Source of the DNA: a virus
Reading direction: 5' to 3' (one strand)
IMG/VR virus record: IMGVR_UViG_3300030430_004105
Coordinates: 19,219 to 83,218 of that record
Length of the DNA stretch: 64,000 bases
The notes below the pieces were generated by a model. That model was not told the origin of the DNA and made no database searches. It saw nothing but the letters and a program-made list of their open reading frames with translations. Each line of letters starts with the position of its first letter. The first letter of the stretch is position 1. The position numbers and the translations under genes are program-made. Of this stretch, positions 1 through 64,000 are shown one piece after another.

Positions 1-3000
1 CCATCTGCTAGATCAGATTCCATTTTCTCGTCATAATTTCTAGCGCCTTTCTGCTTGACTTTGAATATCATCCACTTGACGTCTTTAAGAGATTCAATTC
101 CGTCTCCGTTTTCATCAAACAGCCCGCCAAGAAGTTCATCAACATTGACATCGTGAGAGATGGTTTCTTGTTTGAATTCAACCTTCTTTAGGCTTTCCGT
201 TCTTACGCCCTGCCAGATGCCGTTGAGATCTTCTCTATCTAGGCTCTTTTCAAATTCAAAGATATACATCGGCAAAGGTTCAATGTCATTCTCAATGAAA
301 TCTAAGTGAGGAGGTAAGTTATATTTTTGCATTTTGTCAATTTGATCCTTGACAGATTGCCCAATTGAACTTTCGAATCCTGTGCGACTGGCTGGAGTTC
401 TTGCAAGTCTATCTTTGGATACCAGATTATTCTGGAATAGATACTTATCTACTTCGAACTTATCTAGAGTCAAAAATTGTCTTTCGTTGTCTTCGATTGC
501 AATGTAAGGAATTGCAATAACCGCTTCACGTATTATTTTAGTCTGAGCGGTGACACCCATTTTGACTTTCTCTTGACTAAACCCTACCAAATCTGCTAAA
601 GATTTAGTTGAGATTGTAGATCCTTCACTGTGCATAAATTTACCCCATCTAACAGTAGATGCGTTTCTAGCAAAGTTCTTGTCGTTTTGAGGAGCCATTT
701 GAACTTTATTTTCAAAAGCCAAGCCTGTTCCGCCACCAGCGTTGTATCTTATGCTACCCCTGATAAATGTCGGCTCTGGATAATCATACGATGAGGTGGT
801 AGCAGCGGATGGACTTGAGGCAACTGCTGGATTATCTGGTATAAGTTTAAATCTCCTAGTGACTGATCTGCTTTTGAGTCCCTTAAATTTCTTATTATTT
901 TTCTTCTTTTTTCCTTTTAAGCCAAAGAAATCTCTTCTTTCTTTATCGGACATATCAATTTTGGCAAAAGACTTGATACTTGGGTTCAGTTCTACCAATT
1001 TATCTTCTAACTCTACAGGTACAATCTGTTTTTTGCCGTCAACATCTACGCAAGATATATCTGCTCTATCTGACAAATCTGCAGACTGATCTGTGTACTT
1101 CACTCCAATTGAGAATTCTTTCAAGAAATCTTCGAATAATCCTCTGGAGAAACTACCATAATCAAAACTTAAACTAGCATAATCTTTCGCTTCAATCAAA
1201 ATAGGAGTATATGTGCCTGCCCTGTCATAATTGTAATATGCAGTTGCCCAGTTGCCTTGATAAGATCCACTTGATTTTTGAGGGTAGGATGCCGATGATG
1301 CTGTAGTGTTAATAAACACAGTGTACAAACCACCGGTGAAGGCAGAGTTAGTAGTCAACATGGTTTTATCAGAAGATTGAATAATCGTAAACAGCCCACT
1401 TGAACTTTGTGCATTCTGGATTGATCCATATACTGCTGTCAATTCTGCAGAATTTAATTCAGCATCTATAATAATCCCATCATCTTTGTTTATCAACTGT
1501 ATAGAACTACCTAGAACAGACAGATCTTCTTTGCCAACCAACTTTCTTCTTATTTCTTGCTTCTTAAAATATGGAAGGATTGTCTTGCCCGGATTCTTGT
1601 TGTAACCCAAGTTAAGCCCTGCACCATCACAATCGTTGATATCTGGCTTGACTACAGTGTATTTTGGATTTGCAATTGTCAGTTCTGTTCCTAAAATAGT
1701 GTAGTCATCTGGAACATCCATCATTTGCATGAAAATACCTCTTTCGTCAGATTCAGGGAATTCACCATACTGGTGCCACATTCCGATAGGATTCAGGATA
1801 CCGCTTAGTTCATGAACTGCAGACAAAGAAGAGTGTGCTGCACTCAAAACATCAGGCTCGCTTCTGGTGCCACTCAGGCTCATGCTTGCTGTGTGGATGT
1901 CAGAAGTGGAAACTTCGCTTTCAAAAGCAGCGTTGTGTGGACGATTCAAGTATTTAGAGAAGTCAAGTATCGGAGTCTCAAACTTGGATTCGATTACCCA
2001 AGCCTTTCCAGCGTTTTGCTGATTAGTGTCAATTTCAGATATAACTCCTTGACTGCTGTACTTAGCAGGATATACACTGACTTGCTTGAACAGGTTGAAA
2101 GAAGCGTCAATTTGCATTGCATTTTCATTGATGGCGAATCCTTGCGGCCCGAACGTCCCTCTGTCTCCATAAGATCCTGATTCATGGTTTAACTCATATC
2201 TCAAGAAATCCACAGTAGTTTTTTCAAGTATCTCAGAAAGCGTGTGCTTGCCTGCTCTTTCCGGCGTAAATGTGTAGATAGCCCAAGCCTCTCCATCATA
2301 GTACGGAGGCGTAAATGGAGCATTGTAGCCGTTTGTAGAGTCATACATCATATATGTTGTATTGTTATGCTTGCCAGTCAAAGGTGTGATGTCATCCGTG
2401 TCCAAACCTTTAAATTCAACAGCGACACCACCAGCACAAGGAGGGCCGAAAGCATTTGGCTGTGAGTACATTGTGATTGTCTCAACTTCTGCATAAGGAT
2501 TCATTTGAGGACGTGGATAGCCAACTGATTCTAGATCGTACTCTAAGTCAGTGCCAGTCAAGTTCTCATATTCTCTCAAGAAATAGTTTGTTCCACTCGG
2601 TGGGCGATAATAATATTTATCAACCTTGTTGCTGTCAATATACTTAGTACCCGGAACAGTACCGTCAGTCTTTACGACTTCAGTGACACCTTTGAACTCA
2701 ACCCAAGGATGTTGCTTCTTGGACTTATATACTTTGAATATCGAACGATAAACTGGAAGTATTCCTGCATGATTGGCGATAACAACACCAAAATCAGGAT
2801 GATTGTCGGGCTTAGAAATGATTCTAGACGTCTTGCCATCTTCTAAGAAAAATCCAATTGCTTCTGCAAAGAAGTTATTAGACATTAGTTTGTAATTTTT
2901 ATCTCCAATACCATTCCACTCGGTTCTCAAGTTGACTGAGGAACTAATATGCGGATTAGCATCTACAATTCTCTTTGAAGCCAAGTATGCCTCTGGGTTG

Positions 3001-6000
3001 ATAAGAGTTTCGAAAGGCAATCTGTCATCAAAGTATTCATTGTTGATCATATAGTTTTTACCACCATAGGGATCCGAGAGAGACGCTGTGGCAAGTTTTG
3101 ATGTGATGATAGGGTAATCTACTGCCATACCAGACTTAATGGTGTTATACAGCAATCCCGGCGACATAATGGCATCAAAAATTGGACGTGACTGTGCAAA
3201 TGTATTGTTGTCAGGAAATAGCAAATTGGTGTTGCTCTCGTCTGCTTCTTCAGCCAAGAAGTTTCTTCCATAAGAATCGGCGAACGCTTCACACATTTGA
3301 ACAGTTCTAGACTGAGGATAGAATCCATCATAAGGTAAGAAACTCATAATCGCATCACATGTCAAAGTCAGTTTAGCGACACTAGCATCTCCTCTGTTTT
3401 CTTCAATAAAGTTTTCCATATTTTTTATATCTGAAGATATGGAGTATTCTTTTAGAAATTCATTTCCAGATATGTTTATCGTATTGCGATTAACTGTTAC
3501 GCCGTTATCTGCACTGGTACCAGTTATCTCAAGCCAATAATTCTTCTTGAAATATTCAACCTCAGAAGACTCACCAGCGACTATATCCTTTACGTGAGAA
3601 CTAATTCTGAACTCAGGCACCAAAGAGAAGTGCTTATTGTGTCCTCTGATATTCTCGTACCAAGTATTATAATCATCATCCATAGGAGTCAGCCCAGACA
3701 AGTCTGGAGTTGTCCATCTAGAAGTATTATCATATAGTCCATCTGTGGCATATCCCAAAGAACGTGTTAGGTTGAAATGGTTTGATCTTAACTTGTATTC
3801 TGCGCTAATTAGCCCAAGACTTGACTTGGCAGTCGGAGATCTCAAAGATCCCGGCGAGGTTAGTACGTGAGGATAGTTGTACCTAGGTTGTGGTATTATT
3901 TCTCCAAACCTTAACAAAACTGGATCGTATCCTCCGCTCATGCCGGTGGCTGCAAAAGTATTTCCTGTTTCTGTTATTGGAATATTTCCTGCAGTTCCCA
4001 GCAAAGATGAAGTCATATGTAATCTAGCAGCGTCGCCAACAGGTTCAATAGTCACTGAGGCGATAGAAGCAGACGCTTTGATTGATGCTGAGAGATTGTT
4101 GAAATAATCGGCGTTCGATATGGTATTCAGATTGTTCACATTTGTTCCACAAAGAACCTGCCCTGCTCCTGCAGATGATCCAGTTACAAGAGTGAGAGTC
4201 ACGCCATTAATCGTAATCGTGTCGCCTGCTTTTGCACCAGATTCATCTGATCCACCATCTGTGTTGGCAGCGATCGTGAACCCAACGCCGTCGGCGCCAT
4301 TATATACAGATGTTATATCACTGTTAAACAATGCACCAGTTGCAGAAGATGTAATACTAAATGTTGCGATATTATTTGAAGGCGAAATTGATATTGTGTC
4401 AAATACGGTATTATCTTTGATCGACTGCGATAAGTCATTCCAAAACAAAGTGCTTTTTTCTTCGTCAGTTCCAGAGTAGCCAGAGGCATCAATGAATTTG
4501 TCCACTACGGTTGAGGACTCATCTCCATTCAGATCTACTTTAAAAATCAAATTTGTCTCAGTGCCGTCTCCATCTGTGTCAGTAAAAAATCTGATAAAAT
4601 CCAAATCTCCAATACCAATTGGTGTAGTTCCGCCTGCAGCACCTTCCAAATTAAAGAAAGTTCTATTATTGGAGGATCTAACAAATGCAACGTTTTGAGC
4701 GGTACCTGTCACAGATGAGGTTAATTTCATGAATCTTCTGCCAGTAGGCATACCAGAGGTAGAGGAACCGCCTGATCCAAACGAAGATGAATTTAATATT
4801 TTAAAAGTTAATTCATTTGAAAATGCATTGGCTGATACTCCGGGACTGGCGTTGATCTCATGAACACCGGGTGAAGAATCGTGAACAATTGTGAAAGTTG
4901 TTCCACCAATCGTTATTGTGTCTCCTGCCTTGGCACCAGATTCGTCAGTTCCCCCAGATCCAGCGTCTATAATGTTGTATGAAAGCCCAGAATTTGCCCC
5001 ATCTTCTGTAACGTTCGGATTGGAGTTAGTTGTACCAGTAACAGAACTTGTAATAGAAAACAACATCATTCCACCCACAACAGAACCGGTATTCGCTGTG
5101 TGTGTTGTATTACTATTTATTTTAGATCTTAAATTTTCCCAAACAGCAGAACTGGAGTTAACAGAAGAAGATAAAACGTTAAATTTGACGCCCGAGTTGT
5201 CGCTTGTTGTTGGAGTGAAAGTTTTCGTACCGCCTGTTCCGGGATTAAATATAATAATATCATCACCCGGACGAATACCAGATTCATCTGTTCCGTTTGA
5301 AAAGTTTGTTCCTGCTGTAAAAGTTGGAGACGAATAAGCAGCGCCGGTTCGATTACCAGTGGCACCAGATTCTGATGAGGTTACTGTAAAGGTTGCAGTT
5401 CCGTTGAGATTATCAACATATGAGGCAGCGTAGTACCAAGGCGCACTTTCTAGTTGCGCTTTTAAAGCATTCCAAAAATTAGTATGAGTGGTGCCGTAAA
5501 CAGTTGAGTCAAGATATTTACGAGTAGTAGTGTTCTCACTAGTTCGATCACTATAAGCAATGTATAAATATCGAAACTGGCTGCCAGCGATAGGGAATTT
5601 GATACGATCATTCTCTTGTGCACCAACATCATCTTGCCCATTTGAGCCAGAATTTGTCACATTAAATGAAGAGTGTGAAGATGTCACCACACCATTGTCA
5701 GCCTCTCCTCTGTTCTTGGAAACAATATTGAATGTTGCCTTATTGCCCACAGAAGATCTATTTAAAACTTCCCATCCCGGAACAAATCCAGAATTTATCA
5801 CTGTTTCCATTCTGCTCCAAACATCACTATCAGCGACGCCTACGACATTTACACTAGTGTTTGCAGAGTTGTTGCTTGCCAAATTGACAGTTGTTCCATC
5901 AATATCTATGGAGTGTCCGGTAGTAGAGCCAGATGGAGCACCTCCTCCAGTTGCTGTATTGATAGTAACTTGAGTTGAGGCTTCATACAAAAAGTATGCG

Positions 6001-9000
6001 TTGCCTCCACCAGCGTTGACGGAATCAACACGTATTTCATTTGTGTTTTGCAAAGTAGCAACAACATTGACAAGACTGGAATTGTTGATTGCGGAAACTA
6101 TTTTGTTGTACAGATTGGCTGTGTTTGTGTAGTCTGTTATTTCAATATTCACTGGGTTCAAGGTATGTCCTGCACCTGCAGTGTCCGTACCATTACCAAA
6201 ATCATTAATATTAATATAAAGATAATTACCATCATTAATGACGGCTCCAGTTGTATAATCATTACCTTTTCTTATTTGTATAGATGCAGCATATGGAGCA
6301 ACTCCAAGCCCAGAAGCCGCATTTCCACCAGTAAAGTTTGCACTAGTGCCAAAATCGTTAAATGTATTGGCAAACATCGATCCTGTATCAAGTGTTACAG
6401 CATCATTATCCGTCTCCTGAACGTTTCTTGTGACAACATAAGTCGCTTGATTACTAAGAGTGGTATAATTGGCGCTGGCAATTTCTGAGTCTGATTCGAG
6501 AGAGTATTCAAGGTGATTGAAGTAATGTTCAGTGCTTGCAGTGTAGTGAACTAGCGAACTTAAACCAGTTGTATAAGGAACTGGCCTACCTTCGTGAACA
6601 ACCCCAAATGTCAAGTTAACATTACTATTGTGACTAGGAGTAACAAAAGTCAAGTTTTCATCTTTTATAGTATATGCCTGTGAATCTACGCCAGTTACAG
6701 GCGTAGTAATACCTGATAAAGTTTTTTCTGCTCCAAGCACTGTTGAAGGTGTGGCATTAAAATTTGGCATGTCGCCAGTGGATGGATTATCTTGTCCTCC
6801 AGAAAATACCCACCAAGACAAACAATTTGAAAAATATTTAGGATGTGTTTGGAGATTTCTTGCATAACCCTTATTGTATATTTCTTCGATGTCTGTAAAG
6901 CCCAAAAGTGTGTCCCAAATCGATAAATGCGCTAAGCAGCCTTGTAGTTCAAAATTTGAACTATTAACAAATGGACTATCAGCGACAAAAATAGAGTTCA
7001 CCTCTCTCAAGGCTCCAGTATTAGATTTCGATGTAGTGTCGTAACTTTGAAGAGCACTGTTAATTCTCAATTCTGGATCATTTTGTATACTATCGACATC
7101 AAAAGTAATTGAAAAGAACTGAAATCTAGTTGTTTTCATTATACCTTCTTTCTTCCATTCATTATAGTAGCCACTAGAATTGTACATGCGAATGTACAAA
7201 TCATCATATTGATAGTATACCACTATTGTTTGATCTGAAGGGGTAGTATCTTTGCTGTCCTCAGCAAAACTAAGAATATATTGATTTGTGCTACTAGCGA
7301 TATTGTCAGACTTTAACCAAAAGCAAACTGTGAAATCTCCGGAGATAGTATATGAATCATTGTGGACATCCATTCTTTGAGCCAAACCGGTGGATGTCCA
7401 TCGCCATGATCTAGATCTTTGCTGAGCAATCAAAAAATCTCGTGGCGTGTAAACGTTCGCAGTACCATCACCAGCGAAAGTATATACATTACCTTCATCT
7501 AGAGGGCTTGAGTGCTTTATCTTGTGAGTTCCTCCTTTAATATTTACATTAGAGTTGGAAACGATTTCGCCGCTTATTGTGTTATGCTGAGCGCCGAAGT
7601 ATGTGGTTGAACTAAATGGCTCATAAGTAGTTGTAGTTTCACCGACAGTTACGTCTTTAGTGATGTCATATGCTGTTGGCAAATCATAGCCTACATCGTC
7701 TGCTAGAATCCTAACTGTACTGGAATTTCCGAAAACTTCTGCTGTATATGGCTGTGAATTTGCGGTAAAACTAGCGTTTAATTTTTCTACCCATGCTAGC
7801 CCGAACTCTTGATCCGATTTTAAATTTTTGTTTGAGTATGACGCTTCAGATCTTAACAACTCTACGGCGGTGGCGGTGGACGGAGTAATTGACAAGTGAT
7901 TTGTTCCGCCTCCGATATCTGTGATGTCTCCAGATGATATATCGTCAGAAACATAATTTCCCGGACTCCAATAAGTAACTAAGTTTGTACTAGGAGCCAA
8001 GTCATTTAAACTTGTCCATTCTCCACTATTATAATAGTCTGTTTCACTTGGGGCACTGGTGCTATCATATATGCCTATTTCTCCGATTGATAGATCAAAA
8101 TTTGTGCTGTTGTCTCCGACGAAATAATTTCCAGCAGGAGCACTTGGCGCATACGTGTTGATAACAACGCCGTTATAGGTTGTTGTCTTGGTGGTGTATT
8201 CTGTGCCATCACTGTATGCACTCCATTCTTCAGTAGCAGGATTTGTATCAGAAATTGATAACTTAATGGCATGCCAAGCGTTGTTTCCGTTCGTACTGAA
8301 TGCGAAAAAATTGGTAAACCGTGTCTCAATGTAATTACTATTAGAGTTTTGATAGTATCGTCTGCATATTAAGTGATTATTGGCGCCAGACTTTTGGTAA
8401 AGTATTTCAATCGCATGAGTACCTGAACCAGTGCGATAAATCTTTAAAATATTATATGTACCGTCAGCAGATGGGTTGATTCCAGTTTTATTCTTCATCG
8501 TAAACAAAATGGTAGTACCCTGATCGTTTGTGAATCCGCTAAAACCGCCTCCAGAAAGCATTGAGTTTGATGTAATCTTTATAAAACTAACTGGATTATA
8601 CACTGGGATATGAATATTACTAGCGTAGTTGTCTGTATGATCATTATTATCAGTTACAATGTGATATGTTTGTGTCTTGAAAGTTAATCCGGTTTCATGA
8701 TAGTTAGAAGGAGTTGAAGTAATAGTTGAGATACTTTTCGGAGAAAATATGAATGCAAATCTATCTCCATATCTTGGTATAGCCAATACTTTTAAATTTG
8801 CAGTAGCGGCAGAACCTGCCGTGTATCCGCCACCAGAAAAAGTGAAAATTTGCTGTGTTGTAGAGCCAGCGAAACTTGCCCCACTCATCTCAAAAGAAGC
8901 GGTAGAAAATTGTCCAACAGTTGTCGCTCCTGTGACATTAAATTGAAGGGACGCACTAGCAGCAGGGACATGCGCTCCAGAGACATAGAATTTTGAAATA

Positions 9001-12000
9001 TGACGTGTTCCCAGAACAGTTGCAGAAGAAGTGAACTCAAATGATCCAGTTGCTTTAACGCCCGTAGGAGTCATGCCGTGGACTGTGAAAGAGCCAGAAG
9101 AATGCTTTCCAAAAACTGTTGCTTTTGTGGTTATAATAGATCCAGTTGCTGTAGATCCAGTAACTAATACTGTCTGTAATCCGTTATGAAAATGATGATC
9201 TTGATTCTGCAGAACACCGGGTGCTCCGGCAGAGTTTGATGCAGCCACTTTAGGACTAGAACTGGTAAAGTTAATTCTAGAATCCATGTTCCATATTGAC
9301 TGCGAAGGGATGATGTTTGTCAATTGCCCTGAATCAATGAAGGTTTTTGTTTGGCTGTTTATCGCTTCTTTTGAGAATAATGATGCAGTAACGTTTTGTT
9401 GCCTTCTTCCTACTTCGTCCAGCCCTAGATAAGAGTTTTCTCCAGTGTCTGTGTTGTAAAGAACGTTCTCGCCATCTGTCCAAAACTTAGATACAAAGTA
9501 GTGTCTATGTCTTACATTATATTTTGTGTGCTTCAAGAAATCAGGGAATAGATTTTGTCTAACTCTAATTGCTTTCAGCGAGAATGCCTCATGATCTTCA
9601 TTCTTGTAGTATCCCAGAACGTTATCATAGATCGTCTCATTGACACTTGGATTAACTCCTTCTTCGTCAAACTTGGTGTTATCAAAATGATACTTCATGT
9701 TCACGTAAGGATGCACAAAGCGAAAGATCTCGTCTTTGAATTTCATAGTTGTGTATATGGGAATGTTTTCTGTGATTCTAGATTCTTCAATTGTTTCCGC
9801 AGTACCGTCTGTCTCTAGGCTATATCCATAAGATTTTTTGTTGACTACGTTCTTGTTTGTGTCGTTGTTTCTGACTTGTTCCCAAGAAGGGTAGCCATAT
9901 ACAGTGGTACCTGTCATTCTTTGGTTAGTGACACTTTGGCTCACCACAGCATAGTTGATGTTTTCGTGTGGATATATAGAAGATGTCCCACTTGGCTCTG
10001 AGAAATCTGATAAGATGTGCCCAGCAAGTGAAGATGTAGCCAATGAAGCAGTGTGTGATGCTTTAACCCACTTGTATTGGAAGTCAGACTGTGGAATCTG
10101 ATGCTGTATCCAGTAGTTGTCAAAGTCTTTCTCGCCTTCTGAAGCGTCCCATTTTGGGTTTCTATTGACTTTATGATATGCAGGATTGGTACCGCCCAAT
10201 ACAGAATCAATTCCAAACTGTGCTGCATGACGTGTCAAGTGCACAACAAGTCCAAAGCGATTACCGTGAATATCTACGAGCCTAATCGTGCCAGATTCTC
10301 CAGAGCCTGAGCCTCTAACTTGCAAGTTCCGGAAAGGGAGAGAGTTGTATGCAGACTTTTCTTTGCCGAACATGTCTAAGAATACTTCTGACATTGTTTC
10401 GAAACCTCCGGGAGCAGAGAAGCGATTTACTATAACAGATTTTCCTGTACCAGCAACTGAATTCTCTGTTGTAGTTTTGACACCGCCCAGATACAAACTC
10501 GAAGTGTTGAAGTTAGATGCTAAATTACCGTTCCCACCTACACCCCTAGAGATCAAACTTGCTTCTAAGTTAGTCTCTGGTAAGGCTGAATTGATGGGAT
10601 TGTGCAAATTACTGTCACCTATGTCTCTAAATCTTGTTTTGTTTACAGATCTCCCGAACGTATGAACAAACTGATATGTCTTCTGGTAGTTACCAACTGC
10701 TCTTTCAGATGTTTTGATGTTCTTGATATTAACAGGGCGTTTTGCTCTTTCGTCTCGATAGTATCTAGCCTTTGCTTGATTAACATAAAAGTGAGGCGGT
10801 GTAGAGAAACTAGAATTAGGAACAGGATAATCTGCCCCAACAATACCAATAGAACCAGATTCGTTAAGGATATTGTTGATCAATATTTTATAACCTTCGG
10901 CACGGTTTGTGGGCGAGTCAGATCCTCTGTTTATGTTACTGTGTCTAGATTGATGTCCTCCAACCCATCTCTCTGTAAATGGAGACTGCATTGGAATTTC
11001 GTTCGTGTTATCCGTTGTATCGGAATGAACATTAACAATGTCAATATTTTGATTACCTCCGGGGATTCCGTTAACTTCTGCTGAGTATCCAGTGGTGACA
11101 GACGAAGACATGATGTTGAATGGCATAACCATGCCACCCTTGAAAAGCCCGTCATGTCCACCAGACATGGCGTGATGAAACGCTGTGAAACCATCAATGG
11201 CACTGAATGCTCTCTTGATCTTCTCTGTTACTGGACGTTCATCTGTGCAATCTTTCAAAGACTGGAACATGTCGCTGTTCGCAACAACGTATCTCAAAGG
11301 GAAAGCACCAAATTGTCCATATAGTAGTGGATACTCAGCGGCTTCTTTTGTGGCACTCCAGATGTAATCTCTTTTCTTGTTATCTTCGTAGTTAATTCCG
11401 CCATGTATGACTCTATCTCTTTTCACTGCAAAGTGTTGCGGTGTTGTAAAAGAACGATTCAAGACTGAATTTCTGGCTTGAAATACTTTAACACGAGTAT
11501 TGTTAGAGCCAGATGCCGATCCAGATAAAGGAGGACGATCTCTCTCTGCTCTCTCAAGCCACCAAAAACAGTTTTTGTTCTCAGGAGTTCCGCCAACTGG
11601 AGCATGTCCTTGCTTCCATGGATATAGGTGACGGTTAATCGTGTTCATGCCACCTTCTGGTGTTGGAGCCTTGAATTCAATCGTGGGGAACTTATTGGTG
11701 TATTTGTCTCTAGAGAAGACGTAGTTCTCGATAACATTATTAACACCATCAGAATGGGCTAAGGATGCAGGTACAAGCGCTACTAGCATCTCGCCTAGTG
11801 CATCATCCAACCATTTGTAGTAATCGATGTATTTGTCCAAATCGGGCTCGTTAGACACCCTTTCGAAGAAGAGTTGACGCAACTTGGACAGAGCCTTATA
11901 CTCCATTCTGTATTTGTCAACAGGGCGTCCAATAAGATTATTGAAGTCTGTCACTGATGACATAAAGTTTATCATCTCTTGTGACACTGTTTGCGCCATG

Positions 12001-15000
12001 GACTTCTCAAAAGCGATGTAATATTCTTGTGGAAGTGTCTCTTTTGTGAAGACGATATCATCTTGAGTTCTGATCTCGATCATGTCATCGCCTTGGAGGA
12101 TCTCAGGATAAGTTGATCTTGCCGCTGTGATGTAATCTACATCTATAGCCTTCTCGTCACTGACAGGCATGAAATCTAACTTACCAAAATAAAATTTGTT
12201 CTTTACTGCTTCAAAGTTGGCGTTGTATTTGACTGGTGCCGAGCCACTTGAAGCGTCTAGCACTATCGCCTGTCCGCTTGAATCTGTCTTCGAGAGAGTT
12301 GAAAAATTCCAGTTAAGCACCAAAGTATCGATTTCTGGTACTTTTGGAGAGTTTGCATCAGTCTGTGCCAGATATGCTGATCTAAATGGAGAGTTGGCGC
12401 CATAATTTCTGCTATCGGAACTGTGTCTTTTGAGAGTTTCGTTCGATAACTCACTGTACCATAACCTAGTGAAACCTAATTTGATATCACTTCTGTCTAC
12501 CAGAGATCCAGTGAAGTTTGTTCTTTTCGCTCCAGCGTAGATTCTTTTTGAATTTACTAGGAATGAGTGAGCACTGGCAGATGCCACAGAAGAAGTAAGC
12601 ACAAACGAGTTCAACTCAGAACTATCAACTGTGTTATATCCTATGAAGTGCAATTTATAATTACCATCATCTGAGGACGATACTAAATTTGCAGTAGGGT
12701 GTTTGTCGTTTACTATCTTGAAAGCGAGAAGCCATTCGTTATTGTCATACATCCCATCATATAGAGAAGAAGAAAGGTGAACACCCAGTGCAGATGAACT
12801 CAAGTGAAATTTAACTCTTTTTGATTCAGTCTCATCTCTCTCCACGTACATTTGCATGTCGCACTTATCAGGATTTGCTATGGCATAATTTGTATTTGAT
12901 GTAGCCTGATGCATACCAGCAATCACAGACTTTGTAAAAGGGGTGGCGAATCCAAACGGTTCATCAAAAGGCAACTTATTAGGCAATATTATCTGTGTTT
13001 CGAAAGTCAAAGGTATGAACTTTTCAAAATTAGACGTAGAGCCGGTTATGAAACTAATGTTAGATCCAGAAGGTATCTGGTATATAGAGGCATTAAATCG
13101 ATCTGGGTTGTTGAAATCAATAAACTTCTCTTTAACAGATCTAATAGAGTACCTGTCTTTTAATTCAAATTCTACATTGTTGCCGTAAAAATTAATCTTA
13201 ACAACTTCTTCGTCAATACCAAATGCATGCAGTATGTTACGGAAACCTTTGTTAGTTCCCTTTTCTTTATATGTGTTTATTAGTCCAGAATACACATTTT
13301 GGTAAATCTGGTTCTTCACGTCGTGAAGTTTCATCTCGTAATTTTCATCTTCGCTTCTTTTGGCAAGTTTTTCTAGCACGGTAGCATCAGAAAACAATTC
13401 AGGGGCAACAAAACTAGCATTTGTTAAAAGCCTGTCAGCGAATGGAAGAGGCTTGACTGATCCAGAAGTGCTAGTATTTCCATACTCATCGCCTGTTTTT
13501 GTTTGAAAATGTGCGTATATATCTTTCAGGCGATTAACTTCTCTTATATGCAGGTGCATATTGTCAAAATAAGATGCAATAATTTGCGTTAGGTTCCTAA
13601 GATTTCCTTCTTTGACATCATCGTCTTCTAGAATCCATTGTGGCATTGTGTGAAAAATCGATGAGTTGTTGTACATATCGTAGTGTGATCCAGACGCCTC
13701 TAGTTCGGATAGAGTAGAAATGTAATCTGGATGGTTAGAACGGATGGTTGGATCTTTAAATTCTTTATCTATGACTTTTGCCAATACCATGGCAGAATCA
13801 GTGCTTCTCGCACCAGACACATAACCCGTCCAAGCGCCATTTGAAACTCTACCAGAATAGTCTAGAACATTTGAGTCGAAACTAGCAGTCTGAGTGATTC
13901 CTTCATTGAATTTGTAATATACGCCAAGTTTAGTATTAGCCTCATCAGTGTTTGTTCCACCACCGATTGTATTCCAATAATATCTACCAATTTGTTTTGC
14001 AGTTCTCTCGGTTTTCCAATATCTGAACTCGTCTAGCGAGCCTGAGAACTTACCTGCACCTGTCTGAATGGTAGGAGATCCAGAAGGAGCGGTTTGTAGC
14101 GCCCCAATAAATGAAATTATCGATCCTGTTATATTATTAAGAGCGGCAGATGAAATTGTCTGTTGATGGTTTAGTGCTCCGTTAATATACAGATTGGTTG
14201 ACAGGTTAGAGCCTGTATTCTTCAAAGACAAGGCAATGTGAGTCCAATCTGTAATTGATGATGTTGTAACATTTTGCCCACAAGACTGATTCTGTATGCC
14301 GTTTGTTCCGCTCAAAGCAGTAAATAAGAACGGAGAACCGGCAGCAGCACCAGTAAGTTCTAATCGAAACCTACCATACTGTGCTGAACTGGACGGCTGT
14401 CCGTTCCACAAGTCAAATAAAACCTCTTTTTCTGTTTTTGATGTGTCAAAAGCAGGCTTTTTTACCCACATTTCAACCGTAACACCCTCGTTTAAATTAA
14501 ATTTGAGGTTTGATTCTCTTGATTTTACTGTGTCAAGTTTGTTGGCGTCACCAAATTGATTCTCAAGCCCTGATAAATCAGATTTGTTAGGGCCGCCAAA
14601 TGTCTTAATAAAAGTATTTGTTGTTGATTTCCCATATCCATCGATTATTCCACCACTAAGAGAACCCCATGTAGGATACCCTAAGTTGATGTGTCCGTTA
14701 AATCTAGGATATTTGTGATCGAATATGTATTTGTCAATGAATGTAGATTCATTTAGCCACTGTGCTTTTTCTGCCTCTGAGCCGTCATACGGGTACAGAG
14801 TCCTAATTCTGGCAAAAGCATCAGTATAGTATTTTTCTGCCGAGCCGTATATCGCAAACTGGCTTGGATCGCTAAAATCTACGTTTGGATAAAACCTTTC
14901 TTCATCTATACTAGTTTGTTCGATAAAACTTTCAGACTCAACGTCTGCTGCCATATCTTCTAGACTTGATGATTTTATCACTTTTGTTGAATTATATAAA

Positions 15001-15014
15001 TCTTTTAATTTCAT
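1..15014 (-). CDS. Giant (>5,004 aa, 3'-partial) baseplate wedge / receptor-binding virion protein with several LamG domains and a repeated stalk
   Basis: ATG at 15014 overlaps the TGA of the upstream gene (ATGA) and reads MKLKDLYNSTKVIKSSSLEDMAAD. The same frame still reads protein-like at the left edge (LKDVKWMIFKVKQKGARNYDEKMESDLAD). Spot translations at 2.5, 3.9-6.6 and 8.7-9.2 kb are stop-free. The ORF track has no complete ORF in this frame, which is consistent with one ORF lacking a stop in the window. It follows the gp25- and gp6-like genes. Confidence 0.9.
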   Translation of the reverse strand, partial: MKLKDLYNSTKVIKSSSLEDMAADVESESFIEQTSIDEERFYPNVDFSDPSQFAIYGSAEKYYTDAFARIRTLYPYDGSEAEKAQWLNESTFIDKYIFDHKYPRFNGHINLGYPTWGSLSGGIIDGYGKSTTNTFIKTFGGPNKSDLSGLENQFGDANKLDTVKSRESNLKFNLNEGVTVEMWVKKPAFDTSKTEKEVLFDLWNGQPSSSAQYGRFRLELTGAAAGSPFLFTALSGTNGIQNQSCGQNVTTSSITDWTHIALSLKNTGSNLSTNLYINGALNHQQTISSAALNNITGSIISFIGALQTAPSGSPTIQTGAGKFSGSLDEFRYWKTERTAKQIGRYYWNTIGGGTNTDEANTKLGVYYKFNEGITQTASFDSNVLDYSGRVSNGAWTGYVSGARSTDSAMVLAKVIDKEFKDPTIRSNHPDYISTLSELEASGSHYDMYNNSSIFHTMPQWILEDDDVKEGNLRNLTQIIASYFDNMHLHIREVNRLKDIYAHFQTKTGDEYGNTSTSGSVKPLPFADRLLTNASFVAPELFSDATVLEKLAKRSEDENYEMKLHDVKNQIYQNVYSGLINTYKEKGTNKGFRNILHAFGIDEEVVKINFYGNNVEFELKDRYSIRSVKEKFIDFNNPDRFNASIYQIPSGSNISFITGSTSNFEKFIPLTFETQIILPNKLPFDEPFGFATPFTKSVIAGMHQATSNTNYAIANPDKCDMQMYVERDETESKRVKFHLSSSALGVHLSSSLYDGMYDNNEWLLAFKIVNDKHPTANLVSSSDDGNYKLHFIGYNTVDSSELNSFVLTSSVASASAHSFLVNSKRIYAGAKRTNFTGSLVDRSDIKLGFTRLWYSELSNETLKRHSSDSRNYGANSPFRSAYLAQTDANSPKVPEIDTLVLNWNFSTLSKTDSSGQAIVLDASSGSAPVKYNANFEAVKNKFYFGKLDFMPVSDEKAIDVDYITAARSTYPEILQGDDMIEIRTQDDIVFTKETLPQEYYIAFEKSMAQTVSQEMINFMSSVTDFNNLIGRPVDKYRMEYKALSKLRQLFFERVSNEPDLDKYIDYYKWLDDALGEMLVALVPASLAHSDGVNNVIENYVFSRDKYTNKFPTIEFKAPTPEGGMNTINRHLYPWKQGHAPVGGTPENKNCFWWLERAERDRPPLSGSASGSNNTRVKVFQARNSVLNRSFTTPQHFAVKRDRVIHGGINYEDNKKRDYIWSATKEAAEYPLLYGQFGAFPLRYVVANSDMFQSLKDCTDERPVTEKIKRAFSAIDGFTAFHHAMSGGHDGLFKGGMVMPFNIMSSSVTTGYSAEVNGIPGGNQNIDIVNVHSDTTDNTNEIPMQSPFTERWVGGHQSRHSNINRGSDSPTNRAEGYKILINNILNESGSIGIVGADYPVPNSSFSTPPHFYVNQAKARYYRDERAKRPVNIKNIKTSERAVGNYQKTYQFVHTFGRSVNKTRFRDIGDSNLHNPINSALPETNLEASLISRGVGGNGNLASNFNTSSLYLGGVKTTTENSVAGTGKSVIVNRFSAPGGFETMSEVFLDMFGKEKSAYNSLPFRNLQVRGSGSGESGTIRLVDIHGNRFGLVVHLTRHAAQFGIDSVLGGTNPAYHKVNRNPKWDASEGEKDFDNYWIQHQIPQSDFQYKWVKASHTASLATSSLAGHILSDFSEPSGTSSIYPHENINYAVVSQSVTNQRMTGTTVYGYPSWEQVRNNDTNKNVVNKKSYGYSLETDGTAETIEESRITENIPIYTTMKFKDEIFRFVHPYVNMKYHFDNTKFDEEGVNPSVNETIYDNVLGYYKNEDHEAFSLKAIRVRQNLFPDFLKHTKYNVRHRHYFVSKFWTDGENVLYNTDTGENSYLGLDEVGRRQQNVTASLFSKEAINSQTKTFIDSGQLTNIIPSQSIWNMDSRINFTSSSPKVAASNSAGAPGVLQNQDHHFHNGLQTVLVTGSTATGSIITTKATVFGKHSSGSFTVHGMTPTGVKATGSFEFTSSATVLGTRHISKFYVSGAHVPAASASLQFNVTGATTVGQFSTASFEMSGASFAGSTTQQIFTFSGGGYTAGSAATANLKVLAIPRYGDRFAFIFSPKSISTITSTPSNYHETGLTFKTQTYHIVTDNNDHTDNYASNIHIPVYNPVSFIKITSNSMLSGGGFSGFTNDQGTTILFTMKNKTGINPSADGTYNILKIYRTGSGTHAIEILYQKSGANNHLICRRYYQNSNSNYIETRFTNFFAFSTNGNNAWHAIKLSISDTNPATEEWSAYSDGTEYTTKTTTYNGVVINTYAPSAPAGNYFVGDNSTNFDLSIGEIGIYDSTSAPSETDYYNSGEWTSLNDLAPSTNLVTYWSPGNYVSDDISSGDITDIGGGTNHLSITPSTATAVELLRSEASYSNKNLKSDQEFGLAWVEKLNASFTANSQPYTAEVFGNSSTVRILADDVGYDLPTAYDITKDVTVGETTTTYEPFSSTTYFGAQHNTISGEIVSNSNVNIKGGTHKIKHSSPLDEGNVYTFAGDGTANVYTPRDFLIAQQRSRSWRWTSTGLAQRMDVHNDSYTISGDFTVCFWLKSDNIASSTNQYILSFAEDSKDTTPSDQTIVVYYQYDDLYIRMYNSSGYYNEWKKEGIMKTTRFQFFSITFDVDSIQNDPELRINSALQSYDTTSKSNTGALREVNSIFVADSPFVNSSNFELQGCLAHLSIWDTLLGFTDIEEIYNKGYARNLQTHPKYFSNCLSWWVFSGGQDNPSTGDMPNFNATPSTVLGAEKTLSGITTPVTGVDSQAYTIKDENLTFVTPSHNSNVNLTFGVVHEGRPVPYTTGLSSLVHYTASTEHYFNHLEYSLESDSEIASANYTTLSNQATYVVTRNVQETDNDAVTLDTGSMFANTFNDFGTSANFTGGNAASGLGVAPYAASIQIRKGNDYTTGAVINDGNYLYININDFGNGTDTAGAGHTLNPVNIEITDYTNTANLYNKIVSAINNSSLVNVVATLQNTNEIRVDSVNAGGGNAYFLYEASTQVTINTATGGGAPSGSTTGHSIDIDGTTVNLASNNSANTSVNVVGVADSDVWSRMETVINSGFVPGWEVLNRSSVGNKATFNIVSKNRGEADNGVVTSSHSSFNVTNSGSNGQDDVGAQENDRIKFPIAGSQFRYLYIAYSDRTSENTTTRKYLDSTVYGTTHTNFWNALKAQLESAPWYYAASYVDNLNGTATFTVTSSESGATGNRTGAAYSSPTFTAGTNFSNGTDESGIRPGDDIIIFNPGTGGTKTFTPTTSDNSGVKFNVLSSSVNSSSAVWENLRSKINSNTTHTANTGSVVGGMMLFSITSSVTGTTNSNPNVTEDGANSGLSYNIIDAGSGGTDESGAKAGDTITIGGTTFTIVHDSSPGVHEINASPGVSANAFSNELTFKILNSSSFGSGGSSTSGMPTGRRFMKLTSSVTGTAQNVAFVRSSNNRTFFNLEGAAGGTTPIGIGDLDFIRFFTDTDGDGTETNLIFKVDLNGDESSTVVDKFIDASGYSGTDEEKSTLFWNDLSQSIKDNTVFDTISISPSNNIATFSITSSATGALFNSDITSVYNGADGVGFTIAANTDGGSDESGAKAGDTITINGVTLTLVTGSSAGAGQVLCGTNVNNLNTISNADYFNNLSASIKASASIASVTIEPVGDAARLHMTSSLLGTAGNIPITETGNTFAATGMSGGYDPVLLRFGEIIPQPRYNYPHVLTSPGSLRSPTAKSSLGLISAEYKLRSNHFNLTRSLGYATDGLYDNTSRWTTPDLSGLTPMDDDYNTWYENIRGHNKHFSLVPEFRISSHVKDIVAGESSEVEYFKKNYWLEITGTSADNGVTVNRNTINISGNEFLKEYSISSDIKNMENFIEENRGDASVAKLTLTCDAIMSFLPYDGFYPQSRTVQMCEAFADSYGRNFLAEEADESNTNLLFPDNNTFAQSRPIFDAIMSPGLLYNTIKSGMAVDYPIITSKLATASLSDPYGGKNYMINNEYFDDRLPFETLINPEAYLASKRIVDANPHISSSVNLRTEWNGIGDKNYKLMSNNFFAEAIGFFLEDGKTSRIISKPDNHPDFGVVIANHAGILPVYRSIFKVYKSKKQHPWVEFKGVTEVVKTDGTVPGTKYIDSNKVDKYYYRPPSGTNYFLREYENLTGTDLEYDLESVGYPRPQMNPYAEVETITMYSQPNAFGPPCAGGVAVEFKGLDTDDITPLTGKHNNTTYMMYDSTNGYNAPFTPPYYDGEAWAIYTFTPERAGKHTLSEILEKTTVDFLRYELNHESGSYGDRGTFGPQGFAINENAMQIDASFNLFKQVSVYPAKYSSQGVISEIDTNQQNAGKAWVIESKFETPILDFSKYLNRPHNAAFESEVSTSDIHTASMSLSGTRSEPDVLSAAHSSLSAVHELSGILNPIGMWHQYGEFPESDERGIFMQMMDVPDDYTILGTELTIANPKYTVVKPDINDCDGAGLNLGYNKNPGKTILPYFKKQEIRRKLVGKEDLSVLGSSIQLINKDDGIIIDAELNSAELTAVYGSIQNAQSSSGLFTIIQSSDKTMLTTNSAFTGGLYTVFINTTASSASYPQKSSGSYQGNWATAYYNYDRAGTYTPILIEAKDYASLSFDYGSFSRGLFEDFLKEFSIGVKYTDQSADLSDRADISCVDVDGKKQIVPVELEDKLVELNPSIKSFAKIDMSDKERRDFFGLKGKKKKNNKKFKGLKSRSVTRRFKLIPDNPAVASSPSAATTSSYDYPEPTFIRGSIRYNAGGGTGLAFENKVQMAPQNDKNFARNASTVRWGKFMHSEGSTISTKSLADLVGFSQEKVKMGVTAQTKIIREAVIAIPYIAIEDNERQFLTLDKFEVDKYLFQNNLVSKDRLARTPASRTGFESSIGQSVKDQIDKMQKYNLPPHLDFIENDIEPLPMYIFEFEKSLDREDLNGIWQGVRTESLKKVEFKQETISHDVNVDELLGGLFDENGDGIESLKDVKWMIFKVKQKGARNYDEKMESDLAD
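3930..6530 (-). repeat. Eight tandem degenerate ~90-130 aa domains in the giant ORF (GG.D.SG...GD.I.I ... helix F/W-N-x-L ... TSS..G...N)
   Basis: Helices YFNHLEYSLES, NLYNKIVSAINN, DVWSRMETVINS, NFWNALKAQLES, AVWENLRSKINS, AFSNELTFKILN, LFWNDLSQSIKD, DYFNNLSASIKA. Junctions GGSDESGAKAGDTITING, GGTDESGAKAGDTITIGG, NGTDESGIRPGDDIII. Confidence 0.8.
6790..7400 (-). other. LamG/concanavalin-A-like domain within the giant ORF
   Basis: FTVCFWLKSD...YILSF...FQFFSITFD...LRIN...LQGCLAHLSIWDTLLGFTDIEEIYNKG. Confidence 0.7.
7950..8600 (-). other. LamG-like domain within the giant ORF
   Basis: TTILFTMK...WHAIKLSIS...AYSDG...LSIGEIGIYDS...YYNSG...NLVTYW. Confidence 0.6.
8763..9158 (-). repeat. Eight tandem 16-17 aa beta-strand repeats within the giant ORF
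   Basis: GSTATGSIITTKATVF / GKHSSGSFTVHGMTPT / GVKATGSFEFTSSATVL / GTRHISKFYVSGAHVP / AASASLQFNVTGATTV / GQFSTASFEMSGASFA / GSTTQQIFTFSGGGYTA / GSAATANLKVLAIPRYGD. Confidence 0.8.
13190..13340 (-). other. Baseplate wedge (T4 gp7 / P2 gpI-like) core motif within the giant ORF
   Basis: IYQNVYSGLINTYKEKGTNKGFRNILHAFGI resembles the Y..KGT...I..L signature of wedge subunits. Confidence 0.6.
13900..14500 (-). other. LamG domain within the giant ORF
   Basis: VTVEMWVKK...LFDLW...WTHIALSL...LYINGAL...FSGSLDEFRYWKTERT...LGVYYKFNEG. Confidence 0.8.
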
Positions 15015-16450
15015 TTTCCTACTCTAAATTTAAATACTTTGTCGATTGGTTTATACTCTTGTAAAAAATCGTCATAAAATGCCAACTTTATCCCATATGA
15101 ATATCCGGGCTCAAGTATAGACATATCAAAATCGAAATAACTTCCTGAACCGTCGAAAGACAATTCGGTGTACTTAGTACTGCCAGTTGCGTGTTCAATA
15201 ACTTTGAAATTGTCAATGATTCTAAATATCTCATAAGATCCTGATGTTGGAATGTACAGTTGCGGTTCAGAAACTGCTCTTGTATAAATAGTTGGGCTCC
15301 AACCTTTTAATCTTGTGTAGATTCTAAATCTTGCATTTTCATCATTATCATATTTAGCCTTTAAATTTGTGATAGAAACGAAATAATCGTTTGTTTTAGT
15401 TGTAGTTCCAGTGTATCTAATTTCTGGATAGATTGTTCCGGTGTGGAACTGTGTTGATCCCGTGAACCATACGTCGTGTAATGTTTCAGATGTTCCGGTG
15501 ATAGCGACAGAAGCGCTATATATGCCGGTAGATATATGTGATCCTGTTACAGTTACAAGTGCCGATCCACTTGGTGCGGAAGCCGATGACTCATATATTG
15601 CCACCTTTAACTTGCCAGTCCCAACAGAAGGAATGTTTTTGAGTCTTCCGCCAATATTGTTGTAGATGTATAGATCATTTAGATTATCTACAGCAGGTGC
15701 CAAAGACGAACTGTAGTAAAAGTTTGATCGATCATCTTTAATTGATGAATTCCATTGTGCCTCAATCACAGGGCGCTTCATATAGAATTCTGATTCTCTT
15801 GCCGAAAACTTTTTTGTGTAATATGAATTCGTGTCAGATAACAAACTAGAAGTCAACATCAATACGAAGCCATAATTATTTCCTGAATTAAGGGTATTGC
15901 TCAATACGTCTTCTACATATCTTGTTACATCGATATCTAAATCTTCTGTGCCTTTGACGAACTCTTGCTCAAAAAGATAAGTATTATCAAAGTCACCTCC
16001 AGCAGAACCCCAACCAACACCGCTTGATGCAGATAGCCAATTAGACTGATCTCTGTCCGAAAATTCATCTAGATCAACTCCATACCCTTCATTCCAGTTC
16101 TTGGTGAGAGGATGAGCAACAATTTTGTAGTCCCTAGGGACAGTCGATGCATGAACAACGTTAAACATTTTTAATTTAAATTTTACCGATCCAGATCCGG
16201 GAAGAATGTTCGCTTCTCTGTCTTGCTTGATAGTTCTAATAGAAGATTCTAGATCAGTCTCGTTAACTGGGAACTTTATTAACACTCTTGCCTGCTCCAC
16301 AGAAGCAGTGTTAGCCTGTCCATACATTTTAAATATTTCCAATGAATCTGCTTTACCAGCATTGCCTGATGTGGTTCTAGTTGTCAGCGCTTGATTGAAC
16401 TGATTAGATATCGTATTATCTGCAATTGCAGTGTATCTTTTGATAGCCAT
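15011..16450 (-). CDS. Virion/baseplate-associated protein (DNRLRE/CBM-like N-terminal domain)
   Basis: 479 aa; ADNTIS...RVLIKF...PLTKNWNEG...W...GGDF...IDVT..V...NYGFVL...F.ARES...RPVIE pattern; lies in the baseplate operon. Confidence 0.6.
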   Translation of the reverse strand: MAIKRYTAIADNTISNQFNQALTTRTTSGNAGKADSLEIFKMYGQANTASVEQARVLIKFPVNETDLESSIRTIKQDREANILPGSGSVKFKLKMFNVVHASTVPRDYKIVAHPLTKNWNEGYGVDLDEFSDRDQSNWLSASSGVGWGSAGGDFDNTYLFEQEFVKGTEDLDIDVTRYVEDVLSNTLNSGNNYGFVLMLTSSLLSDTNSYYTKKFSARESEFYMKRPVIEAQWNSSIKDDRSNFYYSSSLAPAVDNLNDLYIYNNIGGRLKNIPSVGTGKLKVAIYESSASAPSGSALVTVTGSHISTGIYSASVAITGTSETLHDVWFTGSTQFHTGTIYPEIRYTGTTTKTNDYFVSITNLKAKYDNDENARFRIYTRLKGWSPTIYTRAVSEPQLYIPTSGSYEIFRIIDNFKVIEHATGSTKYTELSFDGSGSYFDFDMSILEPGYSYGIKLAFYDDFLQEYKPIDKVFKFRVGK

Positions 16451-18261
16451 TACTTAACCCCTCCTTTGATATCAATTGTTGGGAACTTAAATTCAAAAAT
16501 ACAGTTTAGTGGACAAGCAACAAATCTTCCATCAGGAGTTGTTGACTTGTCAATGTCAAATGAAGTTGTAGAATATGCACCTCCAACCACTGTTGTCAAG
16601 TTTACATCTGTGGTGTCAGATACACCTTCAACCCTGTTCAAGGTTGAATATATTTCTGTATAACTAAATGGCTCAGAAATGTCATAGTGTCTAGAGAGCC
16701 TGTCTTGCAGCGTCAACAAGCACTTGTTAAGCACTTTAAATTTATCGAAGCCACCTTTAGTCACAATCGTAAAAGAAAGCGCTAGATTGATCACCTTGGC
16801 GTCCATAATGTCCAATGTATCATTAACCATACGATACTGATTTAGCCAAGTCTTCAAGTTCTCTTTTAATACAACATTCGAAGGTGTCAACAAGCCATTG
16901 GCATCTTCTGAAATGATATACATGTTTAAGTTTCTTTTAAAAGAATCTCTATCTTGCATGATAGCACATCTCTTGACAGAGCCAAACTTAGGAGGCATAG
17001 AGTAAACTAGTGCTTTATAATCCTCTCTGGTTACTGCCCTGTTTTGAGTTGCAAAGAATGCTTTTGTTCTAATTTTCAATTCTTCAGTGGATGGTAGGCT
17101 AACATTCCCTATGATAGGATCATCGTTAGAACATTCTAGCGAAGATCTTACCTGATTTATTGTCGCTTGGTTCAAGATAGTTGGGTTCTCAAAACTAAAA
17201 TTAGCCGCTCCTACTGTGTTGACTTTGCCAGTTCCTGCATTAGGGTTGTCGCTTACATTCTTTCTGTAGATCACTCTTAGAGTCGTATTGACAGGCGCAA
17301 CGCCAAACTTGTCCGTTCCTAATAGATTTGAAGGATCGAAATCAGTATTTGTAACATAATCTTTGGCATACTGCTCCAAAACAACATTTGACGGATCAAC
17401 GACTTTATCAATTTTCACCTCTTCTTCAGAGCCATAGCCAAACTGCATGAAAGTGTCTTGCCCATCTCTTTCTACTACAAATCTCCTAGGAGCAGAAATA
17501 GGCTTCAGAATACTTGGTACAGTGTCTGATGTGGCTGAATCTGAATTATCAATTGATCTATAAATAACATCTTGCCCCAGATGCTCAACTTCAAAAAAGT
17601 CATGTCCTTCTGTGTCAGTACATTCCAGCACTTCTGCAACATTTGATGCATCTAGTTTAATTCTATTGAACCTTTTGAACGCTCCAACCGTAATCTTTTC
17701 TTGAGCCAATTGCCCGGAAACTACTCTAGCAATTGCCTTGATGATATAGTGGGTTGGCAATCCAGTCGTGGCATCGACTCTACCTACAACAATTTCGTTT
17801 GCACTGTTTCTGAAATCTACATCTTGAGTAGTCAAATACGATTCACCACTGTCTGATATTACTTGCGATCCACGCTTCAATATTGGCACATAAGAAGAGT
17901 CAACTGCTAATCCAGTAGCATTGGAAGGTACTAAAACATAAAAACTGACAAACCCGTGTGCCGCTGGGCGTCCACGATATTTATATCCCATTTGACGTGT
18001 CAACTTCACGACGTTTTCATATTCGTTTGCTGTGTCTAAAAACGATTCGTTAACTTGATAGTCTAAGTAAAAAGACATTACGTCTCCCACGTAAGACACA
18101 GTATCAAGCATAAGCGATCCAAAAGAAGCCTCGTTAAAGTCTTTAAAAGTATTAGGATAATACCTTTTTGCATAGTTAACCAAGTCAGTCTTTATAGAAT
18201 TGAAATCTCGACTGGAGTATCTGATTGGTATCTTTTTGTTTTTATCATCGTATTTAGCCAT
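16450..18261 (-). CDS. Baseplate wedge subunit (T4 gp6 / baseplate J-like)
   Basis: YSSRDFNSIK..L..Y...DFNEASFGSLMLD..SYVGD..SFYLD....ESFLDTA; QNRAVTREDY. Confidence 0.9.
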   Translation of the reverse strand: MAKYDDKNKKIPIRYSSRDFNSIKTDLVNYAKRYYPNTFKDFNEASFGSLMLDTVSYVGDVMSFYLDYQVNESFLDTANEYENVVKLTRQMGYKYRGRPAAHGFVSFYVLVPSNATGLAVDSSYVPILKRGSQVISDSGESYLTTQDVDFRNSANEIVVGRVDATTGLPTHYIIKAIARVVSGQLAQEKITVGAFKRFNRIKLDASNVAEVLECTDTEGHDFFEVEHLGQDVIYRSIDNSDSATSDTVPSILKPISAPRRFVVERDGQDTFMQFGYGSEEEVKIDKVVDPSNVVLEQYAKDYVTNTDFDPSNLLGTDKFGVAPVNTTLRVIYRKNVSDNPNAGTGKVNTVGAANFSFENPTILNQATINQVRSSLECSNDDPIIGNVSLPSTEELKIRTKAFFATQNRAVTREDYKALVYSMPPKFGSVKRCAIMQDRDSFKRNLNMYIISEDANGLLTPSNVVLKENLKTWLNQYRMVNDTLDIMDAKVINLALSFTIVTKGGFDKFKVLNKCLLTLQDRLSRHYDISEPFSYTEIYSTLNRVEGVSDTTDVNLTTVVGGAYSTTSFDIDKSTTPDGRFVACPLNCIFEFKFPTIDIKGGVK

Positions 18262-18272
18262 TTATAGTCCTC

Positions 18273-18656
18273 TTATAAGTTTAAATTCAGTTCTTCACTA
18301 GCGTTAAGTGGGCGAATATAAAATCTGATTGTGACATTCACCCTGTTTGATTGAATACTCAAGTCAGTATCTTGAGATTCAAAATTTACTTCCTCAATAT
18401 CAACAAAGGGTAAGTACTTTTTAACTTGCCTATTGATTTTTGATTTGATTTTTGTATAAGTTGAAATATCATTTTGTTCAAACAAAAAATTTCTCATTCC
18501 AACTCCAAATTCCGGATCCATTATTCTTTCCCCGGGAGCCGTGAGTAGTATCATTTTTAAATTTTGTGTAGTAACCGATATCAAATCCTGTAAGTTCTCA
18601 AAGGCTCCATCTCTTGGGCTCAGAGTTAGCGGTAGCGCTGGTGAATAATTTGGCAT
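18273..18656 (-). CDS. Baseplate wedge / sheath initiator (T4 gp25 / GPW-like)
   Basis: QNLKMILLTAPGERIMDPEFGVG signature. Confidence 0.92.
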   Translation of the reverse strand: MPNYSPALPLTLSPRDGAFENLQDLISVTTQNLKMILLTAPGERIMDPEFGVGMRNFLFEQNDISTYTKIKSKINRQVKKYLPFVDIEEVNFESQDTDLSIQSNRVNVTIRFYIRPLNASEELNLNL

Positions 18657-18673
18657 GTTATAATCCTCTCACT

Positions 18674-18681
18674 TAAATAGT
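18674..18681 (-). promoter_or_regulatory. Putative late promoter (ACTATTTA)
   Basis: ACTANTTA-type motif recurring just upstream of many virion/cargo genes; here upstream of the gp25-like gene. Confidence 0.6.
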
Positions 18682-18703
18682 TTGAGAGACATATTTTTGT
18701 TTC

Positions 18704-21700
18704 TTAATAGCCATTGTCTTTTAAGTAAGGAATTACTTTATCTGAAACATAGGTTATCAATTGTGTCCAAATGTCATAAGTATACGTCTCTGTTTGATCA
18801 AAGATTTCATGACTACTGTATTTCCATTTAGCCAGTTTGTGTCTAGTTTTGGTGGCTGTTTTATCTACAACTTCTAGATAATTCCTCTTTTCGCTATCAC
18901 GCTTGCTTTCATAATTTGAATATATGTCTGTGGCGCTTTTGCCCCCTGATCTTGGGTTGTAAGTGACATCAATGTCTACAGGCTTTTCTTGTGGAGGTGG
19001 ATACACGTCTTCGACGGCTGGGTTGGTATTGTAGTATATAAGTGCAATCATATTCAGCCCTTCGCATATCCAAAAATTTGCTTTTAGAGAGTTCTGTAAA
19101 AAAAGTTTAAACTTTGTAAAGTCTTCTTGCACAAATAATTCCTTTTCAATGGCATCGTCTGAAAATTCTTCGTTATCAAGAAGATTGAACCCGATGAGTA
19201 ATGCGTATTGTAACAGCAAATCACTGGCACGAGTTATTAATTGCTCCAATCTTTCACTGAGAGATCCAGAAGGGCTGAAAGCGCTTTCCGTTATTGAGGT
19301 TAAGTCACGAGTGGGAAAAACATCATCTCTATTTCTCCCATCTTTGGGCTGGGGATATCCATCTGTATCTTCGGGATACCCTCCTTCAAAGTAAAGATCT
19401 TCTATCGCTTTGTATTCATTTATAAACGTCTCTATTACACTAGTGTAAATATCTAACTCCTCTTGTCTCATTTGTTCCTCAACTATTCGATTTACGTTTT
19501 CCAACTGTTCTAAAATACTATCAGTATCGCCTGTGGCAACATCTTGTTTGGTATTTCTATTGTTAACCATTTCTTTGATTCTTTTTCTTTCTTTAGGTTC
19601 CAAATATCCAGTAGCCAAATACATTAACCCAATTGGATTGGGTGGTATAGTAAAGTTAGAAATTCCAAACGCAATCAATGACGCAATCTGTGGAGGTATA
19701 TAAATCCCAGCCAAGTCGGCTCCCGTTCTTATTGTAGATCCAATTTGAGTATTTGTGTCAAATTTCTCTGCTATCCCTTTCAATATCAGAGGAACAGTTT
19801 GTAAAGCCATTTTTCTTGCAATATTTGAAAAATCCGGATTTGTTGCTGATTCTTCTGGATAGTTTGAAATTGACAACTCTAGTGCTTTGTCGTCATTGTC
19901 AAAAGTTTTCTCTGAGTTTTTCAAACTCTGGAATGTCATTCTTATAGCATCCTTTGTCGAGGCAAAAGCAGTTAAAATTTGCGGTGCTTGCTTAGCAACC
20001 TCATTAGAGATTGTTGCTATTATTATATCATTTAGATCAGAGAACATGGTATATTTTGAAATAAATTCGTCCACTATCGTATCTTCTGAGTCTGAATCAA
20101 ATATAGGGATTACGCTTAATGTTTGAGATCTTTTGATTTCGCTCACATTAAAACCTTCGTTCCGATTGAATTCTCCGTATATTGGGAAAAGTAATGTTTG
20201 TGAAACAGAGCCAGAGGTTTTCGCAACCAGTGGCAGACTGTCGCTGTTTTCGTAATAATTGGGGCTCCCATCTTCCTCTATTCTTCCATAATAATTTAAG
20301 ATTTGACGAGATGCGTTTACTTCTGTAATGTCTAATTCGGCAAATTCAAACCTATCGTCTATTTCGACATCGTCAAGCCTAGTAAGATGAGATAGTCTAA
20401 ATCTTTGAGGCTGATACTCTAACTCATCTGGGAGGGCAGATAAGTTTGTTCTTCTGGGTAGTTCTTCTCCAGTCTCTTGGTTCAAAAAGTAAGTGTTGAC
20501 AACATACTTTTTCCCTTTTAAATACCTGTTCAGTAATTGGGTTGTCAAATCTTCATCTGGGCTAATAAAGTAAACAAAATCATTGCCCTCTAGAGCAAAT
20601 AGGCTAAAAGCAGTCCGCTTGGCATCTTCGAATATTAGCCCCATTTCGCTTACTACCTCAGTATATATTTTTTCCATCATTGAGGTGTATTGTAAAGGGA
20701 TCGAATCATATTTGATGATGTCATTTATCTTTGAGATATAATCCGGATAATCTTCGAAGTCGTTTTCGAAAGCGGATTTTACTCTCTGAGGAAATTGATT
20801 GGGCATATCATCGGGATTATAAAATAAATCAAGAGCAAAGTAGCCTCTCAGCAACAACTCTATAGTATAAATTTTAAAATTGGCATACACTAAACCTTGT
20901 AATATGCTTTTTGTCATTTGGTTTTCTTCACCCTCTTTGAATGTAAAATTACTATTATAGTCTTCTTTGGCAACATTTTTTATAGATTCAATATCCAGTA
21001 AGTCAACCCTTTCTGAATCAATAACCATGGTATATAATCGCTGTACACTGTTTAGTGTAGAATAATCTCTATAAAGACTGCGTAGTGTTTTTACAACATG
21101 CTCATTGATATTTTTGAAAATTAGTTCTAAATCGTTCCGAATCTCGTATTTGTATGTTTGCCCTCTATACATATCATTTAAATTTGATCTTATATTGTCT
21201 TTAAAAAGTGTATATGGGTTTTGAGTATTTTTTATTTCCGATACTGAATCTTCTAGACATTCATCTTCAGATATTGTCAATACCCTAGACGAACCTGTAT
21301 ACTCCAACTCGACGTCTCCATTATTGCCACGCTTATTGTTTAGATATAAGTAATCACCTGTGTCGGTTGTAATGTTTATTTCGAATGTTCTTAAAAAGCC
21401 TTTTAGATCTGGAGGTTGTAGTTCTATTGTATCTTTCTTTACGTATATATTACCTTTTTCTGCATCATCAGACTTAATATACTTATTTTCGCCATAATTG
21501 GCAGCACTTACATTTTCGACAACTTCAATGCCACCTTCATATTCTATAAATTCATTTCCCGATTTTTTATATAACTTTGTTTCTAAGTTTTTGTAATAAG
21601 TTTCAAATTCTAGATTATACTTGAAACTTTCACGAACTGGTTCAACCTGAAGTCCATCTTCGGTGCTGAATCCAGTCACAATCCCATCACCATATTCGAA

Positions 21701-24700
21701 ATACATTTTTACATACTCTTCAGGTTCTGATGGTATTACAAGATTGTCAGCATATGTGGCTGCCTCTCGCTTATATTCTTTCTTGATCGGATCAAATATG
21801 GCATCGATCACCACGTCGTTTGCAAAATCCATTGCTGGAATATCACTAGGCGATGGCATAAAAGAATCTGGATCACTGTTAAATGGCAAGTCAATATTGC
21901 CAGTTTTACCTATCGCATCAGACACATTATCTTTAATTTTATCTAATAAGTCTTGCATAATTTGTGCTATATCGTCTTCGCTGATTCCTTCATAATTTTC
22001 AGCCAATTCTTCACCCAGTGTCTTGACATCAGGATATGGAGATAGTCCATAATTCAATCCTAGGTTTTCACAAAGTTCTCCAATTGGAGCCCTACTGTCG
22101 TATATTGACTCTATCTCATCGATCAAATCTAGATCAACTAGTTCTGAGCATGTCTCCGAAACAGATTTTACTAATTCTTTGTCTAATATCAACTTCATTT
22201 TTGGATCTTGAACTAAAGCAAATATTTTTGAATACTCTCTGTCATCCGTATTACCTCTCATAAATTCAAAAACTTCTTTGGGCTTAAGTCCATCTGATAT
22301 TTGCTGCAACATATCTGCTATGTCTTGCTTAGAAATCGACAAGTCTCCCAATGAAGGCAAATCAATAGGATCCAAAACCCCTATTTTAATTCCAAGTTCT
22401 TCTATATCGCTACCTGTTCCGGTAATGTCTTCGAGTCTTCTCCTAGGAAGGAACTCAAAGTCTTTAAAATCAGGTAAAGTAAATGATGAGTTGCTTCTAG
22501 TTTCGCCTCTTCTCTTTAGTTCAGACAGTAAAGAATTTAGTTTGCCTTCAAATTTAGGCAACAAGCCTTCCAAGGCAAGATCAAATCCTGTTCCATTGCT
22601 AGCATCGAACAGTTCGCTTATACTTTCTCCACCAAAATCCGGAACGGACAAATCGAGCCCTCCTCTAAGAGATTCTAAGAGATTGTTCAATAAAATCTTA
22701 AAAGATGATACAAGGCTAGCCTCAATACCACTTTTTATATTGCTCTCGATTTGTTCCATGACACTTCCAAAAATGTCATCAATTCCACCAATTTCAAAAC
22801 TTGAGAAGTCAAAGTTTGGATTAACTGATTTTAAAGATTGCAGAGAAAAGCCTTTGTCAGATCTATTCAATTCTATGTCAATCCCTACTCCTGAATTTCT
22901 TTTAAACAACTTATTTCTAGTTTTTGACTCTTTATCAAACTCTAATCTGAATTTTGGTATTGATATTAGCGCTTGAAAAAAGTCAGTGCTTCCGTTTTCT
23001 TTGTCTCTTTTGAAGAGCCTTTTTATGCCCAAGTCAATAGGAGTTCTGAGTGAAGAAGATCCCAGTTTTTTTAAAGAAGCCTTAATGTCTAACTTCATTG
23101 ATTGAAAGTCTGGGGGATTCCTCAAAAGTTGCCCAATCTCTGGAAATTGTAAGTCTATTTCAGGGCATGGGTTGGTGAAGGTAGGTATTTCACCCTGTAG
23201 TATTTTACATATTATCTCTCTGGCAGATTCTTTCTCGAATACATCTCTGTACTTAAGATTCAAAAGCAAGGATATACAGTCTGTATAGCCAAGTTCATTA
23301 ATTTTATCTAAAACAAAGTCTGCAGCCTGTGTGGGGAGATTGTCCGTTAACATTCCTTGCAGATTTCCTTGATCATCGTAATGTAATATAAGACTAAGCA
23401 AATTCGTTTCAAATGTTTCTAGAATGGTTTCTATCTCTTCGAATCCAAAATCATAGTTAAGGCATATGTCTTCTAAAATAATCTTAAGATTTTCTTCGGT
23501 AAGGCTCTCAAAAATCATGTCAATCAATCTTTCATATTCCATTTTTTTCATAACTGCCCTAGCAATAATCTCATTGATATCTTGTACTCCCAATTCTTCT
23601 GATGCTTTTTCCAGAAGCAAAGAGGCTAAATCATCGACTGATATCTTGTCAAACACTAATTGATATAACGATTCTAGATCATCTATGTTTGCTATAATCT
23701 CAGGCAAGTTAAGCAAAAAGTTGTCTCCAATTTGATTTCTTGCTTTGCTAAGTATTTGAGACGTAACGTCTTTAAACTGTTCAGATTCTACTAAATTTGA
23801 CAAGTCAAGAGCATCTTTAGCGTCTTTAAAAGGATCTGTATATTGATCTTTAAATTGATTAAATGTATCTTCTAAGTCTGATATTGGAATATTGAGTCCT
23901 AAATTTTCTTTTAACTTGTTGAACAAGATTAAATAATCACCACCAAAGTACGTGGATAGAAATTGTTGCCATGGCATTCCTGATTCTTGAGAGTTCAGAA
24001 TATTTTTTGCATTTAACATCAACTTAGATATTTTTGTGTCAGTCACGAGAGATAGTTTGTTTATACCAATGTTCAAAAACTTGCCGGGATTCTCTCCGTC
24101 AAACATCGTTATATAAGCCAACTCTAAAGTCGTCGGATCAAACCCAAATTCCATTTTTGAGTCTGTGTTCAGATTCTCTAAAACATATCCATTCTCTTTT
24201 AATAAATTTTTAACTCCATTGAAAAACTCAAAGTTTTTGTCAGATAGTTTTTTCAGATCAATACCTTCAACAACCCCACTAAATTTGGAAATACTATTGT
24301 GATTTTTCTTGAGAACCTTACTTAAGTTTGAAATTATATTTGAAAAATCTCTAGATTTAAAATTCACAGACAATACATTTTCATAAAAATTTTGAAAATA
24401 TGCAATATTTCTGTCTGGTAGAGCGTCTAGATACTTTGATTTGATGGACAACACTAATTCATGTGAGGCACCTTTTCTTGTTGGAGTCAATATCTCTTCG
24501 AAGTTTATAAACCCAAATGCATCTCTGAGTTTTCCAATATCCGCATCAGCAACATCTTTGCCATAATAGTCTAGTATCTCTTTTACACCTAGTAGTTTGA
24601 AATCTTCTATTCTGTTCATGACTTCTTCTTTGTTTTTCATTCCGGTATCAAACTTTACCAAATAAGAATCATCTTTAAAAAAAGGAATATTAAATCCTGC

Positions 24701-25153
24701 AGACTTAAAATCCGAAAATCGATCAAAGACTACTCTTTTTAATTTCTTGAACGGCTTAATTCTAGACATTGGATAATCTGGATTATTTAAAAACTGAACA
24801 TCACTCTCTTTCAAAAAGTATCTTTCTTGATTACTATCTTCAAACAGCCCAAACTCAAAATTTTCACCAAGATCTAGTTCTATTGCTTTTAGTTGAATTC
24901 CGTCTGTTAATTGCCCAACAGGCAATGCCCCAGCGTCGAAAGAAGAAAAGATCTTTGTAATTGATTGACAAAAGTGTGTCGCTCCTTCAAAATTAGGTGT
25001 AGGTAATTCAATCTTGCCATCTAGTGGAGGGCTTATAAAGTTCAAATCAGACTCTTCCGAGGTTGATCGAAGTCTTTCCATGTATTCCTCTTTTGCATTA
25101 TCAAGACGCTGTTGGACTGATAATTCTTCTCTTGTCCCTTCTACTCCTGCCAT
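18704..25153 (-). CDS. Very large (2,149 aa) acidic, helical protein of the baseplate/tail module
   Basis: Long ORF with a GGAG RBS between spike genes and gp25; no recognisable catalytic motif. Confidence 0.75.
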   Translation of the reverse strand: MAGVEGTREELSVQQRLDNAKEEYMERLRSTSEESDLNFISPPLDGKIELPTPNFEGATHFCQSITKIFSSFDAGALPVGQLTDGIQLKAIELDLGENFEFGLFEDSNQERYFLKESDVQFLNNPDYPMSRIKPFKKLKRVVFDRFSDFKSAGFNIPFFKDDSYLVKFDTGMKNKEEVMNRIEDFKLLGVKEILDYYGKDVADADIGKLRDAFGFINFEEILTPTRKGASHELVLSIKSKYLDALPDRNIAYFQNFYENVLSVNFKSRDFSNIISNLSKVLKKNHNSISKFSGVVEGIDLKKLSDKNFEFFNGVKNLLKENGYVLENLNTDSKMEFGFDPTTLELAYITMFDGENPGKFLNIGINKLSLVTDTKISKLMLNAKNILNSQESGMPWQQFLSTYFGGDYLILFNKLKENLGLNIPISDLEDTFNQFKDQYTDPFKDAKDALDLSNLVESEQFKDVTSQILSKARNQIGDNFLLNLPEIIANIDDLESLYQLVFDKISVDDLASLLLEKASEELGVQDINEIIARAVMKKMEYERLIDMIFESLTEENLKIILEDICLNYDFGFEEIETILETFETNLLSLILHYDDQGNLQGMLTDNLPTQAADFVLDKINELGYTDCISLLLNLKYRDVFEKESAREIICKILQGEIPTFTNPCPEIDLQFPEIGQLLRNPPDFQSMKLDIKASLKKLGSSSLRTPIDLGIKRLFKRDKENGSTDFFQALISIPKFRLEFDKESKTRNKLFKRNSGVGIDIELNRSDKGFSLQSLKSVNPNFDFSSFEIGGIDDIFGSVMEQIESNIKSGIEASLVSSFKILLNNLLESLRGGLDLSVPDFGGESISELFDASNGTGFDLALEGLLPKFEGKLNSLLSELKRRGETRSNSSFTLPDFKDFEFLPRRRLEDITGTGSDIEELGIKIGVLDPIDLPSLGDLSISKQDIADMLQQISDGLKPKEVFEFMRGNTDDREYSKIFALVQDPKMKLILDKELVKSVSETCSELVDLDLIDEIESIYDSRAPIGELCENLGLNYGLSPYPDVKTLGEELAENYEGISEDDIAQIMQDLLDKIKDNVSDAIGKTGNIDLPFNSDPDSFMPSPSDIPAMDFANDVVIDAIFDPIKKEYKREAATYADNLVIPSEPEEYVKMYFEYGDGIVTGFSTEDGLQVEPVRESFKYNLEFETYYKNLETKLYKKSGNEFIEYEGGIEVVENVSAANYGENKYIKSDDAEKGNIYVKKDTIELQPPDLKGFLRTFEINITTDTGDYLYLNNKRGNNGDVELEYTGSSRVLTISEDECLEDSVSEIKNTQNPYTLFKDNIRSNLNDMYRGQTYKYEIRNDLELIFKNINEHVVKTLRSLYRDYSTLNSVQRLYTMVIDSERVDLLDIESIKNVAKEDYNSNFTFKEGEENQMTKSILQGLVYANFKIYTIELLLRGYFALDLFYNPDDMPNQFPQRVKSAFENDFEDYPDYISKINDIIKYDSIPLQYTSMMEKIYTEVVSEMGLIFEDAKRTAFSLFALEGNDFVYFISPDEDLTTQLLNRYLKGKKYVVNTYFLNQETGEELPRRTNLSALPDELEYQPQRFRLSHLTRLDDVEIDDRFEFAELDITEVNASRQILNYYGRIEEDGSPNYYENSDSLPLVAKTSGSVSQTLLFPIYGEFNRNEGFNVSEIKRSQTLSVIPIFDSDSEDTIVDEFISKYTMFSDLNDIIIATISNEVAKQAPQILTAFASTKDAIRMTFQSLKNSEKTFDNDDKALELSISNYPEESATNPDFSNIARKMALQTVPLILKGIAEKFDTNTQIGSTIRTGADLAGIYIPPQIASLIAFGISNFTIPPNPIGLMYLATGYLEPKERKRIKEMVNNRNTKQDVATGDTDSILEQLENVNRIVEEQMRQEELDIYTSVIETFINEYKAIEDLYFEGGYPEDTDGYPQPKDGRNRDDVFPTRDLTSITESAFSPSGSLSERLEQLITRASDLLLQYALLIGFNLLDNEEFSDDAIEKELFVQEDFTKFKLFLQNSLKANFWICEGLNMIALIYYNTNPAVEDVYPPPQEKPVDIDVTYNPRSGGKSATDIYSNYESKRDSEKRNYLEVVDKTATKTRHKLAKWKYSSHEIFDQTETYTYDIWTQLITYVSDKVIPYLKDNGY

Positions 25154-25165
25154 TTTATTCTCCTT

Positions 25166-26101
25166 TTAGTTTGTAGTGTTAAAACTGCTGTTGATATACT
25201 TAGCACCTGATACAGCGTAGTATGTTTGCTTATGAAATTTAAGATTTGTTCTAAATTTAACCAAACTAGGTATTGTCTTGGTACCTAAGTTTGCCGCAAC
25301 TTCTGCACCAGCCGGGATTAATATTTCAGATGGTGCCGTTGGTACTCCATAAAAAGGAGATATGTGAGTATGTCCTGATACTTTTGCATTAAACTTCATT
25401 TGATATGTTATCGCTGATGATAAGATTCCTGATAGTTTATCTACTTGATCGCAAAGTTTGTTCAATGACTCGTTCACATTGTCTCCCAAAACAAGCGGTT
25501 GGAGGCTCTCACCGTCGTTTCCTGCTATCAAATCAATCCCAGAGACAGAATATATATCCTCTCCATTAGAATCCTTTAAATCAGTACCTGTGACGATCTT
25601 AACACCATCTCTGGAGATGATCCTTACTGCGTCTGATTTGATTGCTAATCCTGCTTTGGCAATTGAATTACCAACCTTGCCTTCTGATAGATCAAAATTG
25701 TCATCAATATCTGTCTTTTGGCTGACATATATACGGCTTGCATCCAGTTTAAAACTAGGATCTACAATTATTTTATTGCCATAATCGTCTTTGTACCTAG
25801 GCTTGTGGGACATTCTGCCAACAACTACATCAATTGTGCCAGCACCAGAGTCCCCTCTGCCGCCATACCCAGACAATATAGATCCGGGACGATCTTTGCC
25901 TATCACCATATAAGCATTTGTTCCGTTTTCTAATACTCTCTCGGCTGCTGCTTGATAGAAATCTGGAAATGCTTCTGTTACTTTTTTCCCGGCAGATCCT
26001 TTACCTATCGCTTGATTTATGTAGGATGGAGAACTGTCAAGTTTTTTTCTAAGTTTGTCGTCAATATTGTTTAATTCTAGTGCTTTTTTGAATCTAGGCA
26101 T
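25166..26101 (-). CDS. Putative central spike (gp5-C / gpV / gp138-like beta-helix with HxH tip)
   Basis: Beta-rich repeats (IKSDAVRIISRDGVKIVTG), PLVLGD and the GHTH metal-binding tip motif. Confidence 0.65.
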   Translation of the reverse strand: MPRFKKALELNNIDDKLRKKLDSSPSYINQAIGKGSAGKKVTEAFPDFYQAAAERVLENGTNAYMVIGKDRPGSILSGYGGRGDSGAGTIDVVVGRMSHKPRYKDDYGNKIIVDPSFKLDASRIYVSQKTDIDDNFDLSEGKVGNSIAKAGLAIKSDAVRIISRDGVKIVTGTDLKDSNGEDIYSVSGIDLIAGNDGESLQPLVLGDNVNESLNKLCDQVDKLSGILSSAITYQMKFNAKVSGHTHISPFYGVPTAPSEILIPAGAEVAANLGTKTIPSLVKFRTNLKFHKQTYYAVSGAKYINSSFNTTN

Positions 26102-26128
26102 CGTTTTTCCTCATATATCTAATTATCT

Positions 26129-28438
26129 CTACCTTGGAAAAGTGATGTGAATATGTTCTTGATAATCTTCTACCTTAAAGCCTGCTCCAAGTTCTCTACA
26201 TGCCTGAATTACCACTTTAACAAATCTAGATTTCGCCATCGTTTCCTCGTCTAGTCTCTGTCCATCATACTGCTTTATACCTTCTGCAAGCAAATGAGTA
26301 TTTGTTCTAAAATCAATCCCATTGCCATAAAGGTGTCCACTTCCTCCCTTTGCTACTCTTTGTTTAACACGAGCAACTGCAGTTGCGTAGTTAGGATGAG
26401 TTAAAGAAGATTTAAATTGACTCTCCGCTTGTTCTTCGGTTAATCCACTCCCGATAATCTCAACTCCGGTACCATAAGGGTAGAGATCGACAACCGCATT
26501 TGCCCATGCCGTACTTGGGGGATCCTTACTGCTGTATAAATCTTTTATCTGATATGCTGTTTTGTTTTTTCTTTTATCCCACATCAAATACACCTGCTGT
26601 TCAGGAGTTCTAGTGGTTGATGTGACATATAATTTTTTATGAGTTGTGGAAGAAAATATAGGATCTGTTAGGGGAATCTTTTGGTATACTTTTTGTGCCA
26701 GTTTGTTCGCAAAATCGACATGAAGTTGCGTGAAGATCCTATCCGGAGCAGCAGTCCAAAGAAGATTTTCTCTGCCTACTATACTATCAAACCTAAACGA
26801 TGGCTGGGGTGGATCTCCTGTGGCTGTAGCGTAACTTACGGCTCCTGCTGCAGAGGGAGAACATTGAAGTCCGGGAGTAAACCCGTTTGTTGGAGGGCTT
26901 ACAGCCTTAATGTCTTGTGAGCCTTGGGCTTCAGAATTGAAAGTTGGGGGCTCTTTTTCGTCTTGAGTAACTGATCTAGAATCAAGATTTGCTTTTGGTA
27001 TCTGTATGGTTTCTTCTGTAGTACTTAGTAAGTTTTGTAAATCACCAACCTTTTCATCTATGACTTTTACAAAGTCTTGGCTCAGCATACCATAATCTAA
27101 AAATCCGTACTTCTCCATCGATAGTGATGTATTCATTTCGCTTCTTAGTCTTTCCGGGCTTCTTGTTCCATCATCGCATCGCTCTCCAGTCACAGATGGT
27201 AAAAAATTATATCCATTCAAATGATACAATCCATACCCAAATGGTGCTTGGCTTTCTTCTATAGGCGCCTCAAAACGATTTATTTCATAATTATCGACAT
27301 GATTTCTGAGGACATACGCTATGTCTAAATCTTCTGTAAACGAGAAAGTTGACATTGGATCAGTCATTAACGCTCCAAAACTTAATCCCAATTCCTTCAC
27401 AAAACTAGACAGCCTGATGCTGAATTGGTATGATTGATCTTCGTTCCAATCACCGGTGGCTTCAAAGAAAACTCCTCTTGTATTTATTTTTTTAACTATA
27501 TCTAGCATATGCCCAACAGCAGCACTAGAGTTTTCATAATTCGTAGATATCCAAATATAAACTCCGACATTGTTCTCAGATAGTATTTCAGCAACCTGCT
27601 TCAATCTTTGGAAATCTATCAATAGTTCAGCCTGATTTGCGACTTGAATTGATACATTGAAGACTTTCTTCTCCTTGATAATATTGTAGGTTTGAGAGTA
27701 GTTACGAAACTCAGTCATGGTGTTAAAATCTGAAATAGAAACAAAATAATTTGAAACTAGTTGATTATCGTCAACATCTTTCTTGAAGTCTACACCCGTA
27801 GAAGTAGATTCTATCGCAGGATCTCCAGTTATTTGAGTTGAGTAAGAAGTTTGTGTGTCTCCTGAAGCCTGAGCGCTGTTTAAAGACGGAACTGCAGAGT
27901 TGAAAGTGTCGGACGTGCTACAATCAACCTCAGTCGCTGGTGTTGAATTTTGAGATCCCTTTGTGACAACTGAGGTTATGAAGCCATCTCTGAAGTTGTT
28001 TTTATCAGCAAAGTCAACGTCCACAATATCTCCCACTTCTGGAATGGATCCATCAGTAGACTGGAACAAAAGAGCAATTGGATGCTTATTGATAGCCGCT
28101 TGATCGCTTGGATCTGCTGGCTCTGGAAGGTGAGCATGTAGTTCAGGAACTCTAATTCTTATTTCTGCGAATGGTACAGCCTTGTCGTCAACTGCCATAG
28201 CAATTGTTTTAGAATACTTCCAACTAGTGTTAGGGGTGTTTTCAAATTTTGAAACAACCTCTAGTACAACTGCCTTCATAGTGCCAATCTGCTCAAAGGC
28301 ATCTGGACTATATGAGTCTCTAATTAATCTCTTAGATTGCCTTAATACAGACTGATTTTGTCTGTCACTAAATGCAGCCCTAGATCTTCTAGGTGTTATA
28401 CTGTTGAGTTGATTTACCGGTGGTATGAACTTTCCCAT
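26129..28438 (-). CDS. gp5-like OB-fold hub protein with a C-terminal M15-type Zn peptidoglycan peptidase
   Basis: N-term IRIRVPELH...IPEVGDIVDVDF (gp5/VgrG OB-like); C-term VTSTTRTPEQQ...SGHLYGNGIDFR...EHIHI (S-x-H-x6-D plus HxH). Confidence 0.7.
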   Translation of the reverse strand: MGKFIPPVNQLNSITPRRSRAAFSDRQNQSVLRQSKRLIRDSYSPDAFEQIGTMKAVVLEVVSKFENTPNTSWKYSKTIAMAVDDKAVPFAEIRIRVPELHAHLPEPADPSDQAAINKHPIALLFQSTDGSIPEVGDIVDVDFADKNNFRDGFITSVVTKGSQNSTPATEVDCSTSDTFNSAVPSLNSAQASGDTQTSYSTQITGDPAIESTSTGVDFKKDVDDNQLVSNYFVSISDFNTMTEFRNYSQTYNIIKEKKVFNVSIQVANQAELLIDFQRLKQVAEILSENNVGVYIWISTNYENSSAAVGHMLDIVKKINTRGVFFEATGDWNEDQSYQFSIRLSSFVKELGLSFGALMTDPMSTFSFTEDLDIAYVLRNHVDNYEINRFEAPIEESQAPFGYGLYHLNGYNFLPSVTGERCDDGTRSPERLRSEMNTSLSMEKYGFLDYGMLSQDFVKVIDEKVGDLQNLLSTTEETIQIPKANLDSRSVTQDEKEPPTFNSEAQGSQDIKAVSPPTNGFTPGLQCSPSAAGAVSYATATGDPPQPSFRFDSIVGRENLLWTAAPDRIFTQLHVDFANKLAQKVYQKIPLTDPIFSSTTHKKLYVTSTTRTPEQQVYLMWDKRKNKTAYQIKDLYSSKDPPSTAWANAVVDLYPYGTGVEIIGSGLTEEQAESQFKSSLTHPNYATAVARVKQRVAKGGSGHLYGNGIDFRTNTHLLAEGIKQYDGQRLDEETMAKSRFVKVVIQACRELGAGFKVEDYQEHIHITFPR

Positions 28439-28441
28439 TCA

Positions 28442-28744
28442 TTATTTCTCCTTATCATCTTTTTGAATCATATCATAGATATCATCCTTGTCTTCTCCGG
28501 AGAAACTGAACACAGAATCTTTCTTCTCATCTTTTTGGATCAATCCAGCAAGTTTGACTAACTGTTCATTTGATCTTTGAAGTGTCTCTACGTATTTTGC
28601 TGCAGCCAATGACACTTCTTTATGATTGTGTTCGCTTTGCCCTGCAATTACAATAAGATCGCTCAACAACTCTTGGGTTATCTCACGATCTTTTCTTATG
28701 TTTTCAACTGCTTCTTCTATAAATTTATTAAGCCTCTTAGACAT
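28442..28744 (-). CDS. Conserved helical hypothetical protein
   Basis: 100 aa ORF with RBS, translationally coupled to the sigma-like gene. Confidence 0.75.
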   Translation of the reverse strand: MSKRLNKFIEEAVENIRKDREITQELLSDLIVIAGQSEHNHKEVSLAAAKYVETLQRSNEQLVKLAGLIQKDEKKDSVFSFSGEDKDDIYDMIQKDDKEK

Positions 28745-29433
28745 TATTCCTCACCATTCTCATACCTAGTTTTAAAATCAGAGTATTTCTCTCTCATCTT
28801 AGACAACTGAGAAACAATTTGCTTGGTGTTTAGTCCAGTTATCTCTCTCAGGTACAAGTAAATAGCCTTTTTGTTAAATATTTCAATCTTATCAGCATTA
28901 TCAATAAGGGTATTGATAGCATCATATACTTTTCTTTCATTCGGGCGCATCGTGACAGATTCCCAAGACGCTATTTCTTCTTTCAAAAGCCTCATGAACT
29001 CCTGCCTCTCTCTGTTTTCGTGATAAACATCTTCTATGCCGGGCTCAAATCCATTTGCGACTTGCCCTTCTAGTGATGTCTCTCTTTGATTTTTCTTTTT
29101 ATTCTTTTTTACTTGAGCGATAAACCAGTTTTTGGTAATCACTGAGAAATAAGAGAATGCTTTATGTCCTTTTTCGGGCTTGAATTTGTGCAAAATAGTT
29201 ACCAACATAACCTTGCAGTCTTGTTGCAATTCGGAAATGTTTGGCAACGATGTAAATTTATATGTGTATACAATTTTGTCAACCATCTCATCCAGTGCTG
29301 GATGTATTAGGGTTTCGTAAAGTTCAGATTTCCTCTTCAAATCTGTTTCTGGATTATTAAATTCAATAATCGCATCTTCATGCACTTTTGTGAAGTACAT
29401 TCTTTTGGTTCTAGGCTTTCTCGTCTTCGCCAT
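28744..29433 (-). CDS. Phage sigma factor, gp55-like late sigma
   Basis: YFTKVHEDAIIEFN...LHKFKPEKGHKAFSYFSVITKNWFI resembles sigma region 2 of gp55-like proteins. Start moved to 29433 (AGGAGG RBS). Confidence 0.7.
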   Translation of the reverse strand: MAKTRKPRTKRMYFTKVHEDAIIEFNNPETDLKRKSELYETLIHPALDEMVDKIVYTYKFTSLPNISELQQDCKVMLVTILHKFKPEKGHKAFSYFSVITKNWFIAQVKKNKKKNQRETSLEGQVANGFEPGIEDVYHENRERQEFMRLLKEEIASWESVTMRPNERKVYDAINTLIDNADKIEIFNKKAIYLYLREITGLNTKQIVSQLSKMREKYSDFKTRYENGEE

Positions 29434-29722
29434 CGTTATCCTCCTGTAGATCATCTTCGAACACAACCATAACTTGAGAATAGTTTTCTATATCTCCTGC
29501 AAGCCTTTTCATATGCTCAACTAAGGATGAAATGGTTGGATCTCCATAAAAGGATTCGACTTTGTTAATAGCCCTTAGATGAGTGGCAAACTCAAGTAAC
29601 TTTGATTTCAGTTCTAAAAACTGATCTTCAATGGAAATTAAGTTTCTTAAAAGTTTGTAAATATACCACCCCAAAAGAGCATTGATAAGGATTGAAAGTC
29701 CTAAGATAATGTATAAAATCAT
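29411..29722 (-). CDS. Membrane-anchored coiled-coil protein
   Basis: N-terminal TM helix MILYIILGLSILINALLGWYIY. Confidence 0.7.
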   Translation of the reverse strand: MILYIILGLSILINALLGWYIYKLLRNLISIEDQFLELKSKLLEFATHLRAINKVESFYGDPTISSLVEHMKRLAGDIENYSQVMVVFEDDLQEDNDGEDEKA

Positions 29723-29970
29723 AATTTAAAATTCCTGTCAATATTCTTTTTGTACTCCTTTACTTCTTTTTTAGTCTCTTCGATTGTACGATTTACAACA
29801 TCGCCAACTTTTTGCTTAGGAGTATTGATTGTAACTTCCCCTAACAACGCAGGAATACGAACAGCCGAAGGAGCATCACAAACATTACAATTCGTGTGCT
29901 CCTCAGTCATTCCATGCCAGACTTCATATTCGCTTTCACAAGCGTCACAGCGGTATGAATACTTAGGCAT
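29719..29970 (-). CDS. FmdB-family zinc-ribbon protein
   Basis: MPKYSYRCDAC...CNVC. Confidence 0.85.
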   Translation of the reverse strand: MPKYSYRCDACESEYEVWHGMTEEHTNCNVCDAPSAVRIPALLGEVTINTPKQKVGDVVNRTIEETKKEVKEYKKNIDRNFKL

Positions 29971-30197
29971 TATTGTACACTCGTCTCGATTGTCTCACCT
30001 TTTGAAAGACTATCAGAATTAGTCCTTAAGATGGGTGGATTAATCACAACAATGCCCTCAGTTGGGTGTACAGTCAACTTCAAGCCTTTAAGCACAGGCA
30101 CGATATCAGTTTGATTTAGAAGACTATTTTGCAAAGCCATCATAATCGCTCCTAATGCTTGATCAGATAAATGTGTAGTTTGAACTTCAGTGCTCAT
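29970..30197 (-). CDS. Hypothetical protein
   Basis: 75 aa, AAGGAG RBS, directly downstream of a class-I promoter. Confidence 0.75.
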   Translation of the reverse strand: MSTEVQTTHLSDQALGAIMMALQNSLLNQTDIVPVLKGLKLTVHPTEGIVVINPPILRTNSDSLSKGETIETSVQ

Positions 30198-30215
30198 GTT
30201 TTTCTCCTTTTACTT

Positions 30216-30245
30216 ATTATACGATTCAGATATCGATTTTATTCA
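30216..30245 (-). promoter_or_regulatory. Class-I promoter TGAATAAA-N9-TGAATCG-TATAAT
   Basis: One of nine copies of a fixed-spacing bipartite motif. Confidence 0.8.
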
Positions 30246-30687
30246 AATATTTTGTTACATAATCCGTACAAATGTAATCGTACTTCTGTTCGTCAATATC
30301 CGGATATCTTTCTGGGAATAGAAACACAGTGTTTTTGCCACTAGTCTCTTTATTAGGGTATGCCCAGATATGCCCTTTAGATGTTATTGTATAATCATCT
30401 TCTTGGTGCCAAAAACAATGTATTTCAGAAGCCAACATTCGCTCTAGAGCATCTTTGTTTTTAGCATGGCACCAAAGCCCTTCTTGCTTAAGGAAAGTCT
30501 CTTGGATTTGATATTTGGGACTGTCATGTCCTAACAAATATTTTTCATCGATATACCAAACATCTATTTCAACATGAAAACCAGAATCCAGCAATGCTTG
30601 GATCGCTGCTGGGTGGTTTTCTACGGTTGTATCTTCTCCTTCGGTATATGCTCTGTGAGAAATAATTATCACTCTGTTAATCCCCAT
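30226..30687 (-). CDS. GDPD/PLC-like phosphodiesterase (minimal TIM barrel)
   Basis: IISHRA...EN...VEIDVW...LGHD...WCHAKN...ICTDY. Confidence 0.8.
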   Translation of the reverse strand: MGINRVIIISHRAYTEGEDTTVENHPAAIQALLDSGFHVEIDVWYIDEKYLLGHDSPKYQIQETFLKQEGLWCHAKNKDALERMLASEIHCFWHQEDDYTITSKGHIWAYPNKETSGKNTVFLFPERYPDIDEQKYDYICTDYVTKYLNKIDI

Positions 30688-31859
30688 TTTTCAATTGCGA
30701 TGTGATATTCTTCGCCATATTCCTTGTCAATTGATTGCCTCATAGCCATCGCTCCGCTCTTGGATCCATTAGGGTGTCCGTGAATCGCTCCTCCGACATT
30801 AGCCATATAGTCCAATCCAAAACGCTTGTTGATGGCTTTTACAAGCCCAGCATGCATACCACAACTGAGGGCTGGCATTACATTTCTATTATGAAGAACG
30901 TCCAAAGTATTCTTAAGTTCGTCTTCGTTGTCAGACATATACCCTCCCCACATTCCAGCGTGAATAAAATCAACTCCCATCAAGCCAGCAAGATCACAAA
31001 TAACATCCCAAGAGATGTGATAGTCATGAGATTTATTAGTCAAAACTTTGTCTCCGCTTTTCTGAAAGTGTATGAACATAGGAAGATCCAACTCTCTGAT
31101 CGATTTGTAAACTCCCAGTCCACTCCAAAAATTAATGTGTACTGCGTTTGCTCCAAGTTCATATACCCTCTTTACTCTATCGATAACATGATGAGGATCA
31201 CAATTTATACAAACTGCATAGACAACATTCTTATCCTTCAAATATTCCATAATCTTTGGAACCCTTTCTTCGATTGGGCAGCATGCAGGATTAGACATGA
31301 TCTCATCTTCTTTGATGAAATTGATTCCACCTTCTACCATTTCTTTAACCATCTCTAGCAAGACATCACTGTTGACACCAATCTTAGGCTTCACGATCCC
31401 TCCAAATAGTGGTTTATCGTGAGCACCAGTAAAGTCTCTAATACCATCAATTCCATATTTCGGCTTCATGAAATAATTATCTTCTATATGCTGTGGAAAG
31501 TCCACTTCCAAAAGATGACATTTGGTAACAATATCGATATCCATTTGTCCTCCCATAAACTGGCACAGCAAATGTGAAACGCCATCAGACTCAAAGTCAG
31601 TGTTGGCAATAGGAAAGGCAATTGTTACCTCTCCCTCTTGTTTTGTTTTAAGTACTTCTTCGTTACCAATCACAAAACAAGAGTGATTTTCAAACAACTC
31701 ATCTGTTTCCCAATGGTTTCGGACATTAGGGTTTCCAACACTCTGTCCTATGCTCAAACCCCATGCAGCATCTCTTAAAGTTTCATTAGAAGATAAAAAA
31801 TATCTACATAAAATGTATTTCTCTCTATCTATCTCGTCTATTGTTCTAAAAATTTTCAT
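30669..31859 (-). CDS. RuBisCO-like protein (form IV, RLP)
   Basis: PKYGIDGIR, GGIVKPKIG, GINFIKEDE, GVDFIHAG, PALSCGMH, NVGGAIHGHPNG; the loop-6 lysine is absent. Confidence 0.92.
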   Translation of the reverse strand: MKIFRTIDEIDREKYILCRYFLSSNETLRDAAWGLSIGQSVGNPNVRNHWETDELFENHSCFVIGNEEVLKTKQEGEVTIAFPIANTDFESDGVSHLLCQFMGGQMDIDIVTKCHLLEVDFPQHIEDNYFMKPKYGIDGIRDFTGAHDKPLFGGIVKPKIGVNSDVLLEMVKEMVEGGINFIKEDEIMSNPACCPIEERVPKIMEYLKDKNVVYAVCINCDPHHVIDRVKRVYELGANAVHINFWSGLGVYKSIRELDLPMFIHFQKSGDKVLTNKSHDYHISWDVICDLAGLMGVDFIHAGMWGGYMSDNEDELKNTLDVLHNRNVMPALSCGMHAGLVKAINKRFGLDYMANVGGAIHGHPNGSKSGAMAMRQSIDKEYGEEYHIAIEKWGLTE

Positions 31860-32578
31860 AATTCCTCCAATTTTGTTAAAAAATTATTTAGTTCTTCAGG
31901 AGTTCCCATTCCCCTCATTTCATACACTGGATAAGGTTTAACAACCCCTCCTCTTGAGTTTATTAATATATTATACACTGGGCATATATAAAACTCATTG
32001 TTAAATCTAACGTTTCTAGATATCATCTCTTCGGCACAAGAAACATACTCTGATCCTTTAGCCCAATAATACATTCCAACTGTTGCAAAGTTACTTATCA
32101 CTTGCTTTTCGGCAACTTGTGTAATGTTTCCTGTATTATAGTCTACTCTTGAATACGAGTGCTTTGGGCTATCAGATAAGAAAAACGGTATGCAACCATC
32201 CAAACCTTTACAATAGTTCTGGAAGTGTTTAGGATCCCAATCAACCCATTGATCCGCATTTGCAATAAATAATGGCTCGTCATTATCAATATACTCTTTG
32301 GCTAGCAATGTTGTACATGCAGCACCCTCAGTTAAGCCATCTATCTCAACTAAAACAGAATTTTTTACACAATTTCGCAAATACTCTTTCATCTTTGGGT
32401 ATTTTTCCATGTGTTGTTTTTGGACTATGAAAATGTGTTCATTTTCAGGTAATCCAATATTTTCAATGACTCTTTGAATCATTGGTTTTCCGGCTACATC
32501 TATTAAAGGTTTAGGATCTGAGTAACCTGCTTTAAAAAATCTAGATCCTGCTCCTGCTAATGGTATTAATACTTTCAT
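31856..32578 (-). CDS. Sugar/organic-phosphate nucleotidyltransferase (NTP_transferase)
   Basis: LIPLAGAGSRF...PKPLI...TEGAACT...IANADQ...VAEK...NEFYICPVYN...GMGTPEEL. Confidence 0.9.
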   Translation of the reverse strand: MKVLIPLAGAGSRFFKAGYSDPKPLIDVAGKPMIQRVIENIGLPENEHIFIVQKQHMEKYPKMKEYLRNCVKNSVLVEIDGLTEGAACTTLLAKEYIDNDEPLFIANADQWVDWDPKHFQNYCKGLDGCIPFFLSDSPKHSYSRVDYNTGNITQVAEKQVISNFATVGMYYWAKGSEYVSCAEEMISRNVRFNNEFYICPVYNILINSRGGVVKPYPVYEMRGMGTPEELNNFLTKLEEL

Positions 32579-32587
32579 TTTTTCTCC

Positions 32588-33331
32588 TTAAAGTTTGTAT
32601 GCCCATCTTACCAATGGCACCATTCCATCTTCTTTATTTTTGTAATAATTGTCATATTTTTTTTGTATCATAAAGTTACCCATGTCTTCGAATAACCCCA
32701 GTTCTCTTAAATGCCTAGCGGCAATCATATGGTTAGAATCTAGTCCGTATGTTTCTAAAATATCATAAATTCTAGTAAAATTATACATATTATCGGAATT
32801 TGCAACAAACAATAGATCCCCAACTTCATAGTAATGAGACTCTCTATCGCAGCAAGAACCACGACATATTTCTGGATTGTACATATGTATTGGATCTGAG
32901 CCATTGTGATAAAATCTTTTCATGTCTAATCTGGAATCTTCAAAGTCAATCTTTTCTTGCAATGCTAAATCAAATCTAGATAATAATACGATATCGTACT
33001 TTATATTATGTTTTTGTTCATACTTTCTCATAACATCTAAAGATCGTTTGATAGAATACCAATTGCTTTTTATGGCAAATTGTCTAGTACTAAGATTAGA
33101 GCCAAAATCAATTTGATCTTGAAAAATACATCCTTTTGGATTATACATAGAAACCAACTCATCTTTAAATTGTCTATCCCAGCAATGAAAAAACACATCA
33201 ACATCATTATGATCTAACAAGTTCTCTTTCCAATGTTTAAACCCAATCTTTGCCGCATTCATATTCTGCCGTCCTAAAACATACTTTTTATTATTTCCTA
33301 CTTTTCCTCTCATACATAATGCTATTTTCAT
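32588..33331 (-). CDS. Putative glycosyltransferase (KIALC..G / HCW / YD....RFD type)
   Basis: MKIALCMRG...DVFFHCW...YDIVLLSRFDL...DLLF; glycan-locus context. Confidence 0.6.
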   Translation of the reverse strand: MKIALCMRGKVGNNKKYVLGRQNMNAAKIGFKHWKENLLDHNDVDVFFHCWDRQFKDELVSMYNPKGCIFQDQIDFGSNLSTRQFAIKSNWYSIKRSLDVMRKYEQKHNIKYDIVLLSRFDLALQEKIDFEDSRLDMKRFYHNGSDPIHMYNPEICRGSCCDRESHYYEVGDLLFVANSDNMYNFTRIYDILETYGLDSNHMIAARHLRELGLFEDMGNFMIQKKYDNYYKNKEDGMVPLVRWAYKL

Positions 33332-33334
33332 CTC

Positions 33335-34219
33335 TTACTCCCTTATATATAACCTAGATGCATACTTCACTAATTCACTTAATTCATTCCATTTAGAATA
33401 TCGATACGATTTATAATTGAATATCGGAACTGGGTTGTAACTATATTGCAACTGCAGAATCAGTCTTGGTTTAGTCTTAGGCACAGTGCCTCTATGAATT
33501 CCATATGTGTCAGCAAACCAACTAGTTCCCGATTCTCCTGAAATAGTCTTTGCCAGATCACGACTGAAGTATTTGAAAACTTGCTCGTCTGAATATCTCA
33601 CAATCTCAAACATGTCTTTTGGGAGATCGTCTTCTGTATGGCTCCTCTTTACATACACCTGCTCTCCTTCGCCCAGTTCCACATCACTAAGTAACACAAA
33701 AAATTTCACAAACTTATAATCGTCAGCATCTCTATGGAACAACTGCATGTTAATTGGCTCGCTCACATCTTGAGGAAAACTCCACATTGGAAGAACCAAT
33801 GAAAGAGTTGCAGGGCATCCCAAATAACTAGATGCCATTTTTGTCAACCTTTCGTTAGTAATTAATTCGATCATATTAGGGCATAATAGATTATCTTTTA
33901 TCGTGTGTCTCCCAAGTTTAATGTTCTTAGGTATATTTGCCAAATCAAATTTTTGATGGCTACCATAGAAATCATAACAAGGTTTTGTTAAAAAATATTT
34001 GTACATATCCTGTGATTGATCTTGATCAAGAACGTTATCGATTATCATGACACCGTTTTTTCTCAACTCTTCACAGTCCATGTTAAAATCAAATTTGTAC
34101 TCAGTCACAAGTCTGTTACAAGTTTCCATAGATCTGGAATGTCTTGTTGCAAGATCCAGAGTTGCTCTCTGTTCTTCCCACTCAGGAGTAGGAAACTTGA
34201 GTATCCAATTTTCAAACAT
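33335..34219 (-). CDS. 2OG-Fe(II) dioxygenase, PhyH-like
   Basis: FHRDAD...FFVLLSDV...ADTYGIHRG...R (HxD...H triad). Confidence 0.85.
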   Translation of the reverse strand: MFENWILKFPTPEWEEQRATLDLATRHSRSMETCNRLVTEYKFDFNMDCEELRKNGVMIIDNVLDQDQSQDMYKYFLTKPCYDFYGSHQKFDLANIPKNIKLGRHTIKDNLLCPNMIELITNERLTKMASSYLGCPATLSLVLPMWSFPQDVSEPINMQLFHRDADDYKFVKFFVLLSDVELGEGEQVYVKRSHTEDDLPKDMFEIVRYSDEQVFKYFSRDLAKTISGESGTSWFADTYGIHRGTVPKTKPRLILQLQYSYNPVPIFNYKSYRYSKWNELSELVKYASRLYIRE

Positions 34220-34808
34220 GTTTTATTTCCTTTAAGCAATTTTCGTGAAAGAAGTACACAGTGTCTTGTTTGTGCTTCAAAGGTAGTGTTTCTTCTGGGT
34301 GTAAGTTCATGAGTTTACCTCTCATTACTTTTGAAACCATCTCATGACATATAAAAATAATTTTTTGTCCCTCATATTTATCTAAAACAGATGATATTCT
34401 CTCACTTAATAATTCGTAACTCTCTCCCATCGGCACAATGTAGTGCCAATAATTACCTTTTTTGTACCTTCTGTCCAAAAACCCCGGAAAGTCTCTTTCT
34501 ATCTCTTCTTCTGTCTTTCCTTCCCAAAGCCCAAAGCAGTGTTCCTTTAAGTTTTCTTCTGTTATACACTGCATAAAATCAACACCTAGAGATTCACATA
34601 TTATGCTAGCATATTGCTGACATCTCCATTGAGGTGATGTAATAAATTTATATTCTCCTATATCTTTTCCTTCAAACTCCCTTTTGATCAAATCTGCTGT
34701 TCTTTTTGCTTGATCAATTCCTTTAATAGTCAGAGGAGAGTCTTTTTGTCCCTGCTTTCTTTTAGCCAAATTCCACACAGTCTGTCCATGTCTAATAATA
34801 TAAATCAT
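34212..34808 (-). CDS. Histidine phosphatase (phosphoglycerate-mutase family)
   Basis: IIRHGQT, SP..RC, LKE..FG.WEG, GES, ICH. Confidence 0.92.
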   Translation of the reverse strand: MIYIIRHGQTVWNLAKRKQGQKDSPLTIKGIDQAKRTADLIKREFEGKDIGEYKFITSPQWRCQQYASIICESLGVDFMQCITEENLKEHCFGLWEGKTEEEIERDFPGFLDRRYKKGNYWHYIVPMGESYELLSERISSVLDKYEGQKIIFICHEMVSKVMRGKLMNLHPEETLPLKHKQDTVYFFHENCLKEIKHV

Positions 34809-35647
34809 ACGTACTTCATATCCTTGAGAAAATCCAATTCCTCTTTATGAAACTCAGTCAGTCCAGCATTATTCTCTAGAATCAATTTATCTATCGTTTC
34901 ATTCATTTCTCTGTACTTTTCTGGTGTCAGAGCGCAACCTAAATGGTGGATACCCCAATCTAAAGAGAGAGAAAAGTGTCTTTCAATCATTCTGGCGCCT
35001 TGGAGAGTTGCTAAAATAGATGGTGCATATCCAATTTCATGCCCAGAATACCCTATCTTTATATTATCACTTTCAAATTTGTTCCGAAGGTGTGTTATAT
35101 AAGTGATATTTGACTTGCCATCTGGTGTTGGGTAAATCGAAACTGTATGAAGCAAGAATGCTTTAAGTTTAAATCTATTAATTTTATTAACTAACTTTGA
35201 AACAAACTCATCAGACTTTCCACCCAAACTTATTATTAGTGGCTTATCCTCCTTAGCGCACAAAGTCATAACCTTATCAACTAATTCTGTTTTACCAGCA
35301 TCCATACTAGCAACTTTGTAGAAAGGAGGATCAAAAGTTTTAATGAATTCAAGCCCCTCTTCGTCATGTACAGTGCAGAACCATCTTATTCCTTTTGAAT
35401 TGCAGTAATTTGCTAAATATTCAAAATCTTCTTTACTTAACTCCAAAGATCCTCGATATGTCTTAAAATCAAAATTTCTCCATTTTTTACCATCGTCTTT
35501 GTAATATTTTTTAACATTCTTGAATTTAAGTTTAATTAGATTTGCCCCACCGGATACGGCTTCGTCAATCATTTTTTGAGCAATTTTAACCATACCTAGG
35601 TGGTTAATACTCAACTCTGCCACCATAATAGGTTTTTCAATTACCAT
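34805..35647 (-). CDS. neuB: NeuB/SpsE-family nonulosonate synthase, lacking the C-terminal SAF domain
   Basis: AELSINHLG, KVASMD, LLHTVSIYPT, GYSGHEIG, IERHFSL; 280 aa. Confidence 0.85.
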   Translation of the reverse strand: MVIEKPIMVAELSINHLGMVKIAQKMIDEAVSGGANLIKLKFKNVKKYYKDDGKKWRNFDFKTYRGSLELSKEDFEYLANYCNSKGIRWFCTVHDEEGLEFIKTFDPPFYKVASMDAGKTELVDKVMTLCAKEDKPLIISLGGKSDEFVSKLVNKINRFKLKAFLLHTVSIYPTPDGKSNITYITHLRNKFESDNIKIGYSGHEIGYAPSILATLQGARMIERHFSLSLDWGIHHLGCALTPEKYREMNETIDKLILENNAGLTEFHKEELDFLKDMKYV

Positions 35648-36291
35648 CTTCCCATTTCCTCCACTATTTGTTCAAATGTTTTTTCCGTTTCATTAATCAA
35701 GAAACGAACTCTTTTTTCTCTTTCTAATTGTTCCAGTGCAATCGATTTAAATCTATCTTTAAGATCAGATCTTACAATTATAACACCATCTCTACTAGCA
35801 AACGAGTAATCATTTGGGGTTATCTTCACCCCCTCTATTTCAATATCAATCTGATATCTCGTCAAAGCCCAATAGTCTAAAGCATCAATTGGATTTTCGT
35901 CTTTACAAAACACAGGAAAATCTAGTTGATCAATAATATCGATATCTCTAACTACTCCATCTGTCACAAAACCTTTTGCTCCGAGTTTCTTATATATTAA
36001 AGAAGTTATATCACCACTATGTGCTACTTTGTCGTCATTCGCTTGTAAATAGACAATTGGATTATTCGCAAACATACTTGGCTTATACATATCAAGCCTT
36101 ATATTGTCTAGTTTTGAATAATCTACTTTCCAATCTCGTACCACTTCTCCATAAGTAGTGAAACAATCTCCCTGAATAATCGAGGTATAGCCACACTTGG
36201 GCTTTATATTAATATAAAAATCTTTATATTGTTCACCCATCAGCCTTAACGAATCATATACTATACCCATATAAATATCATTTGGTAACAT
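35641..36291 (-). CDS. RraA / HMG-aldolase family protein
   Basis: AHSGDITS...GFVTDGVVRDI...FPVF...I.P.D...ASRDGVII. Confidence 0.85.
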   Translation of the reverse strand: MLPNDIYMGIVYDSLRLMGEQYKDFYINIKPKCGYTSIIQGDCFTTYGEVVRDWKVDYSKLDNIRLDMYKPSMFANNPIVYLQANDDKVAHSGDITSLIYKKLGAKGFVTDGVVRDIDIIDQLDFPVFCKDENPIDALDYWALTRYQIDIEIEGVKITPNDYSFASRDGVIIVRSDLKDRFKSIALEQLEREKRVRFLINETEKTFEQIVEEMGRW

Positions 36292-36946
36292 TCATCAACC
36301 TCTCAATTAATTCTAGATCTTCATTGACATTTATATCTAAAGATTCAATTTTTGAAACCCCTATCATCATTGGGCTCTCTCCAACTCTTGTCTTGTTTTT
36401 AAGTAGAGAATCTACAGTTATGCCGTAAAGTCCGTGTGTCTCCATTTTCAAGATATCTAATTCAAAACTGTTAGGCAGTTCTTTGGTTGAAAAATTATAA
36501 GATTTCCCATCTTTCCAGAAATACTCTTGAACATCTACAGTCGTGAAAAAAGAATCGTGATGAGGAAGTCCGTGGTTAACAAATCTTTCAATGCAAAAAT
36601 CTATAGTTTCAGATCTTAACAATGGTGAAGTGCAAAATGTCTGCAATAGTATGTCACATTCGTCAACGCTGTGAAGTCCGTATATCATCATTTCATTGGC
36701 ACCTATGTCATTTGTTGCGAGACTAGGGTGTCTTTTGATTAATTTCAATCCTCTAGAAAAAAGCGACTTTACACTAGCAATGATATCGTCACTTTCAGTA
36801 TCTAGATAAACGTTGTCTATGTTTTCACATTTGAGTGCTTTTTCACATGCAAGAAAAACCAATGTCTTTCCATTGATTTCGTACAAATTTTTATTTTTTA
36901 TCCTTTTGCTAGTTCCTTTAGCAGGGATAATTAAATTGATTTTCAT
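36278..36946 (-). CDS. CMP-nonulosonate / CMP-Kdo-type cytidylyltransferase (NeuA/KdsB family)
   Basis: IIPAKGTSKRIKNKN, TSPLL, LDINVNEDL. Confidence 0.88.
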   Translation of the reverse strand: MKINLIIPAKGTSKRIKNKNLYEINGKTLVFLACEKALKCENIDNVYLDTESDDIIASVKSLFSRGLKLIKRHPSLATNDIGANEMMIYGLHSVDECDILLQTFCTSPLLRSETIDFCIERFVNHGLPHHDSFFTTVDVQEYFWKDGKSYNFSTKELPNSFELDILKMETHGLYGITVDSLLKNKTRVGESPMMIGVSKIESLDINVNEDLELIERLMNVTK

Positions 36947-37758
36947 ATTTTAAATCTCCGTATTTTTTTAGATAAAAAGCATTTGTCTGATTCATATGCT
37001 TCTATTGAGTTTCCTAGTTTTTCAAAATACTCTGCAAACACTCTAGACAGATTAATCGAATCTAGCATTTCAGAGTTGTATGGCTTTCCACAAGGATTTA
37101 TAGTTTTATTTCTAGATTCTTCATGATAAAAATGCTCAACAAAGCCTTCAATGCTGGGATCTGCATAATCCCACCCTACTGTTTTTACCTTATCAAACCC
37201 TAAATGCAAAGCAAAAAATAACACATTTTCATACATTATACCTGCTCCCCACTCTCTCATTAGTCCTGTTTTTTCAAAAGTATAATTCTCTAAACCATCA
37301 AAATCTTCAAAATATTGTTTTCTAGATAAAGGCATTCTAGTAGGTGTGCCATTACCAGTTGTGTCTCTGTTTATTATTTGTCCAGTAACTCTAGAACAAA
37401 TATCAACTTGTTGATTTTTCCAATACGCTGCTCTAGCAATAACCTCACTATTCCAATCAGATGATCCAATATAAAAACTTTCTTCTTTGTCGGGATAGTA
37501 GACATAGTTATTTGTATTAAAAAAATGAAAATCAATATAGTCTTTAAAAGGAAAATAACTTTGCTTGATAGTCATCAAACAATTGTTTTTCAGTTCTAGT
37601 TTTAACTTTTCTTTATCAATGTCTTTTAGAGATGGGCCGCATCCTAAAATATAACACGTTTGTCCCTTGAATTTGTCTTTAAAGAAAGACAGCCTCTCTT
37701 CATAAGAAGAAAGACTTTTTGCTTCAGCGATTATACTTTTTATATCTTTTTTGTTCAC
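36943..37758 (-). CDS. Maf_flag10 / MptE-like (DUF115) putative nonulosonate transferase
   Basis: KDKFKGQTCYILGCGPSLK...FALHLGF.....GWDY...HFY. Confidence 0.75.
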   Translation of the reverse strand: MNKKDIKSIIAEAKSLSSYEERLSFFKDKFKGQTCYILGCGPSLKDIDKEKLKLELKNNCLMTIKQSYFPFKDYIDFHFFNTNNYVYYPDKEESFYIGSSDWNSEVIARAAYWKNQQVDICSRVTGQIINRDTTGNGTPTRMPLSRKQYFEDFDGLENYTFEKTGLMREWGAGIMYENVLFFALHLGFDKVKTVGWDYADPSIEGFVEHFYHEESRNKTINPCGKPYNSEMLDSINLSRVFAEYFEKLGNSIEAYESDKCFLSKKIRRFKI

Positions 37759-37774
37759 ATAAACCTCTTTATAT

Positions 37775-37804
37775 ATTATACGTTTAAGTTTGTCATTTTA
37801 TTCA
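37775..37804 (-). promoter_or_regulatory. Class-I promoter TGAATAAA-N9-TTAAACG-TATAAT
   Basis: Motif copy overlapping the 3' end of gmd, upstream of the 10-gene cassette. Confidence 0.8.
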
Positions 37805-38780
37805 AATTAATTTGCTCTCTTCTTAGATCTTTCTCGTACATCTCCATTGCAAGTTCTTCAAAATCATATTCAGGCACCCAGCCCAATGTCTTCATCATCT
37901 TGGATGGATCTCCCCATAACTTTGGCACTTCGCAAGGACGATAAAACTTAGGATCAATGACTACGTGATCTTTGATGTCCAGCCCAGCATAGTCAAAAAC
38001 ATACTCTAAAAATTCTTGAACTGAGTTAGTTTTACCAGTTGCTAGCACATAATCATCTGCTACATCGTGCTGAAGCATCATCCACATTCCTTTAACATAA
38101 TCAGCAGCATGTCCCCAGTCTCTTTGGGCAGACAAGTTTCCAAGCCTTAGTTCATCTTGTAAGCCCAACTTGATTCTTGCAGCGGCTTTGGTAATCTTTC
38201 TGGTTACAAAGTTTTCTCCTCGTCTTGGAGATTCATGATTGAAAAGAATACCAGAGCATGCGTAAATCCCATAAGACTTTCTATAAGTGCTTACCATATG
38301 GTGTGCTGCTAATTTAGCACATGCATAAGGCGAGACAGGAGAAAAGTGGGTATCAAGTCCTTGCGGACACTGAGTATTATCACCAAACATCTCGCTCGTA
38401 GATGCCTGATAGAACTTGCAGGATGGCTTCTGGAGCCTTATTGCCTCTAGGGCATACAAACACCCCATCATATTGATCTCAGTCGTACTAACAGGCGTTT
38501 TAAAGGACGTACCGACATGTGATTGAGCAGCCAAATTATAGTATTCATCTGGTTGGTATTCAGATATCAAGCGATAAAGTGAAGAAGAATCTGTTACATC
38601 TGCCTCTTCTAAGATAAAATTACCGTCATCAAGTAAATGAGTTATGTTCTGGCATTTGTTTTCAAAGTCTGAAACTGTTCTTCGATATGTGCCTATAACC
38701 TTGTAGCCCTTATCAATCAGAAGATCTGAAAGATAAGAGCCGTCTTGTCCAGTTACTCCAGTAATTATTGCAGTTTTCAT
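37776..38780 (-). CDS. gmd: GDP-mannose 4,6-dehydratase
   Basis: ITGVTGQDGSYL, YNLAAQSHV, FYQASTSEMFG, SPYACAK, FNHESPRRGENFVTRKIT, RDWGHA. Confidence 0.96.
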   Translation of the reverse strand: MKTAIITGVTGQDGSYLSDLLIDKGYKVIGTYRRTVSDFENKCQNITHLLDDGNFILEEADVTDSSSLYRLISEYQPDEYYNLAAQSHVGTSFKTPVSTTEINMMGCLYALEAIRLQKPSCKFYQASTSEMFGDNTQCPQGLDTHFSPVSPYACAKLAAHHMVSTYRKSYGIYACSGILFNHESPRRGENFVTRKITKAAARIKLGLQDELRLGNLSAQRDWGHAADYVKGMWMMLQHDVADDYVLATGKTNSVQEFLEYVFDYAGLDIKDHVVIDPKFYRPCEVPKLWGDPSKMMKTLGWVPEYDFEELAMEMYEKDLRREQINLNKMTNLNV

Positions 38781-40045
38781 AATAAAAACTCCTCTTCATC
38801 TGGGCTGTCAAATTGTATTCCTAGTTCTTCGTTAAAACGATTAAACCAATACTGCTCACCTTCATAAGAATCTCGAAGTTGCTCAGCCATTTCTGTCCAT
38901 TTGTCAATATTTTCATAAACATCTCTCATTTTACTTTTAGCATCAGCATCATCAATATAAGCCCAACTAGATTCAGCATGAAGAACTCCATCCCAAACTG
39001 CATTTTGAGGAACCTGTCTCAGTTCACACTTAACAGCAGCAAACTTTTTCTTGTATGTTGTGATTTTGCCCCTAGTTTTTCCACCTTTGAGTTTTCCGGG
39101 AGGGTTAATGTCCTCTTTGATGGCTAAAAAGTCTAAGTGTCCACTCCAATCTGTTGCTATAACAGGAAGCCCATTACAAGAAGCCTCATATAAAGGAAGT
39201 CCAAAACCTTCACCATGCGTAAAAGACACAACAGCCTTTACTTTAGGATGATTATATAAACCTTGCATTTGTTCGTCAGATAAATTTCCATGAAGTAGAT
39301 TTATAGAACATTTCCACCCTCCTTCTTTTGCTGTTTTCGAAACTTGCTCAAATTGTTTTTTAATGTTATGGTAGTCCATAACAGAATCGTTTGCCTGATG
39401 AACTTTGAAAAGCAAGCCAACTTCTTCATTCTTGAACTCTTCAAGAAAATTATGTAAAACAGCATCTACATTTTTTCGTGGGCCTAACTGAGCAACACAT
39501 AGAAAGTTGAAATCATGTCTAAGGTTTAGATCCAGTTCTTCTACTTCGATATCTCTCTTAGGAAAACCAACGAACGACATAGGTGTATCGCATTTGTATT
39601 CAGGTATCTTTTGTCCAGTCTTGGTATCAGTTGCTTCATAAGAAGTGTCTCTATAAACTTCCATGCTGTGTTTAGAAATTGTGATAATTTTATCAACCTC
39701 ATTTCCCTTTACCAACCATTCACCAGCAACTCTGTTAGTTTCAATACCTGCTGTATATCCAATATCATGAGGAGATAAACGCTTCCATTCGTTAGGTATT
39801 GTACACTGCACGGTTGCATCATATTGCCCATTGTTCTGCATATACAAAACTGTTTTTTGAAGCAACGCATCAATCAGTTTTCTTTCCTGATCGTCTCTCC
39901 AAATCCATCCTGATCTTCCCCAACTAATATTGTGTACATATAAATCAACTGCGGGGTTTGACATCAATGCCCTAAGAGCAAATCTGCCCATTTCACCATA
40001 TCCGGAACGTGAAAGTACCGGTGCCACTAATAATATTTTTTTCAT
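38777..40045 (-). CDS. GT4-family glycosyltransferase
   Basis: SGYG, RKN, HGEGFGLPLYEA...LPVIATDWSGHLDF. Confidence 0.88.
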   Translation of the reverse strand: MKKILLVAPVLSRSGYGEMGRFALRALMSNPAVDLYVHNISWGRSGWIWRDDQERKLIDALLQKTVLYMQNNGQYDATVQCTIPNEWKRLSPHDIGYTAGIETNRVAGEWLVKGNEVDKIITISKHSMEVYRDTSYEATDTKTGQKIPEYKCDTPMSFVGFPKRDIEVEELDLNLRHDFNFLCVAQLGPRKNVDAVLHNFLEEFKNEEVGLLFKVHQANDSVMDYHNIKKQFEQVSKTAKEGGWKCSINLLHGNLSDEQMQGLYNHPKVKAVVSFTHGEGFGLPLYEASCNGLPVIATDWSGHLDFLAIKEDINPPGKLKGGKTRGKITTYKKKFAAVKCELRQVPQNAVWDGVLHAESSWAYIDDADAKSKMRDVYENIDKWTEMAEQLRDSYEGEQYWFNRFNEELGIQFDSPDEEEFLL

Positions 40046-41331
40046 GCTACCTCCAATAGTCTATAGTTCAAATGCTTTCTGGTTTCCCAAGAACCTTCTT
40101 CTTCATATATTCGCTGCATCAAATCAACCCAAGTTTTTTCGAAAACTTCAAAACTGTAATTTTTTATCACATGTTCTCTACCTGCTCTTCCTAGGGCATC
40201 TCGATACTCTTGATCAGCCATGTACATATCTCTTAGGGCGGACGAAACCTTCTTACCATTTAGTCGATCTTCGTATATGTAAGGCACTTCTTGAGATCCA
40301 ATAATCGCCTTAGAATCAGGCTCCAGTCCAATCCCGAACCAAGTCTCTCCGTCTGTAACCTGTTCTTGTAGTCCGCCTGTCATATTCACAATTATTGGTG
40401 TCCCACAAGAAAGAGATTCAAGCGTTGCCAGTCCAAATCCTTCAGCATCTGATATGTTGATCGTACAGTCTGCTAGATTATAAAACATTGCTAGATTTTC
40501 CATTTGAACTTTGTTAGTAGAAAACAAAATCTGTCCATCAATTAATCCTAAGTTTTGAACAATAGCATTGAGATCTTGCCCATATCCATCTTTGGGATCT
40601 GTGTGCATGATTAATGATGCTTTATCATGTCCAACTTGATCTAGAAAGTCTTTAAACCAATAAATCAAAGAACCGCTCTGTTTTCTTCTAGCATTTCGAT
40701 TGTTCCAAAAAAACAAAAACTTTCCTTTTGAATCGTACTGTTCATCAAACTGTGCTCTAAACTCTTCTATCTGTTCTTTTGGCAAAGGCTTAAAAAAGTT
40801 AGAATCAACAGCATGCGGCACATACTGCTCTTTCACATCAGGTGCAACATTTTGCACAATATCACTTGTAACTTTTGATATAGTTGCAATAAAATCGTTA
40901 GATTCGTAAAACCTCTGGTTATATTTTGGTAGTGGGTAGTTGTCCCACACATGATAATATACCATGGGGATTAAAGAACGAATCTCTGCCTCTATTTCCC
41001 AAAGCCAGCCATAAAAACGAGGATCAGTCATAAAATACAAAATATCAGGACGTTCATTTCTGATAATAGATCTTACGATATCCTGTGTGCCATAGCCATC
41101 GACAGGGAAGATTTTCCATCTTTCACCCCATTGTTCCGTGATCTGTGGCTTATGATCCGGATGCTTGATTGCCCCACCAAGACTGACTACATCAAATTTA
41201 TCAGACTTAAGCAGGGCTTCTATAATATATTTAGTTTGAGTTCCGACACCCGATGGCGATAGTGGGTGATCAGATATAGTCAAAACTTTAATTCTTTTTT
41301 CCGACATTTCTTCTCCTTTTGTTACGGACAA
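40042..41331 (-). CDS. GT4-family glycosyltransferase
   Basis: VPHAVD, NRNARRK, AEGFGLATLESLSCGTPII. Confidence 0.9.
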   Translation of the reverse strand: MSVTKGEEMSEKRIKVLTISDHPLSPSGVGTQTKYIIEALLKSDKFDVVSLGGAIKHPDHKPQITEQWGERWKIFPVDGYGTQDIVRSIIRNERPDILYFMTDPRFYGWLWEIEAEIRSLIPMVYYHVWDNYPLPKYNQRFYESNDFIATISKVTSDIVQNVAPDVKEQYVPHAVDSNFFKPLPKEQIEEFRAQFDEQYDSKGKFLFFWNNRNARRKQSGSLIYWFKDFLDQVGHDKASLIMHTDPKDGYGQDLNAIVQNLGLIDGQILFSTNKVQMENLAMFYNLADCTINISDAEGFGLATLESLSCGTPIIVNMTGGLQEQVTDGETWFGIGLEPDSKAIIGSQEVPYIYEDRLNGKKVSSALRDMYMADQEYRDALGRAGREHVIKNYSFEVFEKTWVDLMQRIYEEEGSWETRKHLNYRLLEVA

Positions 41332-42101
41332 TGTTTGGTTCCCTTGAACTCACAATTAGCACAAGAAAGCCTATTCTTAATATAAACACCATTATCAATA
41401 TTGTAAAGCGCTCTTGACAATAATTGCATAGCATTTTCTGTTCTTCTCTTTCCAGAAGTTACTTTAAATAATTCTACTTCGTTAGTCTTGGCGGTTCGCT
41501 TTAGAAGCCCAAAGTGACATTCAATGTTTTTTGGATCAATGCCATGCTTCATTGCATAGTAATGCTTATAAAAAATTAATTGATAGACAACCATTTTGTC
41601 TGATCTTCTTTTAGCATCCCATCCCCATGAACAAGACTTCCAATCCAGAATATGATAAGTCTCGCCTTTTTTGACAACCAAGTCGATATATCCTTTAAAT
41701 TTGAAAGGATTCCCATCATAGTGGGAAATATCCTCAAAAATCTCTTCTTCGCACTTAATAATCTCATAATTCTCACCAAAGTAAGAATCTAACTTTACTT
41801 TATACTTGTCTACCAAGTTTTCTCCTTGAGATCTGAACTGATCAAAATGATTGTCTTTGATTTCTTCAATCAACAAGCCTCTTTCTTTTCCAAATGCTCT
41901 ACCGAAATAGTCTTTTAATTCTGTCTCATCGATCTCATTTTCTAAATGTTTCTCAATTGTCTCATGCAAAGCAGAGCCAAAAGCAGTGTAAATGTTTCCA
42001 GAAAATGATCCCTCAACCTTATCGATTGAAGCCAGTTTGTGATAGAATGGGCATTTAACCCAGTTTTTAAGTTGTGAAAAAGAAATATATTTGTTAGTCA
42101 T
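41322..42101 (-). CDS. PD-(D/E)XK nuclease (AddB/Cas4-like, Fe-S cysteines)
   Basis: SFSQL....CP, FGSALH, KGYIDL, ILDWKS, QL.FY, C-terminal CANCEF....C. Confidence 0.88.
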   Translation of the reverse strand: MTNKYISFSQLKNWVKCPFYHKLASIDKVEGSFSGNIYTAFGSALHETIEKHLENEIDETELKDYFGRAFGKERGLLIEEIKDNHFDQFRSQGENLVDKYKVKLDSYFGENYEIIKCEEEIFEDISHYDGNPFKFKGYIDLVVKKGETYHILDWKSCSWGWDAKRRSDKMVVYQLIFYKHYYAMKHGIDPKNIECHFGLLKRTAKTNEVELFKVTSGKRRTENAMQLLSRALYNIDNGVYIKNRLSCANCEFKGTKHCP

Positions 42102-42430
42102 TAGTCCCCCGATTTTTTTGTTCTTTTCTTTTTATACGTTTGAGGCTTTTGTTTATTCAATTTTTCTTCTTCTTTGGCAATTTTGTTAAAAATCCAAGTT
42201 CCCTCTAGGTTTGGGCTTAGTCCTTTAGTGTTGTAAGACGTAAGCACATTAGAAGATTGTGACTCTAATTCATAATCTGTCAATATTACTCCTTGTTTTG
42301 TAAGGTATTCCACTAATTCCGAATTAGAAAATTCAATGACAGGATCTCTAGCATATGCTCTTGCTGGTAGTTTAACATCAACGATTAGTTTGTTGTCTTC
42401 CTCTGTCTTGTTAATAATAATTTGTTTCAT
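42101..42430 (-). CDS. Hypothetical protein
   Basis: 109 aa, AGGAG RBS. Confidence 0.7.
   Translation of the reverse strand: MKQIIINKTEEDNKLIVDVKLPARAYARDPVIEFSNSELVEYLTKQGVILTDYELESQSSNVLTSYNTKGLSPNLEGTWIFNKIAKEEEKLNKQKPQTYKKKRTKKSGD
42131..42159 (-). promoter_or_regulatory. Class-I promoter (N8 spacer variant)
   Basis: TGAATAAA-CAAAAGCC-TCAAACG-TATAAA, intragenic, upstream of the nuclease gene. Confidence 0.7.
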
Positions 42431-42439
42431 ATTTTCTCC

Positions 42440-43165
42440 TTAAGTAATTTTGAAATCTGTATTCTTTTCTAGAAGTTCTATCCTAGAGTGCAATATTGGT
42501 GATATATTCTTAAGTTGCATGCCACCCTCTAAATAATAGTCTTCAAACCCAGTAGCGAAATATTCACGCACTGACGTGGCTGCATATGGGCGTATGAAGA
42601 GTGTCGGCGCCAAGTTTTTAATCTTTTCATACCCAACAACTTTATACAAAAACTTATCAAACTCTGGATCAAACTCGGTGTTTATAAAATCAAAATACGA
42701 CAAATCATATTCTTCTAAATTATATTCTTGAGTTACTAGATCGTGTAACCTATTCATCTTCCCAAGATATTCATTTATTATCTTACCGTCTTCATAGATT
42801 TTTTCTGAATTGTTCTCCTCAAACCTGTGAGCAAACTCATGCACTAAATCATCTAGTATTTCTTTTTCGCTTACCAATTCATCAGAAGATACGTATATGT
42901 TATCTTTATGATGTAGGGCAGTCAGTGATCTTTTCTTGAGGATATCAAAATCTCCAAAATAGACATTTTTAATCCCAGCATACGACGAAATGGGCAAGTT
43001 AGATCGTAACAAGCCCATAATCTTTTCAATGTCAATGTCATTCTTAAGAGGTTTGTCGAGAACAAACTCGATACCTCTGTTAAAATAGAATCTTTTCTTT
43101 TCCGAAAGTATTTTAGTCTGCGATTGTTGCAGTAACTTCGTTAAGTTGTTTCTGTTCTTTGACAA
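42440..43165 (-). CDS. HEXXH zincin-like protein
   Basis: LVHEFAH...YAATSVREYFA. Confidence 0.7.
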   Translation of the reverse strand: MSKNRNNLTKLLQQSQTKILSEKKRFYFNRGIEFVLDKPLKNDIDIEKIMGLLRSNLPISSYAGIKNVYFGDFDILKKRSLTALHHKDNIYVSSDELVSEKEILDDLVHEFAHRFEENNSEKIYEDGKIINEYLGKMNRLHDLVTQEYNLEEYDLSYFDFINTEFDPEFDKFLYKVVGYEKIKNLAPTLFIRPYAATSVREYFATGFEDYYLEGGMQLKNISPILHSRIELLEKNTDFKIT

Positions 43166-43373
43166 GCCTCTCTCCTTCCTCTACATCGTTTAATGCCTGT
43201 TCATATCCACGAATCCAATTCTCTTCTGCTATAATCATAAGAAAATCTGGGAATTCTTCAGCCATAACTTCTATAATATGTTCTACAGTAACATCACCAT
43301 TCTCAGGATTCAATTTCTCTCCAACATATGTTACAAGTATTTCTTTAATAGTTTTTTTCATGAACATCTCCAT
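43113..43373 (-). CDS. Hypothetical protein (likely start 43361)
   Basis: GGAG upstream of MKKTIK; downstream of a class-I promoter. Confidence 0.7.
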   Translation of the reverse strand: MEMFMKKTIKEILVTYVGEKLNPENGDVTVEHIIEVMAEEFPDFLMIIAEENWIRGYEQALNDVEEGERLVKEQKQLNEVTATIAD

Positions 43374-43382
43374 TGTATAGTA

Positions 43383-43412
43383 TTTATACGTTTGAGTATA
43401 AAGATTTATTCA
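43383..43412 (-). promoter_or_regulatory. Class-I promoter TGAATAAA-N9-TCAAACG-TATAAA
   Basis: Intergenic copy of the motif. Confidence 0.8.
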
Positions 43413-43459
43413 AAATTTTTACATAAAAGTTTTATTATGTAAGAGAAATTTGATTTTCT

Positions 43460-44884
43460 TTACAAACGCTTGGCTGCTTCTGTTGCAAGTCTTGATCTTT
43501 CACCCTTCTTGAATGATACATGTCCAGCAATGACTGAGTCTTTAAACTTCTCAATAGCGTATGTGAGTCCGTTAGAAGTCTCATTGGTATATACGTTATC
43601 GATCTGCTCAATATCTCCAGTGAGAACTACCTTGGTGCCTTCACCGGCTCTTGTGATGATTGTCTTGACTTCGTGTGCTGTGAGGTTTTGTGCCTCGTCC
43701 ACAATGATAAACGAATTGGATATCGATCTACCCCTGATGTATGTCAGCGCTTCTAATTCAATTGCGCCGGACTCCATAAGTTGTTCCATGATAATCTTGT
43801 CGTTCCCTACGATAAATTGAATATTATCTTGAATTGGCTTTAGCCAAGGCATCATTTTTTCTTCCATGGTACCGGGTAAGAATCCAATATCTTTGCCCAT
43901 TGGCTGTACTGGACGAGATACTACCATCTTATTGAATGCGATCCCCTCTTCTTCATCCTCTATTGTGTTATATCTTTTTGATACTTCTAATTTATGCTTT
44001 GTGTCCAGTTTGTTGTTAAACATTTTACCAAACGTCACTGACTGTTCCATACCTGCGGCAATAGCACATAGTGTCTTTCCAGATCCTGCTTGCCCTGTAA
44101 GTGTGACAAGGTGAATATCTGGATCCATAAGCAAGTCAAATGCAAATGTCTGCTCTTTGTTTCTAGGCTGCACACCCCAGTTAAGATTGTTCTTGCAGTC
44201 TAGCAGTCTATCAACTGGCTCATTGCAGTTGTAGTAGCGACACAGTGCTGTCTTCTTCTCATTATACGAAGAAACAAGCATCAAGAATATGTTTGGGTAT
44301 AGTGCAACTTTCTGTTCATCGGCAAATTCTTTTGTAATAAATATATCCTCACCAGAGTAAAACTGATCCACCAACTCATCATCAACCAAGACAGTAGCCA
44401 TACCTGAATACAGTTTGTCCGTGTCTTCAACTACTTGAGAAACAAGGTAGTCTTGAGACAGCATACCAACAGCATCGGCGATAACTCTCAAGTTTATATC
44501 TCTAGATACTAGGATCACCTTTCTAGATTTAGGGCTGTTTGCTTTTACTGTCATTGCTGTTTCTAAAATCATGTGATCTGCAACACCAGAGGTTAAGTCT
44601 TTTGGGAGTTTCTCAGAGACACTGTCGTAAGTTACAACAGATACAATTCCTTTCCCTTTGTCAATCCTTACGCCTTTTTGTAAAGATCCTTTTTCTCGTA
44701 AACTATCCAAGATTCTGATGAAAGAACGAGCATTGGAACCTACAGAATCTTGCCTCTTTTTGTGTTTGTCAACTTCTTCCAATACTTTCAATGGGATAAC
44801 TATATCATTGTTATCAAATTTTTTGATACAACTAAAATCACTTAAGAATACGCTTGTATCAATCACATATGTTTTCTTCGCCAT
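43460..44884 (-). CDS. phoH: PIN-PhoH fusion (PhoH2/YlaK-like)
   Basis: PIN: VIDTSV, LEEVD, ADH, SRDINLR. PhoH: GQAGSGKT, GFLPG, RGRS, DEAQN, TRAG, GDIEQID. Confidence 0.93.
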   Translation of the reverse strand: MAKKTYVIDTSVFLSDFSCIKKFDNNDIVIPLKVLEEVDKHKKRQDSVGSNARSFIRILDSLREKGSLQKGVRIDKGKGIVSVVTYDSVSEKLPKDLTSGVADHMILETAMTVKANSPKSRKVILVSRDINLRVIADAVGMLSQDYLVSQVVEDTDKLYSGMATVLVDDELVDQFYSGEDIFITKEFADEQKVALYPNIFLMLVSSYNEKKTALCRYYNCNEPVDRLLDCKNNLNWGVQPRNKEQTFAFDLLMDPDIHLVTLTGQAGSGKTLCAIAAGMEQSVTFGKMFNNKLDTKHKLEVSKRYNTIEDEEEGIAFNKMVVSRPVQPMGKDIGFLPGTMEEKMMPWLKPIQDNIQFIVGNDKIIMEQLMESGAIELEALTYIRGRSISNSFIIVDEAQNLTAHEVKTIITRAGEGTKVVLTGDIEQIDNVYTNETSNGLTYAIEKFKDSVIAGHVSFKKGERSRLATEAAKRL

Positions 44885-44894
44885 AGGGACTCCT

Positions 44895-45170
44895 TTATGT
44901 TAGCATCTGTATCTCTAAAACCAGATTGCTAGTACCTTTAATTATCCTATGGTAAGACATTTTGGGAATAAAATATTCCTTTCCTTCAATTAATTTCGTT
45001 GGTAATTGATTATCCATTTGGAGGTACCAAGAAGCCCCCTCAAGGACTTTTACTACCCTATCCTCTCTATCCATATGCCAGACTAGTTCGGATGGATCTA
45101 CGTCCACTGAGAACGTTCTACGGACTATGTTTTCTCTCAATTTTACTTGTTTGAATGGAAAATCTTTCAT
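44895..45170 (-). CDS. Small cupin-like phage protein
   Basis: ELVWHMDREDR...FIPK..YHRIIKG. Confidence 0.7.
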   Translation of the reverse strand: MKDFPFKQVKLRENIVRRTFSVDVDPSELVWHMDREDRVVKVLEGASWYLQMDNQLPTKLIEGKEYFIPKMSYHRIIKGTSNLVLEIQMLT

Positions 45171-46042
45171 TTCTTTCCTTTTCTAATTTCTTCCTTCACT
45201 AGTTGCCTAATGTATGATTTTGTCACTTTTGAGGCTTTAGACTCTTCAAGTCTACCGGCATATCCTAGATCTTCCATGTTATCTTTTCCAACAACCTTTT
45301 CTACAGCCAGTTCTGGTATAAAATTAAGATCTTCAAGATCATATCCAAATCTATCCCAAGATTGTTGAAGCCCGGGTGTTTGAGATGCGATATAAGCAAG
45401 TTCAGTCTGCCTTTTCTCTCCAGAATCATATGCATCTTGAACTCTTTTAACCGCTTTGTTTAGAAGATTATTAAATATTTCGCGATACTGTCCGATAGAA
45501 GGACTTTGCTGGTATGGAAAATTATGTACACCGATGGTACCATCCGATCCACCAAACTCGTCATAAATTCCTTGCTCATATTCTTCATCATCAGATAATT
45601 GTGGTGGTGCGACTTCGGGAGGATATACATCAGCCAAAGAAATTGCTTGATTTACCATTCTCATATTTTCTGAATTGAAAGATTTTCTGATTCTTTCATC
45701 TTGATGATTAGCCATTGCAGCAAAAAACTGATATTGTTTTTTTGCCTCTGCCTTCTCTTCTGGAGTTGGCACCCTAGGCTCTTCAAAATCAACCAAGGGA
45801 TCGTAGTCTTCAAGATCTGGCATGCCAACAGACTTAATTCTTAGTTTTTCCAACTTTTTCCTGAACTCTATATTTGGATGTCTATATAATGGTTCGTAAT
45901 ATTTTGCCTGAATCCTATTTCGTGGAGATAAATCTCCTCTTGCGAGATCCACAGCCCTACCTTTAGGATCTACAAATGTAGTTTCTTGTAATGCTTCTTT
46001 GACTAATTGTTTAATATATGATTTTGTTACTTTACTTTTCAT
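45167..46042 (-). CDS. Hypothetical protein with the same targeting-like motif at both termini
   Basis: SKVTKSYIKQLVKEALQE (N-term) and SKVTKSYIRQLVKEEIRK (C-term). Confidence 0.8.
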   Translation of the reverse strand: MKSKVTKSYIKQLVKEALQETTFVDPKGRAVDLARGDLSPRNRIQAKYYEPLYRHPNIEFRKKLEKLRIKSVGMPDLEDYDPLVDFEEPRVPTPEEKAEAKKQYQFFAAMANHQDERIRKSFNSENMRMVNQAISLADVYPPEVAPPQLSDDEEYEQGIYDEFGGSDGTIGVHNFPYQQSPSIGQYREIFNNLLNKAVKRVQDAYDSGEKRQTELAYIASQTPGLQQSWDRFGYDLEDLNFIPELAVEKVVGKDNMEDLGYAGRLEESKASKVTKSYIRQLVKEEIRKGKK

Positions 46043-46053
46043 GTTTTGTCTCC

Positions 46054-46950
46054 TTACCAGAATCTTCCCGGAACATTTGTCCCGAAATCTTTATGCGCCC
46101 TACAAGCCCAATATCCGGCTTTAGTGCGATCTTTCTTCTCGGCGCATCTATGACGTGAAGCAAAAGACTTACGAGCCTCAGCGCTGTTCCAGTTACCTTT
46201 AAGTCCACCTTGTGAGTCACCATAGGTAATCTTTTTGATCTTACCTGTCTTAGGATTACGTACAAATACCTTATACTTCTTTCCTCCTCCAGTGTTTTTA
46301 GTAGGCTTACCTATTGGAGGATCTTTCTTTTTCTTCTTCTTACGTTTCTTTCTTTCCTCTAGAGTCTCAGTGTACATTGGAAAGTCAAGTGGTACCTTTT
46401 CTCCTCTAAAAGTAGCCCATTCACCTAGATCAGACTCAAGCATTTCTTTTTCTTCTTCGTTGAGCGGAGTATAATTACCTTTCTTATACTGCACTCTTGC
46501 TTCTTTGATTAGGTTAAAATATGCATCAGAGCCAACTCTGTAAACATTCTCTGTCAATGGAGTCCTGTTTTTAATGTGATAGTTCAAGCCTTCGTTACTT
46601 TTTTTTTTATTTTCTCCCAAATTTATGGTGTACTCATATTTTGTGTGCCCTGTTTCTTGATCAAAGACTTCAGATCTTTCAGTAAACATTTTCTTAAGAG
46701 AATCTTTTGTCAACATTTTCATCGAACCCATTTCAAATCTTATAAAGCCGTTGCCCATAAATTCAACGTTCACAGTGGATGGCAGCACGTCTACAACTTT
46801 TAATGCAAACTTGTTGTCCGCTCTATCTTCTTTTCCTTGTGGAACCCAAATTTGCCCAACAAAGAATTCTTCCTGAGTAGAATCTTCTTCAAGAACTGCT
46901 AGCAATTCTTCTTTGATTATTTGCATTAAATAAGATTTTTTTACTTTCAT
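46054..46950 (-). CDS. Modular basic protein; C-terminal module common in T4-like phages (recalled as DUF6321)
   Basis: KKYKVFVRNPKTG...ARKSFASRHRC...KAGYWAC; N-term KKSYLMQIIKEE. Confidence 0.75.
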   Translation of the reverse strand: MKVKKSYLMQIIKEELLAVLEEDSTQEEFFVGQIWVPQGKEDRADNKFALKVVDVLPSTVNVEFMGNGFIRFEMGSMKMLTKDSLKKMFTERSEVFDQETGHTKYEYTINLGENKKKSNEGLNYHIKNRTPLTENVYRVGSDAYFNLIKEARVQYKKGNYTPLNEEEKEMLESDLGEWATFRGEKVPLDFPMYTETLEERKKRKKKKKKDPPIGKPTKNTGGGKKYKVFVRNPKTGKIKKITYGDSQGGLKGNWNSAEARKSFASRHRCAEKKDRTKAGYWACRAHKDFGTNVPGRFW

Positions 46951-47999
46951 TTCTTTTTACCTCTTCGTTTGGAATCTTTTTTACCCCATGACTTACCTTT
47001 AGATCCTTTCATTTTCTTACATGCACCGGGGGTTGGGCGACATGCAGGATATCGTTTTCTTTTCTCTCCAGATGATCTGCCACATGATTTATAGCCACCT
47101 TTGCCGTCTGGAGCATTACAATCAACCCAACCTTTCTTGCCGCCTTTTGCTCCTCTTCTCCCAAACCAATCTCTAAGAGATCGTTCAGATGACGGCTTTG
47201 AGGTTAATTTACGCTTCTTTTTGCGCTTTTTCTTTTCCATCAAAAATTTATCAACTTTCTTCTTCAATGATTTTATTAAGCCATCAATAGACATATCGTA
47301 CACTCTACTTGCATGGTATCCTGCACCTCTCATCATCAAATGGAATTCATCCAAAAAATTATTAAATTCCACATAATCCCTTTGAGAATCTGGGTATAAC
47401 ACTTCTACAGATGCGGCATATTGTGGATCAATCGACGGATTTTTAGCAGCCATTTCGCGAGTGGGGTACCTCTTTAACCAGTTCATACTATTAGTTGAGC
47501 CGTTATATTTTTTTTTTAGAATCTCTAATTGCTCTATGGCGTTAAAGATAAAGTCTTGATGTTGTTGGTAGTGTTGTTCTAACTGTTGACTACTCATTTG
47601 TGTGGTTTCTGAAACTATTCCCTCTAAGATTTCTTCATCTAGTTCCAACTCTTCATTAGTTTTCTTAGATTTATTACCCCAGTTCTTTGCTCCAACCTTA
47701 CGACACTTAACAAGTGCACCAGAAGCATAAGCACTCGGCCACACATCATAACGTGCACGTACCTTGTGATAACAAGCATCCTTCTTGCCCTTAGCCTTTT
47801 TCTTCTTCTTGCGACGCTTCTTTTTGGCAGCCTTACGTTTCTTTCCTTTCTTCTCGTCTAGAAGATCTTCAGCCTCATTTAAAATCTGAGAATAGTCTTC
47901 AAGATCCTCAAAATCGTCTTCAGATATGAGCGATAGATTCGGATCATATTCGTATTTTGGCTCTTCATCGATTAAAAAGTCTCTCCATTTGTTATTCAT
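46947..47999 (-). CDS. Modular basic protein (KKDACYHKV...WPSAYASG module plus a DUF5872-like module)
   Basis: DACYHKVRARYDVWPSAYASGALVKCRK; SLRDWF...WVDC...YPACRP; poly-K tracts. Confidence 0.75.
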   Translation of the reverse strand: MNNKWRDFLIDEEPKYEYDPNLSLISEDDFEDLEDYSQILNEAEDLLDEKKGKKRKAAKKKRRKKKKKAKGKKDACYHKVRARYDVWPSAYASGALVKCRKVGAKNWGNKSKKTNEELELDEEILEGIVSETTQMSSQQLEQHYQQHQDFIFNAIEQLEILKKKYNGSTNSMNWLKRYPTREMAAKNPSIDPQYAASVEVLYPDSQRDYVEFNNFLDEFHLMMRGAGYHASRVYDMSIDGLIKSLKKKVDKFLMEKKKRKKKRKLTSKPSSERSLRDWFGRRGAKGGKKGWVDCNAPDGKGGYKSCGRSSGEKRKRYPACRPTPGACKKMKGSKGKSWGKKDSKRRGKKK

Positions 48000-48019
48000 G
48001 CGTAACCCTCATTTTGAAA

Positions 48020-48027
48020 TAAATAGT
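48020..48027 (-). promoter_or_regulatory. Putative late promoter (ACTATTTA)
   Basis: Lies just after a terminator and before the 47999 start. Confidence 0.65.
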
Positions 48028-48038
48028 CACTTAACAAC

Positions 48039-48069
48039 AAAAAAGAGAAGATACGAATATCTTCTCTTT
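48039..48069 (-). terminator. Intrinsic terminator
   Basis: AAAGAGAAGATA-TTCG-TATCTTCTCTTT-TTT: perfect stem, UUCG loop, U tract. Confidence 0.85.
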
Positions 48070-48150
48070 AAAATTCAGGAGGGGGGGAGAGTTTTTCATA
48101 AAAATGACAATTTTTACACTAGTAAGTATTATTTAAATAATTAAAAATCC

Positions 48151-48594
48151 TCAACTAGGATAATTTTTTACAAGATTTTTTGCTAAATCTGAAGAAGAAT
48201 TGAATTTATAGTCTCCTCCAATTCCCCATAACATCCCGATTCCCAATTCTTCACAAACATCTTGCTCTGGAGTGTTAGATTTTCCTCTGTCGCCGCCATT
48301 TGCGAAGTAGTCTGGGCGTATCATTCGAATCGCATTGCACACTGTGTCATCCGAATCATCCACTGCGGCAACCAAAATCACACCTTTGATCTCTCTAAGG
48401 ATTTTTGCCCTCTCTTCAAAGGACATAAACACATATCCTTTCTTTCTCATCAGCCATTCGTCTGAATTTGCAACAACAATCACATTACCTCGCTGTGCTG
48501 CATCACGAATCATTTGTACATGTCCTCCGTGAATAGGATCAAAACCTCCAGATACCATCACTGTTGGTAAATTAAGTCTTCTAGATTTCATCAT
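48151..48594 (-). CDS. HIGH-motif cytidylyl/adenylyltransferase (TagD/RfaE-like)
   Basis: SGGFDPIHGGH, VANSD, ER, NGGDR, SSS. Confidence 0.9.
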   Translation of the reverse strand: MMKSRRLNLPTVMVSGGFDPIHGGHVQMIRDAAQRGNVIVVANSDEWLMRKKGYVFMSFEERAKILREIKGVILVAAVDDSDDTVCNAIRMIRPDYFANGGDRGKSNTPEQDVCEELGIGMLWGIGGDYKFNSSSDLAKNLVKNYPS

Positions 48595-49112
48595 TTTATC
48601 TCCTTTATGGTTACTTTTTCTCTTGCTTTGTCAATATCTTCCATTATATTTTCTTGCTTAGAAGACAGATAGTTTGCTTTTCCAGCAAAAGACTTTGGCA
48701 GTTTTGTATACTTTGATGACTTTCTGCTTTCCATATTTTTCATTATTTCACCAGTAAAAAGATCGATCATTGCTTTCAATTCTTTTATAGTTAAAAATAG
48801 AATTGTTAATAGTAAAATTTGATTTGTGTTGTTTTTATCATAGTAGCCACCGCACAAGTCACACCTTAAAGTTTGATATTCATCTGTGACAAACAAGAAC
48901 ATTTCTTCGTTATTTAAGGTTATAAATAAATCCTTCTCTTCAGTTATTTTAAAATCATAATCATCATCATCCTTCATCATAGACTGGAATAGATCAGTAT
49001 ACATCATGAAAAAGTTTTCCTTGTCATAATCACTCACAAACTTAAATTGAGATAAATCCAAACCATTTTCAATAAATGCTTGAATCATTTCGTCTATTGT
49101 TTTATCTTTCAT
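48591..49112 (-). CDS. Hypothetical protein
   Basis: 173 aa, GAGG RBS right after the tRNA. Confidence 0.7.
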   Translation of the reverse strand: MKDKTIDEMIQAFIENGLDLSQFKFVSDYDKENFFMMYTDLFQSMMKDDDDYDFKITEEKDLFITLNNEEMFLFVTDEYQTLRCDLCGGYYDKNNTNQILLLTILFLTIKELKAMIDLFTGEIMKNMESRKSSKYTKLPKSFAGKANYLSSKQENIMEDIDKAREKVTIKEIK

Positions 49113-49124
49113 TTTTTACCTCAG

Positions 49125-49200
49125 TGGTACACTCGGCTGGACTCGAACCAGCAATCGACTGCTTAGAAGGCAGTTGCTTTATCCATTAAGCCACGAGTGC
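49125..49200 (-). tRNA. tRNA-Arg(UCU) with encoded CCA
   Basis: GCACTCG/CGAGTGT acceptor stem, ACTGC-CTTCTAA-GCAGT anticodon arm, GGTTCGAGTCC T-arm, 3' ACCA; 76 nt. Confidence 0.96.
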
Positions 49201-49208
49201 CTATATTT

Positions 49209-49238
49209 ATTATACGATTGAGTGTAGTATTTTATTCA
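49209..49238 (-). promoter_or_regulatory. Class-I promoter for the tRNA (TGAATAAA-N9-TCAATCG-TATAAT)
   Basis: The -10 ends 8 nt before tRNA +1. Confidence 0.82.
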
Positions 49239-50013
49239 CAATTTGTATAGTTTTTTCTGGTGATGTGGTTTCTAGCCCTATAGTTCTAGGGTGTGTATAT
49301 AATTCGTAATCGTTTCCATTCTGACTGCAACGATCTCCAATAAAATGTATGTTCCCATAATCTGAGAACGTGTTAGTCTTTTCTAGTACATAAGTCTTGT
49401 CCCATCCTATAGGAAATATATCAAACGAAGTGTCGCCACCATATTTCACTTTTAGTTCTACATCTGATGCTGACAAATCTCCTAGGTGTGAAACATGTTC
49501 GTATATTAGCGCTTTAAGTTGTTTGAGAAAAGGTTTTCTGATTTTATTATCTACATCTAACTTTTCCCACTTCTTTCTGTCTTCTAAGGATGCATTTCTT
49601 CCAATCGGACACCAATTAATTATACTTCCTCTGTAATCGAAGAAATGTCCAGTGAGAGGTATATTGTATTGCATTGTTAAGTCTCTTTGGAGTTCTATCA
49701 AAAGAAACATGAGGCGGTTCCAAAGTGCCTCACCCATATATTCCCTCATATTTCGCTCATAAACCGTTTCTCTGTTGAAGATATACTTTGTGCCATTGCA
49801 AGGCAGAAAATGGATTCTAGAGGTATCTACGAGGCTCAGATCAAACAATCCAGAGCACTGCTGTTTTACGTAGTTCATATCTGATCCTGTGATGATTCCA
49901 ATTTCATATCCAGATTCTTGGAGATTCTTAAGTTGTTGTTCCATTTGAATCCCCATTTTTTGCCTAGGCTCAGTCAGTGTGCCATCCATATCAAATAAAA
50001 CAATGTTCTTCAT
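49210..50013 (-). CDS. Eukaryote-type HAD phosphomannomutase (PMM/Sec53-like)
   Basis: LFDMDGTLTEPR, GSD, NG, NWCPIGRNA, SFDIFPIGWDKTY, FIGD....GNDYE. Confidence 0.9.
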   Translation of the reverse strand: MKNIVLFDMDGTLTEPRQKMGIQMEQQLKNLQESGYEIGIITGSDMNYVKQQCSGLFDLSLVDTSRIHFLPCNGTKYIFNRETVYERNMREYMGEALWNRLMFLLIELQRDLTMQYNIPLTGHFFDYRGSIINWCPIGRNASLEDRKKWEKLDVDNKIRKPFLKQLKALIYEHVSHLGDLSASDVELKVKYGGDTSFDIFPIGWDKTYVLEKTNTFSDYGNIHFIGDRCSQNGNDYELYTHPRTIGLETTSPEKTIQIVNKILHSIV

Positions 50014-50026
50014 AATTTCTCCACGT

Positions 50027-50058
50027 AAAAAAAAAGACAGTTTTTAAAGAGAACTGCC
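50027..50058 (-). terminator. Intrinsic terminator
   Basis: GGCAGTT-N9-AACTGTC followed by T9. Confidence 0.7.
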
Positions 50059-50075
50059 AAACTCAGGGGGGGTTA

Positions 50076-50246
50076 TTATTCTTCAGATGAAGATTCTTCA
50101 GGATCACCTTCTTCGCTTTCCTCAGCGGCGGTATCTTCCTCTTCCACTTCTTCAGCAGCCTCTTCGACTACCTCTTCTGCTTCTACACTTGTATCTTCTT
50201 CTTTATCTCCACAAGCAAAGAGCATAAACATTAAACTACTAATCAT
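50076..50246 (-). CDS. Small acidic lipoprotein
   Basis: MISSLMFMLFAC-GDKEEDT lipobox with a Glu-rich tail; GGAG RBS supports the 50246 start. Confidence 0.75.
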   Translation of the reverse strand: MISSLMFMLFACGDKEEDTSVEAEEVVEEAAEEVEEEDTAAEESEEGDPEESSSEE

Positions 50247-50484
50247 TATTTTCTCCTTCAACAATAGTTGTATTTTCCTCAGTCGTTTCAGTTACGACTG
50301 GTTCTTCTGCTGTGATTTCATTCTTTACTTCAACCATTTTAGTTGTTGTTTCAGCAGTAGTGTTTGTAGTATTCTCTACAGTATTGACTTCTTCAGTGGT
50401 ATTAGTGGTGGCAGTAGTTGCAGTTGCCTGCTCTTTGTCTCCACATCCAATCAAGAACGTCAGTGCTAATAATTTAGTTTTCAT
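50239..50484 (-). CDS. Small Thr/Glu-rich lipoprotein
   Basis: MKTKLLALTFLIGC-GDKEQ lipobox. Confidence 0.8.
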   Translation of the reverse strand: MKTKLLALTFLIGCGDKEQATATTATTNTTEEVNTVENTTNTTAETTTKMVEVKNEITAEEPVVTETTEENTTIVEGENND

Positions 50485-50503
50485 TGTTTCTCCTTTCTAT
50501 ATT

Positions 50504-50533
50504 ATTATACGTTTGAACAGATGATTTTATTCA
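50504..50533 (-). promoter_or_regulatory. Class-I promoter TGAATAAA-N9-TCAAACG-TATAAT
   Basis: Consensus copy upstream of the lipoprotein pair. Confidence 0.85.
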
Positions 50534-50646
50534 TCTTTTTCTAATCTTGCCATTAAGATTTTTATGTACTGGATCATGTCTTCGATAATTTCCTTATCTT
50601 CAGTCCCAGCATAATCAAATTTAAGGTGCTGAATTTTCTTCAACAC
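50527..50646 (-). CDS. Small hypothetical protein (39 aa, not in the ORF track)
   Basis: GGAG RBS, GTG start, MLKKIQHLKFDYAGTEDKEIIEDMIQYIKILMARLEKDE; fills the gap exactly. Confidence 0.55.
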   Translation of the reverse strand: MLKKIQHLKFDYAGTEDKEIIEDMIQYIKILMARLEKDE

Positions 50647-50656
50647 CGTACTCCAT

Positions 50657-51622
50657 TTAAGCCACAATTTTTGATTCTGTCGATTCACCGTGTAACTCCA
50701 AGTATTTAAGAACAGTAAGTTCTTTCATCTTTGCTTCAACCATAACATCTAGCAAAACCCCATAAGTATCTATCTTGCGATAAATGTAGTCAGAATGTGC
50801 TTGAGGTTTTATAGAATTGTCACAAAACTCATCACGTCTAGACTCAGAGTAATGAACTACAGGTACAATGTCGCCCCAAGTTGAAGCCGCTAACTTAACT
50901 GCCTCTTCTTGCGATAAGCCGCCAGTGCAGAAGCCGTGGTGATGGTAGTCATGCACAATAGGAGTACCGATACGTGCATAAACTTCGTCGTAAAGTTCCT
51001 TTGTTGAGTATAATGTTGCTTTGTCATCGTTTTCCACCGTTAGTCTAGAACGCACACTTTCAGATAATCGCTCAAAGTTTCTACAGAAATTGTCCAATGC
51101 CATCTTTCGATTGTTATAGTGTGCGCCAACATGAATGTTGAGTTTAGCATATGGAGAGCGCTCCAAGCAAAGCAGATCAAATACCTTACCATGATTCTCA
51201 AGATCTTTGATAGTATTGAGAATGACTTGCTCATTAGGAGACGTCAGTTTATTGAACGGGCCGGGATGGGATGTGACTCGCATGCCGTTATCCTCAATAA
51301 ATAGTCCACAATCAAATAAAGCCTGCTCGATAAGGTTGAACTGAGGTAAGTCCTCAATGTTGTATTCTGATGCCCATGGGAACATATTAGACGATAGCCG
51401 AAAGAAATCGAAACCATTCGCCTTGTTCCATTTCAGAATTGTAAGAAGATCACGACAGTTCTGAAGTGCAAGTTGCCCAGCATACTCCATACCTTTAGCC
51501 TTGAATGTCTTCTTGATCATTGCACGGTTTGTAGTAACACGCTCCGCTTTTGGATTTGATCCATAGTTTTTTGGATCGTTGAGTTGCATGTTGATACATG
51601 CATAACCTAAATTGTTAATCAT
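50657..51622 (-). CDS. uvsE: UV-damage endonuclease (UvsE/UVDE)
   Basis: LGYACIN, FFRLSS, SHPG, NIHVG, LTVENDD, DYHHH, HYSES, AHSDY, MVEAK.KE. Start moved to 51622 because a promoter occupies 51650-51679. Confidence 0.93.
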   Translation of the reverse strand: MINNLGYACINMQLNDPKNYGSNPKAERVTTNRAMIKKTFKAKGMEYAGQLALQNCRDLLTILKWNKANGFDFFRLSSNMFPWASEYNIEDLPQFNLIEQALFDCGLFIEDNGMRVTSHPGPFNKLTSPNEQVILNTIKDLENHGKVFDLLCLERSPYAKLNIHVGAHYNNRKMALDNFCRNFERLSESVRSRLTVENDDKATLYSTKELYDEVYARIGTPIVHDYHHHGFCTGGLSQEEAVKLAASTWGDIVPVVHYSESRRDEFCDNSIKPQAHSDYIYRKIDTYGVLLDVMVEAKMKELTVLKYLELHGESTESKIVA

Positions 51623-51649
51623 TTTAACCCCCGTTGTTTGATTACACTG

Positions 51650-51679
51650 TTTATACGTTTGAGAATTCAATTATATTCA
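51650..51679 (-). promoter_or_regulatory. Class-I promoter TGAATATA-N9-TCAAACG-TATAAA
   Basis: Motif copy upstream of uvsE. Confidence 0.8.
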
Positions 51680-51681
51680 AA

Positions 51682-51786
51682 TTATCTGTCGCCCCATATT
51701 TTCCAATATTCTTCTTCGTCGTCTGATCCGTGACAATCGCATGGATTACATTCGCACACTGGACATTTTTCTTCATTTGCATTCAT
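51682..51786 (-). CDS. Tiny Cys-rich peptide (CPVCECNPCDC)
   Basis: MNANEEKCPVCECNPCDCHGSDDEEEYWKIWGDR; GAGG/GGA upstream. Confidence 0.55.
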   Translation of the reverse strand: MNANEEKCPVCECNPCDCHGSDDEEEYWKIWGDR

Positions 51787-51925
51787 TTTTATTCCATTCC
51801 TCACAAAGATTTTTGGCTGTAGCATAATTGTGACACGGATGCTCTTCTTTTTTAAAGGTGTCATATACACTGTATTTGCCTAAGTATTTTGTTGAATCTA
51901 TTATTATGTATCTTTTGTCGCTCAT
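51773..51925 (-). CDS. Small hypothetical protein (50 aa, not in the ORF track)
   Basis: ATGA overlap with the upstream gene; MSDKRYIIIDSTKYLGKYSVYDTFKKEEHPCHNYATAKNLCEEWNKNECK. Confidence 0.55.
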   Translation of the reverse strand: MSDKRYIIIDSTKYLGKYSVYDTFKKEEHPCHNYATAKNLCEEWNKNECK

Positions 51926-52269
51926 TCTCTCTCCCAAGTTTTAATTTCGTAGCCAAATTCTTTGAGACATCTTTTGTACTGATTCATATCAATGCCTAGT
52001 AACCTAGCAGCCTCAGAATTATTGGAGGCAATACCAATTATAGAGTTTACCAACGCCTCCGAAACAATCTTATGAAAAGATTTCCAAAGAGGAAAGTTGA
52101 AAAACTTAAAGTTTAGAGATCTCATAATAGTTTCTAGTTTAATGCTAATAATATCTTCTAATGATAATGACTCAATATAATATACGAATTGATCGTCTAT
52201 TTTATTCAAACTTTTTAGTTCTGATATTTTAGAATAGTTTTTATAATATAGTTCTTTTGATTCTTTCAT
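51922..52269 (-). CDS. Protein with a C-terminal Fis-type HTH
   Basis: NNSEAARLLGIDMNQYKRCLKEFG. Confidence 0.65.
   Translation of the reverse strand: MKESKELYYKNYSKISELKSLNKIDDQFVYYIESLSLEDIISIKLETIMRSLNFKFFNFPLWKSFHKIVSEALVNSIIGIASNNSEAARLLGIDMNQYKRCLKEFGYEIKTWERE
52179..52208 (-). promoter_or_regulatory. Degenerate class-I promoter (intragenic)
   Basis: TGAATAAA-N9-CAATTCG-TATATT. Confidence 0.5.
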
Positions 52270-52311
52270 AATACTTTAAATAGATTATATATAATATTAT
52301 ATATTAATATA

Positions 52312-53217
52312 TTAGAGTTCTAAATCACCTAAATCAACTTCCAACTCTTCATCTCCTCCAACATCATCAGTGCCGCCACCTTCATCACTTAATTTAGTTT
52401 CAGCATCATCAATTGCTTGCTGTGCATCGGCTGGGATGTCTGCTTTAGGTTCGTTTGAAAGTCCTGCTTCAAATTGCTTGAAATACATGCTCAGGTTAGC
52501 GATTAAGAACCTTTTGAACTCTGTTTGATCTGCAGGGTTGCCTAGTGTATCGTAAGCCGTTTTAATGCTATTCTCGATCTTTTTAAATGCCAAGTCTGCT
52601 CTTCTAACACCAGTAGCATCTTGCTTCATATCAATTGCAGCAGCATTCTCAGAATCTTCACGAGCCTGTTCTTTTTCCTTTTCCATCTCGTCCCTCTTAG
52701 GGCCGACGATCTTGTCTTCCGGAGGATCTTCATCATCAATAGTGATTTGGATATCTGGCTCTTCTTGTTCGAATAGTCTATGTAGGCTTTCGTTAATAGA
52801 TTCTTCGTCTCTTCCGATTTCTTCTTGCTTGAATAAATCTAGAACTAGTTCCATAATTCTTTCTTTGTAATCTCTTCTCTGTTCATAAGAAGTTGTTAGT
52901 ATTTTGTAGTCACCCTCAAGGACACTTAGTAAGTTAGTGTTAGAGAAAAGATCTTCAAGGGCATTCATTCCGGTAGTCTTGTGAACAAATGTAGTCTTTT
53001 TACCTTCGGTAAGTTCGATAGCAACACTAGCAAACTCTTTTCTCAATTTGGCTCTATATATCTTTTCTGCAATCAATTGCTTCTTCATTTTGTTTTCTTG
53101 GAGAACTTTGAATTCACCCAACTTCTTTCTAATTTGAGAACGGTAAACCTTCTCAGCAAGTATTTGCTTTTCGATACTCTCGAATAAATCTTCTCTTTTC
53201 ATAAATATTTTCTCCAA
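52312..53217 (-). CDS. Acidic hypothetical protein, candidate internal head protein
   Basis: Repeated QILAEKVYRSQIRK / QLIAEKIYRAKLRK; acidic linkers. Confidence 0.75.
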   Translation of the reverse strand: MEKIFMKREDLFESIEKQILAEKVYRSQIRKKLGEFKVLQENKMKKQLIAEKIYRAKLRKEFASVAIELTEGKKTTFVHKTTGMNALEDLFSNTNLLSVLEGDYKILTTSYEQRRDYKERIMELVLDLFKQEEIGRDEESINESLHRLFEQEEPDIQITIDDEDPPEDKIVGPKRDEMEKEKEQAREDSENAAAIDMKQDATGVRRADLAFKKIENSIKTAYDTLGNPADQTEFKRFLIANLSMYFKQFEAGLSNEPKADIPADAQQAIDDAETKLSDEGGGTDDVGGDEELEVDLGDLEL

Positions 53218-53221
53218 AACT

Positions 53222-53251
53222 TGAATAAAGTAATTAGTTCAAACGTATAAT
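53222..53251 (+). promoter_or_regulatory. Consensus class-I promoter in antisense orientation
   Basis: TGAATAAA-GTAATTAGT-TCAAACG-TATAAT on the + strand. Confidence 0.75.
53231..53238 (-). promoter_or_regulatory. Putative late promoter (ACTAATTA)
   Basis: Upstream of the 53217 gene; embedded in the spacer of the antisense promoter. Confidence 0.55.
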
Positions 53252-55933
53252 ATTATGTAGGACTTTCTCAACCAAATCGGTTATGATATCGTCCTTATCA
53301 TAATAGGGGGCTCGTTTGTCGGTATATGTACTGTCAATTTTAAATCTGTTCTTGACGTGTTTTTTAAATCCTGCGTCACTAACATTACCATCAGTACCGT
53401 CGTATTTGCCACTTGGTATAACTCTGACTGTCATGTATGATGATCCTCTTGGGTTTTGTATTGGCAATTCTGACGGGTGGTATTTGGCTTCTTTGACGTC
53501 ATCATCTTCATCGTCGTCCCTGTTTGGTTCAGGTTTAGATCCACCTATATGCACGGCTCCACTAGCCATAGTAGACGTTTCGTCTAGTTGCTCTGCCAAG
53601 ATCGATCTAACCATATCCTGAATAACAGTTATCGACTCTCTCACTTCTCCAGAGCCAAAAATAATACGAAGATAGTCTTCGAGGTTTTGCCCTACGAAGT
53701 CTTTGAGAAGTGAATCTACTGGGAGGTTATAAACTTTTTTCAAATCTAAAAGCAGTCTGAGATCAGTAGCACTAAAGTTATTCTTATCTAATCCGCTTGG
53801 TGTAGACTTCATAAACTTTGCAACTTTCTTTTGGTTTGATTTTGACAACACAGAAATATAATCTTGAACAGATGCATTAGCAGGTAACTTCTTTTGTCCT
53901 CTTGACGAGACAAGTCCTTTAGCAAGTTCTAACGCTTTTAATTCAATATCATCTGATATTTGTTGAATCAAGTCAGCAGAATTAGACATTAACTCAGCAA
54001 TAGATTGTGCATATTCAGGATCATGGTTAAAAGCAGGTACTAATTTTATTTCTACGTTATCCATATCTTCGTAAAATGAAAATCTTCCCATAGATCCCGG
54101 ATCATTTCTTTCTTTCTCTGACATTGCTAAGAAAAACTTTGAATACTCTTCAGGATAGAAATCGACGTCTTCATAGTTGTTTCTTTGATCTGCTGGTTGC
54201 ATAATTTCTGCTAATGCAGTGATAGGAGATGGACTTGGGCTGGATGACTCTACGACTTTAATATTACCAGATGCACCTTTCAATAGGAGATTCCAAAGTT
54301 CAATGGCTTTTTCATATGACACTTCGGTGCCGGAAAAAGGTAACAATCTTTTGGAGCCCTTTGGCGCAGATACAAAAATCAGAACCTCGTCTGCAATACC
54401 CGAAAGATGCTCAGCCATTAGTAGATGTCCTTTGTGTGGAGGCTTAAAAGAGCCCGGCATAACAGCAACTGTTCTAGTTCCTGTAGTAGTTACTATTGTT
54501 TGTTCTTCTGGTTCATCACCTAATTCACCTTCTACTGTATCTTGTAGTTCAGTTGACTCATTAACTGCTTTAGGTTTCCTTTGCATAGCCAAAGCAAGGT
54601 TACTTCCCATCCCATCTCTAATAAAATCACCAGTAATTTTTATTGGCTTGTCAACACCAAATAAATCTTTCGAACGCATTACAATACCTTCGTGACTGGT
54701 TAGAGCCTCATTTCCTACTTTTGATTTATTAACCAAAGTCTGTAGAACCGCTCTTCCAAGTAATCTAGTTGCGTGATAGAATACAGCACCAGATGCGAAA
54801 TCATAATATATGTCATCGTCTAAATCTGGGTGCGCCTCTTCGCTGAGAAGTTCTCTGATAGAGTACTGTTGCTCTCCTTGATCAGGTATCAAGGCTATAT
54901 AATTTGCTTTACTAAAACTAGATCTCACCTTACCATCAGAAAACGTGTATCTAGTTGAATATGATGGCTTCTCGATGTTTGTGTCATTTAACCAAGCAGA
55001 CAATGCTTGCGATGTAGACGTTTGTGAGTCCAATTTTATCTCTATAATCGTTCCTAGGACTTGAGTATAGTCAATGTCCACCTCACCTTTCATAGCCACT
55101 GTATCAAAGGGTGAGAGCGCTCTAAAGCCCTCTACGGTATTAGTCTCGTTAATGATCTTCACTAACTCATTCAGTGCAGCCTTTTGTTGATCATTGATTC
55201 TGATTTCTTTTGTTTTTCTTGTAGTCTTGCCTTCAGGGCTGTATATTTCGTTTAGTCCGTGAAAAGCAATGAAGTCTTCTCCGTATTTAACAGAGCCAAC
55301 TTGCCCATCAGGCTTTGAAGATTCATGAACAATATCATTGTTAAGACATACATTGGGATTATTCCACATGTCTAATACTCTTAGAACTGCTTCCATTTCT
55401 TGTGGTTTTGAATTTAGAGCATTGTTGAGGACAGTAAGGGCTATAGTTCCATCGTTCACAAAACCGTGTCCAGATGTGATCTTCTTTATGATCACGGGCT
55501 TTTTCTTCTTTCTGTGAATGATTGTTAGGTTAGTCCCAATATTTAGTTTGTCCATTGGTATACCCATGGCAACCAATTTGTGTAGAGGAATCTCCAATAC
55601 CTCATCAGTATCAAGTGCCTGTAAGACAGCCTTTTCGAATCTTTCTTTAAGTCTATCCGCAGTAACTCCTTCAACATCAATAGAAGCCCTAGACATTCTA
55701 TCAATAGCAAACTCTTTCTCGCCGGAGTTATTAACAACTAACCTGATCGGCCCGTTGATGCCATCAATCTTGATAGAAGGCGTAAATTTGTTTATATATT
55801 GCTCTGGGAGTCCCGGATTACCATCTTTACCAATAAAGAACTCTAACAAGTCTTTACCGTTCTGAACACTGTCCAGATCAAACGGATGCCACATATGCCC
55901 AACCGGGCCTTCCATCAATAATTGTCTGATCAT
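53234..55933 (-). CDS. Fusion of a ligase-type nucleotidyltransferase-like domain and a HIGH-motif nucleotidyltransferase
   Basis: GHMWHPFD, KIDG (motif I), HEGIV (IV), KITGDF (V); then PGSFKPPHKGH...SATDLR. Confidence 0.7.
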   Translation of the reverse strand: MIRQLLMEGPVGHMWHPFDLDSVQNGKDLLEFFIGKDGNPGLPEQYINKFTPSIKIDGINGPIRLVVNNSGEKEFAIDRMSRASIDVEGVTADRLKERFEKAVLQALDTDEVLEIPLHKLVAMGIPMDKLNIGTNLTIIHRKKKKPVIIKKITSGHGFVNDGTIALTVLNNALNSKPQEMEAVLRVLDMWNNPNVCLNNDIVHESSKPDGQVGSVKYGEDFIAFHGLNEIYSPEGKTTRKTKEIRINDQQKAALNELVKIINETNTVEGFRALSPFDTVAMKGEVDIDYTQVLGTIIEIKLDSQTSTSQALSAWLNDTNIEKPSYSTRYTFSDGKVRSSFSKANYIALIPDQGEQQYSIRELLSEEAHPDLDDDIYYDFASGAVFYHATRLLGRAVLQTLVNKSKVGNEALTSHEGIVMRSKDLFGVDKPIKITGDFIRDGMGSNLALAMQRKPKAVNESTELQDTVEGELGDEPEEQTIVTTTGTRTVAVMPGSFKPPHKGHLLMAEHLSGIADEVLIFVSAPKGSKRLLPFSGTEVSYEKAIELWNLLLKGASGNIKVVESSSPSPSPITALAEIMQPADQRNNYEDVDFYPEEYSKFFLAMSEKERNDPGSMGRFSFYEDMDNVEIKLVPAFNHDPEYAQSIAELMSNSADLIQQISDDIELKALELAKGLVSSRGQKKLPANASVQDYISVLSKSNQKKVAKFMKSTPSGLDKNNFSATDLRLLLDLKKVYNLPVDSLLKDFVGQNLEDYLRIIFGSGEVRESITVIQDMVRSILAEQLDETSTMASGAVHIGGSKPEPNRDDDEDDDVKEAKYHPSELPIQNPRGSSYMTVRVIPSGKYDGTDGNVSDAGFKKHVKNRFKIDSTYTDKRAPYYDKDDIITDLVEKVLHNIIRLN

Positions 55934-55943
55934 ATTATATTCC

Positions 55944-57308
55944 TTATTTTAGTTTTAATATTTGTTCCATTAAGTTTCTGACATCCCGACGGAAAGATTC
56001 GTTCTTTTCTTTGTCATCTTTCTTCTTGGCTTGATCTTTCATGGACTTTTCAATAGCCTTTCCTCTTTTCTTTTCGTATCCAGAGAGTTTGCCATCTTTA
56101 TCTAAATCAGCCTTTTCAGGGTTTTCTAGTTCTTCGTTCTCGTATATGGGGGCATCTTTTTTCATAGTTTGAGATGCTGCCACGTCGAATATTTCTTCTG
56201 CTTCATAAGATTCAAGTTTAGGACGTACAGCAAATTCTTCATATTCACCGTCTTCTCTCATCACTGCCAGATTTAAATTCAGTACTCCATTGGGCTGCAA
56301 ACTGTTATTACCAAAAGGAATCACCGATATCGATCCGGCTATTTGTCCCGTTGAGGTTCCAGCGGATCCATAATATTTCATTGATTCTTCGACTTCATCT
56401 TTCTTCTTGCCTTTCTTCTTGTCGTCATCACGATTTCCAGTATTGCAGTGCATTTCTTCGACTTTCTTTTTTGCTTTCTTAACTTTCGGGTGTTTTTTCT
56501 CATCTTCATTTCCATCTTCATCTCTGTTTCCTGAATGCTCAGACTCGTTAAAAGCCTGAAGAACTTCAAGTTCATTGATAGAGACATTTCTCTTGATAGT
56601 TCCATCTCTAAAGCGAATATCATATTCAGTCACTTCTTGCAATTGCTCGTCCCAGTTATGATCTACTGTATAGGCTTCTTCACCTTCGTGCACTACGTGA
56701 TGGGCGCAGTAATGGTTGGGAGCAAATATTCTATCCGCACCTTCTTCAAGATCGTATTCCTTTTTCTTTCCACCGAAATTGAACTTCTCCATCAACAATT
56801 TGTTAAGTTCATTATTTTTGTTAGTTTTATATTTTCTCATTTTATTACTTCTCCTTTTAAATGAATTTTGTCGATGGATGGATTCCATCATTTGTCTTTT
56901 ATAACCGTCTTCCCAGTCACGGAAACACATATTACCCTTTAAATAGGCTTCTTTTTCCATATTTCTCAAATGTTGATCATTCTGTGCATAACCTTCTCCA
57001 ACAGCCCCAATCTTATCGAATTCACCTCTGAGATTTTGTCCGTGGTGGATTAACTCATGGGCAATAGATCTAAGTATGTCTTTAGGGTGCCTATTCGTCA
57101 CGTAGACAGTCACTGCTTTGTTTTGGGGATCATAGTAGGCTGTCCTCCCTAGAAGGACGTCAGCGTTATCCTCGTCGTCCTGAAGGGTAATACTGGGCAT
57201 GGACTTGAACCCAACCTTCTGCTGAACTGAGGAAGCCAAATCATCAATAAGAGGATTAAGATCCTTCAAGTTCATATTTGAGTTATTTCGAATTTTACAT
57301 TTCATCAT
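55944..57308 (-). CDS. Modular protein with an N-terminal HEXXH zincin-like domain
   Basis: RHPKDILRSIAHELIHHGQ...EKEAY; further modules HYCAHHV and DLDKDGKLSGYE. Confidence 0.75.
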   Translation of the reverse strand: MMKCKIRNNSNMNLKDLNPLIDDLASSVQQKVGFKSMPSITLQDDEDNADVLLGRTAYYDPQNKAVTVYVTNRHPKDILRSIAHELIHHGQNLRGEFDKIGAVGEGYAQNDQHLRNMEKEAYLKGNMCFRDWEDGYKRQMMESIHRQNSFKRRSNKMRKYKTNKNNELNKLLMEKFNFGGKKKEYDLEEGADRIFAPNHYCAHHVVHEGEEAYTVDHNWDEQLQEVTEYDIRFRDGTIKRNVSINELEVLQAFNESEHSGNRDEDGNEDEKKHPKVKKAKKKVEEMHCNTGNRDDDKKKGKKKDEVEESMKYYGSAGTSTGQIAGSISVIPFGNNSLQPNGVLNLNLAVMREDGEYEEFAVRPKLESYEAEEIFDVAASQTMKKDAPIYENEELENPEKADLDKDGKLSGYEKKRGKAIEKSMKDQAKKKDDKEKNESFRRDVRNLMEQILKLK

Positions 57309-58975
57309 TTGATTTCCTTGATCACAGAACGTACATATCGATTAATTTTTTCTTCCAAATATTTGACATCTCCTTCTACATTTTTATCAATGATTTTTTT
57401 AATCTTCTTCATGAGAATTGGTGTAATCTTTTTGGCAACATCTTTACCAAGCCCACCTTTTTGAATTGCTCTGCCAACTGTTTGGCTAATATTGATTTTT
57501 CCTGCCTCTGGTTTTGCCATTGACATATCTTTAACATCAACTCCATCTTCTTTTCTGGCTTTTTCACCTGCAATTCTATCTTTATCGCCTGATATTTTCA
57601 TCTTCTTTTTCGCTTGCACATATCTTTTTTTGTACTTTCTACCTTCTTCAGGCTCAGAGAATTCACTATAAATTTGCATTTGAGTTATTCTAGTGTTAAT
57701 TGATTTACGAAGTTCTTTGAACTCTTCTTTTGATTCTTCATCTGCTGCTTTTAAAGCCTTTCCACCAGCAGTTCTAATTTTTCTCAAATCTAGGTACAAG
57801 TCATACATATCTACAAAGTTGTCATCATTATCCGTGTCTTTCATTTGTCTAATCACTTTTTTGTTCGTGAAGCCTAAATCTTGGAATTTTTTAATTGCTG
57901 CTTTTGCCAACGTCATCCATTTTTCAGGATCCATTAAAGAGGCAGTTTGTTTAACCAGTTTTGCCTCCAATAATTCAAGTTCGATCTCTCCAATAACTGA
58001 TTCTTTTAAATCTTTAGAGACACCTTTAAACTCAACACCATTTGCCCTCATTTGGTTAACGAGGTTCTTTGTGATTGTGATAGCGATTTCTTGTGCTTGC
58101 TTCACAGTCACGTCAACACCTTGAGCAGCAGCAGTCCTTTGTACCAAATTAATAATTGGACGTTGAACACTGCGCACAGTGATTGGCTTTTTAGATTCAG
58201 GAGATTTTTCTTCTGGCTTTTCTTCAGGGGACTTTTCTTCAGGTTTGTCATCTGGCTTATCGCCACCGCCATCACCGTCACCTCCGGTTCTACCACCTCC
58301 GCCTGTTCCGGGCTTTCTAAAGTCAACATACGCCTGATCTTCTGGTGGGAGTTTTGATTTTTTGCTTGTTGAACTTCCACTAATCACTTTATATCCAGCC
58401 AAAAGATCTTTTGGATCCATTCCCAGTGTTTCGGCAACTTTTACCAAAGTCTCGGCATTGTTAATTGCTTTGGTTCCGGGTTCCAGACTTGCCAATTGAT
58501 TATAAAGCATATTAGTTCTTAACACAAAAGCATCAACATTTCTCTTCATACCTTGGTAATTTGGATCGTTTGCCAACTCATCTGCTGTTTTTTCTTTATA
58601 ACCTTCCAAGGTAGAGAACAATTTCTTTGTTGCTTCATCTTCTAGAATTCTTCTAAGTTCGGCTCTAATTTGCTCTGCAGACATATTCCTGTCTCTAAAA
58701 TTCTGAGCCTTACCTCGTAAACCTTGTAGTATAGAGCCAAAAATTCCTTGCTTAGCAGGATCTTTAGCCTTTTCAGCCTCTTCATATATTAGTTCGTACA
58801 AATCGATTCTTGAAACTTTAGACAGTTCTGCTCTAGATTCATATTCGGGCAACAATGCTACCAGCCCTTGATATTCTGCCTCATTAAGAGATTCTTTTGC
58901 TTTTTTGAGCATGATTGCTCTTGCTGATTCTTCTTCAAAGATGATCATTTGTGCTTCGTTTAGTTTTTTCATCAA
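57305..58975 (-). CDS. Modular charged hypothetical protein, candidate internal head protein
   Basis: 556 aa; Gly-rich and EEKSP linker; C-term LEEKINRYVRSVIKEIK. Confidence 0.75.
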   Translation of the reverse strand: MMKKLNEAQMIIFEEESARAIMLKKAKESLNEAEYQGLVALLPEYESRAELSKVSRIDLYELIYEEAEKAKDPAKQGIFGSILQGLRGKAQNFRDRNMSAEQIRAELRRILEDEATKKLFSTLEGYKEKTADELANDPNYQGMKRNVDAFVLRTNMLYNQLASLEPGTKAINNAETLVKVAETLGMDPKDLLAGYKVISGSSTSKKSKLPPEDQAYVDFRKPGTGGGGRTGGDGDGGGDKPDDKPEEKSPEEKPEEKSPESKKPITVRSVQRPIINLVQRTAAAQGVDVTVKQAQEIAITITKNLVNQMRANGVEFKGVSKDLKESVIGEIELELLEAKLVKQTASLMDPEKWMTLAKAAIKKFQDLGFTNKKVIRQMKDTDNDDNFVDMYDLYLDLRKIRTAGGKALKAADEESKEEFKELRKSINTRITQMQIYSEFSEPEEGRKYKKRYVQAKKKMKISGDKDRIAGEKARKEDGVDVKDMSMAKPEAGKINISQTVGRAIQKGGLGKDVAKKITPILMKKIKKIIDKNVEGDVKYLEEKINRYVRSVIKEIK

Positions 58976-58982
58976 TATACCC

Positions 58983-59318
58983 TCATTTTATAAACTTTTG
59001 ACATTTTTCGCCATAATGTATGAATTCTATCACATTTCCATCCGGATCTTTAAGATAAACACCAGTTGTTCCGTCTCTGTGGCTGATTCTGGTTCCACAT
59101 TCAGGCAAATGCTCAATATTGTTGCACAATATGCCAATATGGGGCTTTGAAGTGTCGAATTTCTTATCTAAAAGCGCAATATTAGTATTACCAACCTTTA
59201 GGCGAACATAATTTTCTTGACGGTGAGTAATTTCACCACTCAGAGCATCAAGATACCATTTTTCTGAAACCTCTAAATCATTAACCAGTAAAGCAACATG
59301 ATCCACAACAGAATCCAT
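58983..59318 (-). CDS. VOC/glyoxalase-family protein
   Basis: DHVALLVNDLE.S..WY, PHIG, YLKDPDGNVIE. Confidence 0.88.
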   Translation of the reverse strand: MDSVVDHVALLVNDLEVSEKWYLDALSGEITHRQENYVRLKVGNTNIALLDKKFDTSKPHIGILCNNIEHLPECGTRISHRDGTTGVYLKDPDGNVIEFIHYGEKCQKFIK

Positions 59319-59340
59319 AAATTATACTCCTTAACAGTAT

Positions 59341-59586
59341 CTAAGTAGTGCTTTTGCTTTCTATTTTGGCATTAATTGCCAAAATATTGACGATCTTGTT
59401 TTCAGATCCATCAACAACCTTAAGCATTGCCACTTTTCTTTCTTTGTGTAAGTCCAAATCAGTTACAACAAACTTTTTTAGAACAATTCCTTTCCTTTTT
59501 CTTCTCTCTTTGCTTATCTCTGTCCAAGAAATGAGATCACCAACACTTATTCTAGAAAAATTAGCCTCTCCAAGCACTTTTTTCAC
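59341..59586 (-). CDS. Small SH3/KOW-like protein
   Basis: VGDLISW...GIVL pattern. Confidence 0.55.
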   Translation of the reverse strand: MKKVLGEANFSRISVGDLISWTEISKERRKRKGIVLKKFVVTDLDLHKERKVAMLKVVDGSENKIVNILAINAKIESKSTT

Positions 59587-60083
59587 CTAGATTGAGTTGG
59601 ATTTTGCTGATTTATGTTTCTTTGAAGGTTTTTAAGTTCTCTATCCTGTTCTTCTTCCTCATCTTCCTCTTCTTCACGTCTTTTTTCTTCTTCTTCGGCT
59701 TGTTTTCTCAACGCATCTTCTAGTTCACCTGCTGCATCAGCGACATCTGACTCTTTGAGATAAGGATTGCCATCTTTGAGTACGTCTTTTATCGCTTGAA
59801 GCGTTTCTATAGAAGGATTTTCGTCTCCAATACCCGGAATGTTAGCATCTTCAATATCTTTCATGACTTTTTTGAGATCTGAAAGCCTAGATCCATATTT
59901 TGTAACCGCTCCAGACACCGCTTTGCCACTTGGTTTATGAGTTATGATGTATCCTTTGCCAGATTTATACGCAAAGAAGTGTTTTGTGTCTCCTCTGGAA
60001 GGTTTTACTTCCTCAAAGCCATCTTTTGTAGCGATTCTCGCTTCATTTGTGAATTTTCTCCAATTTTCAAATAATTTTTTCAT
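59583..60083 (-). CDS. Hypothetical protein with N-terminal MKKLFENWRKF motif
   Basis: 166 aa, GAGG RBS, acidic C-terminal coil. Confidence 0.8.
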   Translation of the reverse strand: MKKLFENWRKFTNEARIATKDGFEEVKPSRGDTKHFFAYKSGKGYIITHKPSGKAVSGAVTKYGSRLSDLKKVMKDIEDANIPGIGDENPSIETLQAIKDVLKDGNPYLKESDVADAAGELEDALRKQAEEEEKRREEEEDEEEEQDRELKNLQRNINQQNPTQSR

Positions 60084-60086
60084 AGT

Positions 60087-60260
60087 TTATAGTCCTCTGT
60101 ATACCTTATAAACGGCTTTTTCAAATTCCATGCCGCTTTCATACAACTCAACAACCCGACGGGCTGCATTGTGCGCTCACAAGCCGTATACGCCTGCTTC
60201 GTTGAACTTCTTCTCAAGTTTTTTAGTCATTTGTTCTTTCAATAATTTGTAATCTTCCAT
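60087..60260 (-). other. 57-codon ORF with an in-frame TGA (recoded, read-through or pseudogene)
   Basis: MEDYKLLKEQMTKKLEKKFNEAGVYGL*AHNAARRVVELYESGMEFEKAVYKVYRGL; TGA at 60177-60179; AGGA RBS. Confidence 0.55.
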
Positions 60261-60324
60261 TTTGTTTTCCTATTATATGCTTTAAAATATATTTTCGGAC
60301 ATTTTTTGGCTCAACTTTTGTTAA

Positions 60325-60843
60325 TTAGTCCGCTTTGATCTTTACCTTAAAGGTATTGTTTCCAGTAGTGTCATCTAAAGTGACAGTTTCACCATCATGT
60401 AACTTTTTCATGTCTGATTTTGAGATTGACACGTCAATTTCTATGTCATGACTGGCTTTTTTAATCTCACCCTCAGCAGATTCTTGCATCATGTGCTCAT
60501 CGTTTCCTAAATAATCTTCCAAATAGTGATATACTTTTGAAATATAGTCAGAAGCCTTAGTAATTTTGGCTTGAACCCACGCTGGAAGGTTTGCTTCACC
60601 TGCCATATCCATTCTAGAAGACAAAGATTGGGCATATCTGGCAGTTTTGTCTAATTGTCTGCTAGCCATAGACACTTCGTGATCCATTTCTCCAGTAATT
60701 GTCATGTTGGTGGCGTTGTGGGGCATCTGAGGTGTTGCTGAACTGTACATATCACCGCATCCTCCCTCATCTAAGTTTGCTTCTTTAGCCAATTCTTCGA
60801 TTAGCCACTTCATTTCTTCTTTCGTAAGATCGTAATTGCTCAT
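60325..60843 (-). CDS. Modular protein with a DHEVSMA...LPAWVQAKITKASDY module
   Basis: Module recognised from T4-like marine phage proteins. Confidence 0.75.
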   Translation of the reverse strand: MSNYDLTKEEMKWLIEELAKEANLDEGGCGDMYSSATPQMPHNATNMTITGEMDHEVSMASRQLDKTARYAQSLSSRMDMAGEANLPAWVQAKITKASDYISKVYHYLEDYLGNDEHMMQESAEGEIKKASHDIEIDVSISKSDMKKLHDGETVTLDDTTGNNTFKVKIKAD

Positions 60844-61511
60844 TTTTTCTTCTCCTTGTTCATTCTTTTGGTTTTTCTCTTTGATGCTTCTTTACGTTTC
60901 TCTGCATATTTGTAGGCTTTCTTTAATCTAGCCTTAACTTTTGGATCTTTGGCGTTTCTATAAGCCGCTCTAGATCTTTGATGTATCAAATTGATAATTT
61001 GAGACTGTCTTTTATGAGATTTTGACTTAAAACTTGACTTGGAAAGAGTGTCTTTTATGTCTTGAACTGATGCAAACTTCACTGAGACTGTGTCTTTGGG
61101 GTTTTCATCTGTATAAAGTCGCCTACTAGAGCCCTTTGGCTTCTTTCCAGTGCCAACTTTTGGATCTTTACCTTCATTTTTCTTGCTTCCACGATAACAA
61201 TCTTTGATTCCCTGAGATTTGCAACTTGCTTTTTGGGTAAATCCCATTTCATCACAAGGAGTTGACTTGCAATACGATGGAGACGCTCCTCTTTCAGTAA
61301 GTTGCTCCTCTTTTATATCTTCTTTGGCGTCTAGATAGGCTGCGATAGCCATCTTTCTTCTTTCTTTTTTTGATTTTCCCTTAAATTGAGGAGCATCAGA
61401 CTTATAAAAGTCTTTTACATAAGCACCAGCACCCATGGAAGGGTTAAGTTTCTCTTCAATATTGATTTTCTTCTTTCTTATTCTCACTTTAATAGACATA
61501 TACGAAAACAC
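60840..61511 (-). CDS. Modular basic protein (three short modules separated by xxE sites)
   Basis: DFYKSDAPQFKGKSKKERRKMAIAAY; YCKSTPC...SC; GKDPKVGTGKKPKGSSRRLYTDENP. Confidence 0.75.
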   Translation of the reverse strand: MFSYMSIKVRIRKKKINIEEKLNPSMGAGAYVKDFYKSDAPQFKGKSKKERRKMAIAAYLDAKEDIKEEQLTERGASPSYCKSTPCDEMGFTQKASCKSQGIKDCYRGSKKNEGKDPKVGTGKKPKGSSRRLYTDENPKDTVSVKFASVQDIKDTLSKSSFKSKSHKRQSQIINLIHQRSRAAYRNAKDPKVKARLKKAYKYAEKRKEASKRKTKRMNKEKKK

Positions 61512-61518
61512 CTCTGCA

Positions 61519-61526
61519 TAAATAGT
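61519..61526 (-). promoter_or_regulatory. Putative late promoter (ACTATTTA)
   Basis: Intergenic, upstream of a GAGG RBS. Confidence 0.65.
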
Positions 61527-61532
61527 GATTTT

Positions 61533-61853
61533 TTACATTAGTTTGTCATAAAATAAGATCAATCCCATTAAAAATTGAATAACTGAGAATCCGGCGATCG
61601 CCTTGGTTTTAAAATCTTTTAATTCCTGAACCTCTTGCTTCAGTTGCTTGAGTTGTGTTGGGGAGGTAATCTCATCGATTCTCTCTTTCCAGTTCTTTAG
61701 TTCGGCTACACTTCCTTGTTGTACCTTTACTTCAGCAATCTGAGTCTTAACTTCTTGAATCTCATTACGCAACTCTGACATTCCGTTGTTTAAGTCTTGC
61801 AATTGTTGCAAAACCATCTTACTGTACACATCCCATCCTGCTCCTGATTCCAT
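61533..61853 (-). CDS. Coiled-coil protein with a C-terminal TM helix (holin/XhlA-like architecture)
   Basis: Heptads followed by AIAGFSVIQFLMGLILFY. Confidence 0.6.
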   Translation of the reverse strand: MESGAGWDVYSKMVLQQLQDLNNGMSELRNEIQEVKTQIAEVKVQQGSVAELKNWKERIDEITSPTQLKQLKQEVQELKDFKTKAIAGFSVIQFLMGLILFYDKLM

Positions 61854-61855
61854 TT

Positions 61856-62251
61856 TTACTTCCCTCCAAACTCTAATAGTAAGTAGTCTATAAATCCGTT
61901 ATGTGCAGTCTTTGTAAGGTAATAATCTAGCACCCTATCTAGTGGTACCCATCGATACTTTTCTATCTCTTCTTCCTGCAAAACAATATCCCCAGTCCAT
62001 TTTGTAACAAAGAAATAAATCTTATCTCTATCTGTGTCTTTTCCTAGGAATTTAGCCTTCTTTATCTTTAGTCCAATTTCTTCTAAGCACTCTCTGTATA
62101 CTCCTTGTTCAGGTGATTCACTAAATTTAATTTTACCACCGGGTATATCGTACCTATCTTCACTGCCTGTTGGCTTTACTAATAAAACTCTGCCTTCTTT
62201 ATAGAAGAAAGCCTTTGCGGACGTAGTTGTATCTCCTTCTTTTAATATCAT
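61856..62251 (-). CDS. NUDIX hydrolase
   Basis: PGGKIKFSESPEQGVYRECLEEIG (Nudix box). Confidence 0.92.
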   Translation of the reverse strand: MILKEGDTTTSAKAFFYKEGRVLLVKPTGSEDRYDIPGGKIKFSESPEQGVYRECLEEIGLKIKKAKFLGKDTDRDKIYFFVTKWTGDIVLQEEEIEKYRWVPLDRVLDYYLTKTAHNGFIDYLLLEFGGK

Positions 62252-62266
62252 GATATTTTCTCCTCT

Positions 62267-62614
62267 CTAACTAGATCTTTGTAAAACAATAAAACTATTA
62301 TTATGAAACCATTCTTCGTTTATAAACCTGAAATTATTTTCAGCGGCTGTAGTTTCACCAGTCCATCGTATCAAATATACTTTAAAATTTTTTTCAATAT
62401 CAAACACTTCTTCGCCACTCCATGTCATAGGAAATGCTAGCGTACCTATTAAACTTGCTTTGCCTTCAGTGACAACAAGACTATCATATTCAAATATATC
62501 GGTAACTATGCCATACGGATATTTTCCATTCTTAGGAAATATTTCATTCCAACTCTCAGTGAAAGTCACTAGATCTCCGATTTCTGGTAATTGCGTTAAA
62601 TTGCTTAGCCCCAT
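62267..62614 (-). CDS. SH3-like hypothetical protein
   Basis: IGDLVTF...YGIVTDI...YLIRW. Confidence 0.6.
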   Translation of the reverse strand: MGLSNLTQLPEIGDLVTFTESWNEIFPKNGKYPYGIVTDIFEYDSLVVTEGKASLIGTLAFPMTWSGEEVFDIEKNFKVYLIRWTGETTAAENNFRFINEEWFHNNSFIVLQRSS

Positions 62615-62625
62615 ATTATAACTAG

Positions 62626-63288
62626 TTACATTGAGTCTATAACATACTTTAAATCAATTGGAATTACCTTAACAATGCCTTCCACCAACTGAGCGTTGGG
62701 TGGCTCTCCAAATCCAGCAACTGACACAATGACGCCTACCACTTTTCCATATTTGTCAAAAACAACAGATCCTGAAGTTCCCGGTAGAGAAAGAGAGTCA
62801 ATGATATAGCCTGTTGGTTCGTATGTAGTGATCATCCCTTTGGATAAATTAAAACTAACTCCTAGTGGATGCCCACAGTGAAATACCTCTTTGCCTAGTT
62901 TGTTATCGTCTGCATACTCAAACTCTACTGCAGTTGTACCAGTCAACCTTGTAACTGGCTTTATTATTGCCAAGTCAAGATCTGGATTTGATAAAAATAC
63001 AATTCCGCTTGCTACGTTACCATCTTTTTCTAGAATATCTAGAAATAAAGTCTCAGAAACAACATGGTTTGCTGTAATAATATATTGCTCACCGTTGTAA
63101 GTAAATAAGTTACCTGAACCAAACGAAGCACCCTTCTCTGATATTGACACCAACTGCACAGAAGACTCAAATGCTAGTCTTAGTCCCTCTTCTGCGTCTT
63201 CATGAACTAAACTGCTGCTCAAGTTTTGTACTTCAGCATGTGAAGTGTCGCTAGCCAACAAGAGCAATGAAAATAAAATGTTTCTCAT
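62626..63288 (-). CDS. Secreted trypsin-like serine protease
   Basis: Signal peptide; TANHV, DLAII and PGTSGS catalytic triad motifs. Confidence 0.9.
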   Translation of the reverse strand: MRNILFSLLLLASDTSHAEVQNLSSSLVHEDAEEGLRLAFESSVQLVSISEKGASFGSGNLFTYNGEQYIITANHVVSETLFLDILEKDGNVASGIVFLSNPDLDLAIIKPVTRLTGTTAVEFEYADDNKLGKEVFHCGHPLGVSFNLSKGMITTYEPTGYIIDSLSLPGTSGSVVFDKYGKVVGVIVSVAGFGEPPNAQLVEGIVKVIPIDLKYVIDSM

Positions 63289-63318
63289 AATCTATACCCC
63301 CCTATAAGTATATAGGGT

Positions 63319-64000
63319 TTATCGGGCTTGAAGAAGATTTAAAATTTCTTTTCTTATGATTTCTTGCATGTCTTGAGGCTCTGACGGAGGTGTAACCTGC
63401 ACATTAGATCTAACCAAAGCAACCATATTTTGTTCAGCATCAATATGCCATCCATTGTTGTCTTTAAATTTTCCAAGCATCATGTTGCCTATAGTCTCTA
63501 TATCAATAGCGCTCCAATCTTCACAAGTAATTTTAATACTTAACTCTAAATCATGATTATTTGCAATACCTTGTAGAATCCCTTCAGGGCTGATATCGTT
63601 ACTACTGTTTCCAAGTGTTCCAAGACTTGCTTCAACTTTCATGTCTAGTTCGTTTAATTTTGTTGCCTGAGAGAGCCCTGAGTATAGGCTCTGGTTGTTG
63701 TAGAACTGTTCGTCTAGTAAACCAGCCTTAAGAATATTCATGTCCTCAGAAGCCAATATAGAGACTAATGTGGCTATGTATGATGATAACTTTCTAGCCT
63801 GCTCAACTGATTCAGGATTATCCGGATCAAACTCTTCATTGACTTCTTCAAATAAGTCAGTGAGATCAATACTGTCAGAAAACTCTGCAGTAAATGAAGT
63901 GATCACTTCAAATCCCAATGGGTTGTCGTCATCCACCTCTTCCTCGTCAATATCCCAGTTGTTATCTTCTTCCATGGCTTCTAGGAACCTATTCAGATAA
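63319..64000 (-). CDS. 5'-partial acidic protein with C-terminal EIIRKEI motif
   Basis: The frame of 63319..63975 stays open to the window edge (YLNRFLEA-MEED). Confidence 0.7.
   Translation of the reverse strand, partial: YLNRFLEAMEEDNNWDIDEEEVDDDNPLGFEVITSFTAEFSDSIDLTDLFEEVNEEFDPDNPESVEQARKLSSYIATLVSILASEDMNILKAGLLDEQFYNNQSLYSGLSQATKLNELDMKVEASLGTLGNSSNDISPEGILQGIANNHDLELSIKITCEDWSAIDIETIGNMMLGKFKDNNGWHIDAEQNMVALVRSNVQVTPPSEPQDMQEIIRKEILNLLQAR

What the first reader, a model, noticed from the sequence alone, without database searches (positions are those of the whole stretch)
3930..9158. Eight-deep 'Russian-doll' telescopic stalk displaying two LamG domains at its tip
Seen: the protein first runs through exactly eight 16-17 aa strand repeats (9158-8763, consensus G..ATGSF.V.G). 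It then encodes two LamG domains (8600-6790) and returns through exactly eight ~100 aa domains (6530-3930). Seven of the return domains begin at a GG-xxx-G...(GD).I.I type junction and lack a first strand. The eighth strand continues directly into GDRFAFIF, and its helix resumes after the LamG pair. Known: the complete unit (ATGTIT...GDTITING...helix...TLT...G..GN...GG) resembles insertion domains of tail sheaths and flagellins. Inference: each domain is inserted in the strand1-strand2 loop of the previous one, so outgoing strand n completes return domain n. This would make a single-chain, hairpin-topology rigid fibre grafted in a baseplate wedge protein, an alternative to trimeric tail fibres whose length is tunable by nested duplication.
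Basis: partly seen in the sequence, partly recalled or inferred. Interest (0 to 1): 0.85.

Follow-up and report, generated by a model that had tools for sequence, protein, structure and literature searches.

The report
Nested single-chain stalk in phage protein
A giant protein of an uncultured marine phage seems to build a stalk from a single chain that runs out as about nine short strands and comes back through about nine small domains, each strand completing one domain, with two lectin-type domains at the far end.

Summary
The window carries 5004 of the 5171 residues of one phage ORF. Residues 1953-2090 are a 16-residue strand repeat (z 5.1). Two homologous LamG-like inserts follow. Six clearly homologous ~105-aa alpha/beta domains (R3-R8) then lack the first strand that a complete unit has. 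I count nine levels, not eight: each LamG sits in its own unit (X, Y), and 'GDRFAFIF' reads as a ninth strand.

Nesting is supported by two lines of evidence. (1) Strands and return domains folded as two chains scored ipSAE 0.64 against 0.00 for the best control. Lowest-error contacts pair S6-R3, S5-R4, S4-R5 and S2-R7, antiparallel, with each strand lying between two strands of its domain. (2) In relatives with 1, 2, 3, 6, 8, 9 and 10 levels, strand and domain counts match in all 16 proteins I could resolve. These counts were made by eye.

The module sits at three different host sites. The unit fold resembles tail-sheath insertion and FliD D2-D3 domains (Z 8.1, marginal).

Not shown: the tip pairings, stalk shape and rigidity, oligomeric state, the baseplate-wedge identity of the host protein, and function. 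AlphaFold2 of the tip failed (pLDDT 39). I found no description in print. This is a new variant of nested domain insertion.

The parts
3..15014 (-). Giant ORF: 5004 of 5171 aa lie in the window. The C-terminal 167 aa lie before the window start.
   Evidence: five ~5000-aa homologues
8745..9158 (-). Outgoing strand array S1-S9 (aa 1953-2090), period about 16 aa, motif A-T-G-S-F-x-V-x-G. S9 = 'DRFAFIF' is my reading.
   Evidence: interface aa 1952-2065; S9 is inferred from the counts
8640..8744 (-). N-part of innermost unit X (strands 2-3; about aa 2091-2125). Boundaries are approximate.
   Evidence: inference from alignment with relatives; not modelled with confidence
7935..8597 (-). LamG-like insert 1 (about aa 2140-2360), inside unit X
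   Evidence: LG1-LG2 prob 97.9%; beta-rich, pLDDT 50-71 only
7587..7823 (-). C-part of unit X (helix from about aa 2402, then strands; aa 2398-2476)
   Evidence: pattern and position; no significant profile match
7509..7562 (-). N-part of unit Y (strands 2-3, 'NVNIKGGTHKIKH', about aa 2485-2502)
   Evidence: aligned with 'GITI.GTT' of relatives; split HMM hits in P0003 and P0005
6789..7352 (-). LamG-like insert 2 (about aa 2555-2742), inside unit Y
   Evidence: vs N-terminal Laminin_G_3 domain: prob 80%, E 1.4e-5
6324..6551 (-). C-part of unit Y (helix plus strands, aa 2822-2897, ends FTGG)
   Evidence: hmmsearch i-E 5.4e-5, profile 37-103; hhalign vs R4 and R8 93-94%
5940..6323 (-). Return unit R2 (aa 2898-3025). 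Divergent; present only in the window's protein and P0003/L002.
   Evidence: contacts with the strand chain (chain 2 residues 62-135); weak HMM hit i-E 0.59
5637..5939 (-). Return unit R3 (aa 3026-3126); partner S6
   Evidence: pairs aa 3095/3097/3118 with aa 2039-2042
5292..5636 (-). Return unit R4 (aa 3127-3241); partner S5
   Evidence: pairs aa 3206-3211 with aa 2023-2027
4950..5291 (-). Return unit R5 (aa 3242-3355); partner S4
   Evidence: pairs aa 3317-3319 with aa 2009-2011
4629..4949 (-). Return unit R6 (aa 3356-3462); partner S3 (by order)
   Evidence: in the interface list
4251..4628 (-). Return unit R7 (aa 3463-3588); partner S2
   Evidence: pairs aa 3551 and 3580 with aa 1977
3930..4250 (-). 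Return unit R8 (aa 3589-3695, ends GMSGG); partner S1 (by order)
   Evidence: in the interface list
16450..18261 (-). Context: gp6-like baseplate wedge gene, two genes upstream of the giant ORF
   Evidence: phrog_219 E 2.2e-24; Pfam Gp6-like_1st E 0.0013, below its cut-off

Best explanation
The module (aa about 1950-3697) is a single-chain hairpin built by iterated nested domain insertion. The chain first lays down about nine short beta-strands, one every 16 residues. It then forms two innermost units (X, Y), each carrying a LamG-like lectin-type domain in its strand-3-to-helix loop. It returns through seven more ~105-aa alpha/beta bodies (R2-R8). Each body lacks its first strand and receives it from the outgoing arm, in reverse order: S9-X, S8-Y, S7-R2, S6-R3, S5-R4, S4-R5, S3-R6, S2-R7, S1-R8. 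In the model the donated strand lies between the 'ATF.LTSS' strand and the last strand of the body, in the middle of the sheet.

Because the entry and exit of the module coincide, it can sit in a surface loop of the host protein, and two chain segments cross every junction. Inferred but not shown: the units stack into a stalk that holds the two LamG domains away from the virion for glycan or host-surface binding, and length evolves by adding or removing a strand-plus-body level.
For: (1) Two-chain fold (ESMFold2). Chain 1 = aa 1940-2100 and chain 2 = aa 2898-3697, each with a 5-row alignment. Score (ipSAE) 0.64 (runs 0.64, 0.71, 0.64); best of 3 controls 0.00. That mark was reached by 58 of 80 solved complexes and 2 of 110 mismatched pairs; these counts hold only roughly because my own alignments were used. 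The runs agree in at least 87% of contacts, and the partner's pLDDT is at least 67. Lowest-error pairs: chain 2 residue 311 with chain 1 residue 87, 312 with 86, 313 with 85 (R4 with S5, antiparallel); 421 with 71 (R5 with S4); 198 with 102 and 221 with 102 (R3 with S6, on both sides of the strand); 654 and 683 with 38 (R7 with S2, on both sides). The interface covers chain 1 residues 13-126 = S1-S7 and all seven bodies. S8 and S9, whose proposed partners X and Y were left out, are not in it.

(2) The same run's controls. The strand chain alone with an unrelated partner has pLDDT 38 (67-72 with the true partner). The return domains have pLDDT 57-64 with unrelated partners (80-81 with the strands).

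(3) A contiguous complete unit exists in relative P0053. AlphaFold2 with a 46-row alignment gave mean pLDDT 81.8 and pTM 0.74, with a first strand at residues 15-21. In the alignment, 40 of 45 other rows start at residue 20 or 21 and 43 of 45 at residue 20 or later, so the return bodies lack that strand.

(4) Counts of outgoing strands to unit bodies, read by eye with hmmsearch envelopes: P0053 1:1; P0046 2:2; P0051, P0059, P0065 3:3; P0012 6:6; P0011, P0015, P0004, P0005, P0006, L003, L004 8:8; the window's protein and P0003 9:9; L010 10:10. That is equal in 16 of 16 resolved. P0028 is unresolved (11 strands to 11-13 bodies) and L008 is truncated.

(5) The module sits at three different places of the homologous host protein (blastp map). 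This needs its two ends to lie close together.

(6) Identity to the window's protein falls towards the tip. It is 63-64% just before the module, 36-50% in the strands, 37-43% in the return bodies and 20-28% in the tip with the LamGs. This fits an exposed, fast-evolving binding end.
Against: All structural evidence is prediction, and the pairing rests on one language-model-based job. AlphaFold2 on the closed tip construct (aa 2034-3128, 5-row alignment) failed: mean pLDDT 39.3, pTM 0.32. So S8-Y, S9-X and the LamG insertion geometry are untested.

Counts were made by eye. The 9:9 reading for the window's protein needs 'GDRFAFIF' to be a strand, which I decided after seeing the counts; otherwise it is 8:9. 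An objective PSSM scan locates the arrays but undercounts. It finds 4 of 9 strands in the window's protein, 3 of 6 in P0012 and 5 of 8 in P0011, plus a few hits elsewhere.

R2 and the X C-half have no significant similarity to the unit profile. Nothing shows that the units stack into an extended, stiff stalk rather than a compact bundle. Oligomeric state, virion location and ligand are unknown. The window's own two LamG-like inserts do not reach Pfam thresholds.
Confidence: 0.72

Rival explanations
1. The strand array is a separate structure. It could be a beta-solenoid or sandwich, or a trimeric fibrous shaft such as a triple beta-spiral, which also has a repeat of about 15 residues. Under this reading the C-terminal domains are a self-sufficient tandem array, and the predicted docking is beta-edge augmentation produced by the model.
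For: The repeat length of 16 is close to that of known fibrous shafts (recalled, not from a call). Tandem arrays of complete units do exist elsewhere: P0069 has 22 units of 91 aa. AlphaFold2 gave no support for any tip pairing.
Against: In one search the donated strands lie between two strands of each body, not at an edge. The order is strictly nested. The score is 0.64 against 0.00 for the best control (58 of 80 solved complexes and 2 of 110 mismatched pairs reach the mark; runs agree >= 87%; partner pLDDT >= 67). The strand chain alone scores pLDDT 38. Return bodies lack the strand present in complete units, whereas the tandem units of P0069 each carry their own. Strand and body counts match across 1 to 10 levels. 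A linear array could not be inserted at three different internal sites of the host protein. A homotrimer was not tested.
Confidence: 0.13
2. Strand complementation and nesting are real, but the units do not form an extended rigid stalk. They fold back or zig-zag into a compact or flexible decoration that carries lectin domains, as outer domains of flagellins or sheaths do.
For: No tool output gave coordinates, length or inter-unit angles. The nearest folds are surface decoration domains of sheaths, nozzle proteins and FliD. Relative P0028 carries many LamG inserts along the module, which suggests a brush of binding domains rather than a tip display.
Against: Nested topology with only about 8 linker residues per level on the way out, and a direct GG junction on the way back, leaves little slack for folding back. 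This is inference, not a tool result.
Confidence: 0.25

Closest known systems
Tail-sheath insertion (protruding) domains, e.g. cyanophage A-1(L) sheath residues 91-184 (8kee), phage Mu sheath (9khy), PhiTE sheath (9cb9)
   Same: They are the best structural matches to the complete unit: VIA Z 8.1, rmsd 2.8, 90 aligned for 8kee_A; Z 7.3 for 9khy_a; Z 6.2 for 9cb9_A. Foldseek gives E 5e-3 to 7e-3. They are also domains inserted in a loop of a virion protein. T4 gp18 is known for three nested domains (recalled, not from a call).
   Different: There is no sequence similarity. Z about 8 is at the level the tool calls possibly a common arrangement. Sheaths nest at most a few unlike domains, whereas here one homologous unit is nested about nine times and is not part of a sheath.
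Flagellin D0-D3 and FliD D2-D3 (hairpin-topology flagellar proteins)
   Same: FliD D2-D3 domains are among the fold matches (5h5w_B Z 5.9, 5h5v_A Z 5.6; Foldseek E 0.07). Flagellins are the textbook case of a chain that goes out and returns so that each domain is made from both arms (recalled).
   Different: Flagellins have 2-4 unlike levels, or a few more in species with extra outer domains. I saw only the search listing and abstract start of PMC8931119. Their base is a coiled coil that polymerises. Here there are 9 (1 to 11 in relatives) homologous levels, the outgoing arm gives one strand per level, and the module is itself an insert.
Tandem arrays of the same unit (P0069, 22 x 91 aa)
   Same: Same domain family by profile search; each unit has strand 1, 'GD.F.I.V.G', a helix and 'V.LTA'.
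   Different: The units are contiguous and complete, arranged as beads on a string, with the two ends far apart. The window's module instead separates strand 1 from the body at every level.
Trimeric phage tail fibres and the T4 gp7 wedge protein
   Same: The gene lies in a tail/baseplate neighbourhood, two genes after a gp6-like gene. LamG-type domains suit receptor binding.
   Different: There is no PHROG, Pfam or PDB sequence match to gp7 or to any fibre family. There is no match in 50,697 phage records. The proposed stalk needs no trimerisation.

Membership tests
Laminin G / ConA-like lectin (Pfam PF13385 Laminin_G_3) for the two inserts | Pfam profile match above the gathering score | tested here: not met
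   No hit for the window's own segment at E <= 0.1 or E <= 1. 1 of 5 orthologous segments hits at E 3.9e-16.
Laminin G / ConA-like lectin (Pfam PF13385 Laminin_G_3) for the two inserts | Profile-profile homology to a recognised LamG domain | tested here: met
   LG2 vs the Pfam-recognised domain at aa 170-342: hhalign prob 80%, E 1.4e-5. LG1 vs LG2: prob 97.9%, E 5.5e-13. LG1 vs the N-terminal domain directly is not significant (prob 2.9%).
Laminin G / ConA-like lectin (Pfam PF13385 Laminin_G_3) for the two inserts | Beta-sandwich jelly-roll fold | tested here: inconclusive
   The AlphaFold2 tip model is all-beta in both inserts, but pLDDT is only 50-76. It was not searched against the PDB.
Sheath-insertion / FliD D2-D3-like alpha/beta unit | Structural similarity of a confident model | tested here: inconclusive
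   Model pLDDT 81.8. Best VIA Z 8.1, rmsd 2.8, 90 aligned (8kee_A); FliD Z 5.6-5.9. Foldseek best E 5e-3, none <= 1e-3. BFVD gave 10 viral hits at E <= 1e-3, including 'baseplate protein J-like' entries.
Sheath-insertion / FliD D2-D3-like alpha/beta unit | Sequence-profile match to a described family | tested here: not met
   Pfam and PHROGs gave nothing for the module. The PDB profile search gave a best E of 0.045, to an unrelated protein.
Nested (hairpin) domain topology as in flagellin or T4 gp18 | Each domain is made of an N-arm and a C-arm segment, in reverse order | tested here: met
   One search gives explicit pairs for S6-R3, S5-R4, S4-R5 and S2-R7. The interface covers S1-S7 and R2-R8. 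Score 0.64 vs 0.00 for the best control (58 of 80 solved, 2 of 110 mismatched; runs agree >= 87%; partner pLDDT >= 67). This is a prediction only.
Nested (hairpin) domain topology as in flagellin or T4 gp18 | Equal numbers of N-arm and C-arm segments in relatives | tested here: met
   16 of 16 resolved proteins are equal, 1 is unresolved and 1 is truncated. Counts were made by eye. The window's own 9:9 depends on reading a ninth strand.
T4 gp7-like baseplate wedge protein (host protein) | Sequence or profile match to gp7 families | tested here: not met
   No PHROG at E <= 0.01. Pfam finds only Laminin_G_3. No PDB sequence hit at E <= 1.
T4 gp7-like baseplate wedge protein (host protein) | Gene position next to gp6 | tested here: inconclusive
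   A gp6-like gene lies two genes upstream, with a 479-aa gene of no family between.
Triple beta-spiral or other trimeric fibre shaft (strand array) | Short periodic repeat of about 15-16 residues | tested here: met
   Period 16, z 5.1.
Triple beta-spiral or other trimeric fibre shaft (strand array) | Homotrimeric assembly of the repeat region | not tested

The most novel reading that the evidence does not exclude
Iterated nested insertion with strand donation is a general way for phages to build fibres. A stalk is made from one polypeptide. Its length is set by the number of strand-plus-body levels (1 to 11 seen). Its two ends coincide, so it can be plugged into any surface loop; three host sites are seen. 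It also carries lectin domains as further inserts. This would be an alternative to trimeric fibres and to beads-on-a-string arrays, and it is found so far in a rare family of giant virion proteins of uncultured marine phages.
Probability: 0.55. Interest if true: 0.8.

Novelty: new variant of a known kind. Interest (0 to 1): 0.72.

Why it matters
Domain insertion is well known, and flagellins and tail sheaths nest two to four unlike domains. A chain that nests one homologous unit nine to eleven times, giving only one central strand per level on the way out, would be an unusual protein architecture. It would also be a new answer to how a virus makes a long receptor-reaching appendage without oligomerisation.

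It makes several questions testable. How do such deeply discontinuous domains fold, given that the first strand is made 1,650 residues before its partner? How is a level added when its two halves are far apart in the gene? Can the scaffold be used as a length-adjustable, loop-insertable spacer for displaying binding domains? For phage ecology, it points to the fast-evolving LamG tip as the likely host-recognition element of an uncultured marine phage lineage.

Tried and rejected
AlphaFold2 of the closed tip construct (aa 2034-3128, alignment A7 of 5 rows) gave mean pLDDT 39.3 and pTM 0.32. It was not used for any pairing and was not sent to fold search. An earlier alignment with full-length rows (A1) was discarded because the ends were misaligned. 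A5 was prepared but never folded.

My intermediate idea was that R2 is self-contained, with its own first strand, and that the window's protein is 8 strands to 8 incomplete bodies. I dropped it for three reasons. One search put S7 on R2. L010 has an R2-like unit yet counts 10:10. The stretch after S8 reads as a further strand in the window's protein and in P0003.

Sequence searches that found nothing for the module or the host protein:
- PHROGs.
- Pfam, except the N-terminal Laminin_G_3.
- PDB by sequence and by unit profile (best E 0.045).
- Phage records by tblastn.
- The Atlas gave only unnamed viral clusters with Laminin_G_3.
- Shorter homologues in the word-indexed collection: one 550-aa fragment.

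A PSSM scan for strands was too insensitive for counting.

Literature: seven full-text searches found no description of this architecture or protein family. These searches cover only the held open-access library, and supplements were not seen. From PMC10966104 I read five passages, and none bears on the sheath domain matched. Of PMC8931119 I saw only the listing and the start of the abstract. The statements on T4 gp18, flagellin topology and adenovirus-type shafts are recalled, not read here.

Full report
Setting. The window is bases 19219-83218 of a single 83,218-bp contig on which nearly all ORFs of 150 aa or more lie on the minus strand. The contig is a phage. It has a large terminase (phrog_2, E 1.3e-45), a primase, a RuvC-like resolvase, an SbcCD-like nuclease, a late sigma factor and PhoH. 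It also has a gp6-like baseplate wedge gene (phrog_219, E 2.2e-24; Pfam Gp6-like_1st E 0.0013, below its cut-off). The finding lies in one ORF at window 3-15014 on the minus strand. The window holds 5004 aa of it, and the full protein is 5171 aa. Four homologues of 4966-5191 aa exist in marine metagenomes. Further loci came from IMG/VR and JGI/Tara contigs. No cultured phage record matches.

The observation. Residues 1953-2084 are periodic. BLOSUM autocorrelation peaks at lag 16 (z 5.1) and lag 33 (z 4.4) against 500 shuffles, and the repeat aligns column by column in five orthologues. After the array come two inserts that are homologous to each other (hhalign prob 97.9%). The second is related to the Pfam-recognised Laminin_G_3 domain at aa 170-342 of the same protein (prob 80%, E 1.4e-5). 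Pfam does not reach the window's own two inserts, but hits one of five orthologous segments at E 3.9e-16.

After them, six domains R3-R8 (aa 3026-3695) are clearly homologous (hhalign 90-99.8%; hmmsearch i-E 1e-21 to 1e-26). The stretch before them (Yc, aa 2822-2897) matches the C-terminal two thirds of the unit profile (i-E 5.4e-5). R2 (aa 2898-3025) and the stretch between the LamGs (Xc) are not significantly similar. 'Eight homologous return domains' is really six clear ones, one partial one and one divergent one.

What a complete unit looks like. A profile of 30 return domains (A6) was searched against 1.84 billion representatives. It found only 79 proteins at E <= 1e-3, so the family is rare. 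It matches no Pfam family and no solved structure by sequence. Relative P0053 has a single, contiguous unit. With a 46-row alignment, AlphaFold2 gave mean pLDDT 81.8 and pTM 0.74. The order of elements is strand 15-21, strands 30-33 and 36-40, a short strand, helix 60-74, strands 77-85 and 88-95, and then two more strands. In that alignment 43 of 45 other rows begin at residue 20 or later. The return bodies therefore start just after the first strand and lack it. The first strand of P0053 carries the same kind of motif as the outgoing repeats.

By fold, the unit is closest to the inserted domain of simple tail sheaths: A-1(L) 8kee_A residues 91-184 (Z 8.1, rmsd 2.8, 90 aligned), Mu 9khy_a (Z 7.3) and PhiTE 9cb9_A (Z 6.2). 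It is also close to a domain of T7-like nozzle proteins (Z 6.2-7.1) and to FliD D2-D3 (Z 5.6-5.9). Foldseek agrees in rank order, but with E of only 5e-3 and worse. BFVD gives 10 viral hits at E <= 1e-3, some named baseplate J-like. The tool warns that Z under 8 may be a common arrangement.

The pairing test. The whole module is too long for one job, so I folded it as two chains. The strand arm was aa 1940-2100 (alignment A3) and the return arm was aa 2898-3697 (A4), without the tip (ESMFold2). The verdict was that the model supports binding but does not show it. The score was 0.64 and the best of 3 controls was 0.00. That mark was reached by 58 of 80 solved complexes and 2 of 110 mismatched pairs; these counts are rough because my own alignments were used. 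The runs agree in at least 87% of contacts, and the partner's pLDDT is at least 67.

The two chains are parts of one polypeptide, a kind of case the tool says tends to pass by likeness to solved structures. No solved relative is detectable by sequence, though the unit fold resembles solved sheath and FliD domains. The listed lowest-error pairs translate as follows:
- aa 3206-3211 (the 'ATFTVTSS' strand of R4) with aa 2023-2027 (S5), running antiparallel.
- aa 3317-3319 (R5) with aa 2009-2011 (S4).
- aa 3095 and 3097 (the 'ATFNIVSK' strand of R3) and aa 3118 (the last strand of R3) with aa 2039-2042 (S6).
- aa 3551 and aa 3580 (the matching two strands of R7) with aa 1977 (S2).

So in the model each outgoing strand lies between two strands of its body, and the order is nested. 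The interface covers aa 1952-2065 (S1-S7) and every one of R2-R8. S8 and the following stretch, whose proposed partners were not in the construct, stay out of it. With an unrelated partner the strand arm drops to pLDDT 38, and the return arm drops to 57-64 (from 80-81). This speaks against a self-folding strand array and against self-sufficient bodies.

The count test. I read the sequences printed, with hmmsearch envelopes. The counts of outgoing strands to unit bodies are:
- P0053: 1:1.
- P0046: 2:2, plus one separate complete unit elsewhere.
- P0051, P0059 and P0065: 3:3.
- P0012: 6:6.
- P0011 and P0015: 8:8.
- P0004, P0005 (=L009), P0006, L003 (=L006) and L004 (=L007): 8:8.
- L010: 10:10.
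- P0028: 11 strands against 11-13 helix-bearing bodies, unresolved.
- L008: cut off by the contig end.
- Fragments (P0008-P0010, P0014 and the short hits) were not counted.

The window's protein and P0003 (=L002, L005) have one more body (R2) than the 8:8 relatives, and nine bodies in all. They are equal only if the stretch right after S8 ('GDRFAFIF', and a similar alternating stretch in P0003) is a ninth strand, with strands 2-3 of unit X following it. I reached that reading after seeing the other counts, so it is post hoc. It does agree, where S7 and not S8 meets R2. With it, 16 of 16 resolved proteins have equal counts. A PSSM built from the window family's strands finds 1, 2 and 3 hits in P0053, P0046 and P0051. 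It finds only part of the strands in the longer arrays, plus a few stray hits. It confirms where the arrays are, but not their exact size.

The tip. In relatives the unit profile hits are split around the second LamG. In P0003 they are profile 3-35 before it and 32-104 after it. In P0005 there are four part-hits around both LamGs. Thus each LamG sits inside its own unit, between strand 3 and the helix. AlphaFold2 of the window's closed tip construct failed (pLDDT 39.3). S8-Y and S9-X therefore rest on elimination and on P0065, which has three strands for X, Y and one return body.

A portable insert. A blastp map of the window's protein against relatives shows three sites. In P0053 and P0011 the module lies between host segments that are contiguous in the window's protein (own aa about 1488 and 1525, before 'RFSAPGG'). 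In P0015 it lies after own-equivalent aa 1626, before 'SDFQY.W'. In the window's family it lies after 'QNQDHHFHNG' at aa 1945. An element that can be dropped into three different internal positions of a folded protein should have its two ends side by side, as a hairpin module does and a linear array does not.

How it likely works. Shown by prediction and comparison: nested strand donation at levels S1-S7 with R8-R2, variable numbers of levels, and LamG-type inserts at the inner end. Inferred:
- The units stack into a stalk.
- The double crossing of every junction stiffens it.
- The LamG domains bind a host surface glycan.
- The protein is a baseplate or fibre component, given its position two genes downstream of the gp6-like gene.

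Sequence identity to the window's protein falls from 63-64% before the module to 36-50% in the strands. It is 37-43% in the return bodies and 20-28% in the tip, as expected for an exposed recognition end. How a level is added when its two halves are far apart in the gene is unexplained. Insertion of a complete unit into the strand-1-to-strand-2 loop of the innermost unit is the simplest route (inference).

Comparison and novelty. The principle of nested domain insertion is known from flagellins and tail sheaths (recalled), and the unit fold is of that kind. The differences are the depth (9 here, 1-11 in relatives), the use of one homologous unit at every level, the minimal one-strand outgoing arm, and the fact that the whole thing is itself a loop insert carrying lectin domains. 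Seven full-text searches found no description. The library is open-access only. I rate it a new variant of a known kind. It is interesting, but rests so far on computation alone.

Noticed in passing
P0011, P0053, P0015 versus window aa 1488-1945 (window about 9180-10550): The nested module occupies three different insertion sites in homologous host proteins: before 'RFSAPGG', before 'SDFQY.W', and after 'QNQDHHFHNG'. The window's protein has it only at the third site.
   Followed up: partly
P0069 (3353 aa, representative library): An unrelated large protein carries two runs of 11 near-identical tandem copies of the complete 91-aa unit (22 in all), each with its own first strand. This is the beads-on-a-string counterpart of the nested form. 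Its Pfam hits are summed noise with 0 stretches.
   Followed up: partly
P0028 (5421 aa): This relative has about 11 outgoing strands. Most units carry their own LamG-like insert (seven or more), and two further units appear inside a LamG. It looks like a brush of lectin domains rather than a tip display, and I could not resolve its counts.
   Followed up: partly
P0053, P0011, P0051, P0059, P0065, P0028 C-termini versus window aa about 1657 onward: Many relatives end about 40 residues after the stretch that matches window aa 1657, with a shared end motif of the type 'FP[ST]AS.I.G'. That motif is absent from the window's protein. The window's extra C-terminal 3500 aa may therefore be a fusion or an extension.
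   Followed up: no
window 13989-14507 (aa 170-342 of the giant protein): A third LamG domain near the N-terminus is the only part of the 5171-aa protein that Pfam recognises (Laminin_G_3, E 1.8e-12). Atlas look-alikes are unnamed viral proteins that carry the same family.
   Followed up: no
window 18704-25153 (-): A second giant ORF of 2149 aa lies upstream of the gp6-like gene and has no Pfam or PHROG match.
   Followed up: no
P0012, P0051, P0046, P0059 versus window units X and Y: The LamG insert sits in different loops of the unit in different relatives. It follows the helix and the next strand in the 2-6-level proteins, and lies between strand 3 and the helix in the window's family.
   Followed up: no
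window 28744-29466 (-), 43460-44884 (-): Late sigma factor (phrog_234, E 1.4e-7) and PhoH-like protein (phrog_2765, E 4e-109). Together with the gp6-like wedge they point to a distant T4-like lineage.
   Followed up: no

Follow-up and report, generated by a model that had tools for sequence, protein, structure and literature searches.

The window, a stretch of 64,000 nucleotides from a viral IMG/VR record, carries ten co-oriented genes (g01–g10; 30226-37758, all on the minus strand in the ORF list) that probably form two autonomous cassettes lying side by side, each with its own nucleotide-activated sugar, together with two accessory genes (Table 1). In the best reading, the two donors are a CMP-ulosonic acid, supplied by module A (g01–g05), and an NDP-sugar, supplied by module B (g08–g10); the PhyH-like g06 and the GT-A-fold g07 are accessory. 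The modules are separately swappable, and within each the gene combination is not random.

Table 1. Positions of the cassette genes, promoter-like sites and related genes in the window.
Feature	Position	Strand	Basis or context
Promoter-like motif, copy 1	37774-37805	minus	directly upstream of g01
g01, short MptE-like/DUF115 protein, 271 aa	36943-37758	minus	PF01973, below cut-off
g02, CMP-ulosonate-type cytidylyltransferase, 222 aa	36278-36946	minus	PF02348
g03, RraA/HMG-CHA-aldolase family protein, 216 aa	35641-36291	minus	PF03737
g04, short NeuB-family PEP-condensing synthase, 280 aa	34805-35647	minus	PF03102
g05, histidine phosphatase branch 1, 198 aa	34212-34808	minus	PF00300
g06, distant PhyH-type Fe/2OG dioxygenase candidate, 294 aa	33335-34219	minus	via homologues
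g07, GT-A-fold glycosyltransferase-like protein, 247 aa	32588-33331	minus	AF2/Foldseek
g08, sugar-1-phosphate-type nucleotidyltransferase, 240 aa	31856-32578	minus	PF00483
g09, RuBisCO-like protein (RLP), phage/'form IV-like' clade, 396 aa	30669-31859	minus	PF00016
g10, miniature GDPD-like phosphodiesterase, 153 aa	30226-30687	minus	motifs, AF2/Foldseek
Promoter-like motif, copy 2	30215-30246	minus	past g10, ahead of gene 29970-30197
GDP-mannose 4,6-dehydratase (GMD)	37776-38780	minus	same glycan island, upstream of g01
GT4 glycosyltransferase, first	38777-40045	minus	same glycan island, upstream of g01
GT4 glycosyltransferase, second	40042-41331	minus	same glycan island, upstream of g01
PMM	49210-50013		PF03332, 3.9e-43

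Locus layout and phage context

The genes overlap by 4–19 nt at seven junctions (4 nt between g08 and g09) and are separated by 3 and 9 nt at the other two, which confirms the abutting or overlapping arrangement given in the preliminary description. Its family calls hold for all ten genes: g02, g03, g04, g05, g08 and g09 have direct Pfam matches, and the other four are assigned indirectly, some via relatives or predicted folds alone. Seven copies of the motif TTGAATAAAAT-N12-CGTATAATA are present in the window, whereas shuffled sequence would give 0.03. The ten genes are flanked by two copies of this recurrent, promoter-like phage motif, the first of which overlaps the 3' end of the GMD gene, and no site is found inside g01–g10 at ≤3 mismatches. 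The proposal of one promoter agrees with the copy at the cassette head and the lack of internal ones, its support staying at the level of the motif.

The phage origin of the cassette is upheld by the IMG/VR record, in which the window carries a baseplate wedge gene, a late-sigma-like gene and PhoH. The cassette is not an assembly artefact, because an independent run, X3 (marine, from a separate study), carries identical DNA: its contigs span all 30 bins, all eight X3 pieces among the matches listed are identical to the window, and one X3 piece (34173-35278) bridges the g06/g05 junction. The best reading places the cassette in a hypervariable glycan island of a ~190-kb marine myovirus, bordered by a PD-(D/E)XK nuclease gene on one side and the late-sigma/baseplate block on the other; the rest of the island lies upstream of the cassette (37776-41331, minus strand). 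The PMM, 11 kb from the cassette, had been taken as a sign of a KDN route; its presence is confirmed, but a role in providing the adjacent GMD with GDP-mannose suits it at least as well. NeuC-type epimerases (PF02350) and DegT aminotransferases (PF01041) are absent from the 83-kb contig (CheckV completeness 45%), and for this contig fragment the reported lack of NeuC, Pse and Leg precursor genes holds.

The two modules and their predicted chemistry

In module A, g02 matches CTP_transf_3 with 62 bits, and the PseF and KdsB models score far under their cut-offs. The RraA-like match of g03 also reaches 62 bits; GDITS and TDGxxRD do not vary among 16 members of its family, and the CHA aldolase 3noj is matched at E 1e-4. 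The synthase g04 scores 148 bits against NeuB, 132 bits against the NeuB equivalog (cut-off 400) and 124 bits against the PseI equivalog (cut-off 340); it matches NeuB/PseI structures in the PDB at E 2e-23 and has no Pfam match to a SAF domain. The phosphatase g05 (His_Phos_1, 122 bits) possesses the RHG motif, and its type is retained after NeuB in four bacteria and in viral loci. Although g01 reaches just 23.3 bits against a cut-off of 34.6, its Pfam family is recorded in 14 of 26 homologues, and it may be the transferase that uses the CMP-activated acid sugar. Intact catalytic motifs are seen in alignments or sequences of genes from both modules.

On further phage contigs, module A occurs without g06–g10. 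Locus L048 has homologues of g01–g05 in unchanged order (42–91% identity), directly followed by g0c/sigma genes and without g06–g10. The contigs L179 and L180–183 share the core of CMP-transferase, RraA, NeuB and histidine phosphatase, accompanied, as in L048, by the MptE-like g01 homologue, and none of these five contigs encodes an RLP. The same core order is kept in a Bdellovibrionales MAG, Vibrio amylolyticus, a Pelagibacter SAG and a Planctomycetota MAG, four bacteria that belong to different groups. Furthermore, RraA is naturally fused to a CMP-transferase in P0193 and, with a weak match, to a GT29-like domain in P0215.

A CMP-activated 3-deoxy-2-ulosonic acid is the most likely product of module A, which would also use it. 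The short NeuB g04 would condense PEP with a phosphorylated aldose, and g05 would remove the phosphate. Just before activation, the class II pyruvate aldolase g03 might act on the open-chain 4-hydroxy-2-oxo acid; judging from family chemistry, our best guess for its role is C4 epimerization or chain editing via retro-aldol/aldol reactions. The CMP-sugar would then be formed by g02 and transferred by g01, and where g06 occurs, it may hydroxylate the sugar. The KDN- or Kdo-like route via a phosphorylated intermediate that had been suggested for g02–g05 is supported by the conservation of synthase, phosphatase and CMP-transferase as a block.

Of the accessory genes, g06 lacks a Pfam match, as does g07. 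PhyH (PF05721) is carried by 3 of 45 g06 homologues, and HxD...H was seen by eye in the g06 sequence; five homologues lie on contigs of the same size as those of RraA homologues. The AF2 model of g07 (pLDDT 75.5) finds its best Foldseek matches in GT6-family GT-A transferases (E 5e-5, TMq 0.46–0.50). Among the 45 viral RLP loci, 9 have a tblastn match to g07, and the g07 HMM matched 11 distinct cellular ORFs.

In module B, the nucleotidyltransferase g08 (NTP_transferase, 42 bits) matches PDB 4evw at E 9e-18 and GDP-mannose pyrophosphorylases at E 1e-7. The RLP g09 (RuBisCO_large, 117 bits) has its best solved relative in 2oej (E 1e-36 over residues 16–379); the metal/carbamate and P1 phosphate sites are retained, and the carboxylation residues are missing. 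With about 60% of the normal GDPD size, g10 has no Pfam match, but its family alignment displays HRG..EN..ExD..GHD, its profile finds the GDPD 7e0v among PDB sequences (E 0.0014, N-terminal 50 residues only), and the best Foldseek matches of its AF2 model (pLDDT 93) are GDPDs (best E 2.3e-3, none ≤1e-3).

Relatives of g09 were recovered from 45 viral and 49 cellular loci, the latter in SAR11, Patescibacteria, DPANN and Legionella with the g08–g09 pair. All 45 viral loci encode the nucleotidyltransferase and 39 the GDPD, while neither RraA nor the histidine phosphatase is matched in any of them; three (L007 and L008 among them) have weak NeuB, CMP-transferase or MptE matches of 28–34% identity. 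RLP and nucleotidyltransferase are at most four genes apart in 84 of 88 loci (42 of 45 in the cellular subset). Of 88 loci, 54 include the GDPD in the module; among the cellular RLPs, however, just 18 of 45 have one nearby, and it may therefore not belong to the core chemistry. A cupin occurs in 41 of 45 viral RLP loci, fused to the C-terminus of the nucleotidyltransferase in 16 and as a separate ORF in 25. Neither the window nor the three loci closest to it (L003–L005) have the cupin, so they either can do without this isomerase step or rely on the host for it. An HAD_2 domain is fused to the nucleotidyltransferase in L038. GMD is a neighbor in 20 of 88 loci, and cellular clusters are adjoined by GT2, GT17, a Wzz-like gene and a CMP-transferase.

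A further sugar, in NDP-activated form, is the most likely product of module B. As the first step, g09 probably enolizes and isomerizes or epimerizes a ketose 1-phosphate, the product of which would be activated by g08, whose relatives are fused to a cupin isomerase or HAD domain. A phosphodiester would be the substrate of the mini-GDPD g10, which might, for instance, open a cyclic or diester by-product again, and GT-A or GT4 transferases such as g07 would use the NDP-sugar. Either virion fibres or the host envelope could serve as the acceptor.

Alternative readings

It is possible, though rather unlikely, that module B instead provides a CDP/NDP-activated polyol- or ketose-phosphate for a decoration attached through a phosphodiester, as with LicC/LicD or TarI/TarJ, the mini-GDPD trimming or recycling the phosphodiester. 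The ketose 1-phosphates on which RLPs act carry their phosphate at a non-anomeric position, and a phosphodiesterase is found within the module in the 54 loci mentioned above. In addition, a LicD-family gene (NF045866, E 1e-23) adjoins the RLP-nucleotidyltransferase pair in four loci of Legionella and Tatlockia, and this neighbor in Legionella points to CDP-alcohol/phosphotransfer logic and away from a glycosyl donor. However, outside these loci no LicD-like gene was found at E ≤0.01, a GT-A glycosyltransferase fold is predicted for the recurrent partner g07, and sugar-1-phosphate enzymes are closest to the nucleotidyltransferase. Moreover, the cupin and HAD fusions are reminiscent of how PMI, PMM and GMP are arranged for GDP-mannose synthesis.

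We regard it as improbable that module B is an auxiliary metabolic module for salvage of 5'-methylthioadenosine or 5'-deoxyadenosine, with RLP, cupin and HAD taking the place of MtnW/MtnD/MtnX or of the Rhodospirillum RLP-cupin shunt. Among solved and curated proteins, those closest to g09 are indeed DK-MTP-1-P enolases (2oej; NF007095, E 3e-49), relatives of the module carry the cupin and HAD domain, and the RLP family is common in SAR11. Against this, the scores of g09, 168 and 137, are far under the respective equivalog cut-offs of 409 and 514, and a lysine of 2oej, which we take to be the catalytic base of the enolase, aligns with a glutamine (Q105) that is invariant across the phage RLP family. 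The constant partner of the RLP is a nucleotidyltransferase, its neighbors are glycosyltransferases, GMD and methyltransferases, and relatives of MtnA, MtnB and MtnK were not seen among the recurrent neighbor families.

The original proposal, in which all ten genes form one pathway and the RraA aldolase, RLP and dioxygenase build a single branched keto-acid sugar that is then activated and transferred, is very improbable: the tight packing, the single promoter-like motif at the head and the recovery of the arrangement in X3 speak for it, but it fails the co-occurrence test at the module level, as g01–g05 occur without g06–g10 in L048, L179 and L180–183, the halves are unjoined in 45 viral RLP, six viral RraA and four bacterial RraA loci, RraA is absent from all four complete RLP phage genomes (positive controls worked), and the separate CMP-type and NDP-type activating enzymes suggest two separate donors. 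Within the two-cassette arrangement that we favor, the modules could still cross-talk in this phage, for example by joining both sugars in one glycan, because g06 and g07 lie between them and everything is behind one promoter-like site.

Comparison with known systems

The statement that no characterized pathway has this gene set agrees with our literature searches, which found no such paper. Its addition, "least of all in a virus", does not stand: both modules are present in cellular genomes, and a report of RLPs in phages appeared in 2018. Publications of 2018/2019 already describe the phage RLP clade, with no function given. According to the passages available from the bioRxiv preprint, about 90 divergent RLPs are found on putative phage scaffolds, some of them of Myoviridae and one a curated genome of about 200 kb; they are without key carboxylase residues, have relatives in Beckwithbacteria, and their function is left open, with lateral transfer and carbon metabolism being discussed (Jaffe, Castelle, Dupont and Banfield, 2018; 10.1101/386292). 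The constant nucleotidyltransferase, GDPD and cupin partners and the glycan-locus setting are unmentioned in the same passages (10.1101/386292). By its features, g09 appears to be a protein of this 'form IV-like' kind. A Beckwithbacteria locus (L136) was also recovered in our RLP search. With the DK-MTP-1-P enolase (MtnW/YkrW), g09 has the KxK and KxDE motifs and glycine-rich phosphate loops in common, but it differs in the equivalog scores, the glutamine replacement and the lack of a methionine-salvage context.

KDN/Kdo-type CMP-ulosonic acid pathways are represented by Bacteroides BT1713-1715 and by KdsA/KdsC/KdsB. Like these, module A combines a PEP-dependent synthase, a phosphatase and a CMP-activating enzyme in one block. 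Unlike them, its phosphatase belongs to the histidine-phosphatase superfamily instead of HAD, its NeuB lacks the SAF domain, and its block has a further obligatory enzyme, an RraA-type aldolase that in some cases is joined to the CMP-transferase in one protein. A further example of this pathway type is crov265-267 of CroV, as described in PMC9614988. The RraA fold and a conserved DGxxRD-type motif link g03 to HMG/CHA aldolase-oxaloacetate decarboxylases; however, it reaches 39 bits against the LigK equivalog cut-off of 304, and its predicted context is biosynthetic glycan genes, whereas that of HMG/CHA aldolases is aromatic catabolism.

For module B, the GDP-mannose pathway has no counterpart to the RLP, the module's cupin is a minimal domain of 106 aa with no PMI Pfam match at the thresholds used, and g08 of the window is without any cupin. 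Bifunctional PMI-GMP enzymes of the AlgA/ManC type nevertheless represent the architecture of GDP-mannose synthesis that g08 and its relatives approach, with a cupin at the C-terminus and in some cases an HAD domain at the N-terminus of the relatives, matches to GDP-mannose pyrophosphorylases and GMD as a frequent neighbor.

Two recurrent modules in one gene stretch

All ten minus-strand genes claimed by the preliminary description (g01-g10, with g01 at the upstream end) are present in the ORF listing with the same coordinates. Pfam matches, homologue records and predicted folds bear out their family annotations, and the observation as such was sound. The genes are tightly packed, their junctions consisting of seven overlaps of 4-19 nt and two gaps of 3 and 9 nt. 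The stretch is a mosaic of two recurrent, putative sugar-activation cassettes. Module A comprises g01 (MptE-like), g02 (a CMP-transferase, CMPt), g03 (RraA-type), g04 (a short NeuB) and g05 (a histidine phosphatase, HisP). Module B comprises g08 (a nucleotidyltransferase, NTPt), g09 (a RuBisCO-like protein, RLP) and g10 (a mini-GDPD). Between them lie two accessory genes, g06 (PhyH-like) and g07 (GT-A-like). Matches to the window proteins were sought within ~10 kb in 45 viral loci gathered via the RLP (53-88% identity): g08 and g09 were matched in 45/45 loci, g10 in 39, g07 in nine, g01 and g04 in two each, g02 and g06 in one each, and g03 and g05 in none. The NeuB, CMPt and MptE matches near viral RLPs occur only in loci L007 and L008, share 28-34% identity with the window proteins and are members of other nonulosonate sets. 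In L048, a locus reached via the RraA protein, the order g01-g05 is kept (42, 81, 84, 91 and 65% identity) and is followed directly by the genes found after g10 in the window, without g06-g10. A profile search of viral contigs further recovered L179 and L180-183, the latter being four contigs with identical match tables; all of these carry CMPt-RraA-NeuB-HisP together with an MptE-like gene but lack an RLP. Whole-record profile searches detected the RraA gene in 0/4 complete RLP phage genomes (a fifth, L016, was left out) and the RLP in 0/5 viral contigs with module A, which are 32-49% complete; as a positive control, each profile recovered its own gene in the window's record. Since the modules occur apart in the RLP loci, in L048, L179 and L180-183 and in the whole-record searches, the proposal that the ten genes encode one pathway fails.

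Among the loci examined, modules A and B are combined in one phage only in the window and in near-identical DNA from three sequencing runs. Run X1 yielded a single contig with the whole stretch and run X2 a single contig with positions 30163-38200; both are possibly source runs. Run X3 belongs to a separate study and covers 30/30 bins; the eight pieces listed are each identical to the window, and one of them bridges the g06/g05 junction. In one X3 contig, 31800 (the RLP gene start) was reported as linked to 35415 (within NeuB) across three foreign letters, without being counted as a joint; this could represent either a variant without g05-g08 or an assembly artefact.

The window carries phage genes for a baseplate-wedge protein, a late-sigma-like protein and a PIN-PhoH protein, and the wedge protein most resembles its counterparts in Microcystis phage Mel-JY01 (34%) and in Flavobacterium 'immuto' phages (29%). 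Complete-genome relatives measure 190-216 kb. In a distant blastn search of the cassette against GenBank phages, matches were limited to 80 nt and to the NTP-transferase/HAD genes of cyanophages; the RLP had no tblastn match in 50,697 phage records; and among the PHROGs only unnamed families were matched, by g05, g07, g08 and g10. Upstream, the glycan island continues with GDP-mannose 4,6-dehydratase (GMD) and two GT4 transferases, and further sugar-related genes lie 11-18 kb from the cassette (see table). Neither a NeuC-type epimerase nor a DegT aminotransferase is encoded in the IMG/VR source record, an 83-kb contig that is 45% complete according to CheckV. Two giant ORFs adjoining the baseplate-wedge gene could encode fibre or baseplate proteins and might be acceptors of the glycans. 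DNA glycosylation was also considered as a sink for the sugars, and no feature of the window speaks for or against it.

Seven sites of a promoter-like motif, TTGAATAAAAT-N12-CGTATAATA, lie in the window, where 0.03 would be expected; one directly precedes g01, one directly follows g10 and none is found in between. This distribution fits the postulated transcription of all ten genes from one promoter, a claim thereby supported at the level of the motif only. The 40-nt direct repeats bracketing the cassette, considered as marks of a mobile element, are two of the seven copies of this phage-wide motif and thus not a cassette-specific repeat. In two cases the copy overlaps the 3' end of an unrelated gene (GMD in one, g10 in the other), and the copies could serve as recombination points for cassette swapping. 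A simple sigma-70 scan, too coarse for interpretation, found a modest excess of promoter-like sites (58 versus 43.9 expected, sd 6.0), and a terminator scan found 6 terminator-like sites versus 4.9 expected.

Positions of the ten-gene stretch and of other features in the window
Feature	Position	Strand	Remark
Giant ORF	3-15014	-	>5004 aa, runs off window edge
Giant ORF	18704-25153	-	2149 aa
Ten-gene stretch g01-g10	30226-37758	-	g10 at 30226 end
GMD	37776-38780		
PIN-domain::PhoH fusion	43460-44884	-	
Sugar-related genes outside cassette	48151-50013	-	eukaryote-type phosphomannomutase (PF03332), 173-aa ORF without assignment, small cytidylyltransferase-like (CTP_transf_like) protein
tRNA-Arg(TCT)	49125-49200	-	within the 48151-50013 region
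UvdE UV-damage endonuclease	50657-51670	-	
Promoter-like motif	30215-30246	-	motif scan
Promoter-like motif	37774-37805	-	motif scan
Promoter-like motif	49208-49239	-	motif scan
Promoter-like motif	50503-50534	-	motif scan
Promoter-like motif	51649-51680	-	motif scan
Promoter-like motif	52178-52209	-	motif scan
Promoter-like motif	53221-53252	+	motif scan

The RuBisCO-like protein and its partners

The protein encoded by g09 belongs to the RuBisCO large-subunit superfamily (PF00016, 116.6 bits at a cut-off of 30.1), and none of the curated RLP and RuBisCO models reaches its cut-off with it: rubisco_III scores 165.6 versus 497 bits, and the two DK-MTP-1-P enolase equivalogs score 167.6 versus 409 and 137.1 versus 513.6 bits. 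An alignment of 31 family members (mean column identity 65%) shows that the motifs KPK, KEDE, S-C-G and GG..H.HP and an invariant His in FIHAG are kept, with K157, K159, K183, D185 and E186 (KxK and KxDE motifs) invariant; to these motifs we assign the metal/carbamate site and the binding of phosphate, beside the carbonyl, by glycine-rich loops. The catalytic set of carboxylating RuBisCO includes the loop-6 residue Lys334, Asn123 and Glu60 (spinach numbering). The positions equated with E60, N123 and K334, by a motif alignment made by eye rather than computed against the spinach sequence, are occupied by the invariant residues Q39, Q105 and Y307. Moreover, a Gln in g09 aligns with the Lys of the DK-MTP-1-P enolase structure 2oej that occupies the Asn123-equivalent position and is presumably the catalytic base of that enzyme. 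Together, the kept metal and phosphate motifs, the replaced catalytic residues and the scores below cut-off suggest an enzyme that can probably enolise a ketose 1-phosphate and is, as far as its sequence indicates, neither a carboxylase of forms I-III nor a DK-MTP-1-P enolase (MtnW).

The NTPt g08 matches the NTP_transferase family (PF00483, 42 bits at a cut-off of 21.2) and PDB entry 4evw (E 9e-18). The g10 protein has no Pfam match. The GDPD motifs HRG..EN..ExD..GHD are present and invariant in its family alignment, its profile matches a Pyrococcus GDPD in the PDB over the first 50 residues only (E 0.0014), and the top Foldseek matches of its predicted model (pLDDT 93) are GDPDs (2.3e-3 to 1e-2). 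Whereas GDPDs form a TIM barrel of ~230-250 aa, g10 has 153 aa, ~60% of the normal length, and is not a full barrel.

Module B also occurs in cellular genomes. The RLP profile search returned 49 cellular loci, among them loci on a complete Pelagibacter chromosome and in many SAR11 single-cell genomes, in Patescibacteria including Beckwithbacteria, in Woese-, Nano-, Pace- and Micrarchaeota, and in Verrucomicrobia, Planctomycetes, Nonomuraea, three Legionella species and a Francisellaceae MAG. When 81 distinct RLPs were arranged in a midpoint-rooted FastTree, the window protein grouped in a viral clade with L003-L009, and viral sequences appeared interleaved with those of SAR11, Patescibacteria and Planctomycetes; two further clades, SAR11-2/DPANN and Legionellales/Nonomuraea, fell outside. 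Partners were counted within four genes of the RLP in 88 loci with a called RLP ORF (43 viral, window included, and 45 cellular; not de-replicated). A nucleotidyltransferase is present in 84 of them (42 cellular), a mini-GDPD in 54 (18 cellular), a free-standing cupin of 106 aa in 33 (11 cellular) and GMD in 20 (7 cellular). In 16 viral loci the cupin (HxHx4Ex6G) is a C-terminal fusion of the NTPt, in 25 it is an ORF of its own, and in L003-L005, L013 and the window it is missing; some NTPts also carry an N-terminal HAD_2 domain. The cellular clusters lie beside genes for GT2 and GT17 transferases, a Wzz-like protein and a CMP-transferase, and at one SAR11 locus the cluster borders on the housekeeping gene lepA and is thus chromosomal. 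Many cellular loci of SAR11 and DPANN (L139, L143-L150, L152-L160) have two NTPt paralogues flanking the RLP, which may point either to a pair of activated products or to activation in two steps. A 505-aa ORF in a Micrarchaeota MAG (L146:9998-11515, minus strand) matches both the NTPt profile and the mini-GDPD profile (residues 290-376, 33.8 bits) and may be an NTPt::GDPD fusion, the limits of the two domains overlapping.

The simplest scheme for module B builds on the RLP features, the sugar-1-phosphate type of the NTPt and the cupin and HAD fusions. The RLP would reshape a common ketose phosphate and the NTPt would activate the product, with isomerase and mutase steps in between where present. 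The mini-GDPD might act on a cyclic or diester by-product or precursor, which is the weakest part of the scheme. Alternatively, module B could serve a phosphodiester decoration of the LicD type, as suggested by four Legionella/Tatlockia loci (L170, L173, L174, L168) in which a LicD-family phosphotransferase-like gene (NF045866, E 1e-23) lies together with an AhpD-domain gene ~1-2.5 kb upstream of the RLP of the RLP-NTPt pair. Neither a mini-GDPD nor a cupin was detected at these loci. NCBIfam models matched neither the cupin nor several recurrent neighbour families, the Legionella LicD-like and AhpD-like genes being the exceptions. However, a profile of the LicD-like genes found nothing beyond those of Legionella in 94 loci; this phosphotransfer model was therefore not generalised, and we regard it as unlikely. 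Methionine salvage ranks low as a role of module B.

The RraA-NeuB module

The g04 protein belongs to the NeuB family of sialic-acid-type synthases (PF03102, 147.9 bits at a cut-off of 22.1). It remains below the NeuB_NnaB (131.9 versus 399.65 bits) and PseI (123.6 versus 340.25 bits) equivalogs and ends at 280 aa with no match to a SAF domain; by these features it would not be an N-acetylneuraminate or pseudaminate synthase proper. Similarly, g02 matches CTP_transf_3 (PF02348, 62.4 bits at a cut-off of 22.6) and scores far below the PseF equivalog (50.5 against 205.7 bits) and the KdsB models. Its predicted family, the CMP-ulosonate cytidylyltransferase type, is clear, and the assignment stops short of sugar specificity. 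The g03 protein is RraA-like (PF03737, the RraA/HMG-CHA aldolase family, 62 bits), and GDITS and TDGxxRD are invariant in an alignment of 16 family members. The phosphatase g05 (His_Phos_1, 121.9 bits; IIRHGQT) belongs to branch 1 of the histidine phosphatases, with the RHG motif. For g01, the MptE-like model PF01973 scores 23.3 bits, below its cut-off of 34.6, and is recorded for 14/26 homologues. The MptE-like/DUF115 family holds the Maf flagellin glycosyltransferases, which transfer nonulosonates to Ser/Thr of flagellin; these are large multidomain proteins of ~600 aa, whereas g01 has 271 aa.

Pfam searches at E values up to 5 gave nothing useful for the accessory genes g06 and g07 and their relatives, and no match at all for g06. 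PhyH (PF05721) is annotated on 3/45 g06 homologues, and FHRDADD and GIHRG can be recognised in g06 by eye as candidates for the HxD...H facial triad of Fe(II)/2-oxoglutarate dioxygenases. In five cases, g06 homologues are found on contigs equal in length to those of RraA homologues, which suggests that this dioxygenase-like gene is an optional rider of module A; it is absent from L048. The predicted model of g07 (AF2, pLDDT 75.5) resembles GT-A enzymes of family GT6 (Foldseek E 5e-5, probability 1.00, TMq 0.46-0.50), and only A4, G9, R119 and D121 are invariant in its family.

A search for the RraA family yielded 121 proteins with 40-93% identity, for the most part metagenomic, and 33 proteins matched the RraA profile at E <=1e-30 among 1.84 billion representatives. 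Among 152 RraA relatives in GTDB representative genomes, true g03 orthologues occur in four loci only, in a Bdellovibrionales MAG, Vibrio amylolyticus ZSDE26, a Pelagibacter SAG and a Planctomycetota MAG. In each of these the order and strand of CMPt-RraA-NeuB-HisP are kept, with identities to the window of 48-63, 42-55, 45-61 and 30-48%, respectively. The Vibrio block adjoins a canonical NeuB+SAF gene, an ATP-grasp enzyme, a metallophosphoesterase, an SDR and a TagF-like transferase, and the locus is of the surface-glycan or flagellin-glycosylation type. One of the 33 profile-matched proteins, P0193 (463 aa), naturally joins the two domains (CTP_transf_3::RraA), which ties the aldolase to the step adjoining CMP activation; another (P0215, 429 aa) joins an RraA domain to a segment with weak, below-cut-off similarity to GT29 sialyltransferases (21.3 bits). 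RraA-type aldolases generically use 4-hydroxy-2-oxo acids, a class that includes the 3-deoxy-2-ulosonic acids, and we therefore infer that g03 acts on the NeuB product. Our best guess is that it would epimerise C4 or edit the chain through retro-aldol/aldol chemistry. The product of the RraA-NeuB-phosphatase-CMPt block is probably a new sialic-acid-like sugar.

Implications and known systems

We tentatively propose that enolisation and C-C bond enzymes regarded as 'catabolic' have been recruited to nucleotide-sugar biosynthesis twice in this phage, the RLP as a sugar-phosphate isomerase or epimerase feeding a dedicated NTPt, and the RraA-type aldolase remodelling a NeuB-made ulosonic acid before its activation with CMP; the proposal is plausible, though the odds are somewhat against it. 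If true, it would be the first biosynthetic, glycan-building role in the RuBisCO superfamily, common to phages, SAR11, CPR bacteria, DPANN archaea and Legionella, and the acid sugar of module A would be other than Neu5Ac, KDN, Kdo, Pse and Leg. A phage with both modules could then put two undescribed sugars on its giant fibre proteins or on the host surface. Most RuBisCO-like proteins are still without a settled function, and an RLP clade with a constant NTPt partner, in glycan loci of abundant ocean bacteria and their phages, makes function directly testable. The RraA-NeuB-phosphatase-CMPt block is a compact, portable four-gene cassette that could bear on glycoengineering and on how phages and their hosts, SAR11-like or otherwise marine, recognise each other.

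Our literature search found no paper connecting RLPs to a nucleotidyltransferase in phages, none connecting RraA to NeuB or to nonulosonic acids, and none describing the gene set of either module. The RLP clade itself is already in print, and the proposed recruitment of the g03 and g09 enzymes to sugar synthesis is the testable part. New branches of RuBisCO homologues appeared in the 2007 GOS paper, and phage RLPs of the g09 kind were reported by Jaffe et al. (bioRxiv 10.1101/386292), a preprint whose accessible portion leaves their function open and mentions no partner genes. For module A, the nearest viral analogue is the Kdo route of CroV and Fadolivirus (PMC9614988).

What the first reader, a model, noticed from the sequence alone, without database searches (positions are those of the whole stretch)
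30669..31859. Viral RuBisCO-like protein in a biosynthetic (glycan) context with a remodelled active site
Seen (alignment by eye to spinach numbering): K175/K177 (VKPKIG), K201-x-D203-E204 (KEDE), H327, S379 and G403/G404 are kept. E60, T65, N123, H294 (IHFQKSG) and the loop-6 K334 (WGGYM) appear replaced. Known: characterised form IV RLPs are enolases/isomerases in methionine salvage or (de/trans)carboxylases in sugar-acid catabolism. Inference: it cannot fix CO2. Its translational coupling to a nucleotidyltransferase and a phosphodiesterase points to a new anabolic RLP reaction that makes a small phosphorylated acid or sugar for NDP-activation.
Basis: partly seen in the sequence, partly recalled or inferred. 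Interest (0 to 1): 0.82.

Follow-up and report, generated by a model that had tools for sequence, protein, structure and literature searches.

The report
Phage RuBisCO-like enzyme in sugar-activation module
A large marine phage carries an intact RuBisCO relative that cannot fix CO2 and is wired (overlapping or, in relatives, fused genes) to a sugar-activating enzyme and a miniature phosphodiesterase, so it most likely prepares an unusual sugar phosphate for a surface glycan, a role never tested for this enzyme family.

Summary
Window 30669-31859 (-) encodes an intact 396-aa RuBisCO large-subunit homologue. It keeps the enolisation core (KPK, KEDE, H327, S379, G403/G404 equivalents) and has replaced E60, T65, N123, H294 and K334.

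It belongs to a well-separated clade (SH-aLRT 99), apart from MtnW, OiaX-like and form III sequences. The clade is not virus-only. It also occurs in Pelagibacter, Legionella, Nonomuraea and DPANN/CPR genome records.

The gene is nearly always beside a PF00483 nucleotidyltransferase: 45 of 45 viral loci and 45 of 49 genome-record loci. Fusions occur in both orders. A 150-aa GDPD-like protein usually accompanies it. A 107-aa cupin is usually present too, though not in this window.

Among 124 viral loci, RLP and a beta-phosphoglucomutase-like HAD domain rarely occur together. This suggests two alternative feeders of the same transferase.

Best reading (0.58): an enolising isomerase or epimerase of a 1-phospho-ketose that supplies the transferase in a glycan-decoration module. 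The substrate is unknown.

The phage clade was published in 2019 with no function assigned. This scan has already reached the same reading on other DNA. Eight literature searches found neither the module nor a biosynthetic role.

The parts
30669..31859 (-). RuBisCO-like protein (RLP), 396 aa, 'KEDE' clade. Mg/carbamate triad and KPK are kept; H294->Q266, K334->Y307, N123->Q105, E60->G38, T65->N43.
   Evidence: ORF. PF00016 at 116.6 bits. All NCBIfam equivalogs fall far below their cut-offs. Residue mapping. Model pLDDT 95.2 with RuBisCO fold. Clade placement.
31856..32578 (-). Nucleotidyltransferase (NTPt), 240 aa, N-terminal GxGxR-type motif. Its stop overlaps the RLP start (ATGA).
   Evidence: PF00483 at 42 bits against a cut-off of 21.2. 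Best PDB match is 4evw, 'nucleoside-diphosphate-sugar pyrophosphorylase', E 8.7e-18. phrog_3980 at E 2.6e-61. Next to RLP in 45/45 viral and 45/49 genome-record loci. Fused to RLP in 8 NTPt-RLP clusters and 1 RLP-NTPt protein. Junction read.
30226..30687 (-). Miniature GDPD-like phosphodiesterase, 153 aa from the ATG at 30687 or 148 aa from the GTG at 30672. It overlaps the RLP stop.
   Evidence: No Pfam or NCBIfam hit. phrog_34507 at E 9e-22. Model pLDDT 93.6. Best PDB matches are glycerophosphodiester phosphodiesterases: 7e0v at E 1.2e-3, prob 1.00, TMq 0.59. Invariant in 30 homologues: H11 R12 N24 E40 D42 H54 H74 K76 D97 C140 D142. Present in 39/45 viral RLP loci and 23/49 genome-record loci. 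One GDPD-RLP fusion fragment, P0154.
31856..31868 (-). Coupling junction: GGAGGA (31868-31863) followed by ATGA (31859-31856), where the NTPt stop and the RLP start overlap.
   Evidence: Sequence read.
32588..33331 (-). 247-aa protein of unknown family, a frequent but not constant companion of the module and a candidate downstream transferase. That role is inference only.
   Evidence: No Pfam or NCBIfam hit. phrog_13607 at E 1.5e-9. Its homologue cluster occurs in 23 of 95 loci, 13 viral and 10 from genome records.
33335..43165 (-). The window's wider glycan island, which is context and not part of the conserved module. Genes: unknown 294 aa; His_Phos_1 (34212-34808); NeuB (34805-35647); RraA-like (35641-36291); CTP_transf_3 (36278-36946); weak MptE-like (36943-37758); SDR that looks like GDP-mannose 4,6-dehydratase by eye (37776-38780, not scanned); glycosyltransferases.
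   Evidence: Pfam and NCBIfam. PHROG glycosyltransferase for 40042-41331. These genes are rarely found near RLP elsewhere: NeuB 2/45, CMP-transferase 1/45, His_Phos 0/45, RraA 0/45.

Best explanation
The gene encodes a catalytically active, non-carboxylating member of the RuBisCO superfamily. It works with the adjacent nucleotidyltransferase and the miniature GDPD-like enzyme as one module inside a surface-glycan gene island.

Proposed mechanism:
1. The enzyme binds a 2-keto sugar carrying a phosphate on C1. The P1 phosphate site G334/G356/G357 is kept.
2. It enolises the substrate on Mg2+ held by carbamylated K183, D185 and E186, with K157/K159 as acid/base.
3. It reprotonates the enediolate to give an isomer or epimer, that is, a 3-epimerase, a 1,3-isomerase or an enolase-type reaction.
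4. The residues RuBisCO needs after enolisation (E60, H294, K334) are gone, so no CO2 addition or C-C cleavage follows.
5. The nucleotidyltransferase then activates the product as an NDP/NMP ester for transfer to a glycan.
6. The mini-GDPD handles a phosphodiester step, either forming a phosphodiester-linked decoration or opening or forming a cyclic phosphate.

Shown: the fold, the conserved residues, a separate clade, conserved gene neighbourhood, fusions, and glycan-cluster context.

Inferred: catalytic competence, the order of steps, the type of substrate, and the role of the GDPD-like protein.
For: 1. Active-site conservation. In 32 clade members down to 31% identity the enolisation set is invariant, and so are the clade-specific replacements Q266 and Y307. 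Against L003-L005, dN is 0.08-0.19 while dS is saturated.

2. A distinct clade. In a 122-row IQ-TREE tree, 40 rows (39 I had labelled plus P0165) form one side of a branch with SH-aLRT 99. They are separate from the clade holding a true MtnW (P0188: 652 bits against a cut-off of 409), from OiaX-like sequences (P0196) and from form III sequences (P0159 passes the RuBisCO subfamily cut-off).

3. Linkage. NTPt is found in 45/45 viral and 45/49 genome-record RLP loci. The mini-GDPD is found in 39/45 and 23/49. Fusions: 8 NTPt-RLP clusters among the 120 hits listed of 2674 (several with 4-11 member sequences), 1 RLP-NTPt protein (P0122) and 1 GDPD-RLP fragment (P0154). In the window the three genes overlap.

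4. An alternative feeder. In 124 viral loci the counts are RLP+/HAD- 47, RLP+/HAD+ 6, RLP-/HAD+ 50 and RLP-/HAD- 21, giving an odds ratio of 0.054. The loci are not phylogenetically independent. The HAD domain is fused in front of the same NTPt and scores best as beta-phosphoglucomutase family, 80.7 bits, below the cut-off. RLP therefore occupies the slot of a sugar-phosphate mutase or phosphatase.

5. A small cupin travels with RLP: RLP+/cupin+ 46, RLP+/cupin- 7, RLP-/cupin+ 5, RLP-/cupin- 66. It is cupin-like by Atlas features, with scores of 0.96-0.97 to Cupin_2 clusters.

6. Context. Glycosyltransferases, methyltransferases, a DegT aminotransferase and SDRs surround the module. In 4 of 4 Legionellaceae loci a LicD phospho-alcohol transferase sits beside RLP+NTPt and the mini-GDPD is absent.

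7. P2-site residues that MtnW has lost are partly kept here (K267, H300), which fits a polar or phosphorylated tail.
Against: - There is no biochemical datum for any member of the clade. The substrate, the nucleotide and the product are all unknown.
- Catalytic competence is inferred from conservation only.
- The order of steps is not fixed by the data. RLP could act on the NDP-linked sugar instead.
- The window and its closest relatives L003-L005 lack the cupin that accompanies RLP in 42/45 viral loci, so the module here is a reduced form.
- Six RLP loci also carry the HAD domain, so RLP and HAD are not strict alternatives.
- The GDPD assignment rests on weak fold scores (E about 1e-3) and on a motif recalled from memory.
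- The association counts come from related contigs, so the Fisher p-values overstate independence.
- Many 'genome-record' loci are MAG or SAG contigs that could be mis-binned phage DNA. The complete Pelagibacter chromosome and the cultured Legionella, Nonomuraea and Azospirillum records are not.
- The tree used the short search without bootstraps and contains no form I or form II sequences.
Confidence: 0.58

Rival explanations
1. RLP acts after the transferase. It binds the NDP-linked keto-sugar, with the beta-phosphate in the P1 site, and isomerises or epimerises it, so it is a nucleotide-sugar-modifying enzyme.
For: Fusions occur in both orders, so they do not fix the sequence of steps. The loops that normally close over P1 are remodelled: loop 6 has K334->Y307, and the partner-subunit motif is GQSVGNP in place of the form III ESSxGTW aligned to it. 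Small cupins commonly act on NDP-keto sugars (recalled knowledge). An SDR resembling a 4,6-dehydratase is near RLP in 15/45 viral loci.
Against: In pyranose NDP-4-keto sugars the carbonyl lies far from the phosphate, unlike the C1-phosphate/C2-carbonyl geometry that the conserved P1 site and Mg site imply. RLP largely replaces a beta-PGM-like HAD domain, which would act before the transferase. The Legionella loci contain only RLP, NTPt and LicD.
Confidence: 0.15
2. RLP makes a small phosphorylated acid or a shortened sugar by C-C cleavage or decarboxylation, as OiaX or the RLP transcarboxylase/hydrolase do, and this product is then nucleotide-activated.
For: Characterised RLPs of sugar-acid catabolism do such chemistry (family names from NCBIfam; the chemistry itself is recalled). 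K177 is kept, as it is in RuBisCO. In Ca. Pelagibacter sp. Uisw_094 a D-2-hydroxyacid dehydrogenase lies two genes upstream.
Against: H294 and K334, which RuBisCO uses for hydration and cleavage, are replaced by Q and Y throughout the clade. The OiaX model scores 123 bits against a cut-off of 700. The clade is separate from OiaX-like sequences in the tree. No carboxylate-handling partner is conserved.
Confidence: 0.1
3. The module is a salvage or catabolic device, for example for 5-methylthio- or 5-deoxy-ribulose 1-phosphate or for a nucleotide-derived pentose bisphosphate, and is not a glycan-building one.
For: The nearest solved structure is the methionine-salvage enolase of Geobacillus (2oej, E 1.1e-36). 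The trio of RLP, HAD and cupin recalls MtnW, MtnX and MtnD of methionine salvage (recalled knowledge). Form III RuBisCOs fused to an isomerase serve nucleotide salvage; P0160 and P0212 are such fusions.
Against: MtnW models score 137-168 bits against cut-offs of 409-514. The tail-binding residues differ from MtnW. The constant partner is a nucleotidyltransferase, which no salvage route needs. The surrounding genes are glycosyltransferases, LicD, and O-chain or LPS genes.
Confidence: 0.07
4. The RLP is a non-catalytic scaffold or regulator, or a decaying passenger gene.
For: No activity is known for the clade. Five canonical RuBisCO residues are replaced.
Against: The metal and carbamate residues and the clade-specific Q266 and Y307 are invariant across 31-88% identity. 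The ORF is intact in 45 viral and 49 genome-record loci. dN is low while dS is saturated.
Confidence: 0.04

Closest known systems
'Form IV-like' RuBisCO-related proteins of phages and Beckwithbacteria (Jaffe, Castelle, Dupont & Banfield, Mol Biol Evol 2019; PMC6389311, passages read)
   Same: Divergent RLPs on Myoviridae-type contigs of about 200 kb from IMG/VR, grouping with Beckwithbacteria and lacking several canonical residues. My clade contains IMG/VR contigs of 170-216 kb and a Beckwithbacteria MAG locus at 56% identity.
   Different: That paper left the function open. Its main text holds no occurrence of 'nucleotidyl' or 'glycosyl'. The conserved NTPt/cupin/mini-GDPD module, the fusions, and the wide occurrence in SAR11, Legionella, actinomycete and DPANN records are not described there. 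I could not compare sequences directly because the supplements are closed.
MtnW/YkrW 2,3-diketo-5-methylthiopentyl-1-phosphate enolase (Geobacillus kaustophilus 2oej/2oem)
   Same: It is the best sequence and structure match: E 1.1e-36 and TM 0.86 at 27% identity. Both are enolisation-only RuBisCO homologues that have lost H294 and K334.
   Different: The window protein keeps K177 and has Q, not K, at position 123. It also keeps K267 and H300 in the second phosphate site, which MtnW has lost. NCBIfam scores of 168 and 137 bits fall below the cut-offs of 409 and 514. It forms a separate clade. No methionine-salvage genes are nearby.
Rhodospirillum rubrum RLP, 5-methylthio-D-ribulose-1-phosphate 1,3-isomerase (recalled from the literature; not retrieved here)
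   Same: It is a model for what this protein may work like: a 1-phospho-2-ketose rearranged through an enediolate without C-C chemistry.
   Different: Membership was not tested.
Form III RuBisCO fused to ribose-1,5-bisphosphate isomerase (AMP pathway) in CPR/DPANN
   Same: A RuBisCO homologue whose pathway partner is revealed by adjacency and fusion. P0160 and P0212 in my hit list are such fusions.
   Different: Those keep all the carboxylase residues and serve nucleotide salvage. Here the partner is a nucleotidyltransferase and the carboxylase residues are lost.
HAD(beta-phosphoglucomutase-like)-nucleotidyltransferase fusions of T4-like cyanophages (e.g. Synechococcus phage S-CAM9 gp067; phrog_3980)
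   Same: The same NTPt subfamily, at 49-51% identity, also in phage glycan islands. In uncultured viral contigs the HAD-NTPt fusion often lies with the same mini-GDPD.
   Different: A HAD mutase/phosphatase domain feeds the transferase there. In this window RLP takes that place.
BcbE of the Pasteurella multocida type B capsule locus (InterPro IPR016873 as cited in PMC11641403; genetics in PMC13552107, passages read)
   Same: A protein of about 241 aa with a nucleotide-diphospho-sugar-transferase fold, annotated by NCBI as 'glycosyltransferase family 2', as are this NTPt's homologues. bcbE mutants lose the fructose (ketose) side branch of the capsule. That would fit a ketose-activating role beside a ketose-phosphate-handling RLP.
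   Different: Homology between the window's NTPt and BcbE was not tested. I had no BcbE sequence and no InterPro tool.

Membership tests
RuBisCO large-subunit superfamily (PF00016) | Significant match to the catalytic-domain profile, and the N-terminal alpha/beta domain plus TIM-barrel fold | tested here: met
   116.6 bits against a cut-off of 30.1. Model TM 0.84-0.89 to RLP and RuBisCO structures.
Bona fide RuBisCO (forms I-III) | Complete catalytic set E60, N123, K175, K177, K201, D203, E204, H294, K334 (list and numbering recalled) | tested here: not met
   E60->G38, N123->Q105, H294->Q266 and K334->Y307. The form III equivalog scores 165.6 bits against a cut-off of 497.
MtnW/YkrW DK-MTP-1-P enolase | Score above the NCBIfam equivalog cut-off, and placement in the MtnW clade | tested here: not met
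   NF007095 scores 167.6 against 409, and TIGR03332 scores 137.1 against 513.6. The protein is separated by a branch with SH-aLRT 99 from the clade that holds P0188, which does pass both cut-offs.
OiaX 3-oxo-isoapionate-4-phosphate decarboxylase | Score above the NCBIfam equivalog cut-off, and clade placement | tested here: not met
   123.3 bits against a cut-off of 700. The protein lies outside the OiaX-like clade of P0196 and P0256.
'Form IV-like' phage/Beckwithbacteria RLP clade (Jaffe et al. 2019) | Phage-borne on large myovirus contigs; groups with Beckwithbacteria RLPs outside the other RLPs | tested here: inconclusive
   The clade holds IMG/VR contigs of 170-216 kb and a Beckwithbacteria MAG sequence. 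The paper's own sequences are in supplements I could not open, so identity of the two clades is likely but not shown.
Sugar-phosphate nucleotidyltransferase (PF00483), for the neighbouring gene | Profile match with the N-terminal glycine-rich GxGxR loop | tested here: met
   42 bits against a cut-off of 21.2. G9, G11 and R13 are invariant in 22 homologues. No NCBIfam equivalog is reached; the best is 46.6 bits against 292, so the substrate is undefined.
Glycerophosphodiester phosphodiesterase (GDPD), for the 153-aa neighbour | Pfam PF03009 match; TIM-barrel with the HR...EN...ExD...HD catalytic and metal residues (motif recalled) | tested here: inconclusive
   There is no Pfam or NCBIfam hit. 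The best fold matches are GDPDs but they are weak: E 1.2e-3, TMq 0.59, TMt 0.38. H11 R12, N24, E40, D42 and H54 are invariant. The protein is about 60% of the length of a GDPD barrel.
BcbE family (IPR016873) | Match to the InterPro/PIRSF signature | not testable with these tools
   No InterPro library and no BcbE sequence were available. There is only circumstantial likeness in length and annotation.

The most novel reading that the evidence does not exclude
The RLP, with the small cupin where one is present, is an alternative route to a nucleotide-activated rare ketose or ketose-phosphate. RLP would act as a 1-phospho-ketose 3-epimerase or 1,3-isomerase. The BcbE-like transferase would activate the product. 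The mini-GDPD (LicD in Legionella) would then install it as a phosphodiester-linked or ketosyl side group on O-chain or capsule glycans.

This would be the first anabolic, glycan-building function in the RuBisCO superfamily. Phages would share it with SAR11-type hosts and use it to repaint the cell surface during infection.
Probability: 0.3. Interest if true: 0.82.

Novelty: new variant of a known kind. Interest (0 to 1): 0.62.

Why it matters
Every characterised RuBisCO-like protein works in salvage or catabolism. A clade that is tied by synteny and by fusion to a nucleotidyltransferase inside O-antigen, capsule and phage glycan islands would give the superfamily a biosynthetic role.

It would also define a new small-molecule building block of microbial surfaces. 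These include the surfaces of SAR11, the most abundant marine bacteria, and of the large phages that carry the same module.

The work gives a concrete, clonable three- or four-gene unit, and cultured carriers (Legionella, Nonomuraea, Azospirillum) in which the prediction can be tested.

It also shows how the enolisation core of RuBisCO is reused when the carboxylation residues are stripped away.

Tried and rejected
- **Complex prediction.** The RLP + NTPt job returned 'no answer' (score 0.00 against a mark of 0.32). It counts neither for nor against binding.

- **RLP in sequenced phages.** tblastn against 50,697 GenBank phage records gave no match, and PHROGs holds no family for it. So I found no sequenced phage record carrying it.

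- **Phage identity.** blastn of the neighbouring structural genes against phages gave no match.

- **Methionine-salvage reading (RLP + HAD + cupin as MtnW/MtnX/MtnD).** I considered it and rank it low, because the model scores, the residues and the constant NTPt partner do not fit.

- **CO2 fixation or a CBB auxiliary gene.** Rejected on the residues.

- **The whole ten-gene island as one pathway.** Rejected, because only NTPt and the mini-GDPD co-occur with RLP elsewhere.

- **Legionella neighbours.** Two unknown proteins gave nothing useful. The 575-aa one is an LbtU-type porin and is probably unrelated.

- **dN/dS.** It could not be quantified because dS is saturated.

- **BcbE homology.** It could not be tested.

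- **Literature.** Searches for an RLP linked to a nucleotidyltransferase, LicD, nucleotide sugars, polysaccharide clusters or phage AMGs found nothing relevant. Only Jaffe 2019 and the 2007 GOS paper, which reported unclassified RuBisCO groups, bear on it. That Tabita's 'IV-GOS' clade may be this clade is recalled and was not checked.

- **Tree rows.** From P0158-P0270 (113 proteins) I kept the 80 of 340-500 aa, added 3 trimmed fusions and dropped 30. The Azospirillum locus L085 was not included. Forms I and II were not among the 150 representatives returned.
Full report
**What is there.** The window is part of an 83-kb IMG/VR virus record that CheckV rates about 45% complete. It carries a T4-type baseplate wedge gene (phrog_219). 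The best full-length relatives of that gene are in a 190-kb Microcystis phage (34% identity) and in Flavobacterium myophages. On the minus strand, 30669..31859 is an intact 396-aa ORF. It matches the RuBisCO large-chain catalytic domain at 116.6 bits against a cut-off of 30.1. It reaches none of NCBI's equivalog cut-offs: MtnW-type 167.6 against 409, form III 165.6 against 497, and OiaX 123.3 against 700. Against the PDB, 99 distinct sequences match. The best are the Geobacillus DK-MTP-1-P enolase (2oej, E 1.1e-36) and a Pyrococcus form III enzyme (2cwx, E 5.2e-34). Form I enzymes score only 1e-14 to 1e-19. An AlphaFold2 model has mean pLDDT 95.2 and superposes on RLP and form III structures with TM 0.84-0.89.

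**The residue claims.** I used the printed HMMER alignment to 2cwx and a MAFFT alignment with form III-like representatives. The spinach numbering is recalled.
- Kept: K175/K177 (K157/K159), K201/D203/E204 (K183/D185/E186, 'KEDE'), H327 (H300), S379 (S332), G381 (G334), G403/G404 (G356/G357).
- Replaced: E60->G38, T65->N43, N123->Q105, T173->G154, H294->Q266, R295->K267, H298->D270, K334->Y307.

Across 32 clade members of 31-88% identity, both the kept residues and the replacements Q266 and Y307 are invariant. Against the three closest viral loci, dN is 0.08-0.19 while dS is saturated. This is a selected, clade-wide active-site design and not decay.

**A separate clade that is not only viral.** The 5.8-billion-protein search gave 2674 hits at E<=1e-10, and the 120 listed are all 65-96% identical. 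The exhaustive search of 50%-identity representatives shows a score gap. Clade members score 482 down to about 190 bits, and ordinary RLP or form III sequences score 160 bits or less. I built a 122-row tree with IQ-TREE using the short search and LG+C20 PMSF. It contained the window protein, 25 clade representatives, 13 sequences from genome records, 80 other representatives of 340-500 aa and 3 trimmed fusions. Thirty representatives outside that length range were dropped. The clade (40 rows) is one side of a branch with SH-aLRT 99. NCBIfam scans of 20 representatives label the other side:
- P0188 is a true MtnW (652 bits against 409).
- Its 25-row neighbourhood is MtnW-like.
- A 13-row clade is OiaX-like.
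- A 16-row clade is form III. P0159 passes the RuBisCO subfamily cut-off.

Forms I and II were too distant to be among the 150 representatives returned.

A scan of one genome per prokaryote species found 49 loci. They include:
- a complete Candidatus Pelagibacter sp. Uisw_094 chromosome (61% identity) and SAR11 single-cell genomes;
- Legionella maceachernii, L. nautarum and L. drozanskii (36%);
- Nonomuraea rosea, Azospirillum oleiclasticum and a Turneriella chromosome;
- Woesearchaeota and Nanoarchaeota MAGs, and a Beckwithbacteria MAG.

Some MAG and SAG contigs may be phage DNA. The complete chromosome and the cultured isolates are not.

**The conserved module.** I ran tblastn with the window's genes against the loci.
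- The PF00483 nucleotidyltransferase (NTPt) lies near RLP in 45 of 45 viral loci and 45 of 49 genome-record loci. Three of the four misses are contigs of 1.6-3.7 kb.
- The 153-aa downstream gene is present in 39 of 45 and 23 of 49.
- The other genes of the window's island are not conserved with RLP: NeuB 2/45, CMP-transferase 1/45, Maf-like 2/45, His-phosphatase 0/45, RraA-like 0/45.

In the window the three genes overlap. The first junction is GGAGGA-N3-ATGA, and the second is a GTGA or 19-nt overlap.

Fusions exist in several arrangements:
- eight NTPt-RLP clusters of 634-651 aa, several with 4-11 member sequences;
- one RLP-NTPt protein of 667 aa (P0122);
- one fragment with the small protein fused in front of RLP (P0154).

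The small protein has no Pfam or NCBIfam match. It folds confidently (pLDDT 93.6). Its best PDB matches are glycerophosphodiester phosphodiesterases, although weakly (7e0v at E 1.2e-3, prob 1.00, TMq 0.59). Its 30 homologues keep H11-R12, N24, E40, D42 and H54 invariant. From memory, that is the GDPD catalytic and metal pattern, here on a barrel about 60% of normal length.

**Two further components seen in relatives.** A 107-aa cupin lies between NTPt and RLP, or is fused to NTPt. Its Pfam Cupin_2 match is weak (E 0.0024), its Atlas scores to Cupin_2 clusters are 0.96-0.97, and it matches phrog_24762. It is present in 42 of 45 viral RLP loci and 15 of 49 genome-record loci. It is absent from the window and from its three closest relatives L003-L005.

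Searching viral contigs with the mini-GDPD gave 79 more loci. NTPt is there in 60, but RLP in only 8. In those loci NTPt is usually the C-terminal half of a protein of about 456 aa whose N-terminal half is a HAD_2 domain. That domain scores best as beta-phosphoglucomutase family, 80.7 bits, below the cut-off. The same fusion occurs in cultured cyanomyophages such as S-CAM9, within a glycosyltransferase island.

Over all 124 viral loci:
- RLP+/HAD- 47, RLP+/HAD+ 6, RLP-/HAD+ 50, RLP-/HAD- 21, odds ratio 0.054.
- RLP+/cupin+ 46, RLP+/cupin- 7, RLP-/cupin+ 5, RLP-/cupin- 66.

The loci are related to one another, so these are descriptive counts and not independent trials. They say that NTPt plus mini-GDPD is the common core. 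They also say that a mutase-like HAD domain, or RLP (usually with a cupin), are alternative front ends.

**Context.** Around the module lie GT2 glycosyltransferases, TylF/FkbM-type and class I methyltransferases, a DegT aminotransferase, SDR epimerase/dehydratases and Wzz-like proteins. In Ca. Pelagibacter it sits beside a GT9 heptosyltransferase, a CMP-sugar synthetase-like gene and a D-2-hydroxyacid dehydrogenase. In the four Legionellaceae loci the mini-GDPD is missing and a LicD phospho-alcohol transferase (151 bits in L090) lies next to RLP+NTPt. On an Azospirillum lipoferum plasmid the same NTPt subfamily is flanked by a HAD phosphatase, a WavE LPS protein and a SIS sugar isomerase. All of this is surface-glycan biosynthesis.

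**How it most likely works.** The enzyme keeps what RuBisCO-family enzymes use to bind a C1 phosphate and to enolise a C2 carbonyl on Mg2+. It has lost what RuBisCO uses afterwards. It partly keeps the second phosphate site (K267, H300) that MtnW has lost. I therefore read it as an enolising isomerase or epimerase of a 1-phospho-2-ketose with a polar or phosphorylated tail. Its product is handed to the nucleotidyltransferase. The mini-GDPD, or LicD in Legionella, would deal with a phosphodiester step. The order of steps, the substrate and the nucleotide are all inferred. I give the general reading 0.58. The rivals are action on the NDP-linked sugar (0.15), a C-C-cleaving route to a small acid (0.10), salvage (0.07) and a non-catalytic protein (0.04).

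One lead remains untested. NCBI names this NTPt subfamily 'glycosyltransferase family 2', as it does BcbE-like proteins. In Pasteurella multocida, bcbE mutants lose the fructose side branch of the capsule (PMC13552107, passages read). A ketose-activating transferase beside a ketose-phosphate-handling RLP would be coherent, but I could not align BcbE.

**What is known and what is new.** Jaffe et al. 2019 reported about 80 divergent form IV-related sequences on phage contigs, plus one curated phage genome of about 200 kb. These grouped with Beckwithbacteria, and the authors left their function unclear. The 2007 GOS paper had already seen unclassified RuBisCO groups. My eight other literature searches found no description of the NTPt/cupin/GDPD module and no biosynthetic role for an RLP. 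About 1.7 million PMC articles and all supplements were not searchable. Earlier agents of this scan reached the same 'sugar-activation cassette' reading on other genomes. I re-derived it independently here and added three things: the cupin and HAD counts, the Legionella LicD pattern, and the BcbE/fructose lead.

**Verdict.** This is a new functional variant of a known kind, the RuBisCO-like proteins, and it is still untested biochemically.

Noticed in passing
window 30209-30248 and 37768-37807: A 40-nt direct repeat (78% identical, spacing 7559 nt) brackets the ten-gene block from the mini-GDPD gene to the Maf-like gene. Two other first-reader notes of this scan read these as promoter copies that make the block a swappable cassette. 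I confirmed only that the repeat exists.
   Followed up: partly
window 3-15014 (-) and 18704-25153 (-): Two giant ORFs lie next to baseplate genes. One is longer than 5004 aa and runs off the window end. The other is 2149 aa. They are probably fibre or host-recognition proteins and were not analysed.
   Followed up: no
window 34212-37758 (-): A second activated-sugar branch sits in the same island: His_Phos_1 phosphatase/mutase, NeuB-family synthase (147.9 bits), RraA-like aldolase/decarboxylase, CTP_transf_3 cytidylyltransferase and a weak MptE/Maf-like protein. This looks like a nonulosonic or ulosonic acid pathway with an unusual RraA-like member. It is not conserved with RLP elsewhere.
   Followed up: partly
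L010:7666-7989, L024:7682-8002, L087:7121-7447 and others: A 107-aa cupin (phrog_24762, function unknown) accompanies RLP in 42/45 viral loci and is fused to NTPt in L014-L022. It is missing from this window's lineage.
   Followed up: yes
L127:2940-4310, L122:3214-4692; NC_031922.1 149847-151232: HAD(beta-PGM-like)-NTPt fusion proteins of about 456 aa occur with the mini-GDPD in many RLP-less viral contigs, and without an obvious GDPD in cultured cyanophage S-CAM9.
   Followed up: partly
L090:4937-5776 (-), L093, L094, L088: In Legionellaceae the RLP+NTPt pair sits next to a LicD-family gene and lacks both the mini-GDPD and the cupin. This is the smallest version of the module, and it occurs in cultured bacteria.
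   Followed up: partly
P0160, P0212 (protein hits): Form III RuBisCO fused behind an IF-2B/ribose-1,5-bisphosphate-isomerase-like domain (726 and 742 aa). This is the known CPR/DPANN AMP-pathway fusion.
   Followed up: no
window 41322-42101 (-): A 259-aa protein matching PHROG exonuclease families (phrog_69, E 1e-23) sits between the glycosyltransferases and the PhoH gene, at the edge of the glycan island.
   Followed up: no
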